The position numbers were made by a program, and so were the translations under genes. From an uncultured Eubacteriales bacterium (lineage in GTDB: Bacteria; Acidobacteriota; Aminicenantia; Aminicenantales; Aminicenantaceae): 64,000 nt of DNA. Below the pieces are notes generated by a model, which saw only the letters and a program-made list of their open reading frames with translations, was not told the origin of the DNA and ran no database searches. This document shows, in pieces, positions 1 through 64,000 of this stretch (the first letter of the stretch is position 1; the number at the start of each line of letters is the position of its first letter). The stretch covers positions 181,559-245,558 of the forward strand of contig CAYFWF010000003.1 of the NCBI GenBank assembly GCA_964346815.1, given 5' to 3'.

Positions 1-1086
1 CCAGCCGGGATAAGAGTTTTTACAGCATTAGCCCTTATACTTTCGCCGTGCATTCTTTTCGGCAATTCGGTTTTAAAAGCAGAAAAGTCCTGGAGCACGT
101 TCCCGATTCTCATGTATGACAATGACATTGGTTTAGGTTATGGTGCAAAGGCAAAATTCGTCGATTATCTTCACAAAAAAGAATCGCTTGACTTCATCGT
201 ATTCAATTCGACCAAGGGAGAGAAGTGGTATGTCTTCGCCTTTTCGATTCCAGATATAGAGGTCCGTCAGAGAAAAAAATATTCACTTTCGTTCGATATG
301 AGGGCAGAATACGACAAACTGCTGAAAGACAACTTCTTTGGAATCGGTCCCGACTCTAGAGAGGAGGATTTAACAAATTTTACATTCCATAAAAAAGAGC
401 TCCAACTCACTCTGGGCCGAGGAATCAGTTCCTCTTTTGTTCTCCAGGGAAGTTATGTTTTTCGGAATATCCGCTATTCCGGTATCCAGGAAGGGGCCTT
501 TAGGGAAAAACTCGCATCGGTCGGAGAGAGGTTTTCACCGTATATCTCATTTCTTTTCCGTTATGATACATCAGACAGCCAGATCCACCCCAAAAGAGGA
601 ATCCGCATCGAGTTTCGAAATGATTTCGCCGCAGATTTTCTAGGCAATAAAAATACTGCTTTTCATAGATTCATCTTGGATTTCCGTACATACAAGCTCT
701 TGTTCGGACCGAAAGATGTTTGGGCATTCCGTATCCTCGTCCAGAAAATATCAGGGGACGATATTCCGCTCTATGAGATGTCGGTAATCGGCGGCAGTTC
801 CACTCAAAATGCTCTGCGGGGTTACCGGATGAATCGCTTTCAAGACAAAGGAAAGATCTTAACGAACCTGGAATACAGATTTCCATTATGGGGACGGCTC
901 GGAGGGAATATCTTTGTTGATGCCGGGAGTGTTTGGCCATCCTTTAACCGGATAAATATGCAAAAATTTGCACTTGCAGCGGGATGGGGATTGAGATATT
1001 ATCTCAAAGACTTTTGTGCCAGGTTCGACATGGGTTTCAGTCGGGAGGGCATGAGGATCTATTTTCACTTCAATCATGTGTTTTAA
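1..1086 (+). CDS. Omp85/bacterial-surface-antigen (D15) family outer-membrane beta-barrel protein, 5' partial (continues upstream of window)
   Basis: Frame of ORF 112..1086 stays open back to position 1 and encodes a signal-peptide-like stretch (RVFTALALILSPCILFGNSVLKAEK). C-terminal region has the Omp85-type motif GGNIFVDAGSVW and a terminal aromatic (…HFNHVF), typical of outer-membrane beta-barrels. Confidence 0.55.
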   Translation, partial: PAGIRVFTALALILSPCILFGNSVLKAEKSWSTFPILMYDNDIGLGYGAKAKFVDYLHKKESLDFIVFNSTKGEKWYVFAFSIPDIEVRQRKKYSLSFDMRAEYDKLLKDNFFGIGPDSREEDLTNFTFHKKELQLTLGRGISSSFVLQGSYVFRNIRYSGIQEGAFREKLASVGERFSPYISFLFRYDTSDSQIHPKRGIRIEFRNDFAADFLGNKNTAFHRFILDFRTYKLLFGPKDVWAFRILVQKISGDDIPLYEMSVIGGSSTQNALRGYRMNRFQDKGKILTNLEYRFPLWGRLGGNIFVDAGSVWPSFNRINMQKFALAAGWGLRYYLKDFCARFDMGFSREGMRIYFHFNHVF

Positions 1087-1095
1087 CGGACTGAC

Positions 1096-1854
1096 ATGGG
1101 ACGCATAACGGGCGGAGATAAACCCGAACTGAGTGCTTGGCTTTTCCTTTTCGGATTGGTTTTCGCCTCATTCCATATTTTGCCTGCTCTTCTCCCTAAC
1201 TTTTTTGATAAGCCTCTTACATACGGAGACGTTCTCGATTTTTTGACCCCCTTTGCTGTAGTGCCTGTTGCCCTTTTGCTCTATTTTCGTATCTTTCAGA
1301 TCAATTCACCAAGATTTGTCCATTCGAAATTCCTGAAGGTCTCATCAGGAGTCTTCCTCGGACTGGGAATTCTTCTTTATGTAGACGGTCATGGCCTCCA
1401 TCTTGCGGCGAATTCGATTGCCCGACTTATCGAAAAAGCGAATGATCCAGAATTGTTCGATGCTGTTTACCTCTTCGATGAGAAGATCAGCCATATACTG
1501 TTGGACGGGGGGATCTTCCTGACTTCGCTTTCCCTGATTATCGCGTCTCATAAGATGCTCCATAAGTTGAAGTCCCTGAGGAACTTCGTTCTTCTCTTTT
1601 TGGGAGCATGTCTTTTTGGTTTTACTTTTGTCATAAACAGCATCGAAGGGCAGACAGTTGCGTTGGTCCTGCCCGCAGTCCTCCTCGGGCTCATCTTGTC
1701 GCTGGCGCTTTATTTGAAGGGATTAAAAACGGGGATGAAAAATACCTTTCATCTTTTTTTCCTTATCGCCTATTTTCTGAGCTTGGTGCTTCTTATCTAT
1801 TGGGGAGTGAGATATAAAGGTTATCCCCAATTCAGCGAGCTGGGCTGGATCTGA
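1096..1854 (+). CDS. hypothetical polytopic inner-membrane protein (about 7 hydrophobic segments)
   Basis: 252-aa ORF, strongly hydrophobic throughout, immediately downstream (9 nt) of the Omp85-like gene on the same strand. No recognisable catalytic motif. Confidence 0.45.
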   Translation: MGRITGGDKPELSAWLFLFGLVFASFHILPALLPNFFDKPLTYGDVLDFLTPFAVVPVALLLYFRIFQINSPRFVHSKFLKVSSGVFLGLGILLYVDGHGLHLAANSIARLIEKANDPELFDAVYLFDEKISHILLDGGIFLTSLSLIIASHKMLHKLKSLRNFVLLFLGACLFGFTFVINSIEGQTVALVLPAVLLGLILSLALYLKGLKTGMKNTFHLFFLIAYFLSLVLLIYWGVRYKGYPQFSELGWI

Positions 1855-1859
1855 TAAGT

Positions 1860-3314
1860 TCAGGAGAGTTCGTCGAGGACGGCTGTCAAAAAGTCCCAGA
1901 ATTTTTCAACAGAAGGAATGTGGGCTCTTTCCTCAGGAGAGTGAGGATGTTCGATGGTGGGGCCGAAGGATATCATGTCCATTCCTGGAAATTTTTCTCC
2001 GATGATTCCGCATTCCAGTCCAGCATGGACAGCAGCGACTTCTGGTTCTTTTTGAAATTTATTCTGGTAAACATCCTTACAGGTCTGAAGAAGCGCAGAT
2101 TGCAGATCGGGCTTCCAACCTGGGTAGCCTTCAGGGAGGTTGATGTCTGCTTGGACGATTTCGCATAAGGCAGACAAAACGTTCCGGATAGCTTCCAGTC
2201 CTGAAGCCACTGAGCTTCGACTGCTGCAGATAATCTGAGCATCATCTGGATGGGTATGAACAATAGCCAGATTGGTGGAGGTCTCTACAAGGTCTTCCAT
2301 CTCCGGATGCATGGATATGACTCCATGGGGAACGGCGAATAAGAAATTGATCAGGGATTCCTGGGAATCGGCTGTTAAAGGCTTTTCAGGCTCTTCGTTC
2401 TGACTTTCAAAGGAAAATTTTGCCTTGGCTTCGACTGCCTTATATTCTTCGTGAATTTTATCAAAGGCTGTTCGGAAAGCTTCCTCCATGTCATCTTTTT
2501 GGGATGAGTCAATGCAAATATCTGCCCAGGCTTCTCTAGGAATAGCATTTCTTTTGTTGCCGCCTTCTATCCCGATCAGTTCAAAATTATGGGATTTCGA
2601 GACCTGCCAAAGCATTCGAGCAAGCAATTTTATTGCGTTCCCGCGACCCTTGTTTATGTCGAGACCTGAATGTCCTCCTCTGAATCCAAAGAGCTTCAGC
2701 CTGAACACATATTCGTTTGATGGGTCTTTTCTCTTCGAAGGAAAGGTGATTTCCGAGTCAGCTCCGCCTGCACATCCGATGGTAAAAGCACCCTCTTCTT
2801 CACTATCCAGGTTGAGCAATATTTTCCCCCTCAGAAAATCGGATTTTATCTGGGTAGCTCCTGTAAGTCCTGTCTCTTCGTCGACGGTGAAGAGAAACTC
2901 GAGGGGTCCATGAACTAGGGAATCGTCCTCCATTATTGCTAAGGAGGCTGCAGCTCCTAATCCGTTATCCGCACCGAGGGTCGTTCCTTTGGCGATCACC
3001 CAATCATCCTGGATTTCAGCATGAATGGCATCCTTGGAAAAATCGTGATCCACATCGGAGTTTTTTTCACAGACCATATCGATGTGGCCTTGAAGGATGA
3101 CTCCCTTAGCCTTTTCTCGACCGGCCGTGGCTTTCTTCGCCACCACGACATTCCCCACTTGGTCTCTTTCCCATGATAAATTCAAGCGTTCTGCTTGAGC
3201 TACTATATAATCACCTAGAGCCTTTTCATTGCCTGAACAATGTGGTATCTTTAAAATCTCCTCGAAATGTTTCCAGAGATTGACTGGTTTGATTCCTTCG
3301 AAGATCGAAGCCAT
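1860..3314 (-). CDS. pepD: aminoacyl-histidine (Xaa-His) dipeptidase PepD, M20 family
   Basis: Colinear with E. coli PepD: DQVGNVVVAKKATAG, GTTLGADNGLG, IHAGLECGI, GPTIEHPHSPEE. Start trimmed to MASIFEGIKPVNLW (matches PepD N-terminus) with GGAGGAG SD 8 nt upstream; the ORF track's earlier Met is likely an extension. Confidence 0.85.
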   Translation of the reverse strand: MASIFEGIKPVNLWKHFEEILKIPHCSGNEKALGDYIVAQAERLNLSWERDQVGNVVVAKKATAGREKAKGVILQGHIDMVCEKNSDVDHDFSKDAIHAEIQDDWVIAKGTTLGADNGLGAAASLAIMEDDSLVHGPLEFLFTVDEETGLTGATQIKSDFLRGKILLNLDSEEEGAFTIGCAGGADSEITFPSKRKDPSNEYVFRLKLFGFRGGHSGLDINKGRGNAIKLLARMLWQVSKSHNFELIGIEGGNKRNAIPREAWADICIDSSQKDDMEEAFRTAFDKIHEEYKAVEAKAKFSFESQNEEPEKPLTADSQESLINFLFAVPHGVISMHPEMEDLVETSTNLAIVHTHPDDAQIICSSRSSVASGLEAIRNVLSALCEIVQADINLPEGYPGWKPDLQSALLQTCKDVYQNKFQKEPEVAAVHAGLECGIIGEKFPGMDMISFGPTIEHPHSPEERAHIPSVEKFWDFLTAVLDELS

Positions 3315-3449
3315 TTCTCTCCTCCAATTGTAAGCTGCTCTTTTATGAGAGACATAGGATGACATAAAATCCTATGAGATACAAGAAAATTCAAATAAAA
3401 ATGTTTTGACTTTTCTCCCCTGGTTTCCATAAAATTCACATGCTTTTAT

Positions 3450-4607
3450 ATGGAAGATTCTCTGATACGCGCCTTTAGAAAAATCTACCGATCGTTTCCC
3501 GAAGTCTATTCCTCAGCTCCGGGCAGAATAAATATCATCGGAGAACACACCGACTACAATTTGGGGTATGTTTTGCCCTCCGCCATCCATCTTCGTACAT
3601 CTTTTCTCGCCGCAAGACGAGGCGATAGAAAAGTCCGGGTCTGGGCGGACAATTTTAGCCGAGAGCAGAGTTTTTCAACGGATAGATTGAATCCCAGCGG
3701 GAAAAACGCTTGGATCGATTATGTGAAAGGAATCTACTGGGTTTTGAAAATAAATGGGGCTTCACTAGGAGGGGTAGATGCTCTCGTCCGTGGAAATATT
3801 CCTTTAGGATCTGGACTGAGCTCCTCTGCTGCATTCGAAGTGAGTGTAATAAATGCCCTCGACGAGCTGTACAAGCTTCGGACTGAACCTCTTGAAATGG
3901 CCCAATTGGCTCAAAAAGCGGAGAATGATTTTGTCGGTGTGCAGTGTGGACTGATGGATCAATTTGTATCTGTATTCGGGAGGAGAAACCAGGCTGTTTT
4001 TTTGGACTGCGAAAGTCTCGCATTCGGCTATGTCCCTCTGCGTTTGGATGAGGGGGGAGTGGGTATCCTCGTCTACGACACTGGGATTCGTCGAGAACTC
4101 GCTTCGTCGGAATTTAATAAACGAAGGCTGGAAGCTTCAGAGGCGCTGAAGCGTTTAAAAGAATCGGGAGTGAAGAACTACAAGAATCTTTCATTACAAT
4201 CGCTCAAAAAGAAGGAGGGTAATCTCAATAAAAGACTCTATAAGCGAGCGCGACATGTGGTTACAGAGAATGAAAGAGTTCAACAGGCAGTTTCTGCCCT
4301 CAACCAAGATGATTTCCAGAAGCTTGGGCATCTCTTGTTTCAGTCTCACGAGAGCCTTCGAGACGACTACGAAGTCTCCTGTCCGGAACTCGATCTTTTA
4401 TACGAATGTGGAAAAAGATTTCCCGCCTGTCTCGGAGCGAGATTGACAGGGGCAGGGTTCGGCGGTTCAGGAATCGCGCTAGTAAGGAAAGGGAAAATCG
4501 CGGCTTTTAGACAAATGCTCCTGGATGAGGCAAAACAGAGGGGATATCCCCGGCCTGCATTCCATGAAGTTGTCATCGGAGAGGGCAAGAAATTACATAT
4601 CCCCTGA
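3450..4607 (+). CDS. galK: galactokinase (GHMP kinase)
   Basis: Galactokinase signature PGRINIIGEHTDYNLGYVLP near N-terminus. GHMP ATP-binding loop PLGSGLSSSAA. Length 385 aa. Confidence 0.9.
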   Translation: MEDSLIRAFRKIYRSFPEVYSSAPGRINIIGEHTDYNLGYVLPSAIHLRTSFLAARRGDRKVRVWADNFSREQSFSTDRLNPSGKNAWIDYVKGIYWVLKINGASLGGVDALVRGNIPLGSGLSSSAAFEVSVINALDELYKLRTEPLEMAQLAQKAENDFVGVQCGLMDQFVSVFGRRNQAVFLDCESLAFGYVPLRLDEGGVGILVYDTGIRRELASSEFNKRRLEASEALKRLKESGVKNYKNLSLQSLKKKEGNLNKRLYKRARHVVTENERVQQAVSALNQDDFQKLGHLLFQSHESLRDDYEVSCPELDLLYECGKRFPACLGARLTGAGFGGSGIALVRKGKIAAFRQMLLDEAKQRGYPRPAFHEVVIGEGKKLHIP

Positions 4608-4705
4608 TTTCTGCGTCTTGTTTGGATGGTCCAGTAGTGTATGGATAGTCTGCAAATATTTTCTGATAATTGACATGTTTGCCTAAATGTAATAGAAAGA
4701 TATTA

Positions 4706-5299
4706 ATGATGGCGGTCAGGGTTCTTCTCTCTTACGCTCTATCCTATCTGTTGGGTTCCGTACCCTTTTCTTATATCGTGGCCAGAAAAGCTCAGGGCGT
4801 GGATATTCGAGTGGTAGGAGAGGGGAATGTCGGGGGAAGGAACGTATGGCATGTGGTAGGGAAAAAATATGGGATTCTGGCTGGATTCTTGGATTTTTCA
4901 AAAGGAATGGGAGCGTACGGTTTGGGCTATCTCTTTGGATTGGAGCATCTGACGATTTGGGCTTGTGGATTTTTTGCCGTATTAGGCCATTGTTTTCCAA
5001 TTTTTCTCAAGGGAAGGGGAGGAAAGGGAGCCGCGACTGCAATGGGCTTTTTGTCCACTATGATGCCGGTGGTTATCGTTCTTTCAGGAATTCTCATGGG
5101 CGTGACATACTGGGTCTTCAGGAACTTCCATATTTCGATTTCCTTGGGAATGGCAAGCATTCCGCTGCTGTCGAGGTTCGCTTTTGGCAAGAGCTGGACG
5201 GAGACGGCCATCCTCTTGGGTTTTCTGTTGTTTTTAGGAATAAAACGTCTTATCGACGAACCGTATATGCGGAAAATAAAAACAGAGTCTGGCTGGTAA
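4706..5299 (+). CDS. divergent PlsY-family (glycerol-3-phosphate acyltransferase-like) membrane protein, second paralog
   Basis: About 197 aa, multi-TM. N-terminus LLSYALSYLLGSVPFSYIVA and loop GEGNVGGRNVWHV align to the PlsY GSGNxGATNV region but are degenerate. Canonical plsY is present at 19044..19634. Start chosen at MMAVRV; the ORF-track start at 4670 is probably an extension. Confidence 0.55.
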   Translation: MMAVRVLLSYALSYLLGSVPFSYIVARKAQGVDIRVVGEGNVGGRNVWHVVGKKYGILAGFLDFSKGMGAYGLGYLFGLEHLTIWACGFFAVLGHCFPIFLKGRGGKGAATAMGFLSTMMPVVIVLSGILMGVTYWVFRNFHISISLGMASIPLLSRFAFGKSWTETAILLGFLLFLGIKRLIDEPYMRKIKTESGW

Positions 5300-5300
5300 A

Positions 5301-6425
5301 ATGAATTCTCTACATCTTGTTATTTTGACACTCCTCGTTCTCTTAGGATTGAATTTCGTCCAGAATGTCAAAAGAGCAGGTTTTCGAGAAAGCAAAAGAG
5401 TCGATAACGAAAATCCATTGATCTCTGTACTCATTCCCGCACGAAATGAAGAAGAGACCATCGGCACATGTGTGTCCTCGCTTCTGAATTCAGATTATCC
5501 CCGTCTTGAAATCATTGTCCTGGATGACAATTCGAGAGACAGGACCTATGAGATCGTGCAGCTTTTATCCCGGAATCACAAAAATTTGCGCGTTATCAAG
5601 GGTCAGAAGCTCCCTCCAGATTGGAACGGGAAGAACTGGGCCTGCCATCAACTCGCTTATGCTGCCAAGGGTGATTGGTTTCTTTTTACGGATGCCGATA
5701 CCTTTCATAACCCGAATTCGATTTCCATGGCAATCATGACAGCGAAAAAGAGTCAATCTCATTTCGTTACTGCCATCCCGGGATTGATCATGAAGAGTTG
5801 GGCAGAAAAACTCGTTCTTCCTGTTATACATTTTGCTTTTTTCGTTCTTCTGCCGTACAACCTCATAAATTTCTCGAAAAATTCTCGTGTGGCTATAGGA
5901 ATCGGGCCCTTTTTATTTATCCAGAGAAAGAAATATTTTTCCTGCGGAGGTTTCGAGGCCATAAAAACGGAAATCTTGGATGATATGGCTTTGGCAAGAA
6001 GAGTCAAACAAGACCACGGGAAATTAGCCGTTATGGATGGCACAGAAATCATGCAGGTGCGTTTCTATACCTGTTTCAAAGAAATCTGGACGGGACTTTC
6101 CAAAAATTCCTTTCAAGCTATAGGCAGTTCCCCTCATTTTCTTTTCGGTATTTCTGTTGCCTGCTATTTTCTTTTCGTTTACCCCTATCTGTATTTGGCG
6201 ACAGCTATCTATTTCGGCCAGAGCGTGACGCTTCCTTTTATTAAAGTGCTCCTGGTCTCTTTCATAAGAATAGGACTGTCTTCCCGTTTTAAAACCAACA
6301 TCGCCTACAGCTTGCTTCATCCGTTCATGATTTTGCTTACACTCCTTATTCTGTTCAATTCCTTTCGGCTCTCTCTCTTTGGCAAAAAGATCGAATGGAA
6401 AGAAAGACTCTATCCAGTCGAATGA
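5301..6425 (+). CDS. family 2 glycosyltransferase (GT2) with C-terminal transmembrane domain
   Basis: VLIPARNEE, LDDNSRD (DXD) and FTDADT motifs of GT-A/GT2 enzymes. C-terminal half has about 4 TM helices. ATG lies 1 nt after the upstream stop (tight coupling with the PlsY-like gene). Confidence 0.75.
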   Translation: MNSLHLVILTLLVLLGLNFVQNVKRAGFRESKRVDNENPLISVLIPARNEEETIGTCVSSLLNSDYPRLEIIVLDDNSRDRTYEIVQLLSRNHKNLRVIKGQKLPPDWNGKNWACHQLAYAAKGDWFLFTDADTFHNPNSISMAIMTAKKSQSHFVTAIPGLIMKSWAEKLVLPVIHFAFFVLLPYNLINFSKNSRVAIGIGPFLFIQRKKYFSCGGFEAIKTEILDDMALARRVKQDHGKLAVMDGTEIMQVRFYTCFKEIWTGLSKNSFQAIGSSPHFLFGISVACYFLFVYPYLYLATAIYFGQSVTLPFIKVLLVSFIRIGLSSRFKTNIAYSLLHPFMILLTLLILFNSFRLSLFGKKIEWKERLYPVE

Positions 6426-7345
6426 TGAAAAGATTTTCTCTTTTGCTAGCCGCGGGCGCAGTTTTTCTTATCGGAATGCGTGCCCCGTTCATTCTTGAAA
6501 ATCAAGGCGCAAAAAGGATCAAGATCATGACCAGCATCTTTCCTTTGATGGAATTTGCACAAGCCGTAGCAGGAGATAGGGGAGAAGTCGATCTCCTTCT
6601 CCCCCCAGGGGGAGAAGTCCATACCTGGATGCCGAGACCTAGTGATTTGATCAAGCTTTCCTCTGCTGATCTTTTTATCTATATAGGAGCCGATCTTGAA
6701 CCCTGGGCAGAGGATATCCTCCGGAGTGTAAAGAATCCAAAACTCAGAATAATGGATATATGTGAGGAATTGTCCCTCCTGACTCACAGCTCATCTCTCG
6801 ACCGAGAGCATGGAGCCGTCGATCCTCATGTCTGGCTGGATTTCGGAAACGATCAGAAAATTATCGAGGGGATTAAAACTGTCCTAGGGGAGATGGAACC
6901 TCGGGTGATGTCTATATACAAAAAAAATGCGCTGATCTACAACCAAAAGCTTCAAGAGCTCGATCGGAGATACACTGAAGCTCTTAGAGAATGCGAGCAG
7001 AGAACCATTGTCCTGGGGGGACACGCTGCTTTTGGATATCTGGCGAAAAGATACAATCTGCGACATGTTTCTCTCTACGGGCTGAGCCCTGATTCGGAAC
7101 CGACTCCGAGCCAGCTCATCGACATAGTTGGGCTGGTCAAAGAGCGAGGGATAGAAGCCATATATTTCGAGGTGAGTGTCAGTAAAGAACTGGCTGAAGT
7201 GATTGCTGAAGAAACCGGTGCAAGAACCTTGGTCTTGAATCCCGGAGCGAGTCTTTCAAGAAAACAGATGGAGTCCGGAGTCAGTTTTCTGGATATCATG
7301 GAAAAAAATCTGGAGAATTTAAAAGATGGACTCTCCTGCCGCTGA
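6422..7345 (+). CDS. metal (Zn/Mn) ABC transporter substrate-binding protein, TroA/ZnuA cluster
   Basis: Signal peptide MMKRFSLLLAAGAVFLIG. Conserved DPHVWLD motif of cluster A-I (TroA-like) binding proteins. No His-rich loop, so metal specificity (Zn vs Mn/Fe) is unresolved. Start ATGATG overlaps GT2 stop (ATGA). Confidence 0.8.
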   Translation: MMKRFSLLLAAGAVFLIGMRAPFILENQGAKRIKIMTSIFPLMEFAQAVAGDRGEVDLLLPPGGEVHTWMPRPSDLIKLSSADLFIYIGADLEPWAEDILRSVKNPKLRIMDICEELSLLTHSSSLDREHGAVDPHVWLDFGNDQKIIEGIKTVLGEMEPRVMSIYKKNALIYNQKLQELDRRYTEALRECEQRTIVLGGHAAFGYLAKRYNLRHVSLYGLSPDSEPTPSQLIDIVGLVKERGIEAIYFEVSVSKELAEVIAEETGARTLVLNPGASLSRKQMESGVSFLDIMEKNLENLKDGLSCR

Positions 7346-8090
7346 TCGAGAACCTTTAATCGAGATAGAAGGAGTTTGCTACGACTACGGTTATGGGGCT
7401 GTTTTAATAGATGTCAGTTTTCCCATAAATTCTGGGGATTTTCTTGCCATCATCGGACCTAACGGCTCCGGAAAAACAACCCTCCTCAAAATTATACTGG
7501 GCCTCTTGAAACCTGTAGAGGGAGAAGTCAGGATTATGGGAAAGCCGGTAGGAGAATTCACCGAATGGCAAAAGATTGGCTACGTACCTCAGAAGGCAAC
7601 ATATATCGATTCTTTTTTTCCCGCCTCAGTCAGAGAAGTCGTGGCCATGGGCATATTGTCATCTCAGAAGTTCCCACGGTTCAGAAAGAAAGAGGAGGAG
7701 TCCATATCCGAGGCCCTGAATCGAGTCGGGATGGGAAAGTACATGAACCGGAGAATCGGAAGTCTTTCAGCAGGCCAGCAGCAGCGCGTATTCATAGCGC
7801 GAGCCATAGCCAATCAACCAAAAATTCTGATTCTCGATGAACCGACGACCGGCGTGGATGCCAGCACACAGGAACGTTTCTATGATATGCTGCATCATCT
7901 TAACCGGGATGAACTGATCACTATTGTCCTGGTGACTCACGAAACCGGCATCATGAACAGGCATATCACTCAGGTAGCCTGTTTGAATCAAACGCTGACC
8001 TATCATGGCACTCATGAAGAATTTTGTCGATCCGAAGAATTCCGAAAAATGTTGGCAGAAGGACACCACCTTATCTCCCATCGTCACTGA
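7326..8090 (+). CDS. metal ABC transporter ATP-binding protein (ZnuC/MntB-like)
   Basis: Walker A GPNGSGKTT, ABC signature LSAGQQQRV, Walker B ILILDEPTTGVD. 20-nt overlap with upstream binding-protein gene. Confidence 0.85.
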   Translation: MDSPAADREPLIEIEGVCYDYGYGAVLIDVSFPINSGDFLAIIGPNGSGKTTLLKIILGLLKPVEGEVRIMGKPVGEFTEWQKIGYVPQKATYIDSFFPASVREVVAMGILSSQKFPRFRKKEEESISEALNRVGMGKYMNRRIGSLSAGQQQRVFIARAIANQPKILILDEPTTGVDASTQERFYDMLHHLNRDELITIVLVTHETGIMNRHITQVACLNQTLTYHGTHEEFCRSEEFRKMLAEGHHLISHRH

Positions 8091-8097
8091 TTTATCA

Positions 8098-8901
8098 ATG
8101 GAAGCTTTTTTCGCATATGGATTTCTGCAAAGGGCGCTCTTGGCGGGAGTCTTCATCGCTATTGCCTGCGCTATTCTGGGTGTTTTTCTGATTTTAAGAC
8201 GGGATGCCATGATTGGACATGGCTTGGCTCATGTTACCTTTGCGGGTGTTGCTCTTGGACTTTTCTTGAATTACATGCCTCTCGCCGTGGCGATGGTCAT
8301 CGCTGTGGGTGCCTCTCTGATCATAATGAGATTGAAAGTCATTGCGGGCCTTTACGGAGATACGGCTATCGCCATCTTCAGCAGCGTGGGCTTTGCATTC
8401 GGAGTGGTCTTGGTCACTCTTTCGCAGAGTTTCAATGTGGATCTCTTCTCTTATCTCTTCGGAGAGATTTTAGCCATAGAGACTTCAGAGGTTTGGTTCT
8501 CTGTCTTTTTGGCTGGAGCCGTGGTGAGTCTGGTTGTTGTGAATTATCATAGGTTCATGTATATGACATTTGACCGGGAATCGGCCAAGGCTTCGGGCAT
8601 AAAGGTTGACCGTCTTGACACCCTTTTGACTGTTCTGACTGCAGTCACAGTCGTATTAGGTATGAAAATAGCGGGCATTCTTCTCGTTTCAGCGCTTGTC
8701 GTCATTCCTGCTGCTGCGGGTCTTCAGGTTGCCTCCCATTTCAGGCAAGCCATACTGCTCTCTGCCGGAGTTTCCATAATCTCTGTTGTCTTCGGCCTGG
8801 TGTTCGCCTTTATTCTCGATTTGCCAGCCTCAGGAAGTATAGTCCTCCTCTCTTTTTTGTTTTTCGGATTGTGCTTTGGATTGAAAAGGATCAAGAAATA
8901 G
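8098..8901 (+). CDS. metal ABC transporter permease (ABC-3 / ZnuB-like)
   Basis: Hydrophobic, about 8 TM helices. Start placed at MEAFFAYGFLQRALLAG 8 nt after the ATPase stop; the ORF-track start at 8005 overlaps the ATPase and is probably an extension. Confidence 0.8.
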   Translation: MEAFFAYGFLQRALLAGVFIAIACAILGVFLILRRDAMIGHGLAHVTFAGVALGLFLNYMPLAVAMVIAVGASLIIMRLKVIAGLYGDTAIAIFSSVGFAFGVVLVTLSQSFNVDLFSYLFGEILAIETSEVWFSVFLAGAVVSLVVVNYHRFMYMTFDRESAKASGIKVDRLDTLLTVLTAVTVVLGMKIAGILLVSALVVIPAAAGLQVASHFRQAILLSAGVSIISVVFGLVFAFILDLPASGSIVLLSFLFFGLCFGLKRIKK

Positions 8902-8934
8902 GAAGGAATAGCATCAGAGAGACAAAAGCTCTCT

Positions 8935-9471
8935 TCAAGATTGGTCTGTCATTTTTTCAAAAGTGCTTCTAAAGATGGAATAAGCCTTTTCTCCGTACAG
9001 ACACAGAGTGATCTCCTTTGGATACTCATTTTCCTGGAGAAAATCCATGCAGACTTTAATCATGATTTCGCTGCACCTTTTTATGGGAAAATGAAAGATA
9101 CCTGTGCTGATAGCAGGGAAAGCGATGCTTTTCAATTTTTTTTTACTGGCGATCCTAAGGCTGTTGAGCGTTGCATCGGCCAGTTTTTTGTCCTCGTCTC
9201 CCTCTCCGTAAACCGGCCCCACAGCATGGATAACGTAGCTGGCCTTCAGGTTTCCAGCCCCGGTCATCACAGCTTCGCCTGCTTCGATAGGGCCGATTTC
9301 ATTGCATTCTTCCTGAATCGAGGGTCCGCCGAAATTTCGAATAGCACCTGCTACTCCTCCTCCTAAAATCAAAGATTTATTGGCGGCATTGACAATTACA
9401 TCCACATCCAACTGAACAATATTTCCCTCGACGAGTCTCAATTTTCGTCCCTTAACTGTCCATTCGTCCAT
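8935..9471 (-). CDS. macro-domain protein (O-acetyl-ADP-ribose deacetylase / YmdB-like)
   Basis: Macro-domain motifs IVNAANKSLILGGGVAGAI and HAVGPVY...AFPAISTGIF. Start set at MDEWTVKG with GAGGGGAA SD. Confidence 0.75.
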   Translation of the reverse strand: MDEWTVKGRKLRLVEGNIVQLDVDVIVNAANKSLILGGGVAGAIRNFGGPSIQEECNEIGPIEAGEAVMTGAGNLKASYVIHAVGPVYGEGDEDKKLADATLNSLRIASKKKLKSIAFPAISTGIFHFPIKRCSEIMIKVCMDFLQENEYPKEITLCLYGEKAYSIFRSTFEKMTDQS

Positions 9472-9626
9472 TGTTCCCCTCAAAGACATCAAGTGAATGA
9501 GGTAGCATTATAGACAAAATTTCGATTATTTGTCCAGGACTGCTTAAGGATCGTATTTCCAGAACCGTGATAGCATAAGAACATGTAGCAAAAGTGAGAG
9601 AGCACGGGAGAATGCTTCCTTGAGGA

Positions 9627-10151
9627 TCAAGGACGTTGAATCCATTCTTTGGATTTTTCGAAGACGCTCACGAAAGTTTTCCTGTTGAGAGAGAAGAGTT
9701 TTGCGTCGGTCCTCAGTTTGATGCTGTCTGTCAAAGGGTTAGGCCGTTCCATGATGGTGGCCAGGACTTTAAGCGGAGAATCCAGCGCTTTTAAGAGGAC
9801 AGCACGGAATCGGTTAGAGAGGAGTTCCATTTTCCCTATCTCATCGATGATCACGATTTTCTTCTCATTCAGGGCCTTTTCAATCGATTCGCATCCCAGA
9901 TCTTCCAGGGCTTTTATATTTATACCGTATCTGCCGACATGAAAACTGGATTGAAAACGCTTTCTGGCCAATAGATCGCTTCTTCCCTCCGGAATCGTAT
10001 TAATCAGGAAGCCGACACGCTCTCCTTGCTCCCTCAGCTCTTCCGTGAAAAAGCCCCCTGCATTATTCTTCAGAATTTCAAGTTCGAGCAGTCTCTGGAT
10101 CAGGGTGGTCTTTCCAGACCGAGGCAGGCCTGTTATGAGCAGATTGGTCAA
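9627..10151 (-). CDS. THEP1/MJ1559-family P-loop nucleoside-triphosphatase
   Basis: N-terminal Walker A LITGLPRSGKTTLIQR and Walker B VIIIDEIGKMEL. 174 aa size fits the NTPase THEP1 family. Confidence 0.7.
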   Translation of the reverse strand: MTNLLITGLPRSGKTTLIQRLLELEILKNNAGGFFTEELREQGERVGFLINTIPEGRSDLLARKRFQSSFHVGRYGINIKALEDLGCESIEKALNEKKIVIIDEIGKMELLSNRFRAVLLKALDSPLKVLATIMERPNPLTDSIKLRTDAKLFSLNRKTFVSVFEKSKEWIQRP

Positions 10152-10162
10152 AGTATGATGGC

Positions 10163-11833
10163 CTATTTGAGTTCCCTCATCACGATTTCTCTGATGTCGT
10201 CACCCATCCGTATTGCTTTATTTTTAAGAGCCGTCGCTCTTCTTCTGAGCTTGGTTTTGAATTGTCTATCCTGAATATCCGGCAGGTTAATGACGACGTT
10301 GTAATACGCGCCTTCTGCTGCAGTCTGGGCTGTGAGTCCTGCCACACCTGCATCGCTCACAGAATTTTTGTTTCCGTGAAGAGCCACAGATCTGGCTAAT
10401 TCTAAAGCCTTTAGGCTCATTTCTAGGACGTTGAAGGGCACAAGGGTGGCCTCCTTTGTGGCCTCCTGAACAGCCGTGTCCCGCTCTTTTTTCTGTTCTT
10501 CGGTCTTTTTTTTCATCCTCAAAGCATCCATGACTTTGTTAAAAGCGAGGGTATCTAAGTCCACGGTTCTCAGGAATTCATCCTTCAACTCTTGCGCAGC
10601 CACGGCCCACGTTTTCACCTTGTCTTGGACATCTTCATAGTCTTTTTTTCCTACCGTGAGGTTTGAAACCATAGACGATAAGGCTGCGGAAAGAGCTCCA
10701 CACAATGCCGCTGTGCTTCCTCCTCCAGGAGCAGGGGAGTCCATCGAGAGCGCATTTGAAAATTCCCTCAGATTTTTGTCGAGCAGAGAATCCTCGACTT
10801 CTTTGAACTGATACTCAATGATCTTTTTTCGGGGATCAAACGGAGACACATCCTCCAGCCCCAAAGATTTTACGGCGATATCGATGAGTTCTTCGTCAGG
10901 AACCCCTGGACTTTTTCCCTGTTTCTCAAGATAATATTTCCCGGCCATAAGCATGGCTTCTTTTGGGATCAGGCCGACCAGCTCGCTCCCCGTTACCCTG
11001 AGTCCCAAAGCTTCAGCTCCCTTGATCGTCTCATCAAAGACAAGATGAGGGGGAGACACTTTATAATTTGTGAAGTTTATTGATATTTGAGCTATCCCAT
11101 AATCATCGATATACCATCCCACCGCTTTCACCTCCTTGAATTTGCCAGGAACCTTTATGGCTTTCCCGTGTTCATCCCTGATGATCTTTCCGTTCTTATC
11201 CCTTTTTGCCCTTCCTCTTTCTCTCAAATTCAAGGCAATATGATGAGCGAGTCTTCGGTCTCTAGTGTTCAAGTTGATGTTGTAAGCGATCAGGAATTCT
11301 CTTGCTCCGATGACTGTGGCTCCTGCCCTGGAATTGAAAACCGGCTTTCCATAATCAGGAGCCCACTCAGGATCTTTGAATTTTTCAGGCAGGCCTTCAT
11401 ATTCTCCCACTCGAATGTTCGCCAGGTTTTTTCTCTCTGGCTTTTGAGCCGCTTCTTCGTAAAGATAGACAGGGATATCGAGCTCTGCAGCGACCCGCTT
11501 GCCTACTTCGTGCGCGATATGTACACAGTCTTCCATGGTCATTCCGCTGACTGGAACAAAGGGACAGACATCGGTTGCTCCAATTCGGCTGTGGGCGCCC
11601 TTGTGTTTGCTCATATCCAATACTTCGGCAGCTTTCTTGATGGCTCTAAAAGCGGCTTCCTTGACTCCTTCTGGTGTTCCTATGAAGGTAACTACTGTCC
11701 TGTTGGTGGATTCTCCAGGATCCACATCGAGAAGAGTAACTTGAGGGGTGGCTTCGATCTCTTTGGTGATTGCCTTGATCTTCTCAAGATCTCGTCCTTC
11801 GCTAAAATTGGGAACGCATTCCACAAGTTTCAT
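10163..11833 (-). CDS. ftcD: bifunctional glutamate formimidoyltransferase / formimidoyl-tetrahydrofolate cyclodeaminase (fused, mammalian FTCD-type)
   Basis: N-terminus MKLVECVPNFSEGRD…NRTVVTF…DVCPFVP matches the formiminotransferase domain (human FTCD: LVECVPNFSEGKN…NRTVYTF…DVCPFIP). C-terminal part has the cyclodeaminase motif APGGGSTAALCGALSAALSSMV. 556 aa, both domains in one frame. Confidence 0.85.
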   Translation of the reverse strand: MKLVECVPNFSEGRDLEKIKAITKEIEATPQVTLLDVDPGESTNRTVVTFIGTPEGVKEAAFRAIKKAAEVLDMSKHKGAHSRIGATDVCPFVPVSGMTMEDCVHIAHEVGKRVAAELDIPVYLYEEAAQKPERKNLANIRVGEYEGLPEKFKDPEWAPDYGKPVFNSRAGATVIGAREFLIAYNINLNTRDRRLAHHIALNLRERGRAKRDKNGKIIRDEHGKAIKVPGKFKEVKAVGWYIDDYGIAQISINFTNYKVSPPHLVFDETIKGAEALGLRVTGSELVGLIPKEAMLMAGKYYLEKQGKSPGVPDEELIDIAVKSLGLEDVSPFDPRKKIIEYQFKEVEDSLLDKNLREFSNALSMDSPAPGGGSTAALCGALSAALSSMVSNLTVGKKDYEDVQDKVKTWAVAAQELKDEFLRTVDLDTLAFNKVMDALRMKKKTEEQKKERDTAVQEATKEATLVPFNVLEMSLKALELARSVALHGNKNSVSDAGVAGLTAQTAAEGAYYNVVINLPDIQDRQFKTKLRRRATALKNKAIRMGDDIREIVMRELK

Positions 11834-13299
11834 TCCGTGTCTCCTTTGCTAATTGAATACTGCAGAACTCCCTCGGTGTTGTAAACGGCGATCTCTTCAA
11901 ATTCTTTTAAATGATCCAATATCTCACGGCCTCCCACGATCATCACCACAGGAGTGTCCAGAGAATATTTTTTTCCCATGCGGGATACCATTTCTGAAGT
12001 GATGCGCATGATGTTTTCTTGATATCTTTCCCAATGGGCGCTATCAAGATCAAAAGCCTGGATTTCAGAGATTTTCAGAGAGAGTTTATCGATTGTATCT
12101 ATATTTAGAGGGAAATTTCCAATAAGGTACGATTTGGCCTGTTCAATTTCTTGGCTCGGGATTTGAGCTTTGGTGACCGCTTCTATTTCGCTGAGTATTT
12201 CTGAGAGGGCCTTGCCTATCACTTCGGTCCGGACTTTGGCCCTGATTAAAAACACACCACAGCTTTCGAAAAGTTGCATCTCACTGAACACATAATAAGC
12301 GTATCCCTTCGATTCTCTGAGGTGCATAAACAGTCTGCTGTTCGAAGTTCCTCCAATGACCTGGTTGAAAACAACAAAGGGAAAATAATCCGGGCTGGTT
12401 ATGGGAAATATTGTGTTTCCCAAGTAAATCGTGGCATCTTTGGCATGAGGGAGGTTGATGAAGCCTATTTTGAATTCCTCTCTGGGTTCGAGAGATGGGA
12501 CTGCAGAGTATGGTAAATCCTTTTTTTCCCAGGAACTTAGATATTGGCTCACTTTCCTGGAGGCTGTTTCAAGATTGATGTTTCCGGTAAGAACCAGCTT
12601 TGCATTGTTGGGAACGTAAAAGTCGGAAAAAAAAGAAACGATGTTTTTTCGGTTCAAGTTTTTTATCACGCCCTGATTGAAGGCGAACTTTTTATAGGGA
12701 TGATTCTCGAAGAGGACACGAAAGAGAACTCTTCTGGCTAAAAACTCAGGCTCCATATTCTGGCTTGCTAACGCATAGAACATCGTCCTCTGGACATTGG
12801 ATATTTCATTGCGTGGAAAGGTTGGACGGAGAACCATCTCTGAGAGCACCATCAATGCCTTATCCAGATACTCCTCCAGAAAGGAGAGGGTGAAAATCGA
12901 ATAGTCAGGAAAAATTTGGACCGTTAGATCACCTCCTATAGATTCTATTCTTTCTTCGATATCTGAAGCAGATAGCATCACCGATCCTTTTGGCAGCATC
13001 CTGGCGGTCAGAGTGGCAAGCCCTGGAAGATCATCGGGGGAAGAGCTTTCTCCTGTCAGAATGATCAAGCGTATGCTGATGATGGGATGGTTTTCTCTGC
13101 GAACAACCGCGAGATCCAGTCCGTTGGTCAGTGAATGGGTTTCAATTACTGGAAGGGAAAATTCGGGATAAGGTTCGGGATAGGGGGGGGACCTGCGGAA
13201 TCTTTCTTGTGCCGACAGAGAGGATGCTTGCGATAGCAGCGTAAAGAAAAGCAGAGGAAGGGCCAATCGGGAGAGATAAGAGATCTTGTTCAGCCTCAT
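11830..13299 (-). CDS. M16-family (insulinase/pitrilysin-like) peptidase subunit, non-catalytic type (no HxxEH), secreted
   Basis: Signal peptide (LLFFTLLSQASSLSA). M16 two-domain architecture and length. 4-nt overlap with ftcD and with the upstream M16 gene. Confidence 0.65.
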   Translation of the reverse strand: MRLNKISYLSRLALPLLFFTLLSQASSLSAQERFRRSPPYPEPYPEFSLPVIETHSLTNGLDLAVVRRENHPIISIRLIILTGESSSPDDLPGLATLTARMLPKGSVMLSASDIEERIESIGGDLTVQIFPDYSIFTLSFLEEYLDKALMVLSEMVLRPTFPRNEISNVQRTMFYALASQNMEPEFLARRVLFRVLFENHPYKKFAFNQGVIKNLNRKNIVSFFSDFYVPNNAKLVLTGNINLETASRKVSQYLSSWEKKDLPYSAVPSLEPREEFKIGFINLPHAKDATIYLGNTIFPITSPDYFPFVVFNQVIGGTSNSRLFMHLRESKGYAYYVFSEMQLFESCGVFLIRAKVRTEVIGKALSEILSEIEAVTKAQIPSQEIEQAKSYLIGNFPLNIDTIDKLSLKISEIQAFDLDSAHWERYQENIMRITSEMVSRMGKKYSLDTPVVMIVGGREILDHLKEFEEIAVYNTEGVLQYSISKGDTE

Positions 13300-14651
13300 T
13301 TTATTTTGATGTCCAGAATGATTCTGTCGTCATTAAAATATTTATTGACTGTTCGAAGAACATCCATGTCTGTTACCGAAAGATATCGGGCAAGTTCGGA
13401 TGGCCAAACCTTCACGTTCTCCATTTCGAGCGACTTTTCGGCCAGGAAAATCGCTTTATCCAAAATGGTTGTGTACTGACGAAAATAGGACATTTTAAAA
13501 ATGTTTTTTGATTTATCCAGTTCTTGTTCAGGGACAGGGGTTGTTTTGAGCTTGTTGATCTCCGAGAAAACGGCTTTTTGACTGCGCTCTCTCATGATCT
13601 CATTGTTGATCCGCACATGGATTTTGAATGCGGAATAGCCTGCCTTGTTTTCTATGCCTCCACTCAGAAATATGGCAGTTCTGTCTTTTTCAATAAGCTT
13701 TTTCCGGAGGCGGGATGTTTCTCCCTTCAAGAGAATATATTCCGTTATAACCAGCGGGTAATAGTCTTCCGAATAAGGCGGGGCAGTCCGATATCCCACA
13801 TAATAGCCAGGATATGTAGCCAAAGGATTGATCACGGACTGGACCGTATTTCCAATATTCTCGAGATCCCCCGAGTCGAGAGGAGAGAGGTCATTTCCTC
13901 TCGGAATAGTCGAGAAATATTTTTCTACGAGCTGCTGGACCTTATTTTTGTCGATATTGCCTGCAATAGAAAGCACAGCGTTGTTGGGCGTGTAGAAAGT
14001 TGAATAGAAATCAATGACATCCTCGACCGTGATTTCTCTAATATCTGAGATCGTTCCTAGAACAGGATGACTGTATTTGAAGTCTGGGAACAAAAGCCGG
14101 TCAAAAGACCAGGAACTTTCAAGATAGGGATTCGCATCTTTCCTGATTTGCAGATCTTCAATAAGGGAATTTTTGATTCTCTCAACGTTTGAGGCGTTGA
14201 TGTTGAGGGAATTCATCCTGTCAGATTCGAGCCACAGGACCAGCGCCAGTTGATTGGATGGGACAGTTTGGTAAAAAATGGTTTTGTTTTCCGTGGTGAC
14301 CGCGTTCAATATTCCGCCGATTTTCTGGAGGAAACTGATGTGCTGCATTTGCCCGACATTCCTCGAACCTTGAAACATCAGATTTTCCAGCAAATGAGCC
14401 AAGCCTGATTTTCCAGGCTGTTCATGGATAGAACCCACTTGGTAGGCCATAACTACAGATACAATCGGCAAAGAATAATCTTCGGAAAGAATCACACGGA
14501 GGCCATTCTTTAAGGTAGACTCTGTAACGGGGAAGGGAGGTTTTTCGGCTGTCTGGAAACCGGAGGCATTGAGCCAAAGAATCCCTATACAGAAAATCAG
14601 TTTAAGGAAAGGGATTTTTCTTCTGGCTGCTCGTGAATAGGGTAAATACAT
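13296..14651 (-). CDS. M16-family peptidase subunit with degenerate zinc motif (HLLEN instead of HxxEH), secreted
   Basis: N-terminal signal/TM segment. GLAHLLENLMFQGSRNVG aligns to the M16 zinc-binding GLAHFLEHMLFKGT region but the second His is Asn. Confidence 0.65.
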   Translation of the reverse strand: MYLPYSRAARRKIPFLKLIFCIGILWLNASGFQTAEKPPFPVTESTLKNGLRVILSEDYSLPIVSVVMAYQVGSIHEQPGKSGLAHLLENLMFQGSRNVGQMQHISFLQKIGGILNAVTTENKTIFYQTVPSNQLALVLWLESDRMNSLNINASNVERIKNSLIEDLQIRKDANPYLESSWSFDRLLFPDFKYSHPVLGTISDIREITVEDVIDFYSTFYTPNNAVLSIAGNIDKNKVQQLVEKYFSTIPRGNDLSPLDSGDLENIGNTVQSVINPLATYPGYYVGYRTAPPYSEDYYPLVITEYILLKGETSRLRKKLIEKDRTAIFLSGGIENKAGYSAFKIHVRINNEIMRERSQKAVFSEINKLKTTPVPEQELDKSKNIFKMSYFRQYTTILDKAIFLAEKSLEMENVKVWPSELARYLSVTDMDVLRTVNKYFNDDRIILDIKIK

Positions 14652-14766
14652 GTGAGTTCTAAAAATAACATAAAAAAGATTTCAAATTCAAATGTTGAAA
14701 GGGCCCTCGATTTGTGTTAATTAATATGCCTTTCGCGATTTAAGACTCTCAGTGAGGAGGCTGATC

Positions 14767-15933
14767 ATGAGTAAAGAAGGAAAGCATTTTTTTACATCAG
14801 AATCTGTGACTGAGGGGCATCCAGATAAGATATGTGACCAGATATCGGATGCGATACTCGATGATCTTATCAGTCAGGACCCCAACAGCCGGGTGGCCTG
14901 CGAAGCCTTGGTAACCACAGGGCTGGTTTTCATAGCTGGAGAAATAACCAGCGAAGGATACTGTGAATTCCAGAAGGTCGTCAGGGAAACGGTGAAGGAG
15001 CTCGGCTATAACGATGCGAAATATGGATTCGATTATGAGACCTGTGCTGTCGTTTCATCCATACACGAACAATCGGCTGATATTGCATTGGGTGTTGATG
15101 AGACCATCGATCATGCGCAGGGCGCTGGCGACCAAGGCCTTATGTTCGGTTATGCCTGCAGCGAAACCGATGAGATGATGCCTCTGCCTATCATGATAGC
15201 CCATAAATTGGTAAAGCGGCTGTCCCAGGTTCGCAAGGAGACGATCTTGGATTATTTGAGACCGGATGGAAAGTCACAGGTCACTATAGAATATGAAGGG
15301 CATATCCCTCGGAGAATTGATGCCATTGTCATTGCGGCCCAACATCACTCGGGGGTAAATATGAATACCCTGCGGGAAGAAATCAACAGACATGTTATCC
15401 GGGAAGTCGTTCCTCCGGATTTATTGGACAAAGATACCAAAATTTATATAAATGAGACTGGCCGGTTCGAACAGGGCGGTCCTCTCGCTGATACCGGATT
15501 GACAGGACGAAAAATCATCGTGGATACCTATGGAGGAGTAGGGAGCCATGGAGGCGGATGTTTCTCAGGAAAGGATCCCTCGAAGGTAGACCGTTCAGGC
15601 TCCTATATGGCGCGTTACATCGCTAAGAATATGGTTGCAGCAGGGATTGCATCCAAACTCGAGGTTCAGATAGCCTATGCCATTGGCGTGGCCCATCCTG
15701 TATCCATCCTGGTCGATTCATTCGGGACGGCAAAAATTTCTGAAGATAGAATAAAAGAATTGATCGATGAGCATTTTCAGCTCTCTCCTAAGGCGATGAT
15801 CCAGAGTCTGGATCTGCTGCGTCCTATTTACAAAAAAACAGCCTGTTATGGACATTTTGGACGATCCGAAGAAGATTTCACCTGGGAGAAAACAGATAAG
15901 GCAGAAATATTGAGAAGAGCGGCTGGCCTTTAA
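14767..15933 (+). CDS. metK: S-adenosylmethionine synthetase
   Basis: N-terminus [24 protein letters not shown]. Glycine-rich [19 protein letters not shown] motif. GAGGAGG SD 12 nt before ATG at 14767. Confidence 0.95.
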
Positions 15934-16001
15934 GCATTCTTGAAGACAGTGAAGTCTCAAATCGGAAAAGGTTCAAGAATAGTGATATCCAGGAGAGAAA
16001 A

Positions 16002-17270
16002 ATGGAGAGAATCATGGAGCATGACGTAAAAGACCTCCAACTGGCAAAAAAAGGTAAACTGAGGATGGAATGGGCCGGGAGATTCATGCCCGTACTTTCG
16101 TCTATTAAGAAAAATTTTGCCAAGGATAAACCCTTGAAAGGCGCTAAAATTTCGGCCTGTTTACATGTCACCAGTGAAACAGGAAACCTGATGGAAGCGC
16201 TGAAGCTCGGAGGCGCCGATGTCCGACTCGCCGCATCCAATCCTTTGAGCACCCAGGATGATGTGGCAGCGGCGCTGGTTAAGAATTACGGTATCCCTGT
16301 ATTTGCCATAAAAGGAGAAGACAATAAAACCTATTACCGTCATATCCATCAGGCCTTGGACCACTCCCCTCACATCACGATGGATGACGGGGCCGATTTG
16401 GTATGCAGCATTCATTCAGAAAGGAAAGAGCTGTTTTCTACGGTGCTCGGAGGAACAGAAGAGACGACCACAGGTGTCATCCGTTTAGAAAGTATGGCTG
16501 ATGCTCAAGTTCTACAATATCCCATCATCGCTGTGAATGATGCGAACACGAAACATCTTTTCGATAATCGTTATGGCACTGGACAGAGCACTATAGACGG
16601 CATTCTCAGGGCAACGAACATTCTGTTGGCCGGTTTAAATTTTGTCGTCGTGGGTTATGGATGGTGCGGACGCGGCGTCTCCATAAGAGCGAGGGGAGCC
16701 GGAGCAAAAGTGATCATCTGTGAGGTCGATCCTTTGCGTGCATTGGAAGCTGTAATGGATGGCTTTCAGGTTATGGGATTGAAGGAGGCCTCTAAAATCG
16801 GGGATGTGTTCGTTACGGTAACCGGCGATAAAAATGTTATCACTCAGGATCATTTTTTGAAGATGAAGGATGGTGCGGTCGTGGCAAACTCAGGACACTT
16901 CAACGTGGAAATCGATATTCCTTCTCTGGAAAAGCTGAGTGCCAAGAAAAGAAAGATCAGAGATTATGTTGAAGAATATACCTTGAAGAATGGAAAGAAG
17001 ATTTATCTGCTGGGCGAGGGCCGTTTGATAAACCTGGCTGCCGCTGAAGGCCATCCTGCAGTGGTAATGGACATGAGTTTTGCAAATCAAGCGTTATGCA
17101 TGCCGTATCTCTATCAGCAGGCTCAAACGTTGAAGAAAAAAGTCTATTCGGTCCCTAAGGAAATCGATGAAGAAATTGCCTCCATGAAACTCAAATCCAT
17201 GGGAATCAAAATAGACAAGCTGACCCCCGAACAGAAAAAGTATCTCGCTGCATGGGATGAGGGAACCTAG
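16002..17270 (+). CDS. ahcY: adenosylhomocysteinase (S-adenosyl-L-homocysteine hydrolase)
   Basis: [38 protein letters not shown] and NAD-binding GYGWCGRG motifs. 422 aa. Immediately follows metK. Confidence 0.95.
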
Positions 17271-18029
17271 CTATTTCAGGACTTTGAGATATTCGTTAAT
17301 TTTATCCCTGATTTCTTGATCTTTCACCTGAGGATAGATTTTTTCGAAGATCATTTTAGCGTCTTCCCGTCGGTCGTCTTTAAAATAAGCCACAGCGAGG
17401 TTGTAATTGAGATTGATGTCTTGAGGGTTAATCCGCAAAGCTTTCCTGTAACTCTCGATAGCCTCTTTGATACGTCCGAGTCTTTCGAGCAAAATACCTC
17501 TCAGGTTGAGAGACATAACCATGCGGCTGTTTATTTCGATGGATTTTTCGACCAGTTGAAGAGCCTCTTCATTTTTGTCCTGAGCGAGATAGAGTCTGGC
17601 TAGATTGTAATAGGGAAGTTCGCGTGATTTATATGTTTCGTCGGCTATAGCCTTTCTGAATTCATCCTCGGCTTTGTCCAACAAACCCAATTCTTGGTAG
17701 ACAGAACCCAAATAATTTCTTGCCTCTGTAAAGTTGGGATTCACCTGTAGACACTTCTCGAAATAGGCCACAGCACTCTGAAACTCTCCTTGCATGAAAT
17801 TGGTGAGTCCGAGCGCATTCAAAGCGAGATAGAAGTTAGGCCTGAGAGTTAAAGCTCTGTTGAAGTGCTTGATCGCTTCATCATAGTTTCCGTTTTGCAG
17901 ATAGACCAGTCCGATGTTGTATTGATATTGCGGGTCGTTGGCTCTTTGTTTTTGCAGTTTCTGTTGACTTGAAGCGCAGAGCGTCAGCATCATCGAGATA
18001 AGCAAGATCGAAGGAATTTTATATTTCAT
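17271..18029 (-). CDS. TPR-repeat protein with N-terminal signal peptide (putative lipoprotein)
   Basis: Repeated TPR consensus (…AIKHFNRALTLRPNFYLALNALG…). Start at MKYKIPSILLISMMLTLCASS with GAGGAG SD. Last gene of the gpsA operon. Confidence 0.7.
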   Translation of the reverse strand: MKYKIPSILLISMMLTLCASSQQKLQKQRANDPQYQYNIGLVYLQNGNYDEAIKHFNRALTLRPNFYLALNALGLTNFMQGEFQSAVAYFEKCLQVNPNFTEARNYLGSVYQELGLLDKAEDEFRKAIADETYKSRELPYYNLARLYLAQDKNEEALQLVEKSIEINSRMVMSLNLRGILLERLGRIKEAIESYRKALRINPQDINLNYNLAVAYFKDDRREDAKMIFEKIYPQVKDQEIRDKINEYLKVLK

Positions 18030-19047
18030 CTTGGTCTCCTCTGATGGTTTTGAATTCATTCTTGAGTTCTCTAGACATCAGTTCCTGGAAGGCTTTTCTG
18101 GGATTTTTTCTTTCATACAAAATACGATAGACCTGTTCGCTTATCGGCATTTCGATTTCTTCCCTTCTGGATAGTTGATGGACTGAAAGGGTGGTTGGAA
18201 TTCCTTCGGCAATCATTTTCATGCCTGAAACAATCTCTTCCAATTTTTTTCCCTTTCCCAGTTCGCAACCCACGAAGCGGTTTCGGCTCAATTTCCCTGT
18301 GCAGGTGAGTACAAGATCGCCGATACCTGCGAGGCCGGCATAGGTTTCCAATCTTGCTCCGAGCTTTATCCCTAAACGAGTCATTTCTGCCAGGCCTCGA
18401 GTGACAAGGCCTGCCATAGAGTTGCTGCCAAAACCGAAACTATCCGAAATTCCGGTTGCGATCGCAATGACATTTTTGCAGGCCCCCGCGAGTTCCACTC
18501 CGATTATATCGGTAGAGCTGTAGGCACGGAAATAAAGGCCTGAAACAAAGGTCTGGACTTCTTTTGCCAGTTGGATGTCTTTAGAGGCCACCACGACCAC
18601 AGTGGGATGAGACTCTGATACTTCTCGTGCAAAACTTGGCCCTGAAAGAACAGCAAGGCGCGGCGTAAAAAAGGGAGTGAAGACATCTTCCATAACCTCG
18701 CTCATCCTCTTCAGAGTGTTCTCTTCGATTCCTTTGGTCAAACTCACGATGATTTGCTTGGCGGATAGTGAGGGGGCAAGCTTTTCATATATGTTCCGGC
18801 AAAATCGAGAGGGAACAGCGATGAAAACGATGTCTGCATCTTCGACAGCTCGATCCAGCCTCCCAAAAAAGGACACAGAAGGAGGAAAAGCAATTCCAGG
18901 AAGGAACAGCCTGTTCTCTCCGGTGTTCTTAATTTCTTGGTAAATCTCTTCCTCTTTTATCCAGAGTTTTGTGTCAATGTGCAGGCGCCCTAGATGGACT
19001 GCGAAAGCGCTTCCCCAGGAGCCGCCTCCGATTATAGCGGCCTTCAT
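18019..19047 (-). CDS. gpsA: NAD(P)H-dependent glycerol-3-phosphate dehydrogenase
   Basis: True start MKAAIIGGGSWGSAFA (Rossmann GxGxxG). The ORF-track entry 18019..19362 carries a 105-aa spurious N-terminal extension that overlaps plsY in another frame. ATGA overlap with plsY stop. Confidence 0.9.
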   Translation of the reverse strand: MKAAIIGGGSWGSAFAVHLGRLHIDTKLWIKEEEIYQEIKNTGENRLFLPGIAFPPSVSFFGRLDRAVEDADIVFIAVPSRFCRNIYEKLAPSLSAKQIIVSLTKGIEENTLKRMSEVMEDVFTPFFTPRLAVLSGPSFAREVSESHPTVVVVASKDIQLAKEVQTFVSGLYFRAYSSTDIIGVELAGACKNVIAIATGISDSFGFGSNSMAGLVTRGLAEMTRLGIKLGARLETYAGLAGIGDLVLTCTGKLSRNRFVGCELGKGKKLEEIVSGMKMIAEGIPTTLSVHQLSRREEIEMPISEQVYRILYERKNPRKAFQELMSRELKNEFKTIRGDQDEI

Positions 19048-19634
19048 CGAACTCTCTCTCCCAGTTTTCTTTCGTTTCCTTTGATCAGACGTTGGATATT
19101 TCCTGCATGTCGGAAAGCAATCAAAAGAAATACTGCGAATCCTAAAAGAGTTTTTTCGGTATCGCCCTGGATAATAAAGATGGCGAAGGGCAGGCTCAGC
19201 ATGGCCAGGATAGATCCGAGAGAGACATAACGAGTCAACAGGATTACCAGAAAAAAAATGGCGATGGCAATCAATAAGGACTTTACGGCTAATGCTGAAA
19301 AAACCCCCACCGCCGTTGCCACTCCCTTTCCTCCTTTGAACTTGATATAAACCGGATAACAATGACCGAATACAGCTAAAAATCCGCAGAGAAGAGCAAA
19401 ATTTTTATCTGGAAAGAGCTGCATGGCAAGAAATACAGGCAAAAATCCTTTCAGAATGTCCCCGAGAATCACGGGGAGAGCAAAAATCCATCCTTTAAGT
19501 CGGAGAACATTCGTGGCCCCAGTACTGTGGCTTCCGAAGTTCCGGATGTCTTTTTTTTCGGAAACTGAAAACAAAATATATCCAGTAGGAAATGAACCAA
19601 AGAGATAAGAAAAGAGGGCAAAGAGTATCTTCAT
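19044..19634 (-). CDS. plsY: glycerol-3-phosphate acyltransferase PlsY (canonical copy)
   Basis: FGSFPTGYIL…GSHSTGATNVLR (PlsY GSGNxGATNV-type motif). 196 aa, multi-TM. Classic plsY-gpsA adjacency. Confidence 0.9.
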   Translation of the reverse strand: MKILFALFSYLFGSFPTGYILFSVSEKKDIRNFGSHSTGATNVLRLKGWIFALPVILGDILKGFLPVFLAMQLFPDKNFALLCGFLAVFGHCYPVYIKFKGGKGVATAVGVFSALAVKSLLIAIAIFFLVILLTRYVSLGSILAMLSLPFAIFIIQGDTEKTLLGFAVFLLIAFRHAGNIQRLIKGNERKLGERVR

Positions 19635-20188
19635 TCGAGTTCAAACTCCGAAAGCTTGGTGTATTCAGCCCCGGTTGGCTTTAGAGTGCTTAGAAAGAGA
19701 GTGATTCGATTCACTGTCATGTCACCGAAATCTCTCTCTTTGTTCTTCTCTAACAGAGAGAGGACGGATTCAATATGATAAGGGATCTTGACCCTTCCCA
19801 GGGTCAAATGGGGATGGTACTTCCTCTGCTCTCTGGAATATTGAAGTCTTTCTAATTCATTTTCGAGCCTGGACTGAATCTCCAGCAGCGGTTTGTTTTC
19901 CTTGATGCCTATCCACAGGACCCGCGGATATTTTTTTCCTGGAGGGAAAGTCCCTGTTCCCTTAAAACCGAGCGGAAAAGGACGATGTCGGTCGGCAATT
20001 TTCTTCAAGACAGACTCCACTTCTGCCTTCTTTTCTTCATTGATATCACCCATAAATTTTAATGTGAGGTGCATACCCGGCGGCTTGATCCATTTTATGT
20101 GTCTATCACTTCTGTCCAATTCTCGGATGAATTCGGAGATAGTTTTTTTGATCCCTTCATCAAGGTCTATGGCGATAAATGTTCTCAT
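19631..20188 (-). CDS. thpR: RNA 2',3'-cyclic phosphodiesterase (2H phosphoesterase, ThpR/LigT family)
   Basis: Two H-x-T-x motifs (HLTLKF and HLTLGR) spaced as in LigT. 185 aa. Confidence 0.8.
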   Translation of the reverse strand: MRTFIAIDLDEGIKKTISEFIRELDRSDRHIKWIKPPGMHLTLKFMGDINEEKKAEVESVLKKIADRHRPFPLGFKGTGTFPPGKKYPRVLWIGIKENKPLLEIQSRLENELERLQYSREQRKYHPHLTLGRVKIPYHIESVLSLLEKNKERDFGDMTVNRITLFLSTLKPTGAEYTKLSEFELE

Positions 20189-21444
20189 ATCCTCCCCAAG
20201 AGATGGCGGCGAAGCATATCCAAAGCTTTTTGGCTAGATTGAAATTTTACCGCATTTCTGTCCCCTATAAAAAGATTTTTTTTGACTTTTATCCCTCCAT
20301 CCCATGAAAGTGCGACGTACACAAGGCCCACTGGCTTTTCGATCGTGCCGCCAGACGGTCCGGCGATACCGGTGATGGAAAGACCATAGGTAGCCTGAGA
20401 TATCTCCCTCACATTCTCGGCCATGGTGTGCGCTGTCTGAGAACTGACAGCGCCGAATCTATGGAGCTGTTTTCGCGAAACTTCGAGCATACGGGTTTTT
20501 GCTTCATTGCTGTAAGCCACCAAACCAAGGAGGAAATAGCTCGAGCTCCCTGGAACATCGGTGATGCGGTTCCCCAATAAACCCCCCGTACATGATTCTG
20601 CAACCGCGAGGGTTTCATGTCTTTCTCTCAACATCTCGCCAATCACTTCCTCGAGTTCCTCTCCATCTGTGGTAAAAATATTCTCTTTCAAAACGTTGGA
20701 TATCATTTCCTGCGCCCGGGCAATCATTTCTTGGGCTTGAGAGAGTGTTCTTTGAGGATCAGTGGTGAGATGGATTTCGATCTGCCCGGGATGAGCGAGC
20801 GTTGTGAGGTGAACGCCGGAAATTTTCGGATAGATTCGCTTGAGCTTGCTCTCGATTGCAGATTCGGTGAGTCCTGCAGTTTTCATCACCTTTCTGACCA
20901 TGAATCTCTCTTGGAATTTTTTTAGCCGGGGCCATACAAAATCTTCGAACATGGGTTCGATTTCTGCAGGAGGTCCAGGTAACAGGATGATGATTTTTGA
21001 GTCGATCTCGACCCAAAGCCCAGGAGCTGTTCCTCTTTTGTTAGCTAAAACTCTAGCTCCTTCTATGATGTATGCCTGCTTTTTATTGACGGCCGGCATT
21101 TTCATCTTCCTCCGGGTAAATCTCTTTCGTATGGTCTGGAGCAGTTCGTCTTTAAAGACAAGCTTTCTTTCCATAACCGATGCCCATGCTTCACGCGTTC
21201 TGTCATCTTTAGTCGGGCCGAGACCCCCGATGGCAAAGATGAGATCGGCCCTGGTAAAGGCCTGTCTGAAGGCAGTCAGAAGATTTTCCCATTGATCTCC
21301 CACATTGGTTTTGAAGTCCACTTTCAGGCCTAGATCATTCAGACGTCGAGTCAAGTAGAGAGAGTTGGTGTCCTGGAAATAAGGTGTGAGAAATTCAGAT
21401 CCCACTGCCAGAATTTCGATTGCAAAGTCTTTTTTCGCACTCAT
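20185..21444 (-). CDS. cinA: CinA-family competence/damage-inducible protein (MoCF-binding domain + NMN deamidase domain)
   Basis: N-terminal IEILAVGSEFLTPYFQDTNSLYLTRRLNDLG (MoCF-biosynthesis-like) and C-terminal CinA domain (TLAVAESCTGGLLG). 419 aa. Confidence 0.85.
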   Translation of the reverse strand: MSAKKDFAIEILAVGSEFLTPYFQDTNSLYLTRRLNDLGLKVDFKTNVGDQWENLLTAFRQAFTRADLIFAIGGLGPTKDDRTREAWASVMERKLVFKDELLQTIRKRFTRRKMKMPAVNKKQAYIIEGARVLANKRGTAPGLWVEIDSKIIILLPGPPAEIEPMFEDFVWPRLKKFQERFMVRKVMKTAGLTESAIESKLKRIYPKISGVHLTTLAHPGQIEIHLTTDPQRTLSQAQEMIARAQEMISNVLKENIFTTDGEELEEVIGEMLRERHETLAVAESCTGGLLGNRITDVPGSSSYFLLGLVAYSNEAKTRMLEVSRKQLHRFGAVSSQTAHTMAENVREISQATYGLSITGIAGPSGGTIEKPVGLVYVALSWDGGIKVKKNLFIGDRNAVKFQSSQKALDMLRRHLLGRI

Positions 21445-21890
21445 TTAATAAGCAGATAGAGATTGAGCAGAATTCCTGCATACAAGGCTGCCACTACGTC
21501 ATCCAACATGATACCGAATCCCTTAGGAAAATCTTCGACTTGTTTGATGGGGAAAGGCTTAGCGATATCAAAAAACCGGAACAGCACGAAACTTGCAGCG
21601 CAGAGAATCCAGCTCGGGTCGATCAGAAATAGCGCCAGGAACTGGCCTCCAGCCTCGTCAATGACGACAGAACGCGGATCTTCTTTTCTGAGAGACTGCG
21701 CGTAAACATGAGAGGCATAGGTCCCTGATAGGAAAATGATGACAAAAACGAGGAGATAGAAGGGCCAGCTCAGTCTGTAAAGGAGAAATTTGTACAAAAG
21801 AACAACCACCGCACTGGTTAATGTCCCAGGAGCAACCGGAAAATAACCGATTCCAAAACATGTGGCTGCCATTTTTACAGGACGGTTCAT
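21441..21890 (-). CDS. pgpA: phosphatidylglycerophosphatase A
   Basis: FGIGYFPVAPGTLTS…DIAKPFPIKQVE motifs of PgpA. 149 aa, membrane. Confidence 0.8.
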   Translation of the reverse strand: MNRPVKMAATCFGIGYFPVAPGTLTSAVVVLLYKFLLYRLSWPFYLLVFVIIFLSGTYASHVYAQSLRKEDPRSVVIDEAGGQFLALFLIDPSWILCAASFVLFRFFDIAKPFPIKQVEDFPKGFGIMLDDVVAALYAGILLNLYLLIK

Positions 21891-23212
21891 GGGATAAGAT
21901 CTCCGTGTAAATCATATACATCCGTGTCTGTGATTTCAACTTTTTGAATGGAGTTGAAGACTTCTGGTTTTTTCTTGCTTGGGGCTATCAAAACGACGCC
22001 GTCCACCTCAGGTGCCTGGAATTTTCCCCGGCCCACCATCACATGAGGGTCTTGCGTGAGCGTGCCTTCGACCAAAGCATCTATTACTTGACTTTTGTAT
22101 TTCTTATTGTTTTGGAAAGAGATTTCGGCCTGGAGTTCCATGATTTTTTCCTTTCTCCTTTTCTTCGCCCGGTCTTTCACTGGATCTCCGAGTTTGCGGC
22201 AGTCTGTTCCCTCTTCCAATGAATAAGTGAACACACCGAGATGGTCGAAACATGCAGTCGAGACAAACGCTTTTAAATCGTCAAACTCTCTCTTTCCCTC
22301 TCCCGGAAAACCCACCACAAGAGAGGTCCGGACCGCTACATCTGGAATTTTTTTTCGAATCTTCTCCAACAATTGCAGTGATTTTTTTCCATCCAATCCT
22401 CTTTTCATCCTCTTTATGATAGAAGGATGAGAGTGTTGGAAGGGAATGTCCAGGTAGGGACAGATTTTCTCTTCTTTGATGATCTCTAGAAGAGCATCCG
22501 ATACTTCCTCTGGATAACTGTAGAGGATGCGGATCCATTCCAAATTCTCGATAAGAAGAAGTCTTTCCAGCAGACGAACCAGCCCTTCTTTCATTTTCAG
22601 GTCGGTCCCGAAAGCAGTAGAATCCTGAGAGACAAGATTGATTTCTTTGACGCCTGAGGAAGCCACCAGCTCCTCGACTTCCTGAACGATAGAGGAGATG
22701 CTCCGCGATCTGTAGGGTCCTTTGATCAACGGGATAGAACAGAAGGAACATTTGTGGGAACATCCTTCTGATATTTTGACGTAGGTCCATGCAGGCGGAG
22801 TGGAAATTTTTCGAGGGAAGGAGTGATCATACAGAAAACAGCTGGATGAATGCTCGAAGGGAAACCCCTCTGCTGCAGAAGCGATTTTGTCGAGATCGTT
22901 CACTCCCATCCAGACATCGACATCGGGAAAGGATTCCTGAAGCGCTGTTCTGTTTCTCTGGACATAACAGCCTGTTACGATAACTTTTTTCCCCTCCGAT
23001 CTTTTCTTTACTTGGAGAGCCCGCTCGATAATGTCACAGGATTCCCGGCGTGCTGGATCGATGAATCCACAGGTGTTGATGACGATGAGATCCGCATCTA
23101 TGAGATCTGCCACGGGTTCATAGTTCTTCTCCTCTAAAAGTCCGAGCATGACTTCGCTGTCAACGAGATTTTTTGCACAGCCTAGACTGACCAACGCAAC
23201 CTTTTTCATCAT
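21887..23212 (-). CDS. rimO: ribosomal protein S12 methylthiotransferase RimO (radical SAM MTTase)
   Basis: N-terminal MTTase domain VALVSLGCAKNLVDSE (RimO-type rather than MiaB-type). Radical SAM CSHKCSFCSIP. C-terminal TRAM-like region. 441 aa. Confidence 0.85.
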   Translation of the reverse strand: MMKKVALVSLGCAKNLVDSEVMLGLLEEKNYEPVADLIDADLIVINTCGFIDPARRESCDIIERALQVKKRSEGKKVIVTGCYVQRNRTALQESFPDVDVWMGVNDLDKIASAAEGFPFEHSSSCFLYDHSFPRKISTPPAWTYVKISEGCSHKCSFCSIPLIKGPYRSRSISSIVQEVEELVASSGVKEINLVSQDSTAFGTDLKMKEGLVRLLERLLLIENLEWIRILYSYPEEVSDALLEIIKEEKICPYLDIPFQHSHPSIIKRMKRGLDGKKSLQLLEKIRKKIPDVAVRTSLVVGFPGEGKREFDDLKAFVSTACFDHLGVFTYSLEEGTDCRKLGDPVKDRAKKRRKEKIMELQAEISFQNNKKYKSQVIDALVEGTLTQDPHVMVGRGKFQAPEVDGVVLIAPSKKKPEVFNSIQKVEITDTDVYDLHGDLIP

Positions 23213-23362
23213 CTTCCCATTGTAGTAGGGAAGAATCGAAGAGTAAAGAACCCCCTTTTTTGGGTAGAAGCATTTTGAAGACTGTGACCGAAGAAGTTAG
23301 CATTGGAGGATCCTCCCTGTTTATGGGGGCAATCAGCGTATGCCAACAGGGATTTGGAAAAT

Positions 23363-24655
23363 TCAAGGATAGATTTTGTAGAGAAGACGGGGGAAGGGAA
23401 TGGATTCACGGATGTGTTTGATACTGCAGATCCAAGAGAGGGTTCTTTCCAATCCAAGCCCGAACCCGGAATGAGGTACTGATCCATATTTCCGCAAATC
23501 CACATACCATTCATAAGCCTTTCTCGGGAGTTTGTGCTCCTCAATTTTTCTTTCGAGGAGAGTGAGGTCGTGGATACGCTGGCCTCCTCCCACCAGCTCG
23601 CCAAATCCTTCGGATGCAAACACATCCACTCCCAGGACGACATCCGGTCGCGCATCATCAGGCTGCATATAAAAAGCCTTGATCGAGGCTGGGAAGTGTG
23701 AGACACAGACCGGCATATCATAGATCTCAGAAAGGAGAGTTTCCTCGGGAGCCCCGAGATCATCTCCCCACTTGATTTTCGAACCTTTTTCTTGAAGTTG
23801 AGGAAGAATCTCTTCGTACGTTACACGAGGAAAAGGTTTTTTGACTCGTTCAAGAGGACCTGTGTCTCTTTCCAGAATCTCCAGTTCTTTATTTTTTGTC
23901 TCCAGAATACGCTCGACGACAGAGATGATGAGATCTTCAGCCAATTCAGTGATTTCCTCCAGACGGGCAAAGGCCACTTCAGGTTCTACCATCCAAAACT
24001 CTATAAGGTGTTTCCTGGTTTTCGATTTTTCAGCTCTGAAAGTAGGCCCAAAGCAGTAGACTTTACCGAAAGCCATGGCTGTCGCTTCATTATACAGCTG
24101 CCCGCTTTGACTCAAAAAGGCCTTCTGGTCAAAGTATTCCGTTTCGAAGAGAGTGGTGGTTCCTTCGCAGGCGCTGGGTGTCAGGATGGGTGTATCCAAA
24201 TTCATAAATCCACGGCTGTCGAAAAAGTCGCGAATCGCTTTGATGAGTTCGACTCTAATCCGCAGTATAGCATGCTGTCTCCGCGACCGAAGCCAGAGGT
24301 GACGGTGTTCCATCAAGAAGGGAATACCATGTTCTTTTGGAGATATTGGGTATTCGGGTGAGATCTGGACAATTTCCAATCCCGTTATATCGAGCTCGAA
24401 GCCTCCGGGGGCTCTCTTGTCTTCTTTCACAATTCCACGAAGGACGAGGGAAGATTCTTGGGTAAGTTGGTCAAATTTCTGGAAGAGAGGATGATCTTTT
24501 TCGGAACTGTACAGAGTCCCCTGAACGATACCCGTTCCGTCTCTTATAAGGATGAATCGGATTTTTCCACCCGAACGCTTGTTATAAACCCATCCCCTCA
24601 GTTCGACCTCTTTTCCTACGAAGTCAGCGATGTCTTGGATGTAAATCCACTTCAT
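23363..24655 (-). CDS. asnS: asparaginyl-tRNA synthetase (class IIb)
   Basis: Class II motifs with [21 protein letters not shown] (AsnRS-type FRAE…HLxEFWM, not the AspRS FRDED pattern). 430 aa. Confidence 0.8.
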
Positions 24656-24723
24656 GACGCCCAGATTATAATGAATTCCCTATTGAGGGTCAATGATTCC
24701 GGTTTCCGGCTCCGGGAGGGAAT

Positions 24724-25782
24724 CTACGTCCAGCCGTACATGTATCCGGTCTCGTACATGGCAAGAATATTTTCCACAGGTGTTATGGACTGAAAATTGT
24801 GACAGGGGGCAAGGATGTACCCTCCGTCCTTACCGAGCACCTCCAAATTCTCTATGACTTCAGACCTGACTTGGGAAACGGATCCAAAAGGCAAAGTACA
24901 TTGATTATCCATCGCCCCATGGAAAATTATTTGGCTTCCGAAGTCTTTCTTCAGCTCTTTACGGTCCATATTATTACACCGCCACTGTATGGGATTCAAG
25001 ATGTCGATCCCGATATCTATCATATCCGGAATAATTCTTCGGATACTCCCATCGTTGTGGTGAAAAGCATAAGCTCCATTCTGATGGACGAGTTCAATGA
25101 CGTGTTTCATGCGGGGCAGTAGAAATTTTCGGACATGGGAGGGGGATATCATAAGGTCTTCTTGAGCTCCCATATCTTCTGCCACATAGGTCAGCATCAC
25201 CTGACCGGGGATTTGTTCGTAGATGCGCTCGATATCCTTGAGGCCGAGGTGCAAGAGTCTGTCCAGGCAGAAATGGACGAGCTCGGGATTCTCGATCAAA
25301 TCCAACAAGGCTCGTTCCTGCCCTCGGAGGTTTTTGTATATCAAGAAGGGCTCGTAATGTCCTCCTAAAATGGGATACATCTCATTACTTCTCATCTGGG
25401 CTTTGATCGTACTGTAATCCCACCAATCAGGATCGGGCCAGCGATAAAACCGCTCCACATCTGAAAGGGAATCATATTCTGCAAGAGGATGAAAGATGCA
25501 TTCTTCGTAAGCCCCAGTCCCATAATCCATCTGTGTATATCGGCAGCCGAAAACGTCCCTTCCGGGTGGAAAAGAAGGGCCTGCATATTTTGGCTTCACT
25601 TTGACAACCCGATCCACATGAAGCTTTTTCATTGTTTCTTCTTCGCTCGAACAACCCAAATGCCTTGTGAGGAGTGAGGTGGTCTCTGGAGTTGCCCAAT
25701 AATCCATCGGCGTTCGATCGGGTTTTTTCCGAGTCAAGACAGCCAACCATCTTTCCTTCGGAGACATTGATTCTCTGGGCAT
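24724..25782 (-). CDS. uroporphyrinogen decarboxylase (URO-D) / MtaA-CmuA family protein
   Basis: 352 aa. URO-D-family architecture (conserved N-terminal RTPMDYWATPE-type region and C-terminal GGYILAPCHN). No adjacent heme genes, so likely a methyltransferase-type URO-D homolog. Confidence 0.65.
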   Translation of the reverse strand: MPRESMSPKERWLAVLTRKKPDRTPMDYWATPETTSLLTRHLGCSSEEETMKKLHVDRVVKVKPKYAGPSFPPGRDVFGCRYTQMDYGTGAYEECIFHPLAEYDSLSDVERFYRWPDPDWWDYSTIKAQMRSNEMYPILGGHYEPFLIYKNLRGQERALLDLIENPELVHFCLDRLLHLGLKDIERIYEQIPGQVMLTYVAEDMGAQEDLMISPSHVRKFLLPRMKHVIELVHQNGAYAFHHNDGSIRRIIPDMIDIGIDILNPIQWRCNNMDRKELKKDFGSQIIFHGAMDNQCTLPFGSVSQVRSEVIENLEVLGKDGGYILAPCHNFQSITPVENILAMYETGYMYGWT

Positions 25783-25977
25783 GCTGAATCTTTTTTAAGC
25801 GCTGTATAGCTTATAGCATATCTTGTTCCTTGCCTCAACTGAATGGAATTCCCAGCAATCAAAGAGCCAAAGTTATTTAACATCCCCAGGAAGTATTTTA
25901 AAATCCGTGCTCTCTTTTTCTTGACCTAATGCTTTTATGCCATCACGGTTTTGAAATGCTTACATCCCCATAAAAGA

Positions 25978-26006
25978 TTGTAGATATCGATATCATGATG
26001 TATAGT
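25978..26006 (+). promoter_or_regulatory. candidate sigma70-type promoter TTGTAG-17-TATAGT (extended TG) for the downstream permease gene
   Basis: Read directly: ttgtag atatcgatatcatgatg tatagt. Spacer contains a perfect 10-bp palindrome ATATCGATAT. About 60 nt upstream of the ATG at 26069. Confidence 0.3.
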
Positions 26007-26068
26007 ACAGCCAAGCTGACAGAGGGCAAGGACAGATTCGCGACAGGCTTCTTAAGAAGAAAAAAATT

Positions 26069-27430
26069 ATGGATGGATTGCTCTCCCGGCTGACAAAGCG
26101 GATGGATCATCTTTATGAATTCGACAGGGAGCCTGTTTCGCTGGAAAAGCTGCAAACCGGGGCCAGATTCGCGGGCCTTTTTGCAGGAGAGCATGTGGCT
26201 GCCACTGAATTTGTCATAGGCGCATTTTTTGTCCTTCATGGCGTCAGCCTGCATGACCTGATCCTCGGGCTTTTTATCGGGAATTTTCTGGCAGTCTTGT
26301 CTTGGACCTTTATATGTGCGCCTATCGCCACTCGGACGCGTTTGACTCTGTACTGGTATCTGAGAAGGATTGCCGGCCCCGGGCTCAACTTTGTCTACAA
26401 TATCGCCAATGCCCTCCTTTACTGCGTTCTGGCAGGGGCTATGATTGCCGTATCAGCCACTGCCCTCGGTTTAGCCTTCGGGATCAGCATTCCTTCCCTG
26501 GATGACGTATATCCCCGCAGCTTCGGCTGGATTGCCTTGACCCTGGCCATCGGTACGGTGTTTACGATCCTGGCAGTTCTGGGATTCGAAAAGCTGAGCC
26601 GTTTTGCCCAGGTTTGTTCTCCCTGGATTTTTATCCTGTTCATAGCCGGGGCTGTCGCGCTTCTTCCGCGCCTGGGTGTTCATCCAAATTTCGATAATCT
26701 CTTGGAGATTGCCGCGACAAAAATATGGAACGGAGTCGCTGCTGAAGGCCAAGAAAAATATCATCTTGGACATATTTTGTTCTTCGCCTGGTTTTGTAAT
26801 CTGGCCATGCACGTTGGACTTTCTGATATGGCTTTGTTCCGGTATGCGAGAAACTGGATCTACGGATTGTATTCCGCCTTTGGCATGTACCTCGGACATT
26901 TCCTTGCCTGGATTTGTTCAGGAATTATGGTGGCAGCCGTGGGAAGGGAGATGCATCCGGGATTGATGGCTTTTGAAGCCGCAGGACTGGCTGGAGCAGC
27001 AGGGGTGTTCATCGCAGGATGGACTACAGCCAATCCCACCCTATACAGGGCTGGGCTTGCCCTGCAGGTGATCACTCCTGGCTGGCCTCGCTGGAAGGTC
27101 ACGCTCTCTGCTGGCATTCTGACAACTCTGCTCTCTTGCTTTCCAGTTTTTTTTATGAAACTTTTGGATTATGTAGCCATTTATGGACTGGTTTTGATGC
27201 CCATCGGTGCCATCGTTTTCGCCGAACACTGGATTTTTCCCCTGCTTAAAATCGACCGATACCAGGCAGAGAAAAAGAGGTGGGTGTTCAACTGGACGGC
27301 TGCTGGAGCTTGGGGGGGAACCCTGGTGCTGTGTTTCTTCATGCCCATCCATCTTTTTTTCCGCTGGCTGCCCGGGTATCTCTTTGCGCTGATACTGTAC
27401 GTCCTGCTCAATTTAGCGAGAAGGAAATGA
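26069..27430 (+). CDS. NCS1 / purine-cytosine permease-like 12-TM transporter
   Basis: 453 aa, about 12 hydrophobic segments. General resemblance to the cytosine/hydroxymethylpyrimidine permease (CodB/CytX) family; substrate not assignable from sequence. Confidence 0.45.
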   Translation: MDGLLSRLTKRMDHLYEFDREPVSLEKLQTGARFAGLFAGEHVAATEFVIGAFFVLHGVSLHDLILGLFIGNFLAVLSWTFICAPIATRTRLTLYWYLRRIAGPGLNFVYNIANALLYCVLAGAMIAVSATALGLAFGISIPSLDDVYPRSFGWIALTLAIGTVFTILAVLGFEKLSRFAQVCSPWIFILFIAGAVALLPRLGVHPNFDNLLEIAATKIWNGVAAEGQEKYHLGHILFFAWFCNLAMHVGLSDMALFRYARNWIYGLYSAFGMYLGHFLAWICSGIMVAAVGREMHPGLMAFEAAGLAGAAGVFIAGWTTANPTLYRAGLALQVITPGWPRWKVTLSAGILTTLLSCFPVFFMKLLDYVAIYGLVLMPIGAIVFAEHWIFPLLKIDRYQAEKKRWVFNWTAAGAWGGTLVLCFFMPIHLFFRWLPGYLFALILYVLLNLARRK

Positions 27431-27600
27431 AAAAAATCCTCTTTTTATCGCTCTCGCTCCTGAGTCTTCTAGTTTGTTTGATCTCTCCATTTCTCTATTT
27501 TTTTGGAAGAATAGAGGAAAACAGCTACAAAGGGATTTTTCTCTTGGCCTCGGCAGGCTGGTTTGTGTTTGCGACTCTCTGGAGTTTAAAAAAAGAATAA
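27427..27600 (+). CDS. small (57 aa) two-helix membrane protein
   Basis: MKKILFLSLSLLSLLVCLI… internal Met of ORF 27280..27600, preceded by AGAAGGAAATG (SD). ATGA overlap with the permease stop. Confidence 0.35.
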   Translation: MKKILFLSLSLLSLLVCLISPFLYFFGRIEENSYKGIFLLASAGWFVFATLWSLKKE

Positions 27601-27629
27601 AATCTTTCGATTCTGATACAAGCCGGAGG

Positions 27630-30290
27630 CTATCTCTGTTTCAGTTCGAAGTCGTAATGGCCGGAACCAACCTTAATGATCACAGCGCTTCGGGTCTCTT
27701 CCACCATTTGAATGCCGGACACACCTGTCAGGAATTTCTGGCCGTCGTAGATTTGCTGCCCGCTTTCTTTGAGGACAATGGCTCTCAGTTTCAGCTTAGG
27801 TACATGGATCTCCGCCTCTGTGTTTACAGGAAGAAATACTTCCAGGGTGATGAGGTCGGTTGATTTTGACCAAGCGGTCGTTAGAGGTCCCCTGGGTGTA
27901 TGAATCGTTCCAGATACGTATTCCAGGTCCCGCACCATACAGGGTTGAATCAGAACGTTCTGGAATCCTATCGAATCTTCCTCCTGGTCGATGCCGGCCA
28001 AAACCCGATACAGCCAGGACCCGACGCTCCCGAACATCGGATGATTGTGGGAATTCATCGAGGGACCTGTCTTATACTGCCACAGTTCCCAAAGGGTCGT
28101 GGCACCGTTTCGGATCATAAAACCCCAACTGGGATAACTGGTTTGAGTGGCGAGTTCGTAGGCTAAGGAGGATGCACCGAAGTCAGCCAAGACTTCCATG
28201 ATGTATTTCGTCCCGAGAATACCGGTAGTCAAATGGGTATTGTTTTTATAGAGGATGTCGCTTTTTAAGTTTTGGAAGACTGAACCTCTCACTGACTCCG
28301 GCGCTAAATCCAGAAACAAAGCCAGTGTGTTGGCGGTTTGTGTCCCATTCGCATAACTCCTGGTTTCGGGATCGAAGTATTTGTTGTGGATGGCCTTCTT
28401 GATCTTCTCGGCCAGCTCCTGGTAGATTGTTACCTCATCCCTGTAGCCCAACGTCTGAGCCATTTTTTCGAGAAGGCGGACACTGTAGTAATAATAAAAA
28501 GAGGAAACGAAGCTGCCCGGCGTCCTATCGATAGCCACCCAATCCCCATAGTAACTGTATTGAAGGAGGTTGGCTGCGGATTTTGAGCGAAGAAACTCCA
28601 CGTATTTTTTCACACCTTCGTAGTGCTCCTCGAGAATTCGCATATCGCCATAATACCGATACATGTACCAGCAGAGCAGGGGATAGGCAGCACCCCACGC
28701 AGGATCGGCCGGACGCTGGCCCCATATGTGAGGGACGGTATCTGTTATGGTCCCTTCGTGGTCCTGGACATCTCGGATATCCTGGATAAATTTGGTGTAT
28801 AACGCGCCCATATCAAAATTCATCAAAGCCTCTTCTGCTGTGAGATGAGCATCTCCGAGCCATCCCATTCGTTCATCCCGCTGATTGCAGTCTGTGGGAA
28901 TGCTGTGGAGGTTGGTTTTTTGTCCCCATACGATCAGCCGCTGAAGTCGGTTCAAGAGGAGATGAGAGCAGGAAAAACCGCCGATTTGTTCGACAGCGGA
29001 ATGGACGACTTTCCCCCTTATCGTATCAGCGGTTGGAACACCAGGATATCCTGTCAGTTCCACATAGCGAAAACCGTGGTAGGTGAACCGGGGTTCATAG
29101 GCTTCTTTCCCCTGTCCTTTCAAAATATAAAGATCTTGGGCTCTGGCAGATCGCAGGTTTTCTTGGTTGATCATACCATTAGCGTAGAGCAGTTCTGAAT
29201 ACCGGAGGCGCACTTCAGTACCGCGGGGACCGGATAGTTCAATCTCAGCCCATCCGCTGAAGTTCTGTCCCATGTCAAAGACATAAACTCCCTCTCGGGG
29301 TTGGGTGATATGCAGGGGAACAAGCGTATCCATCACCCGGATCGGCTGAACCATCTGCGCGGAGAGGGAGCCTTTAGGAGCGATCCCCGTTTCAACAGGA
29401 CTCCAACCGGTGTCATCGAAGCCCGGTCTATCCCATCCCGGTGTTTCCAGTCGGGCGTCGTACACCTCACCGTTGTAGATGCTATCAGATACGATCGGTC
29501 CGTCTTTTCCTTTCCAGGATTTGTCGCTGAAAAATGTGAGTTTTTTTCCGTCTTCACATTCTATATTGACTTGAAGAATCAGAAGGAAAGGGCCGCTCCA
29601 GCCCTTTCCGAGCATTACGCCCAGGGCGTTTTCCCCCTCTAGAAGTCTATCCGTAATATCGTATGTTGAATAGAGAACTCTTTTTTCGTAAGTTGTGTAT
29701 CCCGGGTCGAGAACGTTGTTCCCCACCTTCTGTCCATTCAAGCGCATCTCATAGTACCCCAGCCCGCAGATAAAGGCTCTCCCGCGTTTGACTTTTCCGT
29801 TTACGGAAAACTCTTTGCGGACCTGGTTCATCCCGCCTATCCATTCTCCGTCCCAATCTTCGGGATGGAAAAGGCCTGTGTCAAACCGAGCAGCCTTGCT
29901 GTAAGGACTGGGAATATCATCTTTATCCCAATAACGAACCTTCCAAGTGTAGGTCCGATCGCTCTCTAAAGGCGTCCCCTCGTAAACCACATGTATAGAC
30001 CGATCAGAGAGAACTTTGCCTGTATCCCATAAAATATCGGATTTCTCAGAAGCGCTGGTGGATACGATCAATTGATACGCAGACTGTTTTTGGCCCCTTT
30101 CTGAGTGCCGCAGCATCCAGGAAAACCGGGGCTTTCGCACATCTATTCCCAAAGGATTCTTAAGGTATTCACATCTGAGATTATGGGGAGGCTGAGGACC
30201 GGCATTGTGGGTAGATGCTGCGGTCCGAGCCGAAGCTGTACAAAGCAGTGAACACGCTAGGACGATCTTCAAACATTGCTCAGCGATCAT
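27630..30290 (-). CDS. alpha-L-rhamnosidase, glycoside hydrolase family 78, secreted
   Basis: Signal peptide. GH78 N-terminal hallmark LRCEYLKNPLGIDVRKPRFSW. 886 aa, typical multi-domain GH78 length. Confidence 0.85.
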   Translation of the reverse strand: MIAEQCLKIVLACSLLCTASARTAASTHNAGPQPPHNLRCEYLKNPLGIDVRKPRFSWMLRHSERGQKQSAYQLIVSTSASEKSDILWDTGKVLSDRSIHVVYEGTPLESDRTYTWKVRYWDKDDIPSPYSKAARFDTGLFHPEDWDGEWIGGMNQVRKEFSVNGKVKRGRAFICGLGYYEMRLNGQKVGNNVLDPGYTTYEKRVLYSTYDITDRLLEGENALGVMLGKGWSGPFLLILQVNIECEDGKKLTFFSDKSWKGKDGPIVSDSIYNGEVYDARLETPGWDRPGFDDTGWSPVETGIAPKGSLSAQMVQPIRVMDTLVPLHITQPREGVYVFDMGQNFSGWAEIELSGPRGTEVRLRYSELLYANGMINQENLRSARAQDLYILKGQGKEAYEPRFTYHGFRYVELTGYPGVPTADTIRGKVVHSAVEQIGGFSCSHLLLNRLQRLIVWGQKTNLHSIPTDCNQRDERMGWLGDAHLTAEEALMNFDMGALYTKFIQDIRDVQDHEGTITDTVPHIWGQRPADPAWGAAYPLLCWYMYRYYGDMRILEEHYEGVKKYVEFLRSKSAANLLQYSYYGDWVAIDRTPGSFVSSFYYYYSVRLLEKMAQTLGYRDEVTIYQELAEKIKKAIHNKYFDPETRSYANGTQTANTLALFLDLAPESVRGSVFQNLKSDILYKNNTHLTTGILGTKYIMEVLADFGASSLAYELATQTSYPSWGFMIRNGATTLWELWQYKTGPSMNSHNHPMFGSVGSWLYRVLAGIDQEEDSIGFQNVLIQPCMVRDLEYVSGTIHTPRGPLTTAWSKSTDLITLEVFLPVNTEAEIHVPKLKLRAIVLKESGQQIYDGQKFLTGVSGIQMVEETRSAVIIKVGSGHYDFELKQR

Positions 30291-30329
30291 TTTCTCCTCC
30301 TCTCGATGAACTCATTCACATGGATAAGC

Positions 30330-30348
30330 TTGACAAGGTTCTTGTCAA
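30330..30348. promoter_or_regulatory. perfect palindrome TTGACAAG-GTT-CTTGTCAA in the rhamnosidase/rhaB divergent intergenic region (candidate operator; also contains a TTGACA -35-like hexamer)
   Basis: Read directly; 8-bp arms, 3-nt centre. Confidence 0.35.
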
Positions 30349-30429
30349 AATCCGGAGATTCCCGGACCAATATTGTAAAAGGCACTTTCCTGTATAGCGG
30401 CATTATATAAAATCATCCAATGAAATGAC

Positions 30430-30458
30430 AGATCCAACCTGGATATTCGAGGTTGGAT
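30430..30458. promoter_or_regulatory. inverted repeat GATCCAACC-N11-GGTTGGATC upstream of rhaB (candidate operator or 5'-UTR hairpin)
   Basis: Read directly; 9-bp arms; about 90 nt upstream of rhaB start. Confidence 0.3.
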
Positions 30459-30547
30459 CAAGAATTCAAGAGCGGAAGTTCCAATTTTAATTGACACAAA
30501 CAGGACAGTGTGATAAGTGGAGTCTGACGAGCAAGAGGTGTGCAGAT

Positions 30548-32020
30548 ATGGCTGTTTCCCGATATTTAGCTTTGGACTTGGGCGCCGAGAGCGGGAGGGC
30601 GATTCTCGGCTACCTTGACAGAGAGAGGCTGCAGGTCAAAGAAATCTCGCGCTTTCCCAATCGGATGCTTTCTATTCGTGGACATCTGTATTGGAATGTC
30701 TTCCGTCTCTTCGAGGAAATCAAGAAAGGAATGGAAATCTGTTTTACAGAGGCGCAAATTAAAAGCCTGGCTTTGGATACCTGGGGTGTCGATTTCGGTT
30801 TTTTGGCTGAGGATGGAACGATCATTGGCCTGCCATTTGCCTACAGGGACCCTCATACCAAGGGAAAAATGGAGGAATTCTTCGAAAGGATTCCGAAAAA
30901 TAAAGTCTATCGGCTGACCGGAATACAGTTCCTCCAGTTCAATTCCCTGTTTCAGTTGTTTGCCATGAAGAGGGACAAATCATCCCTTTTGGAAGCGGCC
31001 AAAGATCTTCTTTTTATTCCGGACCTCTTCAACTACCTTCTGACAGGACAAAAGAAAACAGAATTCACTTTTGCGACAACATCCCAGCTCTATAATCCGA
31101 GGAAGGGAGGTTGGGAAGAGGAACTTTTCGAAGCCCTGGAAGTCCCGAGTTCGCTCATGCAGGAGATTGTCCAGCCGGGTACGATTATTGGAGAATTGGA
31201 TGATGGAACGAGCCGAACTCATGGAGAGGATCCGGTGCCGGTGATAGCCGTGGCCTCACATGATACAGGCTCGGCAGTTGCAGCAGTGCCTGCCACCGGC
31301 CAGGACTGGACATACATAAGTTCAGGAACATGGTCGCTGATGGGGATCGAAACGCACGAACCGATAATCAATGATCAAGCGATGGAACTCAACTTCACCA
31401 ACGAAGGCGGCGTGGAGGGGACTTTTCGATTCTTAAGGAATATCACTGGACTCTGGCTCTTACAGGAATGTCGAAAGTCCTGGGCGAAAGAAAAGGCTTA
31501 CAGCTACGAAACACTGATGATCTTGGCGCAGGAGGCCCCAGCCTTCCAGTTCTTCGTCGATCCTGACTGGCAAGGCTTCCTCAGCCCTCAGGATATGCCC
31601 GAGGCTATTCATAAATATTGCAAAGCGACCAAGCAGAAAACGCCTGGTTCGCCTGGTGAATTTGTGCGGTGTATTCTCGAGAGTCTGGCACTGAAATACC
31701 GCATCGTGCTGGATCGATTGAGAGAGATTCATTCCCAGCCTATTCGGAAGGTTCATATCATCGGCGGGGGAGTTAAGAATGCTCTGCTCTGTCAGTTTAC
31801 TGCCAATGCCACTGGCCTTCCTGTATATGCTGGCCCCATAGAGGCTACATCGATCGGAAACATCATGATGCAGGCCTTCACCTTGGGAGATGTGCCTTCA
31901 GTAAGAGAGATGCGGGAGGTGGTTCGCCGCTCATTTGAACTTTCAGTCTATGAGCCTGAACATGTGAACGAGTGGGATAGGATTAAAGAGCAATATCTCG
32001 AGATTATTGGTATGGAGTGA
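30548..32020 (+). CDS. rhaB: rhamnulokinase (FGGY carbohydrate kinase)
   Basis: N-terminal FGGY motif YLALDLGAESGRAILG. Length about 490 aa, immediately followed by rhaA. Start set at MAVSRYL with AAGAGGTG SD; the ORF-track start at 30491 is an extension. Confidence 0.8.
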   Translation: MAVSRYLALDLGAESGRAILGYLDRERLQVKEISRFPNRMLSIRGHLYWNVFRLFEEIKKGMEICFTEAQIKSLALDTWGVDFGFLAEDGTIIGLPFAYRDPHTKGKMEEFFERIPKNKVYRLTGIQFLQFNSLFQLFAMKRDKSSLLEAAKDLLFIPDLFNYLLTGQKKTEFTFATTSQLYNPRKGGWEEELFEALEVPSSLMQEIVQPGTIIGELDDGTSRTHGEDPVPVIAVASHDTGSAVAAVPATGQDWTYISSGTWSLMGIETHEPIINDQAMELNFTNEGGVEGTFRFLRNITGLWLLQECRKSWAKEKAYSYETLMILAQEAPAFQFFVDPDWQGFLSPQDMPEAIHKYCKATKQKTPGSPGEFVRCILESLALKYRIVLDRLREIHSQPIRKVHIIGGGVKNALLCQFTANATGLPVYAGPIEATSIGNIMMQAFTLGDVPSVREMREVVRRSFELSVYEPEHVNEWDRIKEQYLEIIGME

Positions 32021-32024
32021 AGAT

Positions 32025-33305
32025 ATGGGAGATAGCAGAAAAATTGTAGAAGCCTTCAAAACAGCCAAGGAAATTTTCCGTGAAATAGGGGTGAATGTAG
32101 ACGATGCTCTAGAACGACTAAGCCAGATATCTATCTCTATACCTTGCTGGCAGGCGGATGATATCACAGGCTTTGAAAAGTCGAATGCACAACTGGAGGG
32201 GGGAGGCATTCAAGTCACGGGTCATTTTTTTGGAAAGCCTCGAACGATCGAAGAGCTGAGGATGGACCTCGAGAAGGCTTTTTCCTTGCTGCCCGGGCAT
32301 CACCGCTTGAACCTTCACTCGATTTATGGAGAATTCGGGACGAGTGAAGTCGGCCGCGATCAAATGGATGCGCGTCATTTCAAAGGTTGGGTAGAATGGG
32401 CCAGTCAAAAGAACATCAAGCTGGACTTCAATGCGACCTGCTTTTCTCACCCCCGAGCGGATTCAGGATTTACTCTGAGCAGCAAAGATAAGGGAATCCG
32501 CAGCTTCTGGATAGAACATGTCAAGCGCTGTCGCGAGATAAGTGCGTATATGGGACGAGCACTCGGCAGCTCCTGCATCCACAATCTTTGGATTCCGGAT
32601 GGGATGAAGGACATAACTATCGACCGAAAGGCCAGGAGATCCTTGCTGAAAGAGTCTCTTGAAGAAATATATTCTGACGATTACGACCCCAAGGAAATGA
32701 AGGATTCTCTGGAAAGCAAGCTGTTTGGAATCGGAAGCGAATCCTTTGTGGTTGGTTCCCATGAGTTCTATTTTGGATATGCTCTTTCCAAAGGAAAGAT
32801 GCTCTGTCTGGATGCGGGACATTTTCATCCTACAGAGTCTTTATCGGATAAAATCTCGTCTGTTCTCCTTTTCTTCGAAGAACTCCTTCTTCATCTCAGC
32901 CGGGGCATCAGATGGGACAGCGATCATGTGGTCATCCTGAATGAGGATATGAGGAGCATTGCCGAGGAGGTCATAAGGAGTGACGCTCTGGACAGGACCC
33001 ACATGGCCTTGGATTTTTTCGATGCCAGTATGAATCGGGTGGGGGCTTGGGTTATCGGAGCCAGAGCTGTCCTGAAGAGTTTTCTTTGTGCTTTGCTTCA
33101 GCCCGTGGAAAAGCTCCGCAGATTCGAGGAGGAGCGGGATTTTTTTTCCAGGCTCGCTCTTCTTGAAGAAATAAAAACTCTCCCTGTCGGTGTGATCTGG
33201 GATTACTATTGTCTGAAGAGGGATGTCCCGGTATCGAACCTGTGGATGAGAGAGGTCAAGCGGTACGAATCAGAGGTTCTCTACAAACGTCAAGGATCAA
33301 AATAG
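32025..33305 (+). CDS. rhaA: L-rhamnose isomerase
   Basis: SISIPCWQADDITGFE matches the E. coli RhaA PVSMHCWQGDDV region. About 426 aa. Start at MGDSRKIVEAF 5 nt after the rhaB stop. Confidence 0.85.
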   Translation: MGDSRKIVEAFKTAKEIFREIGVNVDDALERLSQISISIPCWQADDITGFEKSNAQLEGGGIQVTGHFFGKPRTIEELRMDLEKAFSLLPGHHRLNLHSIYGEFGTSEVGRDQMDARHFKGWVEWASQKNIKLDFNATCFSHPRADSGFTLSSKDKGIRSFWIEHVKRCREISAYMGRALGSSCIHNLWIPDGMKDITIDRKARRSLLKESLEEIYSDDYDPKEMKDSLESKLFGIGSESFVVGSHEFYFGYALSKGKMLCLDAGHFHPTESLSDKISSVLLFFEELLLHLSRGIRWDSDHVVILNEDMRSIAEEVIRSDALDRTHMALDFFDASMNRVGAWVIGARAVLKSFLCALLQPVEKLRRFEEERDFFSRLALLEEIKTLPVGVIWDYYCLKRDVPVSNLWMREVKRYESEVLYKRQGSK

Positions 33306-33770
33306 GCTCTTCACTAAATCAGCCAGATTTTGTGCATACTGTTTGCAGCATTCTTGCGCCCTCTCATCCGGAAAATCGATGGATACCGGTCCATAATGAT
33401 CGCCTCTATGGTCTCCCTGGATGATCATTCCGTGGATCAACAGCCCGTTGAGCAGATTAAGGACAGTTGTTTCATTTCCCCCTCCTACATTTGCAGCAGA
33501 AGAAAACGCTCCGCCAACCTTTCCCTTAAGCCTTCCATGGAATTTGATACTCTCATCCAAAAGCTTCTTGACCGGCCACGCCATCGATCCATAATAGGTC
33601 GGCGAACCCAGAACGATACAATCATAGTCGATCAGGTCGTCGGCCTTGGTTTCTTCCACTCTTTTCAGATCGACCGATAGATCTTCTTTTTTCATCACGT
33701 CGGTGATGATTTGGGCCATCTTCTCCGTGTTCCCTGTCTGAGAATAATAACATATCAGGACTTTTGCCAT
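33297..33770 (-). CDS. flavodoxin-family protein (WrbA/multimeric flavodoxin-like)
   Basis: KVLICYYSQTGNTEKMA (flavodoxin FMN-phosphate loop T-G-N-T) and LGSPTYYG motif. 157 aa. Confidence 0.75.
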   Translation of the reverse strand: MAKVLICYYSQTGNTEKMAQIITDVMKKEDLSVDLKRVEETKADDLIDYDCIVLGSPTYYGSMAWPVKKLLDESIKFHGRLKGKVGGAFSSAANVGGGNETTVLNLLNGLLIHGMIIQGDHRGDHYGPVSIDFPDERAQECCKQYAQNLADLVKSLF

Positions 33771-33785
33771 AATCTTACCTCCTGT

Positions 33786-35108
33786 TTACCATTTCTGGGC
33801 CTTTATAGGTTCCATTTTTCGCAGATTCAATCCTCTTTCATACGCTCCGCTTCGATAAAGACAAATTTCTCTTACCGACGATGGATGATGCAGGACTTCA
33901 GAGAGAGACTGAGATCCCACTCCCCAAACACCTCCCCCTCTCACAATCACTACCTTGTAATCATGAAGCTGCTCGAGAAAAGTCTCTATGTTGAATTTTG
34001 GTGGGAGAACAGGTATGGCGAGGTAAAGGTAGCTTCCCTCTGCATCGATAGGAATGACCCGGTCGAGCGGACGTCTTTCTCCCGGATAGATGAAGTGGGA
34101 ATGAGCCTCGGCTTCGGGAACCCAGCAGTGGATCACGGTTTGAAAATTTGTCTCTGCATAGATGGTTTTATGAATATCGAGTTCCCTGGTATCTCCTCTT
34201 TCTCGGCTCAGTGGGATTTCCAGGAGTGGGCCACCGATTTCTCTCGGCATGGAAGCCTTGGGAGAATAAAACATGGTTCTGACTCCGCGGATGGAGAAAG
34301 AGCCTGTATGGAAGGGAGACAGCCTCGATTCGAAGATCCTGGCTCCAGTCTTATGGAATTCCTTGATCAGTTCTTCTTCACGGGGGAAGTCACAGGCTTC
34401 ATCTCCTTGGATCGAGTATTCATCTGGAGGATATGTGAAATGGGCATCCGGGCCGGAATAAATTTTTTCCTTCAAGGAATCGACATCAACCTGAATTTTT
34501 TTCATGAGGCGTGAGATATAGCCTGCGTTGTTGGCCACACACTGGAGGAAAAATGCCTCTTTCAGTGTCCGCCCCTTGGAAAAAGCTCCATGCGCCTGCA
34601 CGAGTGTCACAGGATGACGGGAAAGCCTTTCCGGTATGACTCTGACCATTTTTGTTGAACCACTGGGGAGGGCGAACCAATCTACAGGGATGATACCGTC
34701 AAGATGGTAATACCCCAGAGGATCCACAGGATAAAAGGGCTTGGGCTGACCGGGCTTCGCTTCGTCATCGAGGGTGTCGATGATAAGATCCTTGGTATGA
34801 CAGTGCATCGAAGCGCCGACGTCTTTAAGAGATAAAATTTTTACGTGGATATCCGTCTCAGAGGAAGCTTTATAATATCCAAAATCCGTTTCTTTGAAAG
34901 ACGGAAAGCAGATATGTTCCCGCTCGAGATCTCCTTTCTGGGATCCCGTAGCTGTGATCGCCATCCTTTCCCTTCCCTTCTCATCCCTCCACCGCATCAC
35001 CATATTGCCGCAGTGGCTGTCCTGAATATCATACAAGAGCGAAGCCCGCCCGACAGTTTGAAACAACCGTACAAGTTCTTCGCTCGCTTTCCAGTAGTCC
35101 TTCCTCAT
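33786..35108 (-). CDS. tandem class II aldolase/adducin-fold protein (candidate rhamnulose-1-phosphate aldolase analog); second domain degenerate
   Basis: N-terminal domain has ITATGSQKGDL, MHCHTKD (H-x-H metal site) and VQAHGAFSKGRTLKEAF. Residues about 215-440 repeat the pattern as FYSPKASMPREIG, IHCWVPEAEAHSHF and VIVRGGGVWGVGSQSLSEVL, with the HG His replaced by Gly. Confidence 0.55.
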   Translation of the reverse strand: MRKDYWKASEELVRLFQTVGRASLLYDIQDSHCGNMVMRWRDEKGRERMAITATGSQKGDLEREHICFPSFKETDFGYYKASSETDIHVKILSLKDVGASMHCHTKDLIIDTLDDEAKPGQPKPFYPVDPLGYYHLDGIIPVDWFALPSGSTKMVRVIPERLSRHPVTLVQAHGAFSKGRTLKEAFFLQCVANNAGYISRLMKKIQVDVDSLKEKIYSGPDAHFTYPPDEYSIQGDEACDFPREEELIKEFHKTGARIFESRLSPFHTGSFSIRGVRTMFYSPKASMPREIGGPLLEIPLSRERGDTRELDIHKTIYAETNFQTVIHCWVPEAEAHSHFIYPGERRPLDRVIPIDAEGSYLYLAIPVLPPKFNIETFLEQLHDYKVVIVRGGGVWGVGSQSLSEVLHHPSSVREICLYRSGAYERGLNLRKMEPIKAQKW

Positions 35109-36949
35109 TTTATCTCATCGATCTTCAGAGATTTCACCAATCTTTCGGTGGGCCTCCCTTTTGCATCCCATTCTCTGGCCAGATAATAGTCGGCTCGCAG
35201 TCTTTCTATCAGGTCAGACGAAATCATTCTCTCTTTACTCCCGACCAGTATAGGCTCTTGCTGGAACCGTTCGGGAAGAGTATCCTCGTCCGACTCCAAT
35301 CCAGTTTCGAGGTTGAATATCCTCTCGAGAGTAGCTACGCGGTTAGCGATCTCTTCTAGCCTTGCGATAGAAAAATTCATCCCAGTGATGCCGCTCGCAA
35401 TACGGGCCCATGGGTCTGAAGAGAAGGCAAATCCTGTAAACCGGCATATCCCCAGACTATCTTGGATGATCCCCAGATTTTGCATGTTGCGAATAGCGAT
35501 GGGTGACTGAAGAATGCTGTACCGAGGAATCTCCTTTGTGCCTCCAAAGAAGGCAAGCGAGACCGCATATCCTCCCCTGAGATGGCAGGCTCCTGTCGGA
35601 GAGGTCATATAGCCCAAAGCCTGGGTAAACGAAGCCCTCGGATCATAAGCAGGGATCTCCATTTTTTTCACAGTCATGGCATATTCGGGATGCTTATAAT
35701 GTTCCGCCAAGCGGTGAGATCCCTCTGCTAATAAATCACCCATCCCTTCCCTAAGTGCGATGAGGTCCGCCATTTTCACCAGGATCTCTGCATCTCCGAA
35801 ACAGAGACGGATATCTTCCTTTATCTCTTGGGTTATAATCCCTTTTTCTGCAAGTTCCAGAGCACAAGCCAGCGTTCCCCCAAAGCTGATGGTGTCCAAT
35901 CCCAGCTCGTTGCAGCGGTAGTTCGCCAAGGTGATACTTCCCAGATCATAGATTCCACAATTCGGACCGGTCATCACGATTGTCTCGTATTCAGGCCCTT
36001 CTCCTTTTTTGTCACCCAGGCGGGTGTGACGCTGGCAGGCTAATGCGCAGCCGTAACAGGCTCCGGCTCGTTCGAGAATGGAGCGGTGCAAAGTCTCTCC
36101 CGATATTTGATCCAAATCTTCTTCTTCGTGAATATTGTTCTGAAAGTTCCGATAGGGAAGCATCTCGATGATATCGATGAGCTTTAGGAGTCCAGAGGTT
36201 CCCAGTTGCCGCAGGAGGCGCTTGGTAATGGGCGCTGATCTCAACAGATAGAGGGCTTGGTCGAGTCCGGAGTTAAAGCGTTCCTCGTCACATATCTGTG
36301 CTTTTAGCCTTCCTGACACTTGAATCGCCTTGAGGTTTTTACTGCCGAAGACGGCTCCCGGGCCTCCGCGCCCGTAGGCTCTGTTTTTATCGTTCATTAC
36401 AGAGGCAAAGCGGACTAGGCTTTCTCCTGCTGGACCGATGCAGAGTATGCGGGGGCGGTCGTTCGGGGCAGCATCCTGGGTCATTTGATCCGTTGTCTCG
36501 TGCACCTCCAATCCCCAAAGATGATTTTGAGGCACGATGTCCACATGATCTGGATGCACATCTATGGTTACAGGCTCTGAGGCCTTGCCTTTGATCACCA
36601 GAATATCATAACCGCTGGACTTGAACGCGTGAGCCCAGCTGCCTCCACAGTTCGAGCTTCCGATTAATCCTGTCAGAGGAGACTTGAAAACCATATGTCC
36701 CCTGCAAGCTGTCGGAGCGCGTGTCCCGATAAGAGGAGATGTGGCGATGACTATGACATTTTCACCACCGAGTGGGTCACACAGGGGATTGATCTCATCA
36801 AAGAAGATACGGGTAGCAAGTCCTCTCCCGCCCAGATAATGCTCAGCGAGGGACTGTCTCAAGGGTATTTCCCGAATCTCTCCTTTCGAGAGGTCGATTT
36901 CAAGGATTTTCCCGTGGTAACCGAACAGTATATGATCATTCATGAGCAT
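35105..36949 (-). CDS. aor: aldehyde:ferredoxin oxidoreductase family protein (tungsten/pterin AOR)
   Basis: N-terminus FGYHGKILEIDLSKGEI…YLGGRGL and overall 614-aa AOR architecture. True start may be the third Met (36943). Confidence 0.85.
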   Translation of the reverse strand: MLMNDHILFGYHGKILEIDLSKGEIREIPLRQSLAEHYLGGRGLATRIFFDEINPLCDPLGGENVIVIATSPLIGTRAPTACRGHMVFKSPLTGLIGSSNCGGSWAHAFKSSGYDILVIKGKASEPVTIDVHPDHVDIVPQNHLWGLEVHETTDQMTQDAAPNDRPRILCIGPAGESLVRFASVMNDKNRAYGRGGPGAVFGSKNLKAIQVSGRLKAQICDEERFNSGLDQALYLLRSAPITKRLLRQLGTSGLLKLIDIIEMLPYRNFQNNIHEEEDLDQISGETLHRSILERAGACYGCALACQRHTRLGDKKGEGPEYETIVMTGPNCGIYDLGSITLANYRCNELGLDTISFGGTLACALELAEKGIITQEIKEDIRLCFGDAEILVKMADLIALREGMGDLLAEGSHRLAEHYKHPEYAMTVKKMEIPAYDPRASFTQALGYMTSPTGACHLRGGYAVSLAFFGGTKEIPRYSILQSPIAIRNMQNLGIIQDSLGICRFTGFAFSSDPWARIASGITGMNFSIARLEEIANRVATLERIFNLETGLESDEDTLPERFQQEPILVGSKERMISSDLIERLRADYYLAREWDAKGRPTERLVKSLKIDEIK

Positions 36950-37155
36950 GCACGCGCTGGGATTTCTAGCATACTAAATGCCGGCCATCAAAACAAGAAG
37001 CAAGAACGCATGGTTTTCCAAGAAATCTTACATTGATGGAAGTCTTTCTTTCGCTTTCTGCATGATTTATTATACGATGACGTGACCGCGAGAATGATCT
37101 GCATCCAATATTTTGTCATTTCCTCACGAAAAATTGTAAAAATTTCCACTCGATA

Positions 37156-37172
37156 GAAACACGTGAAGTTTC
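37156..37172. promoter_or_regulatory. inverted repeat GAAAC-ACGTGAA-GTTTC (contains CACGTG core) in the AOR / small-ORF divergent intergenic region
   Basis: Read directly; 5-bp arms, 7-nt spacer. Confidence 0.25.
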
Positions 37173-37242
37173 TAATCTCAAGAAATTAAACGAATTACGA
37201 GTTGGCATGTTATTTGCTAACACATGATGTGAGGAGGCGGGC

Positions 37243-37431
37243 ATGACAAAGATGATCAACAAATCAAAGGAGAACCTCAAAAAGCATTTTCGTACGATCG
37301 GAATTTCAGGAGTTCTGTGTTCTTGGATAACCATGGCTTTGGTATGGTTCGGTGTGGCCACTGCATCTTATGTCAGTTATTGTCTGACCGCAGGGCTTTT
37401 CGGATTGGCTATTATGGCGGGTAAAAACTAA
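37243..37431 (+). CDS. small (62 aa) membrane protein, hypothetical
   Basis: Strong SD GAGGAGG 7 nt upstream of ATG. Two predicted TM helices (ISGVLCSWITMALVWFGVATASYVSYCLTAGLFGLAIMAG). Confidence 0.4.
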   Translation: MTKMINKSKENLKKHFRTIGISGVLCSWITMALVWFGVATASYVSYCLTAGLFGLAIMAGKN

Positions 37432-37478
37432 CAATCTGTTTTTTCATATTTTAAGAGGGTTGTGGTAGTATGGGGTAA

Positions 37479-38024
37479 ATGGCAGAGCCCCATCCTTTTT
37501 CGTTGGTTAAACTGGTTTGCGGAATCATAGCAAACGAGGAAAGAGCTTTTCAGCGTTCTAGAGAGAAGCTGGCCCGATATTATGGTGCGATCGATCTTGA
37601 GAGTGCGCAATTTTCTTTCGATTTGACGGATTACTATGAGAGACAGATGGGAAAAGGTTTGAAGAGGCAATTTATCAGTTTCGAGAAGCTCATCTCTCCT
37701 ACATCGTTAAGCGAGATAAAGCTGCAGACAATTGGGTTGGAAGTCGAGATGAAAGAAGAGCTCAAAGCGAGTCACAGGATTGTCAACCTGGATCCTGGAT
37801 ATCTCACTTCCTCCGCGCTGGTCATGGCTACGGCTAAGGACTTTGCCCACCGTATCCCTCTTCAGCATGGGATATATGCACACCTTGAACTCTTGTTCGG
37901 CAAGAATGAAGTGAGAACTCTGGATTGGACATATCCTGATTATAGAAAGGGTGGATACCAGGATTTTTTTTTAAGAGTTCGGCGGATCTATCTAGCCCAA
38001 CTGAAAAAAAAGCCTGGGAATTAA
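37479..38024 (+). CDS. conserved hypothetical protein (possibly DUF4416 family)
   Basis: 181 aa, soluble, no catalytic motif recognised. DUF4416 assignment is from memory of the family and is weak. Confidence 0.35.
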   Translation: MAEPHPFSLVKLVCGIIANEERAFQRSREKLARYYGAIDLESAQFSFDLTDYYERQMGKGLKRQFISFEKLISPTSLSEIKLQTIGLEVEMKEELKASHRIVNLDPGYLTSSALVMATAKDFAHRIPLQHGIYAHLELLFGKNEVRTLDWTYPDYRKGGYQDFFLRVRRIYLAQLKKKPGN

Positions 38025-38061
38025 CAGGAGCATCGGCATTTTTGTGAGTTCTTCAGGCCAA

Positions 38062-39219
38062 TCACTCTTCGTCTATATCCAGGGCAGAGATTTCTCTAAG
38101 CTTTTTGACAATTTCAGGAAGCTCGCGCAGCACTACGGCCACGTCTTCCTCTGTATTGAATCGGCCTAAAGACATGCGGACCGAAGATCTGGCGATCTCG
38201 GGTTTGAGTCCGATGGCACTCAGGACATGTGAGACTTCCTCCGAGTCTTCACTACAGGCTGAGCCTGTGGAGACATAGATATCTTTAGTGGCTAAGGATA
38301 AGAGGATGGCTTCGGCCTCCAATCCGTAGAAAGCAAAATTCAATGTCCCTTTGATCCTCTCTGTTTCGTGTCCGTTGAATTTCACTTTTGGAATATTATC
38401 TTCGATCCCTTTCTTCAACCGATCGGACAGCTTTTCGATGTGCTTCTTTTCTTTATCTTTCTTTTCCATAAGAATTCTGACAGCTTCTCCAAAACCAACG
38501 ATGCCAATGGTGTTCTCCGTTCCAGCTCGCATGAGCCTTTCTTGGTGACCGCCGTAAATCAAAGGCATGATATTCGTGCCTTTTCGGATATAAAGCGCGC
38601 CGATTCCCTTGGGACCATAGATTTTATGGGCAGAAATCGATAGGAGGTCCACTCCCAATTTGTCCACATTGACATCGATTTTCCCGAAGCTCTGGACAGC
38701 ATCGGTGTGTACAAGAACTCCTCTGTCTTTCGCTATTTTTACCACTTCTTCGATGGGTTGGATGGTGCCCAACTCATTGTTGGCATGCATGATGGAGATG
38801 AGAGCTGTTTGGGAGGTGATGGACTTTTCCAGTGACTCGAGATCGATCATACCATGTGAGTCAACGGGCACGAACGTCACTTTTTTGCCTTTTCTCTCAA
38901 GATAGTAAGCTGTTTCCATGACGGCAGGGTGTTCTATCGCCGATGTTATGAATTCGTTTTTCTCAGGAGAAGCGTCAAATATTCCCCTTATGGCAAAGTT
39001 GTCCGCTTCTGTACCTGAGCCGTTGAAGAAAATTTCGGTCCTCTTGGCTGCCAATGCTTTCGCGATCGTCTCCCGGGATTCAGTGATGATCTCTTTTACC
39101 ACCCGTCCAATGGGATAGAGTGAAGAAGGATTCCCGAAATGTTCCTTCAGAAATCCCGACATTTTTTCACAGACTCGAGGGTCGAGTGGAGTCGTTGCAT
39201 TATTGTCTAAGTAAACCAT
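38062..39219 (-). CDS. cysteine desulfurase (NifS/IscS-type class V aminotransferase)
   Basis: YLDNNATTPLDP N-terminus, PLP-lysine region SAHKIYGPKGIGALYIRKG, and GGHQERLMRAGTENTIGIVGFGEA (matches IscS GGGQERGLRSGTEN). Confidence 0.85.
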   Translation of the reverse strand: MVYLDNNATTPLDPRVCEKMSGFLKEHFGNPSSLYPIGRVVKEIITESRETIAKALAAKRTEIFFNGSGTEADNFAIRGIFDASPEKNEFITSAIEHPAVMETAYYLERKGKKVTFVPVDSHGMIDLESLEKSITSQTALISIMHANNELGTIQPIEEVVKIAKDRGVLVHTDAVQSFGKIDVNVDKLGVDLLSISAHKIYGPKGIGALYIRKGTNIMPLIYGGHQERLMRAGTENTIGIVGFGEAVRILMEKKDKEKKHIEKLSDRLKKGIEDNIPKVKFNGHETERIKGTLNFAFYGLEAEAILLSLATKDIYVSTGSACSEDSEEVSHVLSAIGLKPEIARSSVRMSLGRFNTEEDVAVVLRELPEIVKKLREISALDIDEE

Positions 39220-39246
39220 GACCGATTTTAGAAACTGTTTCGATAC

Positions 39247-40161
39247 TTACGCTTTCAGCCGCTCCTTGATGATTTTAACCACCTCAAAACCCGCTCTTTT
39301 TTGACCTTCTTTGGCAGCCGCTCCAATATGAGGGGTGGCCAATACATTCGGATGATCTATGAGAGCAAAATCATCCGGAGGTTCTTTCTCAAAAACATCG
39401 ATGGCCGCTGCCCTGACTTTGCCCGACTCGAGCGCGGTCAAGAGGGCTTTCTCGTCCACTGTTCCTCCCCGGGAAGCATTGATCAGGATCACTCCATCTT
39501 TCATCTTGGAAAATTCTTGGTCGCTGATAAGATGCCTCGTCTCCTTTGTCAAAGGAAGGTGAAGAGTAATCAGATCGGATTGTGACAGGAGTTCGTCAAG
39601 GTTGACCTGTTTGATGTCCACATCTGTCTGGCAGACGATGATATCAAAGACTAAGACTTTCATCCCGAAGGCAAGTGCACGTCTGGCTACTTCACATCCA
39701 ATCCGTCCGCCTCCTATGATCCCCAATGTTTTTCCATACAGCTCCGTACCTGAAAAAGCCTTTTTCTCCCATTTGTGCTCCTTCATCGAGATGTTCGCCC
39801 TGCCGTGATTGCGTACGGCTGCCAGCATCAAGCCAAAGGTGTGTTCAGCTACAGAAATTGTGGTGGCGGCTGGGGTGTTCGCGACTTGGATGGACTTTTC
39901 TTTTGCGGCTGCCACATCGATGTTGTCCAGACCGATGCCCGCTCGGATTATGAGTTCCAGGTTCGAAGCAGCATCGATAACGTTTTTTGTAACTTTCGTG
40001 GCTCCGCGGACTACGGCCGCATGGAACGCAGGAATGGTTTTGATGAGTTCTTCCTCGTCCATTCCTGTCTTTACAGTGACTTCCAGATTCGGCAGGGATT
40101 TCAGGTCCTCAAGAGCTTCAGGGTTCATCGGATCGGCGATGAGTACTTTCTTCATTCCCAA
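39247..40161 (-). CDS. D-isomer-specific 2-hydroxyacid dehydrogenase, D-3-phosphoglycerate dehydrogenase-like (short form, no ACT domain)
   Basis: NAD-binding GIIGGGRIGCEVARRA. 304 aa. Sits between two class V aminotransferase-fold genes (serine-pathway-like arrangement). Confidence 0.75.
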   Translation of the reverse strand: MGMKKVLIADPMNPEALEDLKSLPNLEVTVKTGMDEEELIKTIPAFHAAVVRGATKVTKNVIDAASNLELIIRAGIGLDNIDVAAAKEKSIQVANTPAATTISVAEHTFGLMLAAVRNHGRANISMKEHKWEKKAFSGTELYGKTLGIIGGGRIGCEVARRALAFGMKVLVFDIIVCQTDVDIKQVNLDELLSQSDLITLHLPLTKETRHLISDQEFSKMKDGVILINASRGGTVDEKALLTALESGKVRAAAIDVFEKEPPDDFALIDHPNVLATPHIGAAAKEGQKRAGFEVVKIIKERLKA

Positions 40162-41297
40162 TTCTCCTTTAAAACCTCTTCCGCGGCTTCGATAGCCTTT
40201 CCGGTCTCGAAATCATAACCAAGCTCTGATAGAGTCATTTCCATAGCGCTTATAGCTGTGATGATATCGAATCCTCCCATGTATCCCAAATGGGCAATCC
40301 GGAAGAATTCCCCTTTATGGGGATCTTGAGCGCCTGCAATATAGGCGCCGTACTTTCCCTGCATAAGCTTAACGAACTGGACTCCATCGATTCCTGATGG
40401 AATTTTAACCGCTGTCAGGATGTTCCCCGGATTCTTGGAGAGGAGCTGGAGACCTATAGCCTGAACAGCGGAACGTGCCGCATCTCCGAGGATACGATGA
40501 TGTTCAAAGAGCTTCTCCAAACCCAAAGATTTGATGATTTCTAACGCCTTCTTCTGTTGTACGATGAGACTGACGGCTGGAGTCCAGGGAGTGGTTCGTT
40601 TTCCGATGCTCTTTTTAGCTGCTTTTGCGTCAAAATAGAATTTTGGCATGGTGGATTTTTCGACCAAATCCCAGGCCTTAGGACTGAAGGCGATATAGGC
40701 TAGGCCGGGGGGGATCATGAACGATTTTTGGGAACCTGCGACCAATATGTCGACTTTCCATTCATCCATGGGGCAGGGAGTAGCGCCGAGTCCTGAAATC
40801 CCGTCTACAGCGAGGATGGCATCCGTATCAGCAATGACTTCTCCATAGCCTTGGATGTCATATATGGTTCCAGAGGATGTTTCCGAAAGAGTAGAGAAGA
40901 CAGCTTTCGTGTCAGGCTGAGCCTGAAGTTCTTCAGCAAGCTGTTCTTTGGTGAAGGGTTCACCCCAATCGAGCTCGATCTCCTTGACTTCTGCTCCATA
41001 GGCGCGGCAGATTTTTCCCCATCTCTCGCCGAATTTCCCTCCGTTCAAAGTGATCACTTTGTCTCCCGGACAAAGGGCGTTCACTACGGCAGTCTCCATA
41101 GCTCCGGATCCAGATGATGTCAGGATGAAGACATCCTGTTCTGTCTGGTACACATACTTGAGACCCTCTGTTGTCTCTATGAAAATTTCTGAAAATTCTG
41201 GAGTGCGGTGATGGATGATCGGCTCGGCAGCGGCCGAAAGCACCTTCTCCGGAACAGGAGTAGGGCCAGGAGAAAGCAAATAATATTTTTTTATCAT
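40152..41297 (-). CDS. class V aminotransferase (serine-pyruvate/alanine-glyoxylate or archaeal-type phosphoserine aminotransferase family)
   Basis: LLSPGPTPVPEKVL N-terminus typical of the AGXT/SerC-like family. 381 aa. Overlaps the dehydrogenase gene by 10 nt. Confidence 0.75.
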   Translation of the reverse strand: MIKKYYLLSPGPTPVPEKVLSAAAEPIIHHRTPEFSEIFIETTEGLKYVYQTEQDVFILTSSGSGAMETAVVNALCPGDKVITLNGGKFGERWGKICRAYGAEVKEIELDWGEPFTKEQLAEELQAQPDTKAVFSTLSETSSGTIYDIQGYGEVIADTDAILAVDGISGLGATPCPMDEWKVDILVAGSQKSFMIPPGLAYIAFSPKAWDLVEKSTMPKFYFDAKAAKKSIGKRTTPWTPAVSLIVQQKKALEIIKSLGLEKLFEHHRILGDAARSAVQAIGLQLLSKNPGNILTAVKIPSGIDGVQFVKLMQGKYGAYIAGAQDPHKGEFFRIAHLGYMGGFDIITAISAMEMTLSELGYDFETGKAIEAAEEVLKENWE

Positions 41298-41392
41298 ATA
41301 TGTCCTCCTTTCTTGAACACGAGAAAAAATTGAGCAAGAAAAAAATCGTTATTATGACTCATAAAAGTAGCAAAAATCCTTAAGTCCGTCAA

Positions 41393-42529
41393 TTAAAGTT
41401 GACGCAGGAGTTCGGTGAGCAGTGCAGTCCTCTGGATAAGGGAGGAAAGAACGAGATGTTCATTCTCAGCATGTATTCCCTCTCCATCCGGCCCCAATCC
41501 ATCGACTGTAGCGATGCCCAAGCTGGAAGCGATGGAGGCATCTGAGCCCCCTCCTGTTTTTCCTGTCTCAAGGGACATCTTGAATGTAGCATCTGCGATT
41601 TCCCTGATCCGAGAGAGAAGCTTCATAGATGCATCGGTTTTTTCCATCGGAGGAGTCGAGCTTTCGACAGTGGAGCGGATTTTCGCTCCAGGACGAACGG
41701 GTTTCAACTGCTTGAGTGTATCTAAGATCTTTTGTTTGTGCATATTTGTCCAGAATCTCAAATCCAATGTAGCTGTGGCCTTCTCTGGGATGATGTTCGC
41801 TTTCTCTCCGCCACTGATCAATCCAGTGTTCAATGTCGTCCCCTTTGTCCTTCGCAATTTTTTTAAAGATTTAAGCTGATCCATGAGTTCCTCTATGGCA
41901 TTTATCCCTTTTTCAGGAGTCCCGGCATGGGCTGCTTTACCCGTTACATCGAAACGTATGACCAACCGTCCCTTTCTCTGTGTTTTCAGCTTGCCGCCCG
42001 GCAGAGAGGGCTCGAGACAGAGGACACACTGGGATTTTCTAGCTAGTTTTTGGATTATTTCATAAGCAGCCTCATTCCCGATTTCCTCTGCCGAATTGAT
42101 GAATAGGATGATATTTTTTTGAGTTTCAATGTTTAAATCGCGCAAAGTTTTCAAGGCGTATACAGCCATGATCAATCCTGCTTTCATATCCAGTACACCA
42201 GGACCGTATACATTTTGGCCGCTCAAATAAAAAGGCATATTTTGTATTTTCCCCAAGGGCCAAACAGTATCGATGTGGGTCAGCACAAGAATGTTTTCCT
42301 TTTTCTGTTCGGATTTCAACGCCGGATAATGGACAGCATACAGATCTCCGATTTTCTTTTGGGGGTATCGAGTGATTTTCGTGCCGATATTTCTAAATTC
42401 TCTAAGGATAAACTGGGAGCATTTATCCACTGCTTTCTTATCTGATGAAGGTGACTCGAGATGAACGATCTCTTTCAGCAGATTGACCATTTCCCCTTGA
42501 CGAGATCTGAAATAATGCATGAATTCCAT
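41393..42529 (-). CDS. M20-family metallopeptidase (ArgE/DapE/carboxypeptidase G2-like)
   Basis: LVLTHIDTVWP (metal-binding His/Asp region) and GVLDMKAG motif. 378 aa. Confidence 0.75.
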   Translation of the reverse strand: MEFMHYFRSRQGEMVNLLKEIVHLESPSSDKKAVDKCSQFILREFRNIGTKITRYPQKKIGDLYAVHYPALKSEQKKENILVLTHIDTVWPLGKIQNMPFYLSGQNVYGPGVLDMKAGLIMAVYALKTLRDLNIETQKNIILFINSAEEIGNEAAYEIIQKLARKSQCVLCLEPSLPGGKLKTQRKGRLVIRFDVTGKAAHAGTPEKGINAIEELMDQLKSLKKLRRTKGTTLNTGLISGGEKANIIPEKATATLDLRFWTNMHKQKILDTLKQLKPVRPGAKIRSTVESSTPPMEKTDASMKLLSRIREIADATFKMSLETGKTGGGSDASIASSLGIATVDGLGPDGEGIHAENEHLVLSSLIQRTALLTELLRQL

Positions 42530-42690
42530 AACCTCTCCTCATGAATCGCAAGATAGTGTGAGGGTCATCAGATCCTCATTTTTAAAATAATGTATCACAG
42601 CTTCACGCAAACTTAAAACGATATTTTTACGGGATAGATTTTTCAGGTGAAAGGTTTGACTTAACTTCGTTATTTAGGCATCATCAAACT

Positions 42691-43314
42691 ATGGGAAAAA
42701 ACGCGAAGCTCTTTTCGATGATCCTGGTCCTGTTTTTTTTCTTCGTCCCCGCGAATGCAGATTTCCCGACCTTCAGCTTGCACGCCAAGATAGGTCGTGG
42801 CTCTCCTGTCGAAGGACACATTCATTCAGGTTTTTCTGGAGCATTCGGATTAGCCTTGCACTTCGACAGGCAAATTTCTGTTTCTATCGATATCGGTTCA
42901 TGGAGAAGCCCTGTCGATGAAAAATCCGATGAGATGTTCGAGGGAAAGTTAACCTTGATCCCCATTCTTGTTTCTCTCAAGTATTTCTTTTCACTGGAAA
43001 ACAGGGTCCATCCCTATGTGAGCGTTGGCGGGGGTTATGTTTTTACCCGCTTCAGGATGGATAATATCATCACAATTCCTGAGATAACCATCAGCCAGGA
43101 GATCAGGAGTGGAGTAGGGATCCATGCCGGATTAGGCGCTGTAGTGAAAATTTCGAAATCTTTTGGATTGGAGGCTGAAGGGCTCTATATCTTTCGGAAT
43201 TCCAAGGGAGTCACCACAATTTCAGATATGAATTTCGGATCGAGCTCCGAGGAATTTTCCGTAAGGCTCCATACGGTCCTGTTTCAGGTGGGGATAATCT
43301 ATTTCTTCGATTGA
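42691..43314 (+). CDS. small outer-membrane beta-barrel protein (OmpW/OmpA-beta-barrel-like)
   Basis: Signal peptide MGKNAKLFSMILVLFFFFVPANA. Alternating hydrophobic pattern and C-terminal GIIYFFD ending in aromatic residues. Confidence 0.55.
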   Translation: MGKNAKLFSMILVLFFFFVPANADFPTFSLHAKIGRGSPVEGHIHSGFSGAFGLALHFDRQISVSIDIGSWRSPVDEKSDEMFEGKLTLIPILVSLKYFFSLENRVHPYVSVGGGYVFTRFRMDNIITIPEITISQEIRSGVGIHAGLGAVVKISKSFGLEAEGLYIFRNSKGVTTISDMNFGSSSEEFSVRLHTVLFQVGIIYFFD

Positions 43315-43323
43315 GGCACGCTG

Positions 43324-43599
43324 ATGAATATTTTTTCGCTTTTGCTCCTGCTTTTCATCGCATCTCTTGCTGGAGCGGTCGGGGCAAGGATTGCCGGAAG
43401 AAAGGGAATGGGATGTTTGGCTTCGATTGCCTTAGGCTTTATCGGAGCACTAATAGGCACCTTTATCGCCCGTCAGTTCGATCTTCCTCTTTTTCCTTGG
43501 ATAAAATTCGGATCTCAACCGTTTCCGATAGTCTGGGCAGTAATCGGAGCAGCTCTTTTCGTGGCATTCTTGAATCTTTTCAGCAGAACGCCAAAATAG
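43324..43599 (+). CDS. GlsB/YeaQ/YmgE-family small membrane protein
   Basis: 91 aa with the family's Gly-rich helices LLFIASLAGAVGARIAG…LGFIGALIGTFIA. Confidence 0.8.
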   Translation: MNIFSLLLLLFIASLAGAVGARIAGRKGMGCLASIALGFIGALIGTFIARQFDLPLFPWIKFGSQPFPIVWAVIGAALFVAFLNLFSRTPK

Positions 43600-43604
43600 C
43601 CGCA

Positions 43605-44783
43605 TTAAGAAAAAAGTGCCAGAACTTTTTTGTAGGTATTGGTCACTCCCCTGACTGCCCTTCCAAAGCATTTCTGTTTGAGCTTTACAGCATGAAACCG
43701 ACAGACTTCATGACAGCACATACAGTGTATGCAGCATGATCGGTCTATCGAGGCCGCCTTATCTTGTTTCCGAGCAGCTCCTGCAGGACAGATATCGACA
43801 CATTCCCAACAACCCGTGCATCTCTTTTTGATTATTTCAGGCATCAGTATCAGTTGATCTTGAACAAAGGCATGAAGGAAGGCTGGGATTCTTCTTCGGA
43901 TCAGCCCTACGGCGATAGAAGATTGTCTGAAATCTTTAACTCTGACATCCTGTATTTTCTCTCCGAGGATGTCGATCTTTTCTAACTGTCCGGTGCCGAG
44001 CCCCCTTTCGGACGCAAATTGGGTGGTCAGGACATCGAACGGATCCAGACCAATGATTTTGGATGCCACCGCATCCAAGGCTGGAGCGTCAAGGCTGGCG
44101 AGGATGAGATTCACTCTCTTGGGATTGCCCGCAGATGGTCCCTCTCCCTCCATCGCGACAATGGCGTCCATGATATTCAGATTGGGGGGTGCACAGGAAA
44201 AAATATCAACGAGCATCTGGCTGAAAAGCTCGTTTTTAAAAAATTGGCGGTGGTAGCTGCTCCGTAGACCATGTGGGATAATACCATACATATTTTTTAC
44301 AGCTCCAGTGAAAACTGTGAAAGAGTGTGTCTTTAATTTGGGGAGGTTGATGAGGTAATCTGATTCGAGCACGAGAGGGGAGACAAAGGCTTCTTTCAAG
44401 ACTTTCCCCTCTAATCTGATTCTTCTAAAGCCTGTTTCCTTGAGATTCACGAGACGAATACCGAGTTCGTTACAGAGCTCACGATAGCCTGAAATCTGGA
44501 ATCCGTTTTTTTGTTTTGCCTGGATGTCGTCTCCAACAGTGATTGTACACCCCATGTCCTTCAGGAGAAGAAGGACTTCCCTGGTGAATGCGGGATGCGT
44601 GACAATGGCTTCTTCAGGCGGCGAAGGAGGGGACAGGTGATTGATTTTGACGAAAACATGGGATCCTGGCCTTACGATATTTTCTAATCCCCCCAACAGG
44701 GAGAGCGCCTGAACCAGCGCTTGATGCAGGATGCCGCTCCGATACTTATGAATTCCTCGAAGAGAAACTTTTGCATGTTTCAC
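43605..44783 (-). CDS. DUF362-domain protein fused to a C-terminal 2x[4Fe-4S] ferredoxin domain
   Basis: DUF362 core NLPKLKTHSFTVFTGAVKNMYGIIP. C-terminal CTGCWECVDICP and CIHCMCCHEVC cysteine clusters. Confidence 0.65.
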   Translation of the reverse strand: MKHAKVSLRGIHKYRSGILHQALVQALSLLGGLENIVRPGSHVFVKINHLSPPSPPEEAIVTHPAFTREVLLLLKDMGCTITVGDDIQAKQKNGFQISGYRELCNELGIRLVNLKETGFRRIRLEGKVLKEAFVSPLVLESDYLINLPKLKTHSFTVFTGAVKNMYGIIPHGLRSSYHRQFFKNELFSQMLVDIFSCAPPNLNIMDAIVAMEGEGPSAGNPKRVNLILASLDAPALDAVASKIIGLDPFDVLTTQFASERGLGTGQLEKIDILGEKIQDVRVKDFRQSSIAVGLIRRRIPAFLHAFVQDQLILMPEIIKKRCTGCWECVDICPAGAARKQDKAASIDRSCCIHCMCCHEVCRFHAVKLKQKCFGRAVRGVTNTYKKVLALFS

Positions 44784-44946
44784 GATTCGCCGGGTATTAT
44801 ATCAAAGTCCCTTCCCTGATTTATAGTCGTCACTGGCAGACATCTGCTTCCCTCCGGATACACCTTGTCTGGCACCGAAAGCAATCCTCGCTGAGAGGGG
44901 AATGCTGATCCTCTGAGTTGACTTCCCGGCAAGAGTCTATTAGTGT

Positions 44947-46302
44947 TTGCCTATGAGCATCGGGATCATCGCTGGTGAAATCGCTTTTCTTCTTCTCGTT
45001 TTATTCTTTACCTGGTTTGCCGTCACCAGTCTTGCGGAAAAAGAGAGGAGAGCTTTTGCTCGGAGTCTTTTCTTTCTGTCAGGTGTTACCGCTGGAGCCG
45101 TCTTTCTGGTTCTGTTTCCCCTCCCGCTGAAGCCCTGGATAATGGGATTCATTGCGGTACTTGTGGGATTTTTTTCGCTCTGGCTTCTGTTGTCTCCAAT
45201 TCCGAAAAAATACCTGGAAGCCATTGGCGCACAAAAAAAAATCGATGAGAGAGATGTGATTTTTTCCCGATTCGATTATGAAGAAGGAAGTCCGATCCTG
45301 CAAGATTACTACAAAAGGCGTCCGGAGTACGAATCCATGGATAGAGAAATCAGAGAGCTGCCCGATCTTCTCACTCCTGCACACCAAAAAAAAGATCCCA
45401 TTCTTTTCTCGTTAGCAGATTCTGAGTTTGATTTTCTCGAGCATCAGCTCAATTTGGTTCAAGGGGAAAAAAATCCGAGAAGACTGGAACTCTCTTCTCC
45501 ACAGAACACCCGGATCGTCAAAAGCATCGTCAGATATTTGGGATCAGACCAGTGCGGCATTTGTCCGCTTGACCAGGCTTATGTCTACTCCCATGTAGGA
45601 AGGGGCCCCGAGCCTTACGGCAGAGAGATCAGATTAGATCATAAGTATGCCATCGTGTTTGCAGTGGAGATGGACCTGGCCATGGTCTCTTCTGCTCCCC
45701 GGTCTCCTGTGATCGCAGAGACGGCCAAGAAGTATGTCGAAGCTGCCAGGATATCTATCGTTACGGCCGATTTCATCAGACGTCTGGGTTATCCGGCAAG
45801 AGCTCATATCGCGGGCAGCAATTATCAATGCATGCTTCCTCCCTTGGGATGGATAGCTGGGTTGGGCGAACTGGGGAGACTTGGGATTTTAATAACGACC
45901 AAATATGGCCCTCGTGCGAGGTTGGGACTTGTCACAACTGATCTGCCGCTGATCGCCGATGAAAAAAAGGTATCGGGAATCCAGGAATTTTGTGAAAAAT
46001 GCCAAAAATGCGCCAGTAACTGTCCATCTCAAGCTATACCCTATGGACACAAAAAAGAGGAGAACGGGTCGCTTCGTTGGATACTGAATCGTGAGGAGTG
46101 TTACAGGTACTGGCGAAAAGCAGGGACGGATTGCGCCATGTGTATTTATGTGTGTCCCTACAGCAAGCCGGATAACTCCTTCCATAATTTCATCAGGAGA
46201 CTCAATTCCGCATCCTCCAGTGCTCAGACTTTGTCTGTTTGGGGAGATGATTTTTTCTATGGACGCGTCCCCTCGAGAAGAAAATCTCCGTTGTCGTTCT
46301 GA
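44947..46302 (+). CDS. reductive-dehalogenase/epoxyqueuosine-reductase (RdhA/QueG) superfamily Fe-S protein with N-terminal 3-helix membrane anchor
   Basis: Three N-terminal TM helices. VKSIVRYLGSDQCGICPLD resembles the RdhA/QueG ARFLGADLVGIA motif. C-terminal CEKCQKCASNCP (Cx2Cx2Cx3CP) and CYRYWRKAGTDCAMCIYVCP (Cx10Cx2Cx3CP), the spacing characteristic of RdhA/QueG. Confidence 0.6.
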   Translation: MPMSIGIIAGEIAFLLLVLFFTWFAVTSLAEKERRAFARSLFFLSGVTAGAVFLVLFPLPLKPWIMGFIAVLVGFFSLWLLLSPIPKKYLEAIGAQKKIDERDVIFSRFDYEEGSPILQDYYKRRPEYESMDREIRELPDLLTPAHQKKDPILFSLADSEFDFLEHQLNLVQGEKNPRRLELSSPQNTRIVKSIVRYLGSDQCGICPLDQAYVYSHVGRGPEPYGREIRLDHKYAIVFAVEMDLAMVSSAPRSPVIAETAKKYVEAARISIVTADFIRRLGYPARAHIAGSNYQCMLPPLGWIAGLGELGRLGILITTKYGPRARLGLVTTDLPLIADEKKVSGIQEFCEKCQKCASNCPSQAIPYGHKKEENGSLRWILNREECYRYWRKAGTDCAMCIYVCPYSKPDNSFHNFIRRLNSASSSAQTLSVWGDDFFYGRVPSRRKSPLSF

Positions 46303-46418
46303 CTCGATGGCTCCAGCCCTCTGATTTGACACTCCCTTTTTAATGATATATATGGAGAAAAAGAAGGATTTATATGAAAAGGGCGATCTGCATAAAACTG
46401 TCTCAATAGGGGAAAGAA

Positions 46419-47648
46419 ATGCCGCAAATTTCTTGGAATCTCGATAAGGATATCGGACAGATCAGAAGAATTTTTCCAATCTTGGACCGGTGTGTCTATT
46501 TGATCAGCAATTCCCTGGGGGCTGTCCCGGCGGCTGTCCAAGACGATCTCAAGCGATTCTATGCACTCTGGGCTGAAGAAGGAGTGACTGCCTGGCAGAA
46601 AGAATGGTGGGAACTGCCCCAGAAAGTTGGAAATGAAGTGGCTTCTCTGATCGGTGCAGAAGAAGACAGCATAACAATGATGACCAATGCGACCATTGGC
46701 CATTGGATCGTCCTGTCCACGCAATTTTCGAGAAGCCAAAATAGAAAAAAGATTGTCATAACAGACCACGATTTCCCCTCTATTGTCTACTGCATATCAC
46801 AAATCTGTGCCTTCATGGGATGGGAACTCGATGTGATTGAGAGTGAGGAAAAAGCAGGTGTAAGCGCGGATAGAATCATCGAACGGATCGATGAGCAGAC
46901 ACTTTTTGTGGCAACCTCGCACGTTTACTTCAAATCGGCTTATGTTCAGGATATTTCAAGGATTGCCCATCATGCTCGACGGGCTGGTGCCTTATCCCTC
47001 ATCGATGGTTATCATGCTCCTGGGACCCTACCTGTGGATGTTCAAACATTAGGAGCGGATTTTTATATCGGCGGGTGCTTGAAATGGCTGTGTGGGGGGC
47101 CTGGCAACGCTTTCCTGTATGTGCGGCCAGACAGGCAGAGCACCCTTCGCCCCCGGCTGACAGGTTGGTTCGCACACAAGAATCCTTTTTCCTTTTCAAC
47201 CGACATGGAATACACAGACGGATCTTTCAGGTTCATGTCGGGAACACCTCCTATCGCCGCTCTTTATACTGCTCGAGCGGGTTTAGATGTGATCCGGAAA
47301 ATCGGGGTGGATCAAATCCGTCGAAAATCTCTCGATCAGACACGATTGATCATCGAAAAGGCCAGGCAAAGAGGATTCGCTCTCTATACACCCGAGGAGG
47401 ATGCTGCAAGAGGCGGAGCGGTCTCTCTGGGCTTGCCCCATGCTTATCAAGTGAAACTGGCCCTGAATGCAAGACATGTGAAAGTCGATTTCAGAAAGGG
47501 CAACGAGACAGATGCAGATGTCATCCGGATAGGCCCTCATTTTTACACAGAAGACAGTGAGATCCATGATTTGTTCGATGCTATCGATGAAATTCTATCG
47601 TCAAAGGAATACCAAAAATATTTTGGGAAAGCCGAGCTGATCACTTAG
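46419..47648 (+). CDS. kynU: kynureninase-family PLP-dependent hydrolase
   Basis: VYLISNSLGAVP (cf. IYLDGNSLGARP), LGADFYIGGCLKWLCGGPGNAFLYV (cf. [26 protein letters not shown]), LTGWFAHKNPFSF (cf. LSGWFGHSRQF). 409 aa. Confidence 0.75.
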   Translation: MPQISWNLDKDIGQIRRIFPILDRCVYLISNSLGAVPAAVQDDLKRFYALWAEEGVTAWQKEWWELPQKVGNEVASLIGAEEDSITMMTNATIGHWIVLSTQFSRSQNRKKIVITDHDFPSIVYCISQICAFMGWELDVIESEEKAGVSADRIIERIDEQTLFVATSHVYFKSAYVQDISRIAHHARRAGALSLIDGYHAPGTLPVDVQTLGADFYIGGCLKWLCGGPGNAFLYVRPDRQSTLRPRLTGWFAHKNPFSFSTDMEYTDGSFRFMSGTPPIAALYTARAGLDVIRKIGVDQIRRKSLDQTRLIIEKARQRGFALYTPEEDAARGGAVSLGLPHAYQVKLALNARHVKVDFRKGNETDADVIRIGPHFYTEDSEIHDLFDAIDEILSSKEYQKYFGKAELIT

Positions 47649-47769
47649 ACATTCAATCATCGTTTCCACAAGAGCCAGATTTCCGCAAAACCAGGAATTT
47701 ACAGAGTGAAAGTGTTTAAAAAAAAGCAGGAATGGGTTATATTAAAAACAATGAGGAGCAAAACCTGAG

Positions 47770-48786
47770 ATGGAGAAGGTGAATAAGATATCCCGGCGAA
47801 AATTTTTGAACGATTCACTCTCCTTGATGTGCTCCGCTGTCGCTTTCCCGGCTGATTTTTTTGGCCATGGAGGTTTTCCTTCTGGTGATCCTTCTTATCT
47901 AAAGCTTCATAGATATGGGACTCTTGCTGAACGTATGAGGCAGCTGCAATCTGTTTATGAAAGCTGTCATCTGTGCCCAAGGGACTGCCGGGTGAACAGG
48001 ACAAAAGGCCAAACCGGAAAATGTCAAGCCTCCGCGCAGGTCAAGGTATCCAGTGCTGTCGCTCATTTCGGGGAAGAATCGCCTCTGGTGGGAAAAAATG
48101 GGTCGGGCACTATCTTTTTTTCCAACTGTGGATTGCGGTGTATCTACTGCCAGAACTATTCCATAAGTCTCGAAGGCGAAGGAATTGAAATATCGGATAG
48201 ACGGTTGGCTGAAACCATGATGAAGCTTCAGAAGCTGGGATGTCATAACATCAATCTGGTCACACCGACTCACTATGTGCCCAGCATCGTCAGTGCCCTG
48301 CAGATCGCGATCCCTATGGGCCTTCGGATCCCTCTTGTGTACAACACCGGGGGATACGAAAAATTGGAGATTCTCCAACTTCTGGAAGATATCATCGACA
48401 TTTATATGCCTGACTGCAAGTATATGGAACCTGCGCATGCTGCAAAATATTCGGATGGAGCTTACAGCTATCCCTACTACGTTAAGATTGCCCTCAAGGA
48501 AATGTACAGGCAGGTGGGCGACCTCCAGGTGGAGAGAGGAATCGCTTCCAGGGGCTTGATCATCAGACATTTGGTGCTTCCGAACAAAATAGCTGGAACC
48601 GAGGAATTCTTGAAATTTGTATCCGAAAACCTTTCCAAAACCACTTACATCAATATCATGAGGCAATACAGACCCGAATACAAAGCATTTGAATACCCTG
48701 AGATCGCCAGAAGAATCACTCGAAAGGAATACAAAGAGTCATTGAATTGGGCAAAAAAATACGGGTTGAATCGTTTGGATGAGTGA
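47770..48786 (+). CDS. radical SAM protein, PflX/COG1313-like (pyruvate formate-lyase activase homolog), with Tat-like N-terminal motif
   Basis: CHLCPRDCRVNR N-terminal cysteine motif and radical SAM CGLRCIYCQNY. N-terminus SRRKFLNDSLSLMCSAVAF resembles a twin-arginine signal. GAGGAG SD upstream of ATG at 47770. Confidence 0.7.
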   Translation: MEKVNKISRRKFLNDSLSLMCSAVAFPADFFGHGGFPSGDPSYLKLHRYGTLAERMRQLQSVYESCHLCPRDCRVNRTKGQTGKCQASAQVKVSSAVAHFGEESPLVGKNGSGTIFFSNCGLRCIYCQNYSISLEGEGIEISDRRLAETMMKLQKLGCHNINLVTPTHYVPSIVSALQIAIPMGLRIPLVYNTGGYEKLEILQLLEDIIDIYMPDCKYMEPAHAAKYSDGAYSYPYYVKIALKEMYRQVGDLQVERGIASRGLIIRHLVLPNKIAGTEEFLKFVSENLSKTTYINIMRQYRPEYKAFEYPEIARRITRKEYKESLNWAKKYGLNRLDE

Positions 48787-48789
48787 CAA

Positions 48790-51150
48790 GTGAAGCATTT
48801 GAAGTTTTTTCCTGTGTTTGTATCTCTGGTTGCTTTCCCCTTTATCCTGTCTTCGGGCTTGGATGCCGAAGTTCCGTATCAATGGAAGAATGTATACATC
48901 GGAGCCTTAGAGGCGAGAGCATGGGCGGGCTTGATGATGATTCCCTATCCAGACAGCGCCTTCGCCTTTCGATTGAGAACCATCAAGCAAGAAGCGATGG
49001 CCGAAGGAATAGACCACCTCTTTCTTGTGTCTGAAGTAGGTCCCCATTCTCCTGACGGACAGTATGCACGCATGAAATTCGATCTAGGTTTGCCATTTGG
49101 AAAAGAGGAAGACACCCCAATTTTGAAAAAGCCATCTAAAAAGTCCTCGACTCTGGTCATGGAGTGGTCTCGGCAGAGTGAGAGAATCGTCACAGGGAGA
49201 ATTTTTGTTCCTGAAGATATTGAGCTGCAGTTGATTCATTATTTTCCATGGAACTTTGGGGGAAAGTATCAGTTCCTTTCAGATGGACAAATCAGAGGAG
49301 AAAGTACATCCTCTCAACAGCAACATTATCTGTTCTGGACAAACACAGAAGGAAAAGAAGTCGAAAACTCTGAGGGGGACAATCTCGCTTTGACATTCTC
49401 GTCAAAAAAGATTTATTTCGTAGCCGGCGTGGGAAGGGATTTAAGGATTCTTCAGAATCAGATCTACAGATATAAGAACGAAGGGATTATTGATAAATTT
49501 TTATCAGAAGAGGAGAAAAGGTACCAGCGGAAAAGGGTCAGGATCCGTGGACTGTACGAGGGCGTCGAGGAGGCTATCACAAACAACCTTTTTTGGACCA
49601 TCCTCTACCAGGCAGGAAATCACCGTGTGTATACACCTGCCGGTCGGCGTTGGATTTTCCCTCGAGGAGATGGATCATATGACCATTGGACAATTTTCGA
49701 ATGGGATTCTTTTTTCAATGCCCTTTTGCTGTCAGTAGAGAGCACAAAACATGCAAAAGAAGTCATGAAGTCTGTGCTTGAGACTCAATATCCGAATGGA
49801 AACATTCCAAATTGGCGGGGAAGATATACAGGGACTCCGGACAGGTCTCAACCGCCCATTGGCTCCTACTGTGTTCTCAAGTGTTTTCAGAAGGACGGAG
49901 ATTTGGAATTTCTTCGGTATGCGTATCCCTTTCTGAAGAGATGGCACTCCTTCTGGAAGGCCAGGAAGTCGAATAGTCAGGCCCGCCGAGATGGTAATGG
50001 AGATGGCCTTTTAGAATGGGGATCGGATACAGAGCTCATAGCTTCCGACCCTCCACCGTGGGAGGAGGATGCCAGCGGAGAGACCCGGGCCAGTTGGGAG
50101 TCCGGCCAGGATGATCTCCCCAACTGGGATAAAGCGACCTTCGACGAGGATACCAATACACTGACCATGAATTCACTGGACCTGAATTCTTTATATGCTC
50201 TTGATGCTTGGTGCTTGGCAGAAATCGCCAAGATTCTCAAGAACGAGCGGGAATATACGGCTTACATCGAAGAATATCTGCACATGAAGGACCTTATCAA
50301 TACTTATCTCTGGAATGAAACAGAAGGATTTTATTTCGATAGATACTGGGATGGCCGCTTTTCTGAAAAAAAGGCTGCTTCGAATTTTTATCCACTCATC
50401 GCCAAAATCCCAGACAGGCAAAGAGCTCTGTTGATGATAAAGCGACTTCTCAACGAGCAAGAATTCTGGGGTGAATATGTGATCCCCACCATATCAAGAG
50501 ATGATCCGGCATTCAAGGACCAGGATTATTGGAGGGGGAATATTTGGCCCCCACCCAATTATTTGATTTATCAAGGACTCAAGGCTTATGGCTTTGATGC
50601 GGTCGCCTCAGAGTTTGCCGAAAAGAGTGCGAATCTTTTCCTCCGAAGTTGGGAGAATTTCCAGATCTGTCCAGAAAATTTTGATGCTCGTACCGGGGAA
50701 GCAGGAGGAAGGAGGTTTCAGAGTTGGGGCCCTCTGTTTGCCTTGATTGCCCTGGAAGAATACTTGGATTTCACGCCTTGGGACGGATTCAGGTTCGGAA
50801 TGATAAAGCCTGAAAAAAAAGGAAAGCTTTCCAGGATCTTTATCCAGGGCAGACATTACGATGTTGTGCTTTCACCTTCCAAGGTCAAATTGAAAGAAGA
50901 AGGAAGGGATATTCTGGAGGCAGATGAAGCTGCCGTTTTTCGGCACTTTCTCTACTCGGAGAGTGAAGTCTCTTTTGAAGTCAAAACTCTTGAGGAGACA
51001 GAAATAAAAATTCATTTCCTTTCAAAAGGGAAGTATCAGCTTGAGGTGAACAATCAACCTTCAGAGGTCTTCGAGGGCAAATCGATCAAGGTGACTGTGC
51101 CTGAGGGGGAACACACTGTCCTCGTTCTTCTTCTGGAGAAAGAAAATTAA
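48790..51150 (+). CDS. secreted (alpha/alpha)6 six-hairpin glycoside hydrolase, clan GH-G (GH37 trehalase / GH63-like)
   Basis: Signal peptide. PRGDGSYDHWTIFEWDSFF resembles trehalase signature 1 (PGGRF.E.YYWDSY) and YWRGNIWPPPNY resembles signature 2 (QWD.P.GWAPP). 786 aa. Starts 4 nt after the radical SAM gene. Confidence 0.55.
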   Translation: MKHLKFFPVFVSLVAFPFILSSGLDAEVPYQWKNVYIGALEARAWAGLMMIPYPDSAFAFRLRTIKQEAMAEGIDHLFLVSEVGPHSPDGQYARMKFDLGLPFGKEEDTPILKKPSKKSSTLVMEWSRQSERIVTGRIFVPEDIELQLIHYFPWNFGGKYQFLSDGQIRGESTSSQQQHYLFWTNTEGKEVENSEGDNLALTFSSKKIYFVAGVGRDLRILQNQIYRYKNEGIIDKFLSEEEKRYQRKRVRIRGLYEGVEEAITNNLFWTILYQAGNHRVYTPAGRRWIFPRGDGSYDHWTIFEWDSFFNALLLSVESTKHAKEVMKSVLETQYPNGNIPNWRGRYTGTPDRSQPPIGSYCVLKCFQKDGDLEFLRYAYPFLKRWHSFWKARKSNSQARRDGNGDGLLEWGSDTELIASDPPPWEEDASGETRASWESGQDDLPNWDKATFDEDTNTLTMNSLDLNSLYALDAWCLAEIAKILKNEREYTAYIEEYLHMKDLINTYLWNETEGFYFDRYWDGRFSEKKAASNFYPLIAKIPDRQRALLMIKRLLNEQEFWGEYVIPTISRDDPAFKDQDYWRGNIWPPPNYLIYQGLKAYGFDAVASEFAEKSANLFLRSWENFQICPENFDARTGEAGGRRFQSWGPLFALIALEEYLDFTPWDGFRFGMIKPEKKGKLSRIFIQGRHYDVVLSPSKVKLKEEGRDILEADEAAVFRHFLYSESEVSFEVKTLEETEIKIHFLSKGKYQLEVNNQPSEVFEGKSIKVTVPEGEHTVLVLLLEKEN

Positions 51151-51177
51151 ATCGACTCCGCCTCTATCTACGAGGGG

Positions 51178-51972
51178 ATGAACATGAAAAATTATACAGG
51201 GACAATAAGGTCCACTTCATTTGTCAACAAGACCTGCCTGATTTCAGGAGCAGCATCGGGAATTGGTTTGGCAGTCACTCGATGCATGGCTCACGCTGGA
51301 GCCGATGTCGCGTTGATAGACATCGATGAAAAAGGCGGAAGACAGGCGGAAGAAGATCTCCAGGCGCTCCGGGTCAAATCGAAATTCTACCCCTGCGATG
51401 TCGGCCAAAGTTCTGACTGCCGGAAGACAGTCTCAGCCGTGCTGAAGGATTTTGAAAAAATAGATATTCTGGTGAACAATGCTGGGATTATCCTTAGAAA
51501 AGACATCGTCGAGTTGAGAGAGGACGAGTGGGATAGAGTGATGAATACAAACTTGAAGTCCGTCTATCTGCTCTCACATTATACCGTTCCTCATATGATC
51601 GAGCAGGGTGGGGGAAGCATCATCAATATCGGATCCGGCTGGGGCCTCAAAGGAGGACCGAAGTCTGCGGTTTACTGTGCGGCAAAAGGAGGCGTCGTCA
51701 ATCTGACACGTGCCATGGCTATAGACCATGGAAGGCATAACATACGGGTCAACTGCGTGTGCCCCGGAGACGTCGAAACCAAACTCCTCCGGGAAGAGGC
51801 AGGGCAGCTCCATATTGATTTTAAGGCGCTGATCAAAGAAGCAGCCAGAAGACCTCTTCCAAGGATCGGCAGTCCAGACGATGTGGCCGATGCCGTACTC
51901 TTTCTTGCCAGCGAGATGTCCAGTTGGGTCACGGGCAGCGTTTTGGTGGTAGATGGAGGGGGATTAGCATAA
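51178..51972 (+). CDS. short-chain dehydrogenase/reductase (SDR)
   Basis: Cofactor loop ISGAASGIGLA, NNAG motif, catalytic YCAAKGG (YxxxK). 264 aa. Confidence 0.85.
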   Translation: MNMKNYTGTIRSTSFVNKTCLISGAASGIGLAVTRCMAHAGADVALIDIDEKGGRQAEEDLQALRVKSKFYPCDVGQSSDCRKTVSAVLKDFEKIDILVNNAGIILRKDIVELREDEWDRVMNTNLKSVYLLSHYTVPHMIEQGGGSIINIGSGWGLKGGPKSAVYCAAKGGVVNLTRAMAIDHGRHNIRVNCVCPGDVETKLLREEAGQLHIDFKALIKEAARRPLPRIGSPDDVADAVLFLASEMSSWVTGSVLVVDGGGLA

Positions 51973-52033
51973 ACATAATCTCGGATTGTAACGGGCAAAT
52001 CCTCATGACGGATGCGCCAGAAAGGAGGATTTC

Positions 52034-55000
52034 ATGAAAATTTTTGTTTCCAGGATGGCTTTTTGTCTTCTCTTTATTTTTTTCCTGTTTCAAGGTCATG
52101 GTCTTGGAGCAGGGGAGAGAAAAGATGCAGATCAGGATAAATATTCGATCGAAAACCTTCCATTAGGTGCCATGAAATTCAGATCCATCGGACCCGCTCT
52201 GACTTCAGGAAGGATATCTGATTTTGCCGTAAATCCCCAGAAGAGAAGTGAGTATTATGTTGCCACCTCTTCCGGAGGTGTTTGGAAGACCACAAATGCA
52301 GGAACGACCTTCGAGCCGCTTTTTGACAGTCAAGAATCCTACTCCATCGGATGTATCACGCTCGATTCCCATAATCCCAATGTCATCTGGGTAGGGACTG
52401 GAGAAAACAACAATCAGCGCAGCGTTGGCTATGGGGAAGGAGTGTATAAATCTATAGATGGCGGAAAAACCTGGGAAAACGTGGGGCTCGAATCCTCAGA
52501 GCATATCGGTATGATCGTCATCGATCCCAGAGATTCAGATGTGGTCTATGTAGCAGCTTATGGGCCTCTGTGGAGTCCAGGAGGAGAAAGAGGTCTTTAC
52601 AAATCGATAAACGGAGGCAAGTCGTGGGATGCTGTGCTGACCATTAGTGAACATACGGGCATCAGCGAGGTCCATCTTGACCCCAGAAATCCTGATGTCA
52701 TCTATGCGGTCGCTCATCAAAGGCGGAGACATGTGTTTACCTTGATCGACGGCGGGCCCGAATCAGGTATTTACAAATCCTCAGATGCAGGAAAGACTTG
52801 GGAGGAAATAAACAAAGGTTTACCTGGCGGAGATCTTGGTAGGATTGGGTTAGCCATATCTCCGGCTGATCCGGAATTCATGTATGCAATTGTCGAAGCT
52901 CAAAGAGGCAAGGGAGGTTTTTACAGAAGCACGAATAGAGGAGCCTCTTGGGAACGGAGAAGCAGCTACACCTCCAGGGGAAACTATTATCAAGAACTGT
53001 TTTGCGACCCGGAAGATCCGCAGCGCGTCTATTCTATGAATGTCTATCTCCAGGTTACAGATGACGGAGGAATATCCTGGCGGAATCTGGGCGAGCGGAG
53101 CAAGCACGTGGACAATCACGCCATGTGGATCGATCCCCATGATACGGATTACTATCTTGTGGGATGCGATGGAGGGATCTATGAATCCTTTGACAGGGGA
53201 AAAACATGGAATTATATGCCGAATCTGCCGGTCACACAGTTTTATAAAGTCGCGGTGGACACTGCCGAGCCCTTCTATAATGTCTACGGCGGGACCCAGG
53301 ATAACTCCAGCATAGGAGGGCCCTCACGCACGACCAGTTCACATGGTATTGTCAATTCTGATTGGTATATCACTCATGGCGGGGATGGTTTCGAGTCTCA
53401 GATCGATCCCGAGGACCCGAATATCGTGTATTCTCAATCTCAGTATGGAAATCTGGTGCGTTTTGACAAAAAAAGCGGAGAGAGGCTCGGAATACAGCCC
53501 AAGGAAAGAAAGGGTGAAAAATCGTACCGTTGGAATTGGGACGCTCCGCTGCTGATCAGCCCTCACTCCCACACCAGACTCTATTTTGCCGCTAACAAGC
53601 TCTTCCGCAGCGATGACAGAGGAGGAAGCTGGGAGGTGATAAGTGAAGATCTGACGCGGCAGATTGACCGCAACAAGCTTAAGGTCATGGGCCGAATATG
53701 GCCGATGGATGCAGTGGCTAAAAATGCATCCACATCTCCCTATGGAACAATCGTTGCCCTGGATGAGTCTCCAGTCCAAGAGGACCTTCTGGTAGTGGGG
53801 TCTGATGACGGGTTGATCCAGGTCACAGAGGACGGAGGAAAAACCTGGCGGAAGATAGAAAAATTTCCTGGTGTGCCTGAGGGGACATATGTCAATGAAG
53901 TGCTGGCGTCTCAGCATGATAAAAATACAATGTATGCGGCTTTTAACGACCACAAAAACGGCGACTTCAAGCCCTATTTGCTCAAGAGCACAGATGCCGG
54001 AAAAACTTGGGTATCGATTTCTTCCAATCTGCCCGAGAGAGGATCGGTTTACGCTTTGGCTGAAGATCATATCGAAAGGAACCTGCTCTTTTGTGGAACA
54101 GAGTTTGGCGTGTTTGTTACTCTGGATGGGGGGAAAGGCTGGAAACAACTCAAAGCCGGTCTTCCCACTATCGCTGTTCGGGATATAGCGGTCCAGAAGA
54201 GGGAAAACGATCTCGTGCTGGCGACTTTTGGACGTGGATTTTACATCCTCGATGATTACACTCCTCTCCGGTTTCTCAATTCAGGTACTTTGGATCAGGA
54301 TACTTTTATATTCCCAATAAAAAAAGCTTGGATGTTTGAGGAGTATGGCCGCTTGGGTGGCGGAAATAAGGGATCTCAGGGAGAGATGTATTTTACAGCC
54401 GAAAATCCTCCTTTCGGGGCAACCATCACCTATTATTTGAAAGAAGATATTCAAACACTCAAGGAGAAACGGGAGCAGGAAGAAAAAAAAGCGATCAAAA
54501 ATAACCAACCGGTTTATTATCCTTCCTATGAGCAAATGAAGGCAGAACAGGAAGAAGAGATTCCCTTCTTAGTTTTTACTATTTTAGACGAAGAGGGATA
54601 TGTGGTGCGGCGGCTGAGGGAGAAACCAAAAGCCGGCATGCATAGAATGACCTGGGATCTCAGATATCCTGGCGCGGGTCCAACTTCCACAAGAGATGTC
54701 ATCCCAGCCTCGAGCGGTCCCTCAAGCACTTTCGTTCTTCCAGGAAAGTATACAATTTATTTGTCCAAAAATGTCAATGGAAAGGAAACAAAACTGACAG
54801 AGCCGGTGGGTTTCGATGTAGAGACTCTCGGCCTGGCGACTCTCCCTGCTGAAGATCGGGCCGAATTGGTGGCCTTCCAGAAAGAAGTGAGGGAGTTAAA
54901 CAGAGCGGTCCTTGCAGCTTCAGACATTGTTAGGGAACTCAATGATAAAATCCAGCATTTCAAGGTAGCTCTGAAGAGTATCACTACACAAGAAGCAGGG

Positions 55001-55330
55001 CTTCGTGCAGATATCCAAACCGTGGAACAAAAGGTGGCTGACATCCAAAGAAAGCTGTTCGGAGACAGCATCATGAGGCGAATAGACAGGGACGCTGAAC
55101 CAGGTCTGTATTCACGGATCAGAAGGATCATTTATGATCAGAGGCGCTCCACATCTGCCCCCACCCAGTCTCAAAGAGATGCCTACCAGATTGTGGCAGA
55201 AGAATTCCCTCCTGTTCTTGCGTCCTTGAAGAAAATCGTTGAGGAAGATATCAAGAAGATCGAGGATAAGCTCGAAGAAATAGGAGCTCCCTATACACCC
55301 GGGCGTCTTCCTGAGTGGAAGCGAAAATGA
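52034..55330 (+). CDS. secreted BNR/Asp-box repeat protein (sortilin/VPS10- or GH74-like double beta-propeller) with C-terminal coiled-coil region
   Basis: Signal peptide. Ten S/T-x-D-G-G-K-T-W Asp-box repeats read directly (SIDGGKTW, SINGGKSW, SSDAGKTW, STNRGASW, TDDGGISW, FDRGKTW, SDDRGGSW, TEDGGKTW, STDAGKTW, LDGGKGW). 1098 aa. Confidence 0.75.
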   Translation: MKIFVSRMAFCLLFIFFLFQGHGLGAGERKDADQDKYSIENLPLGAMKFRSIGPALTSGRISDFAVNPQKRSEYYVATSSGGVWKTTNAGTTFEPLFDSQESYSIGCITLDSHNPNVIWVGTGENNNQRSVGYGEGVYKSIDGGKTWENVGLESSEHIGMIVIDPRDSDVVYVAAYGPLWSPGGERGLYKSINGGKSWDAVLTISEHTGISEVHLDPRNPDVIYAVAHQRRRHVFTLIDGGPESGIYKSSDAGKTWEEINKGLPGGDLGRIGLAISPADPEFMYAIVEAQRGKGGFYRSTNRGASWERRSSYTSRGNYYQELFCDPEDPQRVYSMNVYLQVTDDGGISWRNLGERSKHVDNHAMWIDPHDTDYYLVGCDGGIYESFDRGKTWNYMPNLPVTQFYKVAVDTAEPFYNVYGGTQDNSSIGGPSRTTSSHGIVNSDWYITHGGDGFESQIDPEDPNIVYSQSQYGNLVRFDKKSGERLGIQPKERKGEKSYRWNWDAPLLISPHSHTRLYFAANKLFRSDDRGGSWEVISEDLTRQIDRNKLKVMGRIWPMDAVAKNASTSPYGTIVALDESPVQEDLLVVGSDDGLIQVTEDGGKTWRKIEKFPGVPEGTYVNEVLASQHDKNTMYAAFNDHKNGDFKPYLLKSTDAGKTWVSISSNLPERGSVYALAEDHIERNLLFCGTEFGVFVTLDGGKGWKQLKAGLPTIAVRDIAVQKRENDLVLATFGRGFYILDDYTPLRFLNSGTLDQDTFIFPIKKAWMFEEYGRLGGGNKGSQGEMYFTAENPPFGATITYYLKEDIQTLKEKREQEEKKAIKNNQPVYYPSYEQMKAEQEEEIPFLVFTILDEEGYVVRRLREKPKAGMHRMTWDLRYPGAGPTSTRDVIPASSGPSSTFVLPGKYTIYLSKNVNGKETKLTEPVGFDVETLGLATLPAEDRAELVAFQKEVRELNRAVLAASDIVRELNDKIQHFKVALKSITTQEAGLRADIQTVEQKVADIQRKLFGDSIMRRIDRDAEPGLYSRIRRIIYDQRRSTSAPTQSQRDAYQIVAEEFPPVLASLKKIVEEDIKKIEDKLEEIGAPYTPGRLPEWKRK

Positions 55331-55443
55331 AAAGACTTGACTTTCTCGCGGATATGATGGAAAAAATAACCTGTCTAAAGGATGGAGGATCATCCGAAAG
55401 CTGAGGGATTTACGCTACAGGCTTATAAAATGGACATAAAGGA

Positions 55444-56946
55444 GTGAATATGAATATCTACATCGTCATCATCCTTTGTTATCTGGCGGCTTTGACCATC
55501 ATGAACTTTTGGAGATCGAGCCGGGTCAAGACTAAAGATGATATGATGGTTGCGGGACGCCAAATCTCCGTGACAAAGATGGTGTTCACGTTGATCTGCA
55601 CATGGATCGGGAGCGGCACCTTCATTGCCGGAGCCGAATTTGCGGCAAAGGCTGGATGGAGTTCGCTCTGGTTTCCTGCAGGCGCCTGGGTGGGTATCAT
55701 CATAATCTATTTTCTTGCAGCAAAAATTAGGACATTCGGCCAGTATACTGTAGGAGATATCCTGGAAGTCAGGTATGGCCCGATCGCACGGGTGGTTGGA
55801 GCTATTGCCATCCTTATCAGCTTTACCGTTATCGTGAGCTACCAGTTCAAAGCGGGAGGGTATATCCTAAACGCAATATCAGAAGGAGCCATTTCTGAAG
55901 ATCAGGGGATGTTCATGTCCTTTGTTTTTGTGACGCTGTTTTTAGCAGTCGGAGGAATGGTTGCCGTGGCCAATACCGACCTTCCCAATGGAATCATCAT
56001 CCTGACATCCACAATTCTTGCCACCCCGCTTACCATGATCGCAGCAGGAGGATGGGAAAAGATCAAAACTATCCTTCCCGAATCTCACTTCCAGGTCATC
56101 AGTCAGGAATTCGGAGCAAATCCATACCTGAAAATTCCAGCCATTGGTCTCTCCACACTGATGCTCCTTCTCGGTGTCCAGAGCATGTATCAGAAATTCT
56201 ACAGTGCTCGCAATCCCCACGAAGCCAAAAAAGCGGCGGGCATCTGGGTTGTGGGAACCATCATCGTCGAAGGTGTAGCCATTGTTATCGCCATTTATGC
56301 TGCAGCCTATTTTTGGCCGGAGCTTCAAGCCGGCACCATGGATCATGCGGCAGTGATCATTCAGGCAGCAAAGAGAATGATCTGGCTTCCTGTAGGGGTC
56401 TTATTGTTAGGTGCCGCTACTGCAGTCGTGATTTCTACGGGCATGAATTATCTCTTATCTCCTACCACTACCATGCTGCACGATATTTACCTGAGGTTCA
56501 GTAAAAAGGACAAATCTCAAGTGAATCTGGTGTGGCCGCAGAGAATTCTGATTATCCTTTTGGGAGTTGTGGCTTTCTATTTAAGCTGGAGAATGGTCTC
56601 TGTTCTCGAGCAGGCCTATTTCGCCTACACTCTGTATGGAGTGGTTATCACTCCGGCTTTGCTTGCAGCCTTGATCTGGAAAAGAGCCACAAAGACCGCA
56701 GGGATCGTGTCGATTGTCCTTGGCACAATCGTTACGCTGTCATTAAAACTTGCAGGAACTTTCTGGCCCTCTATTATGAAACCCGTGGGGGATCCCAATG
56801 CAGATCCTTTCGGGATTCCCATCATCTATTGGGGGCTCGGCGTGTCTATCCTCAGCCTGGTATTGATTTCCTTATTCACCAAGCCTCCTTCTAAGGAAGT
56901 ACTGGACATATTTTTCCGCAGAAAAGAGAAAAAAGAACGGTTCTAG
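55444..56946 (+). CDS. sodium:solute symporter (SSS family) transporter
   Basis: 500 aa, about 13 TM segments. SSS-type N-terminal region (MVAGRQISVTKMVFTLICTWIGSGTFIAGAEFAAKAGW). Confidence 0.8.
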   Translation: MNMNIYIVIILCYLAALTIMNFWRSSRVKTKDDMMVAGRQISVTKMVFTLICTWIGSGTFIAGAEFAAKAGWSSLWFPAGAWVGIIIIYFLAAKIRTFGQYTVGDILEVRYGPIARVVGAIAILISFTVIVSYQFKAGGYILNAISEGAISEDQGMFMSFVFVTLFLAVGGMVAVANTDLPNGIIILTSTILATPLTMIAAGGWEKIKTILPESHFQVISQEFGANPYLKIPAIGLSTLMLLLGVQSMYQKFYSARNPHEAKKAAGIWVVGTIIVEGVAIVIAIYAAAYFWPELQAGTMDHAAVIIQAAKRMIWLPVGVLLLGAATAVVISTGMNYLLSPTTTMLHDIYLRFSKKDKSQVNLVWPQRILIILLGVVAFYLSWRMVSVLEQAYFAYTLYGVVITPALLAALIWKRATKTAGIVSIVLGTIVTLSLKLAGTFWPSIMKPVGDPNADPFGIPIIYWGLGVSILSLVLISLFTKPPSKEVLDIFFRRKEKKERF

Positions 56947-57006
56947 ATAAGGCGAACACGATTCGCTGGGGTGGCTCAAAAAAATAGAAGATCTAAGAGG
57001 ATTTCG

Positions 57007-57477
57007 ATGCGCATCCAATTTTTTAAGCTCATTGTCAGTCTTGTTATCTGTCAACTGGCGGGTTTGGCCGGCTCTCTTTTTACTGCGCCTGCAATTCCCA
57101 GCTGGTACGCTTCTCTCCAAAAACCTACCTTTACTCCCCCGAGTTGGCTGTTCTCGCCCGTCTGGATCTTTCTTTATATCCTCATGGGCGTTGCTCTCTA
57201 TTTGATCTGGCAAGCTGGTTCTCAAAGAGAAGCGAAAACGGCCCTTGTTCTTTTTGCTCTACAGCTCATCCTGAACATATCGTGGTCGGTGATCTTTTTC
57301 GGTTTGAGATCTCCGATGTGGGCCTTCTTAGAAATCATTGTTCTGCTGTTGGCCATATTCCTGACCATTCTCAAATCTTTAAGAGTCTCGAAAACAGCCG
57401 GCTATCTGCTCCTGCCGTACTTGATTTGGGTCGGCTTTGCATCTGTCCTCAACTACTTCTTTTGGAGGCTCAATTGA
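57007..57477 (+). CDS. tspO: TspO/MBR (tryptophan-rich sensory protein) family membrane protein
   Basis: Five-TM, Trp-rich; PSWYASLQKPTFTPPSWLFSPVWIFLYILMGVALYLIW is a close match to the TspO N-terminal consensus. AGAGGA SD before ATG at 57007. Confidence 0.8.
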   Translation: MRIQFFKLIVSLVICQLAGLAGSLFTAPAIPSWYASLQKPTFTPPSWLFSPVWIFLYILMGVALYLIWQAGSQREAKTALVLFALQLILNISWSVIFFGLRSPMWAFLEIIVLLLAIFLTILKSLRVSKTAGYLLLPYLIWVGFASVLNYFFWRLN

Positions 57478-57594
57478 CCTGGCAGTAAAAAAGAGATCAA
57501 TGGTCGTGATTGGGGATTCATCCTGGAAGGAGCCGAGGGGACTTTTTCATTTAGACTGAGCCGATGTGCATAAAACGATGCAAACAGCAAAATG

Positions 57595-58416
57595 TCATTT
57601 CCGACTCTTATCAGCCAGATAGGCTCTTTTGAGTGTGTCGCCTCTGACTCCTTGTCTCAAAGCCTCCAGGGCCAAAACTTCATCCGGCGGGATATTCCCC
57701 AGACAGACTTCGGGTCCAAAACGGATGATGAGCTCTTGCTGTTGGTTTTTAATCGGCGCTTCCCAGAGCAGTTGATTGGCATCGTCCACACCTGCAACGA
57801 TGTTTTCCATCTCATCTTTTTTGATCCTCCCATCTGAATCGAATATCCCCACTCCCCGGCCTGCTTCACGAGCTTCAATGATCACCTTAAAAGCTCCATT
57901 TTGAAGATCCTCTTTGATCAGCTTGTGAACAAGTGCAATCGGAAGAGCCTCTTTGGGATCTTTCTTGCCGACTTCAGTGATCACCTTAAATCCTTTCTCC
58001 AATGCTTTATTTATGATTTTTATTCTCATAACAGGATCCAATTCTATCGTTCCATCGGAAATCTCAACGGCAGAAAAACCCAATTCTTTAGCTCTTTCCA
58101 AATATTTCTCCTCATCTCCTTTCCAGAGCGCGATCTCAAGAAAGGTGCCTCCAGGCATAACATCGATCTGTGCTGAAACTAGAGCGTCAATTTTTTCTCT
58201 TAAGACCTCCTTTTCATAGAAAGCCGATGTCCCGAATGTCAGCTTGAGGACATCGATGTATTCTCCCGAAGTCTGGATGAGGTCTGTTATTTGATTCAAT
58301 CCCATCCCTTTATCGATCACCATCGTCAAGCCGGTCGTCCGGGGTTTCGAGGATCGGCCTTTGACTGGAATCTCGGTAACGCCTTCCCAAGCTTTGGTCA
58401 TTTGCCTTACCTCCAC
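57595..58416 (-). CDS. (2R)-phospho-3-sulfolactate synthase (ComA) family protein
   Basis: 273 aa. ComA-family core GLTMVIDKGMGL…DVLKLTFGTSA…GFSAVEISDGTIEL. TIM-barrel PEP-binding family. Confidence 0.7.
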   Translation of the reverse strand: MEVRQMTKAWEGVTEIPVKGRSSKPRTTGLTMVIDKGMGLNQITDLIQTSGEYIDVLKLTFGTSAFYEKEVLREKIDALVSAQIDVMPGGTFLEIALWKGDEEKYLERAKELGFSAVEISDGTIELDPVMRIKIINKALEKGFKVITEVGKKDPKEALPIALVHKLIKEDLQNGAFKVIIEAREAGRGVGIFDSDGRIKKDEMENIVAGVDDANQLLWEAPIKNQQQELIIRFGPEVCLGNIPPDEVLALEALRQGVRGDTLKRAYLADKSRK

Positions 58417-58419
58417 CGC

Positions 58420-59439
58420 TTATTTAAGGATATTTTCCCAGCAGTCTCTAGGGTTGGACAACACAGTAGAGATCTCTAAATTTGAGCTTCGCTGTACAAG
58501 CGCATTGACTGCTGCCAGACGGTCCTTTGCCATCTCTATTTCATCCAGCCCTAATATGACGAGTTTATCGTACAGAATAACGGATTCTGCCAATTTTTGA
58601 GTGATGTTGTCAAAAAGTTTTTTTTGTGCTCTTTGCTTTTCCTGGATGGGATTGATGATGGATTTCTCGAACCCTCTCTCCATCCGGGGAAAGAAGATAC
58701 GGACTGAAGAGGGATTTTCGATGATTTTCCGCTGAGCTTTATGTTCAGATAGATCGAGGGCAATCTTTTTCTGCCAGAGTTCCTGAGGCGCCGGCTTCTC
58801 CCCATCCAAAAGAAACCTCGGAAAATCATAGAGCAGGGTTCCATACCGGATGTTGTCAACTAAAGATCCCATCTGCCAAACGACATTGTCTTTATTGATC
58901 TGGAAGTGAACGGTTTCCGTCGAAAAGAGTTTTAATCCCTTCTCTATTCCTCTGAGAAGAAAAACGGTCTTGCCGCTTCCAGCTCCCCCGATGAACACGA
59001 AGAGACTGTCTGACTCCTCTTCATATAAGGCACAGGCATGAAAATTATACATCCTGTGTTTTTTTTCGAGCAAATAGAGCGCGTATCTATACAGAAATCC
59101 CTGATTGCCCCAGAGGGTATACCTCGGATCAGAAGCTCTTGCTTGCAATTTAAGAAAAGGCCCTCTAAAGAGGATGCGATGATTCTTCTTTTCATAAAAG
59201 GGTTCAGAAGGTTCGTCGGTAATTGAAATGTAACCGTCCAAGTCCGAGCTGAAAGGTATGCTTTCTACTGTTCTGAAATCAGTCAGGAGCGATTCGATCT
59301 TTGTCTCTAATGTCAGGTGTGGCAGAAGCTTTTCCCGGTTGGACTGAATTCCAATGGAAGCCTGGAGTATCTTAACTGCGGTTGTGAACATACAAACCCT
59401 GGAATGTCGATAGTCAAAATGATTTAAGAGAATTATCAT
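58420..59439 (-). CDS. HPr-kinase C-terminal-domain-like P-loop protein (uncharacterised kinase/phosphotransferase)
   Basis: FVFIGGAGSGKTVFLLRGIEKGLKLFSTETVHF aligns to the HprK-C P-loop plus following helix ([27 protein letters not shown]). No HprK N-domain. 4 nt downstream of the ComA-like gene on the same strand. Confidence 0.45.
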   Translation of the reverse strand: MIILLNHFDYRHSRVCMFTTAVKILQASIGIQSNREKLLPHLTLETKIESLLTDFRTVESIPFSSDLDGYISITDEPSEPFYEKKNHRILFRGPFLKLQARASDPRYTLWGNQGFLYRYALYLLEKKHRMYNFHACALYEEESDSLFVFIGGAGSGKTVFLLRGIEKGLKLFSTETVHFQINKDNVVWQMGSLVDNIRYGTLLYDFPRFLLDGEKPAPQELWQKKIALDLSEHKAQRKIIENPSSVRIFFPRMERGFEKSIINPIQEKQRAQKKLFDNITQKLAESVILYDKLVILGLDEIEMAKDRLAAVNALVQRSSNLEISTVLSNPRDCWENILK

Positions 59440-59520
59440 ACATGATAATCGATCAAAAAGCGACTGTCAAAAGGGACAGCAGGCAGGCAAGCATATCCAA
59501 GCAGGTCCCCGATTCATCCA

Positions 59521-60231
59521 TTATTTAGTAGACGTGTGAAGAGCGCAGACGCCCAGAAAAAATTTTCGACAGACAACACGAGAAAACCCTGTATCTCTGA
59601 GAATCGAAGAAAATTCTTCAGGACCGTAAAAACGAGGGATGGTGAAAGAGAGATATCTGTAACCCGCTTTGGAACCCGAGAAAAGATAACCGACCGGTCG
59701 CACGGCCAATTTAACATAAGAATGAAAAATCTGTCTCAATGGTTTGAATGAGGGCTGGCTGGTTTCCAGGTTTAAAAAATGCCCGCCTGGTTTCAGTACC
59801 CTGAAAAATTCTTTGAGATAGAATTCCAGAACATTCATGCGTATGTTCAGATTCCGGGTGGCGAAAGATATGGTCACCAGATCGAAACATCCATCGGGAA
59901 AAGGGAGCGATCCAGCCTCGGCGATACCAAAAAAGATATTGGAACGGCGTCTTTTTTTCTTTGCTCTTTTCTTTGCTCTTGCCAGCATCGAGGCAGAAAA
60001 GTCGACAGCGAATATTTGGACCTCTTCGGCAGCACATCCTGAAAGACTATGGGCCATTTCTCCTGTGCCGCTGCAGACATCCAACCATAAGGTCCCACCA
60101 AGTCGAGAAGCCGTTTTGGCCGTTTTATGCCTCCAGAAAATATCCAGCCCGAAGGTCAATATATGGTTGATGACTTCATACCTGTGTGCAACATCTGCAT
60201 AGATTTTCTGAACGCCCTTCCTGACTCTCAT
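59521..60231 (-). CDS. class I SAM-dependent methyltransferase (UbiE/COQ5-like) with internal Lys/Arg-rich insertion
   Basis: SAM-binding motif I LDVCSGTGEMA and post-I acidic residue. Insertion RAKKRAKKKRRRS, partly generated by the 12-nt tandem duplication at 59956..59979. Confidence 0.8.
   Translation of the reverse strand: MRVRKGVQKIYADVAHRYEVINHILTFGLDIFWRHKTAKTASRLGGTLWLDVCSGTGEMAHSLSGCAAEEVQIFAVDFSASMLARAKKRAKKKRRRSNIFFGIAEAGSLPFPDGCFDLVTISFATRNLNIRMNVLEFYLKEFFRVLKPGGHFLNLETSQPSFKPLRQIFHSYVKLAVRPVGYLFSGSKAGYRYLSFTIPRFYGPEEFSSILRDTGFSRVVCRKFFLGVCALHTSTK
59956..59979. repeat. perfect 12-nt tandem duplication (TTTCTTTGCTCT x2) inside the methyltransferase CDS, encoding RAKK-RAKK
   Basis: Read directly from sequence; in frame on the minus strand. 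Confidence 0.8.
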
Positions 60232-60428
60232 TTTTGTGCTTTCGGACGTGGGATTATATAAGATGTTCGCAGATCAGACAATAAAAAATATGTTCGAGAT
60301 CACCGGAATAAGGATGCGCCCTTCGCTGATATTTTTTCTTAAGGGAATGAAATTTTTCTGATAGAATAATGAATTGATGTGGACGGGAGAAACGCAAAAA
60401 AAAGTATCACTTAAAGAAAGGAGATGAG

Positions 60429-62252
60429 ATGAGAAACAGAGCTCTTATCGTTGGGATTTTACTGGCCATCGGGGTGTTCTTCTCGGCCGACCTTCATGAG
60501 GCACGGTATCAGGAAAAGGGGTATGATTTTGACATCCTCATAAAAAACGCCAAGGTCTTCGACGGCTCTTCGAATCCCGCAGTTAAGGCGGAAGTGGCAA
60601 TAAAAGATGATACCATTCTGAAGGTGGGCAGATCCATAAAGGGAAGAGCAAGAAAGGTCATCGATGCCCGCTCGCTTTATCTGGCTCCAGGTTTTATCGA
60701 CATGCACACGCATGTTGATCAGGGCATGTACTTCCCCGAGAACAGAGCCTGTCTGAATTATCTCAAACAAGGAGTTACCACTGTCATTGTCGGACAGTGT
60801 GGAAGAAGCGCCTGGCCAATTTTCGAAAAGGCCGAAGACCTTATCGAGAGATGGAAAAAAGACGGGATCGGCCCGAATGCAGCTCTTCTCGTGGGTCATG
60901 GTCAGGTACGAGAGGCAGTCATGGGGATGGAAAACAGAGAACCCACACCCGAAGAACTGGATGCGATGAGGGTTCTGGTAAAAGAGGCCATGGAGCAGGG
61001 AGCTCATGGCCTTTCTACTGGCTTGGAATATTTGCCAGGCCGGTATGGGGAAACCGAAGAGGTCATCGAGCTGGTGAAAGTCATCGCTCCTTATGAGGGT
61101 ATTTACCATACTCATATGCGGAACGAAGGAGAGCGACTTCTCGAGGCCGTCGAGGAAGCGGTAAAGATATCCAGAGAATCGGGAGCTCGGGTGCATATTT
61201 CCCATTTCAAAGCGGTCGAAAAAAACAACTGGGGGCTTGTCAAGGAAGCCTGTGCCCTGATTGAAAAGGCCCGCGCAGACGGATTGAAAATCACTGCCGA
61301 TCAGTATCCCTATAAATTTTCCAGCGGATATCCATACAGAAGTCTCATTCCCAGATCGGCGTGGCTCGGAGAGAACGAAGCGGGACGACTGGAAGCGGAG
61401 GACCTGGATGAAATTTTCGATCATCTTCGGGATGGCCATTTACTTAACCTCTACGCAAAAACCACTCCCTACATTCCCATCTCGGAACGTCACCAGCAGT
61501 TTTTGGATGAACTTCCCAGGAAAAGACTCGTGGAATTGGTGAGGGGACAGCTCATCAGCACAGGAGATTTTCAGGGTCCAGCGAACACGAGAGAAAGAGT
61601 TCTTTTTGTGGAGAGGATGGAGAATCCAGAAGAAGCGGCAAAGATTCGCAGTGGAGTGGAGCAGTATATCGAGTCCATGGCAGGAGCAGAGAATATCATT
61701 ATAGGCATTTGTGTCGACAAGAAATTAGAGGGGATGTCCCTAAAACAAATTGCCGATTTGAAGGGGCAGTCGGTTGCAGACACAGCCATCCAGCTCGAAT
61801 TGATGGGGGCGAGATCCGTTCCTCTCAGGATGTCCGAGGAGGATGTGGAGTTCATCATGAAAAAAGACTATGTAGCCACGGGAAGCGACGGAACGGCTCC
61901 CTTCTATGGCATCGGACTGACTCATATTCGTTCCTACTCCACTTTTCTCCATAAGATCAAAAAATATGGACAGGAGAGAAAATCTGTGCCCGTTCCTCAT
62001 ATCATCCGTTCTCAAACCTCTCTTTCAGCAGATATCATGAATTGGAAGGATAGAGGCTGGATCAAGGAAGGATATAAGGCTGACGTTGTTGTTTTCGACC
62101 TGGACAAGATAAAGATAAAAACTTCCATTTCCAATCCCCATCAATACAGCGAAGGAGTCAAGTACCTTCTTATAAACGGTAAAATTGTGCTCGGCAACGG
62201 AAGATACACGGGCATGCTTCCAGGAAAAGTCCTTAAACTAAAAGGAAGGTAA
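60429..62252 (+). CDS. N-acyl-D-amino-acid deacylase (D-aminoacylase) family amidohydrolase, secreted
   Basis: Signal peptide. DILIKNAKVFDGSSNPAVKAEVAIKDDTILKVG N-terminal beta-sandwich typical of D-aminoacylases. Metal site GFIDMHTHVD. 607 aa. Confidence 0.7.
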   Translation: MRNRALIVGILLAIGVFFSADLHEARYQEKGYDFDILIKNAKVFDGSSNPAVKAEVAIKDDTILKVGRSIKGRARKVIDARSLYLAPGFIDMHTHVDQGMYFPENRACLNYLKQGVTTVIVGQCGRSAWPIFEKAEDLIERWKKDGIGPNAALLVGHGQVREAVMGMENREPTPEELDAMRVLVKEAMEQGAHGLSTGLEYLPGRYGETEEVIELVKVIAPYEGIYHTHMRNEGERLLEAVEEAVKISRESGARVHISHFKAVEKNNWGLVKEACALIEKARADGLKITADQYPYKFSSGYPYRSLIPRSAWLGENEAGRLEAEDLDEIFDHLRDGHLLNLYAKTTPYIPISERHQQFLDELPRKRLVELVRGQLISTGDFQGPANTRERVLFVERMENPEEAAKIRSGVEQYIESMAGAENIIIGICVDKKLEGMSLKQIADLKGQSVADTAIQLELMGARSVPLRMSEEDVEFIMKKDYVATGSDGTAPFYGIGLTHIRSYSTFLHKIKKYGQERKSVPVPHIIRSQTSLSADIMNWKDRGWIKEGYKADVVVFDLDKIKIKTSISNPHQYSEGVKYLLINGKIVLGNGRYTGMLPGKVLKLKGR

Positions 62253-62323
62253 TTCGGCCTTTTTATGAGGCACTTTGAGGTTATAAGACCGAAGAATATC
62301 GTTTCGCTGGCAATATTGGACGT

Positions 62324-63529
62324 TCATTTCAAGCGTTTGTCAGAATGCACCGGGCGGTTTTTCGTTCTGAGCGGGGAACTTTTAGATAAAGAGTAAATCA
62401 TTAAAGTGAGGATTCCGAGTACAGCCAGAAAAATGAAGGGGGAACTTATGCCGAATTTATCGGAAAGAAATCCTGATAACAGCACAATGAGAGCACCTGT
62501 GAGCATCTGAATATTTGCCACGAGGCTGAATGCGACGACATGATCCCTCTCCGGAATTTTATTGGCCACGAAGGATTGGAAGGCAGGGAAAACGAGGAAG
62601 AGGAAGGCTCCGTAAAGGAAAAGGCCTATAACGGCAATCCCCGGAACGGAAGACGAACCCAAGAGAATGAGGAATAAAGTTGAGCAGGTTAAACTCATGA
62701 CAGATGCGTTCTTGCGGCCGATGCGTCTGAACAGATAGCCGTACATATAGGTCATCACTGTCCCGATCCCTATCCAGGAAGCCAGGAAAATTCCCGTATT
62801 TCCTAGAGGCACTTTGAATTTATGGTTAAACAGGGAAGGCGCATAATAGACGGTCGTTCCCCAACAGGCCCCTCCGAAAACAAAGCCAAGGACATAAATT
62901 TTGATATCCTTGAGAGTCCTTATCCAGGAGGCGAAATCCGGACTGATGGGATTTTTCGTTTTTAGAGAGATATTACGGACGGCAAGAAAGCTGAACAGCC
63001 CGAGAATCAAGCTGGCCGCTGCACAGGCGTATAAGGGGATTTTCCAGCCAAAGTTTTGGGCGAGAAAGCCAGACAAAATAAAGGCGGTAAATACCCCAAG
63101 GTTTCCTGAGCCGCTTTGAATACCCATGGCAAAGTCGAGACCTTGGTCGGGATGGGCTCTTGATACTGTAGCTATGCCGACGGGGTGGTAAAGGCTTATG
63201 GACATTCGCATCAAAAGGTAGAAGAAAAGCATGGATACGAAGCTTTCTGTTAGGGTGATCATAAAAAGTGTTAAGGATATTCCCGCTACGCTGATCAGAA
63301 GCATATGCCTGTATTCGAACTTGTGGGCATGATGAGCAATAACGATTTGGAACAAGAGTGTAACGAGGAGGCCGAGGTTGGACATGATGCCGATATCAGA
63401 ATAATTTTTGATGATGAATTGCTGGCTGAAGAGAAGCGGAAAAATCATCGGAACAGTTACGGCAGTGGCATCATTCAAGGCGTGGAAGAGGGAGGCGGAA
63501 ACCAGGATCTTTTTTTTCATTTTTGGCAA
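62324..63529 (-). CDS. MFS transporter
   Basis: 401 aa, 12 predicted TM helices with two six-helix halves. Confidence 0.8.
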   Translation of the reverse strand: MPKMKKKILVSASLFHALNDATAVTVPMIFPLLFSQQFIIKNYSDIGIMSNLGLLVTLLFQIVIAHHAHKFEYRHMLLISVAGISLTLFMITLTESFVSMLFFYLLMRMSISLYHPVGIATVSRAHPDQGLDFAMGIQSGSGNLGVFTAFILSGFLAQNFGWKIPLYACAAASLILGLFSFLAVRNISLKTKNPISPDFASWIRTLKDIKIYVLGFVFGGACWGTTVYYAPSLFNHKFKVPLGNTGIFLASWIGIGTVMTYMYGYLFRRIGRKNASVMSLTCSTLFLILLGSSSVPGIAVIGLFLYGAFLFLVFPAFQSFVANKIPERDHVVAFSLVANIQMLTGALIVLLSGFLSDKFGISSPFIFLAVLGILTLMIYSLSKSSPLRTKNRPVHSDKRLK

Positions 63530-63719
63530 GGAGAGGGATTTATACTAAAGAGTCTCTCCATTGTCAATTTGACGGTCAGCTCTGCTTCTGTAGACTTTTT
63601 AACCTGCGAGCTTGATCTCAGAAGAAGTCATAACAGGAATGAGGATTTTCAATTTTGAGTTGCGTGCAGGGACAAATTCGGTTAATGTAGGGAGAAGTCG
63701 GGAACGAACAGGAGGAAGC

Positions 63720-64000
63720 ATGAAACAAAGAATATCGAGAAGAGATTTGTTCAAGGCAGGCTTCGGTGCAGGAGCTCTGGCCATGCTGGGTGGTGGAACC
63801 AGACTGCTCGGAAGAAACCAGACCTCTGGAAAGATGATTGCCATAGCCAGCGGAAATGGGCAGAGAGCGGTGGACAAAGCTGTGGAGTTGATGCAGCAGG
63901 GAAAAGATCCACTGGATGCAGCGATTGCTGGAGTCAATGTAGTGGAAAGCGATCCAAACGATATGTCTGTGGGTTATGGAGGCATTCCTAACGAAGAAGG
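63720..64000 (+). CDS. Tat-signal Ntn-hydrolase, glycosylasparaginase / isoaspartyl-peptidase (L-asparaginase 2) family, 3' partial (runs off window)
   Basis: AGGAGG SD then ATG. SRRDLFKAGFGAGALAMLGG twin-arginine signal. DPLDAAIAGVNVVESDPNDMSVGYGGIPNEEG matches the glycosylasparaginase N-terminal region (…VEDDP…SVGYGG.P…G). Not in the ORF track because no stop is reached. Confidence 0.6.
   Translation, partial: MKQRISRRDLFKAGFGAGALAMLGGGTRLLGRNQTSGKMIAIASGNGQRAVDKAVELMQQGKDPLDAAIAGVNVVESDPNDMSVGYGGIPNEE

Follow-up and report, generated by a model that had tools for sequence, protein, structure and literature searches.

We propose that the last two steps of L-rhamnose catabolism at this locus are carried out by a previously undescribed, double-domain aldolase and by an aldehyde oxidoreductase of the AOR family. 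First, a GH78 rhamnosidase would free rhamnose, which RhaA and RhaB would convert to L-rhamnulose-1-phosphate. The 440-aa tandem class II aldolase, which we call ALD2, would cut this to DHAP and L-lactaldehyde, with catalysis confined to its N-terminal, FucA-like half. The AOR-family (presumably tungsten) enzyme would then oxidize L-lactaldehyde to L-lactate, independently of NAD, and pass the electrons to a low-potential carrier. In related genomes, enzymes whose genes lie directly downstream (LdhGH or LutABC) would convert the lactate to pyruvate. Judging from sequences, we give the aldolase and AOR steps a probability of about 0.7. A complete phosphorylated L-rhamnose pathway, with non-orthologous enzymes for the last two steps, is the best explanation for the locus.

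The window (the whole stretch of DNA that we analyzed, 64 kb) is from an uncultured sediment bacterium of the Aminicenantes type. Its relevant features are:

26069..27430, plus strand: 453-aa polytopic membrane protein, a peripheral part of the locus; its translation is hydrophobic throughout
27630..30290, minus strand: GH78 alpha-L-rhamnosidase, 886 aa; five Pfam domains for rhamnosidases, with E from 1.6e-106 to 1.4e-13
30491..30520, plus strand: promoter-like block TTGACA ... GTGTGATAAGTG, 5' of rhaB and conserved in orthologous loci
30548..32020, plus strand: rhaB, rhamnulokinase, 490 aa; TIGR02627, 510 bits (cutoff 528)
32025..33305, plus strand: rhaA, L-rhamnose isomerase, 426 aa; NF002203, 643 bits (cutoff 572), and PF06134, E = 3e-183
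33297..33770, minus strand: flavodoxin, 157 aa, short and WrbA-like, third gene of the operon; Flavodoxin_1/_5 and FMN_red from Pfam
33786..35108, minus strand: ALD2, 440 aa; two PF00596 stretches
33789..34391, minus strand: C-terminal half of ALD2 (about aa 240–440), class II aldolase fold without the metal and phosphate ligands
34434..35108, minus strand: N-terminal half of ALD2 (about aa 1–225), an intact aldolase domain of the FucA type, metal- and DHAP-dependent
35105..36949, minus strand: AOR-family aldehyde oxidoreductase, 614 aa; AFOR_N and AFOR_C (E = 6e-114 and 7e-74)
36968..36978, minus strand: TTTAGTATGCT motif, about 20–30 nt 5' of the start of the AOR gene

A sequence-only reading of this DNA had reported six genes (the rhamnosidase, rhaB, rhaA, the aldolase, the AOR, and the flavodoxin), and matches from Pfam, NCBIfam, or PDB confirmed all six at their coordinates. 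The last three form an operon that is convergent with rhaA. They had been listed as aldolase, AOR, and flavodoxin, but they are transcribed in the order AOR, ALD2, flavodoxin. They had also been described as coupled by ATGA overlaps. This is true of the stop codon of AOR and the start codon of ALD2 ('AAAATGAGG', read directly), but the flavodoxin gene begins 15 nt past the stop codon of ALD2 and has its own AGGAGG ribosome-binding site. The 3' end of the flavodoxin gene overlaps the 3' end of rhaA by 9 bp. The GC content of the locus is about the same as in the remainder of the window. As claimed, RhaD, FucO, and AldA are absent from the 64 kb of the window: when all ORFs of about 150 aa and longer (minus overlapping shadow ORFs) were scanned with Pfam, there was no second PF00596 protein and no PF00465 or PF00171. 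A canonical rhaD, fucO, or aldA may lie outside the window.

RhaB scored just 129 bits against the fuculokinase model, as compared to 510 bits for TIGR02627. For the GH78 protein, the NCBIfam rhamnosidase models scored below their cutoffs. In the ORF list, rhaB and rhaA start with TTG (at 30491 and 32007), while the called genes start with ATG (at 30548 and 32025), and the recorded products match the 490-aa RhaB and the 426-aa RhaA exactly. The TTG starts are probably too far 5'; the one at 30491 lies inside the conserved TTGACA box. The block that contains this box emerged from comparing the rhaB/GH78 intergenic regions of six loci, and we infer from its sequence that it is promoter-like. The TTTAGTATGCT motif recurs upstream of 7 of 9 orthologous AOR genes and could serve as an operator or a –10 element. 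Comparing the upstream regions of rhaB and AOR did not identify an operator that they share. The membrane protein had no match in Pfam, NCBIfam, or PDB. Its homologs are labelled "cytosine permease-like" by JGI, and its gene adjoins GH78 in 10 non-redundant loci. It is a candidate transporter for rhamnose or rhamnosides.

Each half of ALD2, on its own, matches a solved class II aldolase. In the AF2 model (pLDDT 92.7, pTM 0.94), both halves have the fold of FucA (E. coli 1fua and T. thermophilus 2fk5), with TM of about 0.8. The N-terminal half has the full set of FucA's catalytic and DHAP-binding residues, including those for the metal, for acid/base catalysis, and for binding phosphate. Across 56 family members, with identity down to 22%, nine of these positions never vary (G33, N34, T51, G54, S81, E83, H101, H103, and H172), and a tenth, S82, is at least 90% conserved. 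The counterparts of these ten residues in FucA, by alignment, are G28, N29, T43, G44, S71, S72, E73, H92, H94, and H155. The C-terminal half is still similar to FucA from T. thermophilus (E = 7.5e-7), but it has IHCW in place of HxH and RGGG in place of HG. By its sequence, it is a dead duplicate that has lost the metal ligands. FucA, in contrast to this 440-aa tandem with its dead second domain, forms homotetramers of a 215-aa protein. The ALD2 family has few members: 177 representatives (E ≤ 1e-3) among 1.84 billion.

The family profile of ALD2 gave 102 and 73 bits for FucA, 50 for AraD, 43 for MtnB, 41 for DrdA, and 26 for RhaD. The possibility that ALD2 is an MtnB-type dehydratase, which the sequence-only reading had raised against itself, does not fit these scores: ALD2 is FucA-like. 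Because FucA and RhaD differ in stereochemistry, the specificity of a FucA-like protein for rhamnulose-1-phosphate is not predictable from its sequence.

It is improbable that ALD2 is not an aldolase at all but a partner that serves AOR in another way, for example as a subunit for maturation or scaffolding, or as a decarboxylase, epimerase, or dehydratase. Enzymes with these last three activities do belong to the superfamily (YgbL/OtnC, AraD, and MtnB all match), one half of ALD2 is already catalytically dead, and the tandem architecture has no precedent among solved structures. However, the equivalent of the acid/base Glu73 is invariant or nearly so, as are the motifs that typically bind phosphate in FucA (Ser-Ser-Glu and Gly-Asn), ALD2 adjoins rhaA-rhaB even where AOR is missing, and this rha locus has no other aldolase.

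Among solved structures, the AOR is most similar to WorL from Acetomicrobium mobile (9mqx_D, 473 bits), which is the counterpart of WOR1 from Eubacterium limosum, and to AOR from Pyrococcus furiosus (1aor, 461 bits); FOR (257 bits) and WOR5 (213 bits) are more distant. The cysteine ligands of the [4Fe-4S] cluster (CxxCxxxC and a further C), the pterin motifs, and the equivalents of Glu313 (in EGPEYE) and His448 (in CH(L/I)) all align with the P. furiosus enzyme. The two proteins are also of equal length, with the same domain order and no genes for extra subunits. Its sequence places the AOR in the broad-specificity AOR/WOR1 clade, and judging from family membership, its metal is presumably tungsten. 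Lactaldehyde is among the best substrates of WOR1 from E. limosum, which oxidizes it in vitro (PMC11725836).

In related genomes, AOR and ALD2 usually occur together. AOR is immediately upstream of ALD2, on the same strand, in 50 of 57 non-redundant loci that each have at least 1.5 kb of upstream sequence (52 by gene-order listing), and 42 of 57 measured junctions have a 4-bp overlap. This conserved translational coupling suggests that the two proteins are made in equal amounts and form a complex that contains the toxic aldehyde. Across loci, the identities of AOR and ALD2 drop in parallel (67/66, 66/65, 59/57, 44/33, and 38/29%). In distant subfamilies of ALD2 (29–33% identity), the AOR-ALD2 pair recurs in three forms: with the two genes overlapping; followed by LutA, LutB, and LutC; and followed by a rhamnulokinase-like kinase (458 bits, versus 127 for fuculokinase), an ABC sugar transporter, and a Fucose_iso_C isomerase. 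The AORs of these distant subfamilies are 38–48% identical to each other, which is not visibly above the usual closeness within the AOR clade.

For 51 loci, the readable downstream DNA extends for 2.5 kb or more. rhaA is nearby in 20 of them, an LdhH-type L-lactate dehydrogenase is present in 16, and one or the other is found in 36. (The LdhH protein from locus L022 scored 776 bits against NF045670, whose cutoff is 800.) Two forms of L-lactate-oxidizing enzyme, LdhH-type and LutABC, adjoin the pair. We did not find an isomerase or kinase within 10 kb in the LdhH-type loci, and in about 7 loci the neighbor is CbiX, which is uninformative. Because these contexts are largely clade-specific, there are perhaps 5–7 independent associations, not dozens.

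ALD2 lacks an adjacent AOR in loci such as L012, L021, L036, and L086; it adjoins rhaA-rhaB-GH78 in L021 and a GH29 fucosidase in L012. These exceptions speak for a reading in which ALD2 is a rhamnulose- or fuculose-1-phosphate aldolase and AOR is just a nearby broad-spectrum scavenger of aldehydes, neither dedicated to lactaldehyde nor part of a complex. The AOR's membership in a broad-specificity clade is consistent with this, and so is the proposed role of WOR1 in detoxifying aldehydes (PMC11725836, PMC12318220). We consider this unlikely, although it is the likeliest of the alternatives: a free-standing enzyme would not be expected to remain tied to one aldolase, with 4-bp overlaps in 42 of 57 pairs, retention of the pair at 29–33% identity, parallel divergence, and two different forms of lactate-oxidizing genes directly downstream.

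The recurrent neighbors of ALD2 (rhaA, rhaB, GH78, GH29, the rhamnulokinase-like kinase, and L-lactate dehydrogenases) point to a 6-deoxyhexose substrate and to lactate as the product. They argue against another 1-phosphoketose, for example 5-deoxyribulose-1-phosphate or methylthioribulose-1-phosphate from the salvage of SAM by-products (the "DHAP shunt"), which would yield acetaldehyde or methylthioacetaldehyde for AOR, or L-xylulose-1-phosphate, which would yield glycolaldehyde. The DHAP shunt does use FucA-like class II aldolases, and one of these, DrdA (6btd), matches ALD2 by structure and by profile. Also, MtnB models match ALD2 weakly, metK and ahcY are 17–19 kb away, and enzymes of the AOR clade prefer small aliphatic aldehydes. 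But none of about 90 loci has mtnA, mtnK, drdI, drdK, or a nucleosidase beside ALD2, and ALD2 scores 45 bits against TIGR03328 (cutoff 137). We view these other substrates as improbable.

The opposite direction, with AOR using reduced ferredoxin or flavodoxin to turn lactate into lactaldehyde and ALD2 condensing it with DHAP, is very improbable. Given a low-potential donor, an AOR is able to reduce acids (PMC9295118), and aldolase reactions are reversible, but the setting is catabolic (glycosidases, transporter, isomerase, and kinase), the genes downstream are for lactate-oxidizing LdhGH or LutABC, and there is no known need to synthesize rhamnulose-1-phosphate. Overall, the conserved residues, the conserved pair, and the neighboring sugar and lactate genes support the original proposal that the aldolase forms L-lactaldehyde, from a 6-deoxy-ketohexose 1-phosphate, and that AOR oxidizes it to L-lactate.

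The flavodoxin fits that proposal less generally. The AOR-ALD2 pairing and the nearby rhaA recur, but the flavodoxin is present in just 10 of the 51 related loci, all from the window's own subclade, and thus does not belong to the module in general. Its best PDB match is a flavodoxin from A. aeolicus (2ark, 1e-22), it also matches 5wid, and every NCBIfam match is under the cutoff. We propose that it is a clade-specific electron acceptor of AOR; elsewhere, the acceptor is probably ferredoxin. A flavodoxin is also co-regulated with WOR1 (PMC12318220, PMC11725836). In contrast to the window's AOR, WOR1 (WorABCSL) is a proposed detoxifier and is associated with neither an aldolase nor a sugar pathway, and we did not find the polyferredoxin WorS or the bifurcating module WorABC beside the window's AOR. 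The P. furiosus AOR has no defined pathway partner either, while the window's AOR gene is joined to an aldolase gene.

Compared to E. coli, the logic of the pathway is the same and RhaA and RhaB are orthologous, but a FucA-like tandem protein would stand in for the 274-aa RhaD, and AOR would take the place of AldA, which is NAD-dependent, and FucO, which is NADH-dependent. Aldolases are co-encoded with consumers of their toxic aldehydes in DmpFG/BphIJ as well, where a class II pyruvate aldolase and an acylating NAD-dependent dehydrogenase act as a complex; presumably, these are not homologous to AOR and ALD2. RhaEW (Bacillus subtilis YuxG and Chloroflexus aurantiacus) is also a non-orthologous class II replacement for RhaD in rha loci, with the aldolase physically tied to lactaldehyde oxidation, so that rhamnulose-1-phosphate is converted to DHAP and lactate; its aldolase activity requires the coupled lactaldehyde dehydrogenase (PMC3870299). 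However, RhaEW is fused to an NAD-dependent short-chain dehydrogenase, whereas here a separate, coupled AOR would use ferredoxin or flavodoxin, and instead of a fused SDR domain, ALD2 has a dead second aldolase domain. We found no similarity of ALD2 specifically to RhaE: there was no NCBIfam match, and none of the 150 best representatives was a protein of roughly 690 aa.

A non-canonical fate for lactaldehyde has also been proposed for Caldicellulosiruptor, an anaerobe without AldA and FucO, whose rha cluster encodes a predicted acetoin-dehydrogenase-like lactaldehyde enzyme (PMC8579813). Unlike AOR, that enzyme is of the TPP/lipoyl class. Relatives of the tandem aldolase in Desulfobacterales-type MAGs have E1alpha, E1beta, and E2 genes downstream of them and no AOR. 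This gene context is a lead towards a tandem aldolase that is tied to a Caldicellulosiruptor-like lactaldehyde enzyme.

The sequence-only reading did not recognize this branch of rhamnose catabolism as one that had been described. The idea that AORs act on lactaldehyde from rhamnose does exist, as a study of MAGs proposed that they detoxify it (PMC9324843), but we found no description of a coupled aldolase-AOR module in the literature. The pathway is known, and its coupled aldolase-AOR version would be the new element.

The gene content proposed in the sequence-only reading of this locus was correct: GH78 alpha-L-rhamnosidase, rhaB, rhaA, a flavodoxin, a 440-aa class II aldolase-like protein (ALD2), and a 614-aa aldehyde oxidoreductase (AOR) are all present, and their domain and model scores agree. 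RhaB scores 510 bits on TIGR02627 (cutoff 528), as compared to 129 bits as a fuculokinase, and it scores far above other FGGY kinases. RhaA scores 643 bits on NF002203, over the equivalog cutoff of 572. The locus contains a phosphorylated rhamnose route that is complete up to rhamnulose-1-phosphate. The likely starts are ATG 30548 for rhaB and ATG 32025 for rhaA, and the neighboring features are:

26069-27430, plus strand: 453-aa membrane protein with ~12 helices, beside GH78
27630-30290, minus strand: GH78 alpha-L-rhamnosidase, with five domains
33297-33770, minus strand: flavodoxin-family protein, 157 aa
33786-35108, minus strand: ALD2, 440 aa, with two PF00596 stretches
35105-36949, minus strand: AOR, 614 aa, AFOR_N and AFOR_C domains

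The stop codon of AOR and the start codon of ALD2 share the bases ATGA, which we read directly in the sequence. The same coupling had been claimed for ALD2 and the flavodoxin gene, but there a 15-nt gap with an AGGAGG site inside it separates the two. At their 3' ends, rhaA and the flavodoxin gene have 9 bp in common.

We placed the window on contig JABAOH010000894.1 (assembly GCA_012974985.1), and its nearest relatives are MAGs that carry the label Candidatus Aminicenantes or Acidobacteriota. The base composition at 27-37 kb is that of the remaining window, and we rejected a horizontally transferred island on the basis of this flat GC content. When we searched all long ORFs of the window (at least ~150 aa, minus overlapping shadow ORFs) with Pfam, we found no second class II aldolase, no FucO-type iron alcohol dehydrogenase, and no AldA-type aldehyde dehydrogenase, so the reported lack of RhaD, FucO, and AldA holds for these 64 kb. 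No riboswitch, other Rfam family, or tRNA was found within the window.

ALD2 matches PF00596 (E = 1.2e-22), and each half matches a solved class II aldolase (residues 246-401 match FucA from T. thermophilus and residues 44-115 match aq_1979 from Aquifex). We modeled ALD2 with AlphaFold2, using an alignment of 56 family members (pLDDT 92.7, pTM 0.94). In Foldseek searches with this model, both halves superpose on FucA with a TM score of about 0.8-0.85 on the target, and FucA was the best half-length match; no solved structure that spans both halves was found. Among the 56 sequences, nine residues never vary (G33, N34, T51, G54, S81, E83, H101, H103, and H172), and S82 is conserved in at least 90%. 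In a profile alignment, these columns correspond to the metal ligands and acid/base of E. coli FucA (H92, H94, H155, and E73 align with ALD2 H101, H103, H172, and E83) and to its phosphate-binding residues (G28, N29, T43, G44, S71, and S72 align with G33, N34, T51, G54, S81, and S82). Judging by these residues, the FucA-type active site is intact in the N-terminal half. In the C-terminal half, 'IHCW' and 'RGGG' replace the metal histidines, and the Gly-Asn and Ser-Ser-Glu motifs are missing. This half has invariant residues of its own (G268, S271, H312, D354, E356, G390, and G392), and it is predicted to be a dead duplicate under selection.

FucA has one domain of ~215 aa and forms a homotetramer, so ALD2, a tandem protein of 440 aa whose second domain is degenerate, differs from the FucA type in its architecture. 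Tandem proteins of this family are rare: there are 177 representatives (E ≤ 1e-3) among 1.84 billion cluster representatives, and among the matches listed, ~25 align near full length. ALD2 defines a pseudo-dimeric family of class II aldolases whose present annotation is only generic.

We considered other identities for ALD2. Against the family profile, FucA scores 102 and 73 bits, AraD 50, MtnB (4m6r) 43, DrdA 41, and RhaD 26. The RhaD match (1gt7) covers the metal-site region only, and ALD2 does not match any RhaD model in NCBIfam; RhaD from E. coli has ~274 aa. We rejected an MtnB-type dehydratase and a role in the DHAP shunt; clustering with MtnB was an outcome that the sequence-only reading had set against its own proposal. 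We did not see this: FucA outscores MtnB in the profile, ALD2 scores just 44.6 bits on the MtnB model TIGR03328 (cutoff 137), and the context is wrong as well, with mtn genes at no locus. In RhaEW, a RhaE-type aldolase domain and a short-chain dehydrogenase are fused in a protein of ~690 aa. ALD2 has no SDR domain, matches no model of the bifunctional enzyme, and has no specific similarity to RhaE, so we rejected membership in RhaE or RhaEW. The best 150 of the 177 representatives include no relatives of ~690 aa, and there is no fusion to a dehydrogenase among the matches listed. A tblastn search with ALD2 against plasmids, for rhizobial RhaEW genes, gave no match.

AOR contains AFOR_N (E = 6.7e-74) and AFOR_C (E = 6.4e-114). 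Among solved structures, its best matches are 9mqx_D (WorL; 473 bits), 1aor (AOR from P. furiosus; 461 bits), 9g7j (445 bits), and 8c0z (362 bits). 9MQX is the WOR1 complex from A. mobile, and WorL is one of its subunits (PMC12318220). AOR is much less similar to FOR (257 bits), WOR5 (213 bits), and BamB (154 bits), and it scores 57 bits on the GAPOR model (cutoff 1300). By similarity, the window's AOR belongs to the clade of AOR sensu stricto and WOR1, and not with FOR, WOR5, GAPOR, or BamB. When aligned with 1aor and 9mqx_D, it has the [4Fe-4S] cysteines ('ACYGCALAC' and 'GICRF'), the pterin-binding DxxGL(C/D) motifs ('ELGLDT' and 'DSLGIC'), and the equivalents of the catalytic Glu313 and His448 of P. 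furiosus ('EGPEYE' and 'GACHLRG'). Going by family membership only, its metal would be tungsten; the window encodes no tungstate transporter and lacks a Moco/Tuco riboswitch.

We also considered if AOR is part of a multisubunit enzyme like WOR1 (WorABCSL). Its neighbors in the window are ALD2, the flavodoxin, a 62-aa ORF, and DUF4416; no gene for a WorS polyferredoxin or for the NAD/FAD subunits WorABC lies beside it, so we rejected this. In the distant locus L107 (2410-5673), AOR-ALD2 follows three divergent genes, which encode a polyferredoxin-like protein of 386 aa, a flavoprotein similar to thioredoxin reductase, and a member of the YhdH/acrylyl-CoA-reductase family. This gene set recalls the multisubunit arrangement of AorABC and WOR1, and L107 is the only locus where polyferredoxin and thioredoxin-reductase-like neighbors were found.

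The flavodoxin matches Flavodoxin_1 and Flavodoxin_5 from Pfam, and residues 9-16 ('YSQTGNTE') form the FMN-phosphate loop (S/T-x-T-G-x-T). Among solved structures, the flavodoxin 2ark from Aquifex is its closest relative (1e-22). All 22 of its NCBIfam matches are under the cutoffs; the best of these are of the WrbA type, and the protein is WrbA-like in its middle part. Going by established AOR biochemistry, the potential of the aldehyde/acid couple would be low enough to reduce either flavodoxin or ferredoxin.

To compare gene neighborhoods, we gathered 103 loci, called and clustered the ORFs, and merged near-identical loci, which left 74. (The metagenome profile scan used an alignment of 8 sequences and kept only relatives with at least 61% identity.) In 57 loci, 1.5 kb or more could be read 5' of ALD2; among these, AOR was directly 5' of ALD2 and on the same strand in 50 by script, or in 52 with the gene-order listing, because L051 and L085, which are two of the seven exceptions from the script, show AOR in that listing. 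The AOR-ALD2 overlap was exactly 4 bp in 42 of the 57 junctions measured. Downstream genes were counted in the 51 loci with at least 2.5 kb 3' of ALD2. We found rhaA within 6 kb in 20/51. We also found rhaB in 12/51 and GH78 in 11/51. The flavodoxin was present in just 10/51; the window does encode the proposed electron acceptor, but it is not a general part of the module. A protein of ~705 aa with LUD, Fer4, and CCG domains was downstream in 16/51 loci, mostly after a small LUD protein, and 36/51 loci had either rhaA or this protein. The large LUD protein from one such locus (L022) scores 776 bits on NCBIfam's model for LdhH (the large subunit of a quinone-linked L-lactate dehydrogenase; cutoff 800).

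Where AOR is missing, ALD2 adjoins rhaA-rhaB-GH78 in one locus (L021) and a GH29 alpha-L-fucosidase in another (L012). The closed Aminicenantes genome CP070825.1 has an ortholog of ALD2 (75% identity; L008 9995-11320) with an in-frame stop at codon 315, which reflects either loss of the gene's function or an error in sequencing. Neither AOR nor rha genes adjoin this ortholog; ApbE and GH38 are nearby.

More distant loci were found with a profile of distant tandem subfamilies and with context look-ups. In L104 and L105, AOR precedes and overlaps an ALD2 that is ~33% identical to the window's. The P0277 locus has the order AOR, ALD2, LutA, LutB, LutC; LutABC is the split three-gene form of the lactate utilization system. 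In L106, AOR (681 aa) and ALD2 (472 aa) are followed by an FGGY kinase, an ABC sugar transporter, and a Fucose_iso_C-type isomerase, and the kinase scores 458 bits as a rhamnulokinase versus 127 bits as a fuculokinase. L108 has GalK and EF-P, then AOR and ALD2, and then a B12-binding protein. The identities of AOR and ALD2 to the window's proteins drop together (67/66, 66/65, 59/57, 44/33, and 38/29%). Overall, the recurrent neighbors of the pair are makers of 6-deoxy-ketohexose phosphates and oxidizers of L-lactate. We rejected a sulfoquinovose pathway, as RhaA and RhaB are both clearly of the rhamnose type and LdhH or Lut indicate lactate.

Another branch of the tandem family lacks AOR (L109-L115; 23-29% identity; from Desulfobacterales-type MAGs). 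In these loci, for instance at L111 9001-15771, ALD2 is followed by an alpha/beta hydrolase, a TAL/FSA-family protein, and E1alpha and E1beta (and sometimes E2) of a complex of the pyruvate/acetoin-dehydrogenase type, and the set always follows tig-clpP-clpX-lon. A three-subunit homolog of acetoin dehydrogenase in a rhamnose cluster from Caldicellulosiruptor was predicted to process lactaldehyde (PMC8579813), so the complex in L109-L115 may be another partner that acts on the same aldehyde. We consider this analogy to be a lead only.

Several independent genomic associations support the core of the sequence-only reading, in which the aldolase forms L-lactaldehyde and AOR oxidizes it to L-lactate. 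Specifically, ALD2 would cleave rhamnulose-1-phosphate, and possibly fuculose-1-phosphate as well, to DHAP and L-lactaldehyde; AOR would convert L-lactaldehyde to L-lactate; and the electrons would pass to flavodoxin in the window's clade and probably to ferredoxin elsewhere. The comparisons of sequences and gene neighborhoods support the view that the new tandem aldolases and AOR are non-orthologous replacements for RhaD and AldA in a known pathway. A complex of ALD2 and AOR would confine the aldehyde, and the dead C-terminal domain is the candidate interface. We give roughly one chance in three to a stable complex, such as (ALD2)2(AOR)2, in which the dead domain completes the active site and docks AOR, and L-lactaldehyde is channelled to the tungsten center.

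For these steps of rhamnose catabolism, the known alternatives listed by Rodionova et al. are RhaD or RhaE, RhaO/FucO or RhaZ, and RhaW or AldA; their list does not include AOR (PMC3870299). The closest functional analogy to the ALD2-AOR pair is RhaEW, whose aldolase is active only with the fused dehydrogenase (PMC3870299). Lactaldehyde is among the best in vitro substrates of WOR1 from E. limosum, which has a co-regulated flavodoxin and is viewed as a detoxifier (PMC11725836). One MAG study includes a brief remark that lactaldehyde formed from rhamnose could be detoxified by multiple AORs (PMC9324843), and another reports fucose genes with the lactaldehyde enzyme missing (10.1101/2021.03.22.436540). 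In full-text literature searches, we found no paper in which an AOR gene is associated with the gene for a class II aldolase or with rha or fuc operons.

The 453-aa membrane protein is a candidate transporter of rhamnose or a rhamnoside. It stays adjacent to GH78 in relatives. It has no match in Pfam (even with an E-value limit of 10), NCBIfam, or PDB, and its family is very large (at least 7,800 matches; labelled 'cytosine permease-like' by JGI).

Between GH78 and rhaB there is a perfect inverted repeat (GATCCAACC-N11-GGTTGGATC, window 30432-30460) that is not kept in orthologous loci. The adjoining TTGACA...GTGTGATAAGTG block (window 30491-30520) is kept in them, so the TTG at 30491 is probably a -35 box and not the start of rhaB. 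The motif TTTAGTATGCT (window 36968-36978, minus strand) lies ~20-30 nt 5' of the AOR start. Of 9 orthologous upstream regions, 7 contain the motif; the region upstream of rhaB does not share it. When we compared orthologous loci, we found no 9-mer common to the upstream regions of rhaB/GH78 and of AOR.

A URO-D/MtaA-like methyltransferase (window 24724-25782, minus strand) is syntenic with rhaA even without rhaB and GH78, and a protein with a B12-binding domain is directly 3' of ALD2 in two loci (L021 11329-11994 and L108 9381-10034). These genes suggest that a corrinoid methyl-transfer system is linked to the deoxy-sugar locus, possibly for demethylation of O-methylated rhamnose or fucose. 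An NTPase_1 (THEP1-like) gene is just 5' of AOR in many LdhH-type loci, and one of these (L022 6739-7522) adds a ThiS/MoaD-like gene; the window's NTPase_1 copy is at 9627-10151, 25 kb from AOR. A tie between these neighbors and cofactor maturation is possible. A DUF362+Fer4 protein and a 451-aa Fer4_7 protein (window 43605-46302, 7-9 kb from AOR) are candidate iron-sulfur electron carriers, and their synteny is kept in L001, L003, and L021. The window also contains a second glycan cluster (48790-56946), with a GH63/MGH1-like hydrolase, an SDR, a 1098-aa BNR/sortilin-repeat protein, and an SSF transporter. Just past it is a homolog of ComA (phosphosulfolactate synthase; 57595-58416), which is unusual outside of methanogens and Bacillus spores.

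To our knowledge, few tungstoenzymes of the AOR family have an established physiological substrate, and they are usually labelled 'aldehyde scavengers'. An AOR that is tied to one aldolase would have a testable substrate (L-lactaldehyde) and a role in a pathway. If the complex does form, this would be the first enzyme of the AOR clade that is dedicated to one substrate and acts in a central sugar pathway. In anaerobes, the electrons usually end up in 1,2-propanediol, or the aldehyde is enclosed in a microcompartment. AOR would give lactaldehyde a third fate, which would yield two more electrons at low potential and, where LdhGH or LutABC is present, pyruvate. With such a complex, strict anaerobes could oxidize 6-deoxyhexoses completely, from lactaldehyde to lactate to pyruvate, by an NAD-independent route that reduces ferredoxin or flavodoxin. 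Aminicenantes are abundant in sediments, and the AOR route would shift the balance of ATP and H2 when rhamnose and fucose are fermented there. It may also explain why some MAGs encode a fucose or rhamnose isomerase, kinase, and aldolase yet seem to lack the lactaldehyde enzyme (e.g., 10.1101/2021.03.22.436540).

Follow-up and report, generated by a model that had tools for sequence, protein, structure and literature searches.

The locus and the tandem reading frame

The window, by which we mean the whole 64-kb stretch of DNA analysed in this study, carries on its minus strand an operon in which a gene for an aldehyde:ferredoxin oxidoreductase of the AOR family (35105..36949) is followed by a tandem class II aldolase gene (33786..35108, a span that takes in the stop codon) and a flavodoxin-family gene (33297..33770). 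The stop codon of the AOR gene overlaps the start codon of the aldolase gene by 4 nt (ATGA), and the flavodoxin gene, recognised by Pfam Flavodoxin_5 and Flavodoxin_1, begins 15 nt past the aldolase stop with AGGAGG ahead of it. Convergent with this operon on the plus strand is the gene for L-rhamnose isomerase RhaA (32007..33305; NCBIfam NF002203, 643 bits with a cut-off of 572). Rhamnulokinase RhaB (30491..32020, plus strand) contains FGGY_N and FGGY_C domains and scored 509.8 bits with TIGR02627 (cut-off 528); that match opens at residue 26, with the ATG near 30548 as the probable true start. A GH78 alpha-L-rhamnosidase gene with five Pfam rhamnosidase domains lies on the minus strand (27630..30290). 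An Rfam scan of the window gave no match, and therefore no Moco/Tuco riboswitch was found ahead of the AOR gene.

The aldolase reading frame opens with ATG and encodes 440 amino acids before the stop. It scored 81 bits with PF00596 (cut-off 22), and the Pfam Aldolase_II match falls in two stretches, which places the protein in the class II aldolase/adducin superfamily. At present, the gene is annotated merely as 'class II aldolase/adducin family protein'.

That two domains of the class II aldolase fold are covalently fused was borne out by the two Pfam stretches and by the profile and fold matches obtained for each half. The rival reading, a frameshift or an assembly error that fused two neighbouring aldolase genes, was rejected and can be dismissed for practical purposes: nearly all of the best 120 of 724 database homologues are 438–444 amino acids long, and the gene stands in a single frame in 204 species-level genomes, mostly of Aminicenantes. 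The homologues of about 440 amino acids share 65–86% identity, and distant tandem subfamilies of 389–476 amino acids have the same two-domain layout. The tandem aldolase is a real, conserved gene in which only the first domain keeps the zinc active site. In the literature searched, neither a tandem class II aldolase nor an operon pairing AOR and aldolase genes is described.

Two copies of one fold with unequal active sites

The original prediction had described this protein as internally duplicated on the basis of short motifs, all of which were located in the translation: ITATGSQKGDL (residues 51–61), MHCHTKD (residues 101–107) and VQAHGAFSKGRTLKEAF (residues 170–186) in the N half, and FYSPKASMPREIG (residues 280–292), IHCWVPEAEAHSHF (residues 326–339) and VIVRGGGVWGVGSQSLSEVL (residues 387–406) in the C half. 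Direct comparison of the two halves placed the duplication beyond chance, both by BLASTP (E=0.002) and by profile-profile alignment (E=0.0045 over 156 columns), the latter in the register originally proposed. The N-half profile matched E. coli FucA by hhalign with 99% probability (E=7.6e-18), and the C-half profile matched T. thermophilus FucA 2fk5 (E=1.1e-19). An AF2 model of the C half alone (residues 215–440) reached a pLDDT of 90.8, and its best PDB match was again 2fk5 (E=4e-12, TM 0.76), showing that this half adopts the class II aldolase fold and not an unrelated one; the model of the full-length 440-residue protein was of moderate quality only (pLDDT 71.6, pTM 0.75).

The protein comprises an N-terminal catalytic aldolase domain (residues 1–205; 34494..35108, minus strand), an inter-domain linker (residues 206–243; 34380..34493, minus strand) and a C-terminal pseudo-aldolase domain (residues 244–440; 33789..34379, minus strand), which closes with a conserved tail whose last residue is W440. 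The linker is poorly conserved (mean pairwise identity 0.49 vs 0.72–0.73 for the two cores) and has partly low pLDDT in the full-length model. In a neighbour-joining tree of the halves and single-domain relatives, the C halves formed one clade in 46 of 60 bootstraps, with the N halves intermixed among the single-domain relatives, a pattern that fits, if weakly, a dead domain that arose once.

In the N half, the residues N35, T54/G55, S82/S83, E84, H102, H104 and H173 were mapped by hhalign on N29, T43/G44, S71/S72, E73, H92, H94 and H155 of E. coli FucA, in that order. Conservation was assessed in 30 tandem homologues with 21–80% identity: N35, S82, E84, H102, H104 and H173 are invariant (30/30), G55 is found in 29/30, T or S stands at position 54 in 29/30, and S83 is less strict (20/30). 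With three histidines, a Glu73-type base and a phosphate pocket in place, the N half has the residues of a zinc ketose-1-phosphate aldolase and keeps all those that serve catalysis and phosphate binding in FucA.

The C half has neither the metal ligands nor the phosphate pocket. As had been noted at the outset, the histidine of the HG motif (H173 in the N half) is replaced by glycine (G392) and other ligands drift, with W329 standing in place of the second histidine of the HxH motif (H104); further replacements are S270 for Asn and A285 for Gly44. Among the 30 tandem proteins, E309 is found in 17, H327 in 12 and a histidine at position 329 in 8, and neither a histidine at position 392 nor the Asn equivalent occurs in any (0/30 each). 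Because the zinc and phosphate site is absent here and in 30/30 tandem homologues, the C half cannot act as an aldolase site on its own, as the proposal of a non-catalytic second copy had anticipated. The accompanying term 'degenerate' does not hold: since the C half is conserved as strongly as the N half (mean pairwise identity among close homologues of 0.73 vs 0.72) and has invariants of its own (D355, E357 and G393), it is not decaying. As judged from these identities, selection on the C half is as strong as that on the N half.

All positions that reach at least 80% conservation among 32 single-domain relatives were then mapped on both halves. The zinc and phosphate residues are retained in the N half only. 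The Glu of the P-x-D-x-E-G motif, by contrast, is present in 97% of the single-domain relatives and in 100% of the C halves, and in none of the N halves (0/30), where the equivalent of E357 is hydrophobic in all proteins. In the window, this invariant loop of the C half is encoded by the codons of D355-A356-E357 (34038..34046, minus strand), D355 and E357 being present in 30/30 tandem proteins. The Asp of the motif in the N half, D129, is also nearly invariant, and therefore the Asp part of the motif is not specific to the C half.

The loop aligns to H112–M114 of FucA, with the Glu at M114, beside Tyr113, and the Tyr itself absent, at a precision of about one residue and with the hhalign run for the C half placing the loop elsewhere. 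In FucA, the adjacent subunit supplies Tyr113' to the active site, where it removes the proton of the C4 hydroxyl (PMC11841055). The retention of the Glu in the C half and its loss from the N half argue against a cis action on the zinc site, for which the opposite pattern would be expected. We infer a complementary loss across a shared active site, in which E357 would act in trans on the site of the N half. The earlier suggestion that the second copy mimics an oligomer interface can thus be refined, in that the C half may keep the very element that acts in trans on a neighbour's site.

Linkage to the oxidoreductase and to sugar genes

The product of the upstream gene belongs to the AOR family over its full length (AFOR_N 381 bits, AFOR_C 248 bits). 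Among solved structures, it is nearest to 9mqx (E=1.4e-140) and 1aor (E=7.6e-137). For the Cys ligands of a 4Fe-4S cluster, its translation offers a CxxCxxxC motif ('CYGCALAC') and, further on, 'GICRF', both of which align to 9mqx. By family, the enzyme is expected to be of the tungsten type, with the metal being putative. The original prediction had pointed to the adjacency of this gene, and the linkage turned out to be far stronger than could have been known from one locus. In the relatives' loci, collected with an alignment of close homologues that returned mainly Aminicenantes, the AOR gene lies directly upstream of the tandem aldolase in 67 of the 73 non-redundant close Aminicenantes loci, 42 of these 67 having the same 4-nt overlap. 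It also does so in 6/6 distant loci (subfamilies with 27–46% identity, from Planctomycetes, KSB1 and others). The overlap of the start and stop codons suggests stoichiometric co-expression. A flavodoxin gene occupies the equivalent position in 7 of the 73 loci, and flavodoxin is the probable electron acceptor for the AOR. Of the further roles suggested at the outset for the second copy, channelling of the aldolase product toward the AOR may occur, and nothing that would point to a regulatory function was found.

Genes of 6-deoxy-sugar and lactate metabolism recur around this pair. RhaA is a neighbour at 17 loci and RhaB at about 10, the window included; with a rhamnosidase counted in as well, such neighbours are found here and at 10–17 related loci. 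One distant locus has the order fucosidase-AOR-aldolase-...-FucI-LutA-LutB-LutC-FGGY kinase; a Planctomycetes locus has FucI and an FGGY kinase close to the AOR-aldolase pair; another subfamily has an AOR-aldolase-LutABC operon; 15–19 Aminicenantes loci have LutC and a LutB/A fusion immediately downstream; and LarA (lactate racemase) is downstream in a KSB1 locus. The neighbours vary across loci, RhaA/RhaB or FucI/kinase and LutABC or LarA, and together with the rhamnosidase or fucosidase genes they indicate lactaldehyde and lactate. No second class II aldolase gene was found in the 64-kb window or in the rhamnose, fucose and lactate clusters cited here. With an isomerase and a kinase adjacent and no other aldolase in the cluster, the gene in the window probably belongs to a phosphorylated rhamnose/fucose pathway. 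Most Aminicenantes loci have no rhamnose or fucose gene within 6 kb of the aldolase, so the substrate is assigned from the smaller number of loci that do, together with the lactate genes.

A proposed deoxy-sugar aldolase and its alternatives

The observed fold, residue pattern, conservation and gene linkage led us to propose, with a probability of about 0.62, that the tandem aldolase is a class II 6-deoxy-L-ketohexose-1-phosphate aldolase of a flavodoxin- or ferredoxin-linked deoxy-sugar pathway, presumably pseudo-dimeric in its oligomeric state and with its active site split between the halves. The likely substrate would be L-rhamnulose-1-phosphate in the organism of the window and L-fuculose-1-phosphate in other subfamilies. 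In the proposed pathway, L-rhamnose set free by the rhamnosidase would be converted by RhaA and RhaB into rhamnulose-1-phosphate, which the N-terminal domain would split into DHAP and L-lactaldehyde. The co-translated AOR would then oxidise the lactaldehyde to L-lactate, passing the electrons to the flavodoxin of the operon or to ferredoxin, and in many relatives LutABC would carry lactate on to pyruvate. The ancestral homo-oligomeric site, located between neighbouring subunits, would now be divided over the two fused copies, the N half contributing the zinc, general-base and phosphate-binding residues and the C half contributing two trans-acting elements, its free C-terminal tail and the Asp355-x-Glu357 loop, which stands where FucA has Tyr113'.

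The FucA enzymes of E. coli and T. thermophilus (1fua/4fua, 2fk5) share their fold with both tandem halves, and the N half resembles them in its zinc ligands, Glu73-type base and phosphate pocket. The cleavage of a ketose-1-phosphate into DHAP and L-lactaldehyde is likely here too. The P-x-D-x-E-G loop and the W-ending tail are common to the tandem aldolase and short relatives of the T. thermophilus type. FucA consists of one domain of about 200 amino acids and assembles into a homotetramer with four equivalent sites, whereas the tandem protein has two fused copies with a metal site in one only, and in place of the non-conserved Tyr113 it has a conserved Glu one position off, in the C half only. 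E. coli RhaD (1gt7) belongs to the same superfamily, and the reaction in the genome of the window is probably alike, considering the adjacency of RhaA, RhaB and the rhamnosidase. RhaD is, however, a single 274-residue domain and not an orthologue (phmmer E=0.2–0.4). The tandem aldolase falls below all the curated FucA cut-offs and below those of the other named families (PRK03634 for RhaD, 17.1 vs 170 bits; NF040649, FucA_Meth, 18.9 vs 250; PRK08660, 123.9 vs 203; PRK08333, 36.9 vs 267; RU1PAldHalo, 29.1 vs 300). Orthology to RhaD, FucA or MtnB was rejected because the scores are far under the curated cut-offs.

A precedent for joining the two steps is RhaEW (YuxG / Caur_2283), a bifunctional rhamnulose-1-phosphate aldolase and lactaldehyde dehydrogenase whose non-orthologous class II aldolase stands in for RhaD in rha clusters, where the lactate dehydrogenase genes lldD and lldEFG sometimes carry the pathway on to pyruvate (Rodionova et al. 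2013, PMC3870299). In both systems, an aldolase is tightly coupled to the enzyme for the oxidation of lactaldehyde to lactate, a role that is predicted for the AOR. The partner in RhaEW is a fused NAD-dependent short-chain dehydrogenase, whereas the tandem aldolase is paired with a tungsten-type AOR that is translationally coupled but a protein of its own, and whose putative acceptor is flavodoxin or ferredoxin. Moreover, the tandem protein has no SDR domain, its second domain being Aldolase_II and dead. The partner gene itself encodes a full-length member of the AOR family, to which P. furiosus AOR (1aor) and E. limosum WOR1 also belong, with 1aor and 9mqx as near matches. WOR1, a tungsten enzyme, oxidised lactaldehyde in vitro (PMC11725836). 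In the literature searched, no characterised AOR is described as having a genetic link with an aldolase or as taking part in rhamnose/fucose catabolism; one MAG study suggests such a connection, in passing only (PMC9324843).

A division of labour between active and dead copies has parallels elsewhere. In trypanosomatids, deoxyhypusine synthase and the AdoMetDC prozyme each provide a case in which a dead paralogue completes a shared active site, although these pairs are separate polypeptides with unrelated folds.

The conserved C half might be explained otherwise. It may serve as a covalently attached structural scaffold that holds the oligomer and takes no share in catalysis, its conservation reflecting folding and packing. 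The residues common to both halves are mostly structural Gly and Pro (G34/G269, P127/P353, G174/G393, G179/G398), and the adducin head domain, which was among the fold matches, shows that the class II aldolase fold survives without metal ligands and without catalysis, although adducin belongs to the eukaryotic cytoskeleton and has no enzyme as a partner. We consider this improbable, since the N halves, all hydrophobic at the E357 position, fold well without the Glu, which is therefore not required for folding, and the C core is conserved as much as the catalytic N core. Somewhat more credible, yet still doubtful, and compatible with the split-site aldolase, is that the pseudo-domain chiefly acts as an adaptor docking the aldolase on the AOR for a direct hand-over of lactaldehyde, its conserved residues forming an interface and not a catalytic element. 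The tandem layout and the AOR adjacency do occur together in the close and distant loci counted above, usually with overlapping codons, and in RhaEW the aldolase activity needed an active fused dehydrogenase (PMC3870299). In contrast, no AOR-aldolase fusion was present among the odd-length remote hits checked, which comprised one PRTase-aldolase fusion, one queuosine-synthesis fusion and one unrelated repeat protein, and E357, the sole invariant specific to the C half, goes back to single-domain enzymes, which conserve it with no known AOR partner.

The substrate could also be another ketose-1-phosphate, namely one of the DHAP shunt (5-deoxyribulose-1-phosphate or methylthioribulose-1-phosphate) or D-ribulose-1-phosphate, with the AOR oxidising acetaldehyde, methylthioacetaldehyde or glycolaldehyde and not lactaldehyde. 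Weak NCBIfam matches to the models of MtnB and ribulose-1-phosphate aldolase, the appearance of 6btd, an aldolase of 5-deoxyribose disposal, among the fold matches, the lack of adjacent rhamnose and fucose genes at most loci and the broad substrate range of AORs speak for this idea. We regard it as very unlikely, considering the recurrent sugar and lactate neighbours described above, from RhaA/RhaB to LarA, and the absence of MtnK/MtnA-type genes from the annotations at the nine loci inspected for them. The reading of the tandem protein as a split-site 6-deoxy-sugar aldolase is preferred. A bolder extension, which we put forward tentatively, is that it forms with the AOR a dedicated two-enzyme machine, in which the C domain would complete the N site and dock the AOR so that lactaldehyde is retained.

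Rhamnose and fucose are major 6-deoxy sugars of plant, algal and bacterial polysaccharides, and the lactaldehyde derived from them is toxic and sets the fermentation balance by its fate. The known routes are reduction to propanediol, often in microcompartments, and NAD-dependent oxidation by AldA or RhaW. If the proposed function is true, a flavodoxin- or ferredoxin-linked AOR oxidation hard-wired to its own unusual aldolase would provide anaerobes with low-potential electrons from the lactaldehyde step, and the aldolase step that is missing when pathways of Aminicenantes and other uncultured phyla are reconstructed would be filled. For enzymology, the protein would represent a natural interface active site split between the live and dead copies of one fold. 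The two-enzyme machine, if true, would constitute an unrecognised ferredoxin-linked branch of deoxy-sugar fermentation, leading from rhamnose or fucose to DHAP and lactate and on to pyruvate with a yield of low-potential electrons. Uncultured anaerobes of sediments, among them Aminicenantes, KSB1 and Planctomycetes, would then share this branch widely.

Fold, duplication and spread of the tandem aldolase

The tandem aldolase is encoded on the minus strand at 33786-35108, where the open reading frame of the original prediction proved real, with 440 codons, an ATG start and the stop codon within these coordinates, and all six quoted motifs (6/6) were found at their protein positions. Aldolase_II (PF00596, 81 bits) was matched by Pfam in two stretches of the 440-aa protein. 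Comparison of the N half with the C half supported the internal duplication (BLASTP, E=0.002; profile-profile, E=0.0045 across 156 columns) in the same register as originally read, pairing SSE84 with E309, H102 with H327, H104 with W329, and H173 with G392. The matches of each half to solved class II aldolases were much stronger than this: the N-half profile matched E. coli FucA at E=7.6e-18 and 99% probability (hhalign), and the C-half profile matched 2fk5, the FucA of T. thermophilus, at E=1.1e-19.

The AlphaFold model of the full-length protein was moderate (pLDDT 71.6, pTM 0.75), and its best PDB fold matches were FucA structures. Residues 215-440 modelled alone gave a confident structure (pLDDT 90.8, pTM 0.89), with 2fk5 as the best PDB match (E=4e-12, TM 0.76, 24% identity). 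Therefore, an unrelated fold for the C half is not supported, and the class II aldolase fold proposed for it holds in prediction.

An assembly or frameshift artefact joining two genes was rejected as the origin of the fused form, since the best 120 of 724 homologues in the protein database are nearly all 438-444 aa long (65-86% identity) and the tandem gene occurs as a single frame in 204 genomes when each species is represented by one genome. The carriers are almost all Aminicenantes (Acidobacteriota) MAGs, with whose loci the window is syntenic at ~80% protein identity. An exhaustive HMMER search over 1.84 billion cluster representatives added ~25 further clusters (389-476 aa, 27-46% identity), aligned across the whole query and derived from Planctomycetes, KSB1, Adiutricales, and bacteria without a name. 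Databases label the homologues generically, as 'class II aldolase/adducin family protein' or 'ribulose-5-phosphate 4-epimerase/fuculose-1-phosphate aldolase'.

Residue conservation and a putative split active site

An alignment of 30 tandem proteins (21-80% identity) showed nine invariant residues in the N half (G34, N35, T52, S82, E84, H102, H104, H173, and G174), three in the C half (D355, E357, and G393), and no others. By hhalign, N35, T54/G55, S82/S83, E84, H102/H104, and H173 correspond to E. coli FucA N29, T43/G44, S71/S72, E73, H92/H94, and H155, together all the residues to which catalysis and phosphate binding by FucA are ascribed (PMC11841055). The C-half counterpart of the Asn is Ser in 28/30 tandem proteins, that of Gly44 is Ala, and the first, second, and third His ligands are retained in 12/30, 8/30, and 0/30, respectively. 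Judged from these substitutions, the C half cannot serve by itself as a zinc aldolase site, and the claim that the second copy is non-catalytic is borne out for that copy taken on its own. The label 'degenerate', however, was not: mean pairwise identity among close homologues was 0.73 for the C core, 0.72 for the N core, and 0.49 for the linker (residues 206-243), and in the wide set 0.31, 0.37, and 0.16, respectively. By this measure the C half is not degenerating, being instead strongly conserved.

From the HMMER search, 35 further matches were taken, of which 32 single-domain relatives (179-223 aa) were used. Essentially all have the HxH, GHG, and P-x-D-x-E-[G/A] loop motifs, and several have a W-terminated tail. 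When positions at least 80% conserved in these relatives were mapped onto both halves, the zinc, base, and phosphate residues were found only in the N half, and the structural Gly, Pro, and His together with the loop Asp in both; one residue, the loop Glu, was clearly restricted to the C half. This Glu is present in 97% of the single-domain relatives, in 30/30 C halves (E357) and in 0/30 N halves, which have Leu or another hydrophobic residue there. A cis-acting residue would stay where the metal site stays, but the distribution of the loop Glu is the opposite.

MAFFT and hhalign placed the loop on FucA 112-114, flanking Tyr113, with an accuracy of only ~1 residue. The FucA active site is a cleft shared with the adjacent subunit, whose Tyr113' deprotonates the substrate C4 hydroxyl (PMC11841055). 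In the tandem protein, the sole free C-terminal tail lies on the C half, is conserved, and ends with W440. In FucA, the tail carrying Tyr209' likewise works on the adjacent subunit's site. The tandem protein may thus derive, by duplication and fusion, from a homo-oligomer that had its active sites at subunit interfaces, after which complementary site halves would have been lost, the cis elements staying in the N half and the trans elements in the C half. We give this trans-complementation mechanism about even odds.

Gene neighbourhood and proposed pathway

The tandem aldolase is the middle gene of a three-gene minus-strand operon. The stop codon of the aldehyde:ferredoxin oxidoreductase (AOR) gene (35105-36949, minus strand) overlaps the aldolase start as ATGA, and a flavodoxin-family gene (33297-33770, minus strand), preceded by AGGAGG, begins 15 nt past the aldolase stop. 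By sequence the partner is a canonical AOR, with the cluster cysteines present and 9mqx and P. furiosus 1aor as the closest solved structures (E ~1e-137 or better). RhaB and RhaA, the latter above its NCBIfam cut-off, are convergent with this operon, a GH78 rhamnosidase lies beyond them, and the tandem gene is the sole class II aldolase gene of the 64-kb window. The flavodoxin gene and rhaA (plus strand) converge with a 9-nt overlap at their 3' ends (33297-33305), leaving no space for separate terminators. At the 5' end of RhaB (30491-30565), the mechanical ORF call starts at TTG 30491, but the rhamnulokinase model matches from residue 26; translation more likely begins at codon 20, an in-frame ATG ('MAVSRYLALDLG'). 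Rfam detected no family at gathering score on either strand of the 64 kb, including the 530 nt upstream of AOR, a plausible place for a Moco/Tuco riboswitch.

Upstream of the operon, a DUF4416 gene (37479-38024, plus strand) lies on the opposite strand, an arrangement kept in at least nine related loci, with a possible ~62-aa small membrane-protein ORF (plus strand, ~37250-37440) just ahead of it. Two class V aminotransferases flanking a D-2-hydroxyacid dehydrogenase (38062-41297, minus strand; syntenic with related loci L006 and L007) appear unrelated to the deoxy-sugar genes. The rhamnosidase is flanked by a URO-D-family gene (24724-25782, minus strand) and a 453-aa ORF without a Pfam match (26069-27430, plus strand), a pair syntenic in L006, which has a B12-binding protein at the flavodoxin position; in L088, a distant locus, the AOR-aldolase pair also has URO-D homologues next to it. 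Speculatively, these genes might belong to a corrinoid methyltransferase system whose substrates are methylated deoxy-sugars.

The link to the adjacent AOR suggested by the original prediction is real and very tight: among 73 non-redundant related loci, AOR lies directly upstream of the aldolase in 67 (4-nt overlap in 42/67), and most AOR-less loci are too short in upstream sequence to tell. One locus has the aldolase beside RhaA, RhaB, and a rhamnosidase without AOR. RhaA is a neighbour in 17/73 loci, RhaB in ~10/73, and flavodoxin in 7/73; directly downstream, a LutC-like LUD-domain protein occurs in 15/73 and a LutB/LutA fusion (LUD, 4Fe-4S, and CCG) in 19/73. Ahead of AOR, 28/73 loci, from other Aminicenantes, have an NTPase_1 (PF03266) gene of ~176 aa, followed in locus L004 (6739-7522) by a ThiS/MoaD-like 91-aa gene; both are absent from the window and may have a role in cofactor maturation.

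In distant subfamilies, AOR is directly upstream in 6/6 loci: fucosidase-AOR-aldolase-GH92-GDT1-FucI-LutA-LutB-LutC-FGGY kinase; AOR-aldolase with FucI and an FGGY kinase ~5 kb off in a Planctomycetes MAG; FGGY kinase-AOR-aldolase-LarA in a KSB1 MAG (L092); AOR-aldolase-LutA-LutB-LutC; and two with the pair alone. The LarA-type lactate racemase of L092 (6692-7969) replaces LutABC, which suggests that lactate stereochemistry has a bearing on the later steps. Thus, the aldolase is bracketed by deoxy-sugar isomerase/kinase genes upstream and lactate-utilisation genes downstream.

The simplest pathway consistent with these neighbourhoods would comprise cleavage of a 6-deoxyketose-1-phosphate by the aldolase into DHAP and L-lactaldehyde, oxidation of lactaldehyde to L-lactate by AOR, transfer of the electrons to flavodoxin or ferredoxin, and oxidation of lactate to pyruvate by LutABC. 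The proposed aldolase chemistry is conventional, and an AOR-family tungsten enzyme oxidises lactaldehyde in vitro (PMC11725836). A deoxy-sugar-phosphate aldolase feeding lactaldehyde to AOR is the predicted role, which we hold to be quite probable. Taken whole, with the split interface active site included, this reading is the best explanation, with a probability of roughly 0.6.

Comparison with known aldolases

Within the class II aldolase superfamily, to which the tandem aldolase belongs by homology, its nearest group is the short 'FucA' of T. thermophilus type. It falls below the curated cut-offs of RhaD, FucA, MtnB, and all other named models, so it is filed under none of the named aldolase families. 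Functionally it resembles RhaEW, in which a non-orthologous aldolase and an NAD-dependent lactaldehyde dehydrogenase are fused and which substitutes for RhaD in many bacteria, with rha regulons sometimes including lactate dehydrogenase genes (PMC3870299). The tandem aldolase departs from RhaEW in its redox partner (a tungsten-type AOR paired with flavodoxin or ferredoxin instead of an NAD-dependent dehydrogenase), in coupling by overlapping genes instead of fusion, and in the second, dead aldolase domain. A MAG paper mentioned in passing that AORs may detoxify the lactaldehyde of rhamnose degradation (PMC9324843); our literature search found neither the tandem aldolase nor its operon with AOR described in any paper. 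If the reading is right, it would supply a missing pathway step for uncultured anaerobes that are abundant, and the tandem aldolase would offer a clean case, open to testing, of complementary degeneration within a fused homo-oligomer.

Follow-up and report, generated by a model that had tools for sequence, protein, structure and literature searches.

The locus analysed here, part of a stretch of 64,000 nucleotides (the window), carries a gene for a membrane-anchored iron-sulfur protein divergent from a DUF362-ferredoxin gene. It raised the question of whether this protein is a reductive dehalogenase homologue (RdhA) or an epoxyqueuosine reductase (QueG), which side of the membrane it faces, where its electrons come from and whether its neighbour is a partner. 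The two genes were located as follows:

44953..46302, + strand: rdh gene, encoding the membrane-anchored RdhA homologue (449 aa; the coordinates include the stop), 100% identical to the public gene call P0001
43605..44783, - strand: divergent neighbour gene for a 392-aa protein, DUF362 (PF04015, E 2e-54) followed by a 2x[4Fe-4S] ferredoxin domain at the C-terminus

The initial annotation had described a 451-aa protein. This open reading frame exists (44947..46302, + strand, starting with TTG), but its length had to be corrected, since the public call begins at the ATG at position 44953, which aligns as start codon across 14 orthologous loci, while the TTG at 44947 is an upstream alternative start that is not conserved. 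By this alignment a protein of 449 aa is most likely, and the intergenic region therefore comprises 44784..44952. The three transmembrane (TM) helices, the sequence VKSIVRYLGSDQCGICPLD, both Fe-S motifs and the divergent DUF362-ferredoxin gene of the initial annotation were all found again. The gene maps of the window and of locus L001 showed no adjacent rdhB-like gene, in agreement with the initial annotation; the sole small membrane ORF nearby (43324..43599) encodes a Transgly_assoc/GlsB-type protein without E-x-E motif. More than 25 Aminicenantes species (54-78% identity) carried the rdh gene as a single copy within one and the same core-genome synteny, and no rdhK/R/C/T or other regulator gene was observed near it in the loci inspected. 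Such a stable single-copy position without an rdh regulator differs from classical rdhA loci. A MenG/UbiE gene scoring above its curated cutoff was found on the same contig, in line with the quinone link discussed below.

For the assignment to RdhA or QueG the catalytic core was analysed, with the following features:

45493..46260, + strand: RdhA-type corrinoid-binding core and Fe-S domain, residues 181-436 (profile alignment, TIGR02486, Foldseek)
45733..45735, + strand: Y261, counterpart of the catalytic Tyr246 of SmPceA and Tyr426 of NpRdhA (alignments)
45919..45921, + strand: R323, counterpart of Arg305 of SmPceA and Lys488 of NpRdhA (alignments; invariant in 104/104)
45991..46026, + strand: first [4Fe-4S] motif CxxCxxCxxxCP, C347-P358, CEKCQKCASNCP (motif search; PF12838)
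46099..46158, + strand: second cluster motif C383-x10-C394xxC397xxxC401P, here C-x10-CAMCIYVCP (motif search; all Cys invariant)

The RDH model TIGR02486 (NCBIfam) matched with 150.6 bits (E 9e-44), which is just below its curated cutoff of 160.35, and the target is a clear RdhA homologue, yet outside the curated boundary of this subfamily. Its core covered positions 86-305 of the model. The QueG model TIGR00276, whose cutoff is 200, scored 38 bits. Pfam scans yielded no match to PF13486 (Dehalogenase) at E <= 0.01 and none to DUF1730. By the RDH and QueG scores and the lack of DUF1730, the profile comparison proposed initially decided for the RdhA type. In phmmer searches of the PDB, NpRdhA (1e-42) and PceA (1e-34 and 1e-31) were far ahead of QueG (5d6s, 0.004). 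Using the family profile, RdhA structures were matched at 1.4e-73 (NpRdhA, residues 347-603), 2.5e-63 (SmPceA) and 4e-61, and QueG at 6e-11. The AlphaFold2 (AF2) model (pLDDT 94, pTM 0.92) gave 8q4h_A as best Foldseek match (1.2e-19); each of the top 36 matches was a PceA or NpRdhA structure (E 1e-17 to 1e-19), with a TMq of 0.64 for NpRdhA and of 0.35 for QueG (6e-06). Y261 was invariant in all 104 sequences of alignment A3, in each of the 105 representatives with or without TM domain and in 23 of the 25 members of the unclassified remainder. The conserved cobalamin site postulated before is supported by a predicted corrinoid-enzyme core with the catalytic Tyr/Arg retained (AF2, Foldseek, alignments), and the C-terminal Fe-S cluster pair by both motifs with every Cys invariant. 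Judged by these comparisons, in which the similarity far exceeds chance, the protein is an RdhA homologue, not QueG.

An ordinary QueG with a mispredicted start was also considered and rejected, since homologues keep the TM region and the start codon shared by the orthologous loci precedes it. That the gene encodes the organism's own epoxyqueuosine reductase is effectively refuted: common superfamily membership, the weak matches given above and a QueG label on a single JGI fragment from a related cluster are outweighed by a TIGR00276 score far below cutoff, the absence of DUF1730, RdhA structures scoring 30-60 orders of magnitude better, a TM region in more than 100 homologues and an active-site Tyr and Arg of the RdhA type. 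QueG (PDB 5D08/5D6S) belongs to the same superfamily and is a cytoplasmic protein with cobalamin and 2x[4Fe-4S], but the target is membrane-anchored and lacks DUF1730 as well as the HEAT-like tRNA-binding domain.

Rather than being a novelty, the architecture is that of a published class. Atashgahi 2019 described hybrid or transmembrane RdhA proteins (TM-RdhA) without Tat signal and rdhB, with three TM helices, two Fe-S motifs and, in the loop joining TM1 to TM2, an E-x-E motif, and Aminicenantes MAGs were already on the list (PMC6797604). Under the name "transmembrane respiratory RdhA-like" the class was later observed in 33 phyla including Acidobacteriota (PMC12219181). The target shows all of these traits, with E29-K-E31 as E-x-E motif. 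It shares 37% identity with RLB34449.1 over residues 5-449, i.e. the full length (E 9e-91), a protein from Table 1 of PMC6797604. At about 450 aa and with the same architecture, the target is no different in kind from RLB34449.1 and the class, to which it almost certainly belongs. Biochemical activity was reported for no class member (PMC6797604, PMC10624902, PMC12219181). The class has been known since 2019 and is widespread in sediment bacteria but still unexplained, and the target is another orthologue, an ordinary member of it. Three points are added here to what is known of the class: the topology, the conservation of quinone-pocket residues and the restriction of the DUF362 neighbour to Aminicenantes. 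In public databases TM-RdhA proteins, relatives of the target included, are often annotated just as "ferredoxin" or "4Fe-4S dicluster protein".

The orientation in the membrane was deduced from the N-terminal domain:

44959..45036, + strand: TM helix 1, residues 3-28 (Kyte-Doolittle; AF2 helix with pLDDT above 90), predicted by the positive-inside rule to run from outside to inside
45037..45054, + strand: cytoplasmic loop 1 with the E-x-E motif, E29-K-E31-R-R33-A34 (conservation in TM-bearing members)
45046..45114, + strand: TM helix 2, residues 32-54 (Kyte-Doolittle; AF2)
45130..45192, + strand: TM helix 3, residues 60-80 (Kyte-Doolittle; AF2), predicted by the positive-inside rule to lead the chain back to the cytoplasmic side
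45244..45252, + strand: D98-E99-R100 motif opening the soluble domain (invariant in 104/104 sequences of alignment A3)

The three helices of the initial annotation were recovered by hydropathy and in the AF2 model, and they are conserved family-wide: the TM region was kept in 102/104 aligned relatives and in more than 100 full-length homologues of about 447-460 aa, so that the N-terminus is no misprediction. D98-E99-R100 also forms the N-terminus of TM-less homologues (the Intestinibacter homologue begins with MHRTDERD). Among TM-bearing members, E29 was conserved in 102/102, E31 in 71/102, R33 in 84/102 and A34 in 95/102. Across the 102 members K+R averaged 3.25 in loop 1, as compared with 0.41 for the N-terminus and 0.63 for loop 2. 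This family-wide positive-inside charge bias suggests a catalytic domain in the cytoplasm, which we regard as very probable. New here is the consistent N-out/C-in topology predicted from these charges, as compared with the mixed TMHMM calls of the literature, where the C-termini of about half of the homologues were placed "exoplasmic" (PMC6797604).

A classical outward-facing respiratory dehalogenase, with an exoplasmic catalytic domain and energy conserved as in PceAB, would agree with these TMHMM calls, with the "respiratory" in the name of the class (PMC12219181) and with the PceB-like hairpin and quinone-pocket residues described below. Regex search and inspection of the target N-terminus, however, revealed neither a Tat motif (RRxFxK) nor any other Tat signal, in support of the initial annotation, and no Sec signal. 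A domain carrying cobalamin and Fe-S clusters cannot pass the membrane via Sec. The positive-inside bias is consistent throughout the family and places both loop 1 and the stretch that follows TM3 in the cytoplasm, and a differing orientation among orthologues is unlikely. Taken together, an outward orientation is highly improbable.

The initial annotation had further proposed a co-regulation of rdh and DUF362 through their short shared intergenic region. Two promoter-like elements were found there:

44918..44946, + strand: promoter-like footprint of rdh, TTGACT, 17 nt, TAGTGT (TTGAC and AGTTTATTA blocks conserved in 14 orthologous intergenic regions)
44796..44801, - strand: hexamer TATAAT, read as ATTATA on the + strand and lying 12 nt ahead of the GTG at which DUF362 starts (conserved in 13/14 aligned loci)

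The rdh footprint was not picked up by a scan with an E. coli-type consensus. Its end lies 6 nt ahead of the ATG, from which a leaderless or near-leaderless rdh mRNA is predicted. The hexamer carries a single mismatch in the one exception (L017). The spacer between the two elements varied from 72 to 369 bp in the 14 loci, and only the gene-proximal elements were conserved. The divergent arrangement itself was found in about 16 of approximately 24 Aminicenantes loci with upstream sequence; rdh was kept without DUF362 in seven loci (L009, L014, L015, L020, L022, L025, L047) and beside a truncated DUF362 gene in L002. Beside the TM-RdhA genes of Zixibacteria, of Desulfatiglandales and of four other metagenomic contexts no DUF362 gene was present. 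The proposed check of context conservation thus confined the pairing to Aminicenantes; it is a lineage-specific neighbourhood, not an obligate partnership.

A co-regulated two-gene unit with the DUF362 protein as electron donor or maturation factor could explain the frequent adjacency and the 2x[4Fe-4S] ferredoxin domain, and ferredoxins were reported beside some rdhA-like genes of cold seeps (PMC12219181). Nevertheless, synteny extends over the entire 10-kb block and takes in unrelated genes (peptidase, aminotransferase, glycosidase), and DUF362 is lost in about a third of the Aminicenantes loci and absent in other phyla. With the variable spacer and the separately conserved promoter-like elements, the co-regulation claimed was not supported, and a functional unit of both genes is quite unlikely.

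A different electron donor was suggested by the C-terminus:

46165..46260, + strand: two C-terminal helices with K405, H411, R415, D432 and Y436 (HMM alignment to 8q4h_A; AF2 helices 409-420 and 422-436)

In the HMM alignment to 8q4h_A, K405, H411, R415 and D432 corresponded to K489, H495, R499 and D515 of DhPceA (chain index +48 = numbering in PMC10624902), with a high posterior probability for H411/H495 and R415/R499 and a lower, moderate one for D432/D515. In DhPceA these residues belong to the menaquinone pocket (PMC10624902). H411, R415 and D432 were invariant across alignment A3; K405 was invariant only in the Aminicenantes set A2, with a basic residue family-wide (H/K/R in 73/76). Ignoring phylogeny, pocket residues were conserved to 79-97% in 76 TM-bearing versus 21-62% in 29 TM-less representatives, while the catalytic Tyr and Arg, unlike the pocket residues, were still conserved in the latter. 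TM1, the E-x-E loop and TM2 aligned weakly with TMH2-E61/E63-TMH3 of PceB: searching the whole PDB with the TM-domain profile, PceB (8q4h_C) was matched at a marginal E of 0.066 with E29/E31 on E61/E63. The native score was reached by 0/5000 full and 3/5000 architecture-preserving shuffles, and a single-sequence search found no match. The conserved pocket residues and the PceB-like hairpin indicate a link with the quinone pool, which leaves the label "non-respiratory" of the initial annotation unproven. For quinol as electron donor we see about an even chance.

The comparison with characterized enzymes points in two directions. PceA2B2 of Desulfitobacterium hafniense TCE1 (PDB 8Q4H, PMC10624902) has the RdhA fold closest to the AF2 model and shares the catalytic Tyr/Arg and the four pocket residues; its PceB hairpin may be a further counterpart, at marginal significance. 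PceA, however, is Tat-exported to the P-side and bound to a separate PceB, while the target is one polypeptide; instead of a P-side catalytic subunit it has a domain without Tat signal, predicted to be cytoplasmic from the charge bias. An equivalent of PceB TMH1 is lacking, and TM3 is present as an extra connector. The catabolic NpRdhA (PDB 4RAS/6ZXU), the best sequence match (1e-42 by single sequence, 1.4e-73 by profile), is cytoplasmic without Tat signal, and its Y426, K488 and R552 align to Y261, R323 and R385. It differs in that it is soluble, measures about 700 aa, carries at its N-terminus a vestigial duplicate of the cobalamin-binding domain, and lacks the TM domain as well as H411 and R415 equivalents. 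The TM domain might be a mere anchor, and the electrons might be delivered, as they are to catabolic RdhAs, by a soluble donor such as ferredoxin, flavodoxin or, through a partner, NAD(P)H. The similarity to NpRdhA, the predicted cytoplasmic location and the TM-less homologues, which presumably function without a membrane, are in favour of this. It leaves the invariant E29 and the conserved E-x-E-x-R-A loop unexplained, as well as the conservation of H411, R415 and D432 specifically in TM-bearing members, and we consider it unlikely.

The reading we prefer, and hold to be moderately probable, is that of a TM-RdhA clade enzyme acting as a cytoplasm-facing menaquinol:organohalide oxidoreductase of the PceA2B2 type. 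It would be a reductive dehalogenase-type enzyme with corrinoid and 2x[4Fe-4S], anchored by its own polypeptide. Its N-terminus would lie outside, with TM1 leading inward to a cytoplasmic E-x-E loop, TM2 outward and TM3 inward again, and the catalytic domain would abut the membrane from the cytoplasmic side. Menaquinol would be oxidized in a predicted pocket formed by the C-terminal helices (K405, H411, R415, D432, Y436) and the TM1/E-x-E/TM2 hairpin, and electrons would pass via the two [4Fe-4S] clusters to cobalamin, where the substrate would be reduced with Y261 as putative proton donor and R323 as its partner. Since such an enzyme faces the cytoplasm, the protons of the quinol would be released on the N-side. 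Its role would be that of an electron sink or of a detoxifying or catabolic reductase, not of a terminal reductase generating pmf.

By homology an organohalide may be the physiological substrate, a proposal we judge to be evenly balanced. The dehalogenase-type Tyr/Arg pair is invariant, and marine sediments are rich in natural organohalogens (PMC12219181). On the other hand, a housekeeping reductase of the RdhA fold with another substrate, comparable to QueG with epoxyqueuosine, would fit the single-copy core-genome position, the absence of rdh regulators and the spread of the class over 33 phyla of non-organohalide-respirers (PMC12219181), and the literature names no substrate for any class member. 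This is possible, though rather less likely than not to apply. Quite tentatively, the TM-RdhA family might be an inverted, cytoplasm-facing descendant of the RdhA-RdhB quinol oxidoreductase module, with TM1/E-x-E/TM2 as the counterpart of PceB TMH2/E61-E63/TMH3 and TM3 as added connector. In Aminicenantes it would then act as a housekeeping enzyme, inherited vertically and expressed constitutively, which transfers electrons from menaquinol to a natural cytoplasmic or membrane-soluble substrate, not necessarily a xenobiotic organohalide, for redox balancing rather than energy-conserving organohalide respiration.

The locus itself adds little beyond one more orthologue, and it shows that the DUF362 neighbour is no general partner. 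Nevertheless, no other RdhA-like class is as widespread in anoxic sediments as the TM-fused RdhA homologues, which were reported from 33 phyla (PMC12219181) and whose genes are routinely tallied as "organohalide respiration potential". If the enzymes face the cytoplasm and are fed by menaquinol, these genes would stand for an electron sink or for a reductase that detoxifies, rather than for respiration that conserves energy, and the reading of metagenomic halogen-cycle inventories would change.

The rdh gene is arranged divergently to a gene encoding a DUF362-ferredoxin protein.

44947..46302, + strand: rdh ORF as read from a TTG codon, 451 aa
43605..44783, - strand: DUF362-ferredoxin ORF, divergent from rdh, 392 aa

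An ATG codon at position 44953 yields a protein of 449 aa (44953..46302). As this start corresponds to the public gene call P0001 for the rdh protein (100% identity) and is aligned across 14 orthologous loci, the 449-aa numbering was adopted. The protein shows three hydrophobic segments (AF2-predicted helices at residues 3-28, 32-54 and 60-80), a VKSIVRYLGSDQCGICPLD stretch and the two Fe-S motifs CEKCQKCASNCP and C-x10-CAMCIYVCP, while no Tat motif was found in it. All these features had been recognized in the initial annotation. The nearest named relatives belong to Candidatus Aminicenantes.

The proposal that this is an Rdh-like, self-anchored protein and not a QueG was borne out. Using TIGR02486 (RDH, NCBIfam), a score of 150.6 bits (E 9e-44) was obtained, slightly below the curated cutoff of 160.35, versus 38 bits for TIGR00276 (QueG), which has a cutoff of 200. 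Pfam detected only Fer4 domains in the protein, and close relatives are therefore named "ferredoxin" or "4Fe-4S dicluster domain-containing protein" in public records. Compared with PDB sequences, the single protein matched NpRdhA (1e-42) and PceAs (1e-34 and 1e-31) far ahead of QueG (0.004); the corresponding values for a profile of the 104-sequence family were 1.4e-73 for NpRdhA, 2.5e-63 for SmPceA, 4e-61 for DhPceA and 6e-11 for QueG. A first AF2 run on a shallow MSA (75 sequences, each at least 61% identical; pLDDT 66.6, pTM 0.57) was discarded. With 104 diverse homologues, including 74 added distant ones, a pLDDT of 94.0 and a pTM of 0.92 were reached. The best 36 Foldseek matches of this model in the PDB were to PceA or NpRdhA without exception, at E 1e-17 to 1e-19 and with TMq values of up to 0.64 despite the 90-residue TM domain in the query; the QueG match was found at 6e-06. 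Y261 aligns with the catalytic Tyr (SmPceA Y246, NpRdhA Y426) and R323 with the Arg/Lys of these enzymes (R305/K488). Both were found in 104/104 family members; among cluster representatives with and without TM segments, Y261 was present in 105/105 and R323 in nearly all. As profile, PDB, fold and catalytic-residue results all favour RdhA, neither an ordinary QueG nor a homologue lacking the corrinoid core describes the protein. The window's annotated ORFs of 220 aa or more (about 40) gave no match to the QueG/DUF1730 family, a scan outside of which stood the 1098-aa ORF 52034-55330 (BNR/sortilin-type on record).

The self-anchored architecture is an already published and widespread one. So-called hybrid putative RDases lacking a Tat signal and rdhB, with three N-terminal TMHs, an E-x-E in the loop between helices 1 and 2 and two Fe-S motifs, were described with about 70 examples, Aminicenantes MAGs among them (Atashgahi 2019, PMC6797604). 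Cultured hosts named in that paper include Caldithrix abyssi and Marinifilum spp. In a 2025 cold-seep survey, where they are named "transmembrane respiratory RdhA-like", they were the most widespread type, occurring in 33 phyla (287 genomes), Acidobacteriota among these (PMC12219181). Every defining feature of this class is present in the rdh protein, which shares 37% identity over residues 5-449 (E 9e-91) with RLB34449.1 from Table 1 of PMC6797604. A literature search for the activity of any class member found no report. The family comprised 2938 cluster representatives at a threshold of E <= 1e-3, and 437 when the threshold was tightened to E <= 1e-30. Among the best 150 representatives 61 carried three N-terminal TM segments, 20 carried two and 59 none, the TM-less ones having a median length of about 346 aa. 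Examples of the latter are the TM-less homologues of about 350 aa and about 40% identity from gut Peptostreptococcaceae (loci L035-L041), including that of Intestinibacter bartlettii DSM 16795 (L038, 7995-9059), which begin at the invariant DER motif. They retain the catalytic Tyr and Arg/Lys; in the Intestinibacter homologue all four residues resembling a quinone pocket in the rdh protein are changed (K405Q, H411K, R415K, D432N).

Co-regulation with the DUF362 gene had also been suggested. The DUF362 protein (PF04015, E 2e-54) carries a C-terminal 2x[4Fe-4S] ferredoxin domain, through which alone it matched solved structures; DUF362 and the LarA N-terminal domain belong to the same Pfam clan. 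Neighbours were mapped by tblastn of the window's neighbours on 47 related loci from species-representative genomes. In Aminicenantes a syntenic block became visible, consisting of aminotransferase, M20 peptidase, (OMP / small membrane protein), DUF362, divergent rdh, (0-3.4 kb insert), kynureninase-like, radical SAM and glycosidase genes. DUF362 was divergent from rdh at about 16 of about 24 loci with enough upstream sequence and absent from seven loci (L009, L014, L015, L020, L022, L025, L047). At L002 (7345-7791) only residues 244-392, the C-terminal ferredoxin portion, remain of it, next to an intact rdh gene. It was likewise absent beside the TM-RdhA of Zixibacteria (L030), of Desulfatiglandales (L032) and of four further metagenomic contexts, which differed from each other and contained no rdhB/C/K/T-like genes. 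An obligate partnership of rdh and DUF362 is thus unlikely.

A scan for E. coli-type promoters and terminators gave no match within the intergenic region, nor did it detect any terminator following the rdh gene. In its place, phylogenetic footprinting across 14 loci was used. The intergenic regions were alignable at their ends only, with a TTGAC...AGTTTATTA footprint directly 5' of the rdh ATG.

44918-44923 and 44941-44946, + strand: rdh promoter-like element, TTGACT and TAGTGT separated by 17 nt, ending 6 nt before the ATG
within 44781-44801, - strand: DUF362 promoter-like element from footprinting, TATAAT hexamer 12 nt upstream of the GTG

Between these two lies a spacer of variable length (72 to 369 bp) that contains no conserved element. 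Conservation restricted to the ends and a variable spacer provide evidence for two independent promoters and not for a shared operator. Taken together with the absence of DUF362 at many loci, these separate gene-proximal elements leave the proposed co-regulation unsupported. Because the promoter-like hexamers lie only 6 and 12 nt from the start codons, both mRNAs may be leaderless or near-leaderless; no Shine-Dalgarno sequence was evident before the rdh ATG.

Two further neighbourhood candidates were rejected. The first, a possible cryptic RdhB, was a 91-aa three-TM ORF (43324..43599); against it stood a Transgly_assoc match, the lack of an E-x-E, a position beyond DUF362 and its absence from many loci. 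The second was an operon of rdh with the downstream kynureninase-like and radical-SAM genes, which in other Aminicenantes are separated from rdh by unrelated genes spanning 1-3.4 kb. Such an insert at L010 (9505-12620; equivalent gaps at L009, L013, L021, L023 and L029) contains genes for an NHL/transglutaminase-like lipoprotein and for a class-V aminotransferase bearing a Tat signal, and the window is without it. The Desulfatiglandales MAG contig L032 encodes a TM-RdhA whose loop motif reads ERE and a second soluble 327-aa RdhA-like gene (480-1892 and 5269-6252), additionally an aldehyde:ferredoxin oxidoreductase; a further copy was found on L042 of the same MAG.

The window represents core-genome housekeeping, with SAM synthetase, AdoHcy hydrolase, an aminoacyl-tRNA synthetase, a RimO-like protein, a Zn ABC transporter, a rhamnose cluster and AOR. 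Rfam detected neither a cobalamin riboswitch nor any other RNA family in it, and no tRNAs were found. The rhamnose utilisation cluster (27630-36949) comprises alpha-L-rhamnosidase, FGGY kinase, RhaA isomerase and class II aldolase and is directly adjoined by a tungsten-type aldehyde:ferredoxin oxidoreductase, which may oxidize lactaldehyde. A ComA phosphosulfolactate synthase of archaeal type (57595-58416, - strand; equivalog TIGR03849, 341 bits versus a cutoff of 280) is encoded in this bacterial genome, followed by a 339-aa ORF (58420-59439, - strand) without Pfam or NCBIfam match. A URO-D family protein (24724-25782, - strand) was only weakly similar to MtaA/CmuA corrinoid methyltransferases, scoring 49 bits versus a cutoff of 244. 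No Pfam match at E <= 0.001 was obtained for the ORFs 1096-1854 (+ strand, 252 aa) and 26069-27430 (+ strand, 453 aa), the latter also lacking an NCBIfam match.

For 102 TM-bearing relatives, K+R counts averaged 3.25 in loop 1 and 4.35 over the 20 residues that follow TM3, compared with 0.41 at the N-terminus and 0.63 in loop 2. By the positive-inside rule an N-out/C-in topology with a cytoplasmic catalytic domain is predicted. Sec cannot export a domain that has already taken up cobalamin and Fe-S clusters, and the absence of a Tat signal hence agrees with a cytoplasmic domain. In the 2019 paper, roughly as many TMHMM calls were "cytoplasmic" as "exoplasmic" (PMC6797604). The family-level charge statistic argues for one orientation of the whole family.

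In DhPceA2B2 the menaquinone head is located between two C-terminal PceA helices and TMH2/TMH3 of PceB and contacts K489, H495, R499 and D515. A role in carrying protons has been proposed for two residues of the PceB TMH2-TMH3 loop, E61 and E63; in the same cryo-EM paper the fused enzymes were considered probably related structurally to this complex (PMC10624902). Profile alignment to 8q4h_A (chain index +48 for the numbering of PMC10624902) placed these four contacts on K405, H411, R415 and D432, with a high posterior for H and R and a moderate one for D. H411, R415 and D432 were invariant in the 104-sequence family alignment (A3), invariance of K405 being limited to the Aminicenantes set (A2), whereas soluble NpRdhA has Glu and Ala in place of H411 and R415. 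Using percentages that ignore kinship, H411, R415, D432 and Y436 were found in 89, 79, 92 and 97% of TM-bearing representatives (n=76), compared to 41, 21, 62 and 62% of TM-less ones with complete N-termini (n=29). Y261 and R323 were kept in both groups alike.

All 102 TM-bearing sequences have E29, which sits in a loop conserved as E-[KR]-E-x-R-A. A single-sequence phmmer search of the PDB with the TM domain alone gave only chance GPCR matches. With a 30-sequence TM-domain profile, PceB (8q4h_C) ranked 4 of 177,635 sequences at a marginal E of 0.066, TM1-loop-TM2 covering PceB residues 39-84 with "tSllErekRA" on "SSFSEREYQA" and thereby E29/E31 on E61/E63. The native score was reached by 0/5000 full shuffles of the PceB fragment and by 3/5000 shuffles preserving its TM-loop-TM pattern. 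The profile alignment and the shuffle controls suggest that the fused anchor may correspond to PceB TMH2-loop-TMH3. TM3 would then be an added connector by which the chain returns to the side on which the E-x-E loop lies, and nothing in the rdh protein would match PceB TMH1; three TMHs are common to PceB and the rdh anchor, yet they would not be colinear equivalents.

A MenG/UbiE methyltransferase gene (59521..60231, - strand) lies 13 kb from the rdh gene without linkage to it. As its product exceeds the TIGR01934 cutoff (188.5 versus 158.35 bits), the organism probably makes menaquinone, which bears on a quinol as electron donor. The most economical model would be a PceAB-type quinol oxidoreductase module turned toward the cytoplasm. 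In this orientation quinol protons would be released on the N-side, and the enzyme itself would build no proton gradient. Three computational inferences may go beyond the cited papers: one cytoplasm-facing orientation throughout the family, a correspondence between the anchor and PceB TMH2-3, and the conservation of quinone-pocket residues together with the TM domain. Finally, rdhA loci of organohalide respirers are mobile, multi-copy and regulator-linked, whereas the rdh gene is stable, single-copy and free of regulators among housekeeping genes, and for this reason the physiological substrate may be other than a xenobiotic organohalide.
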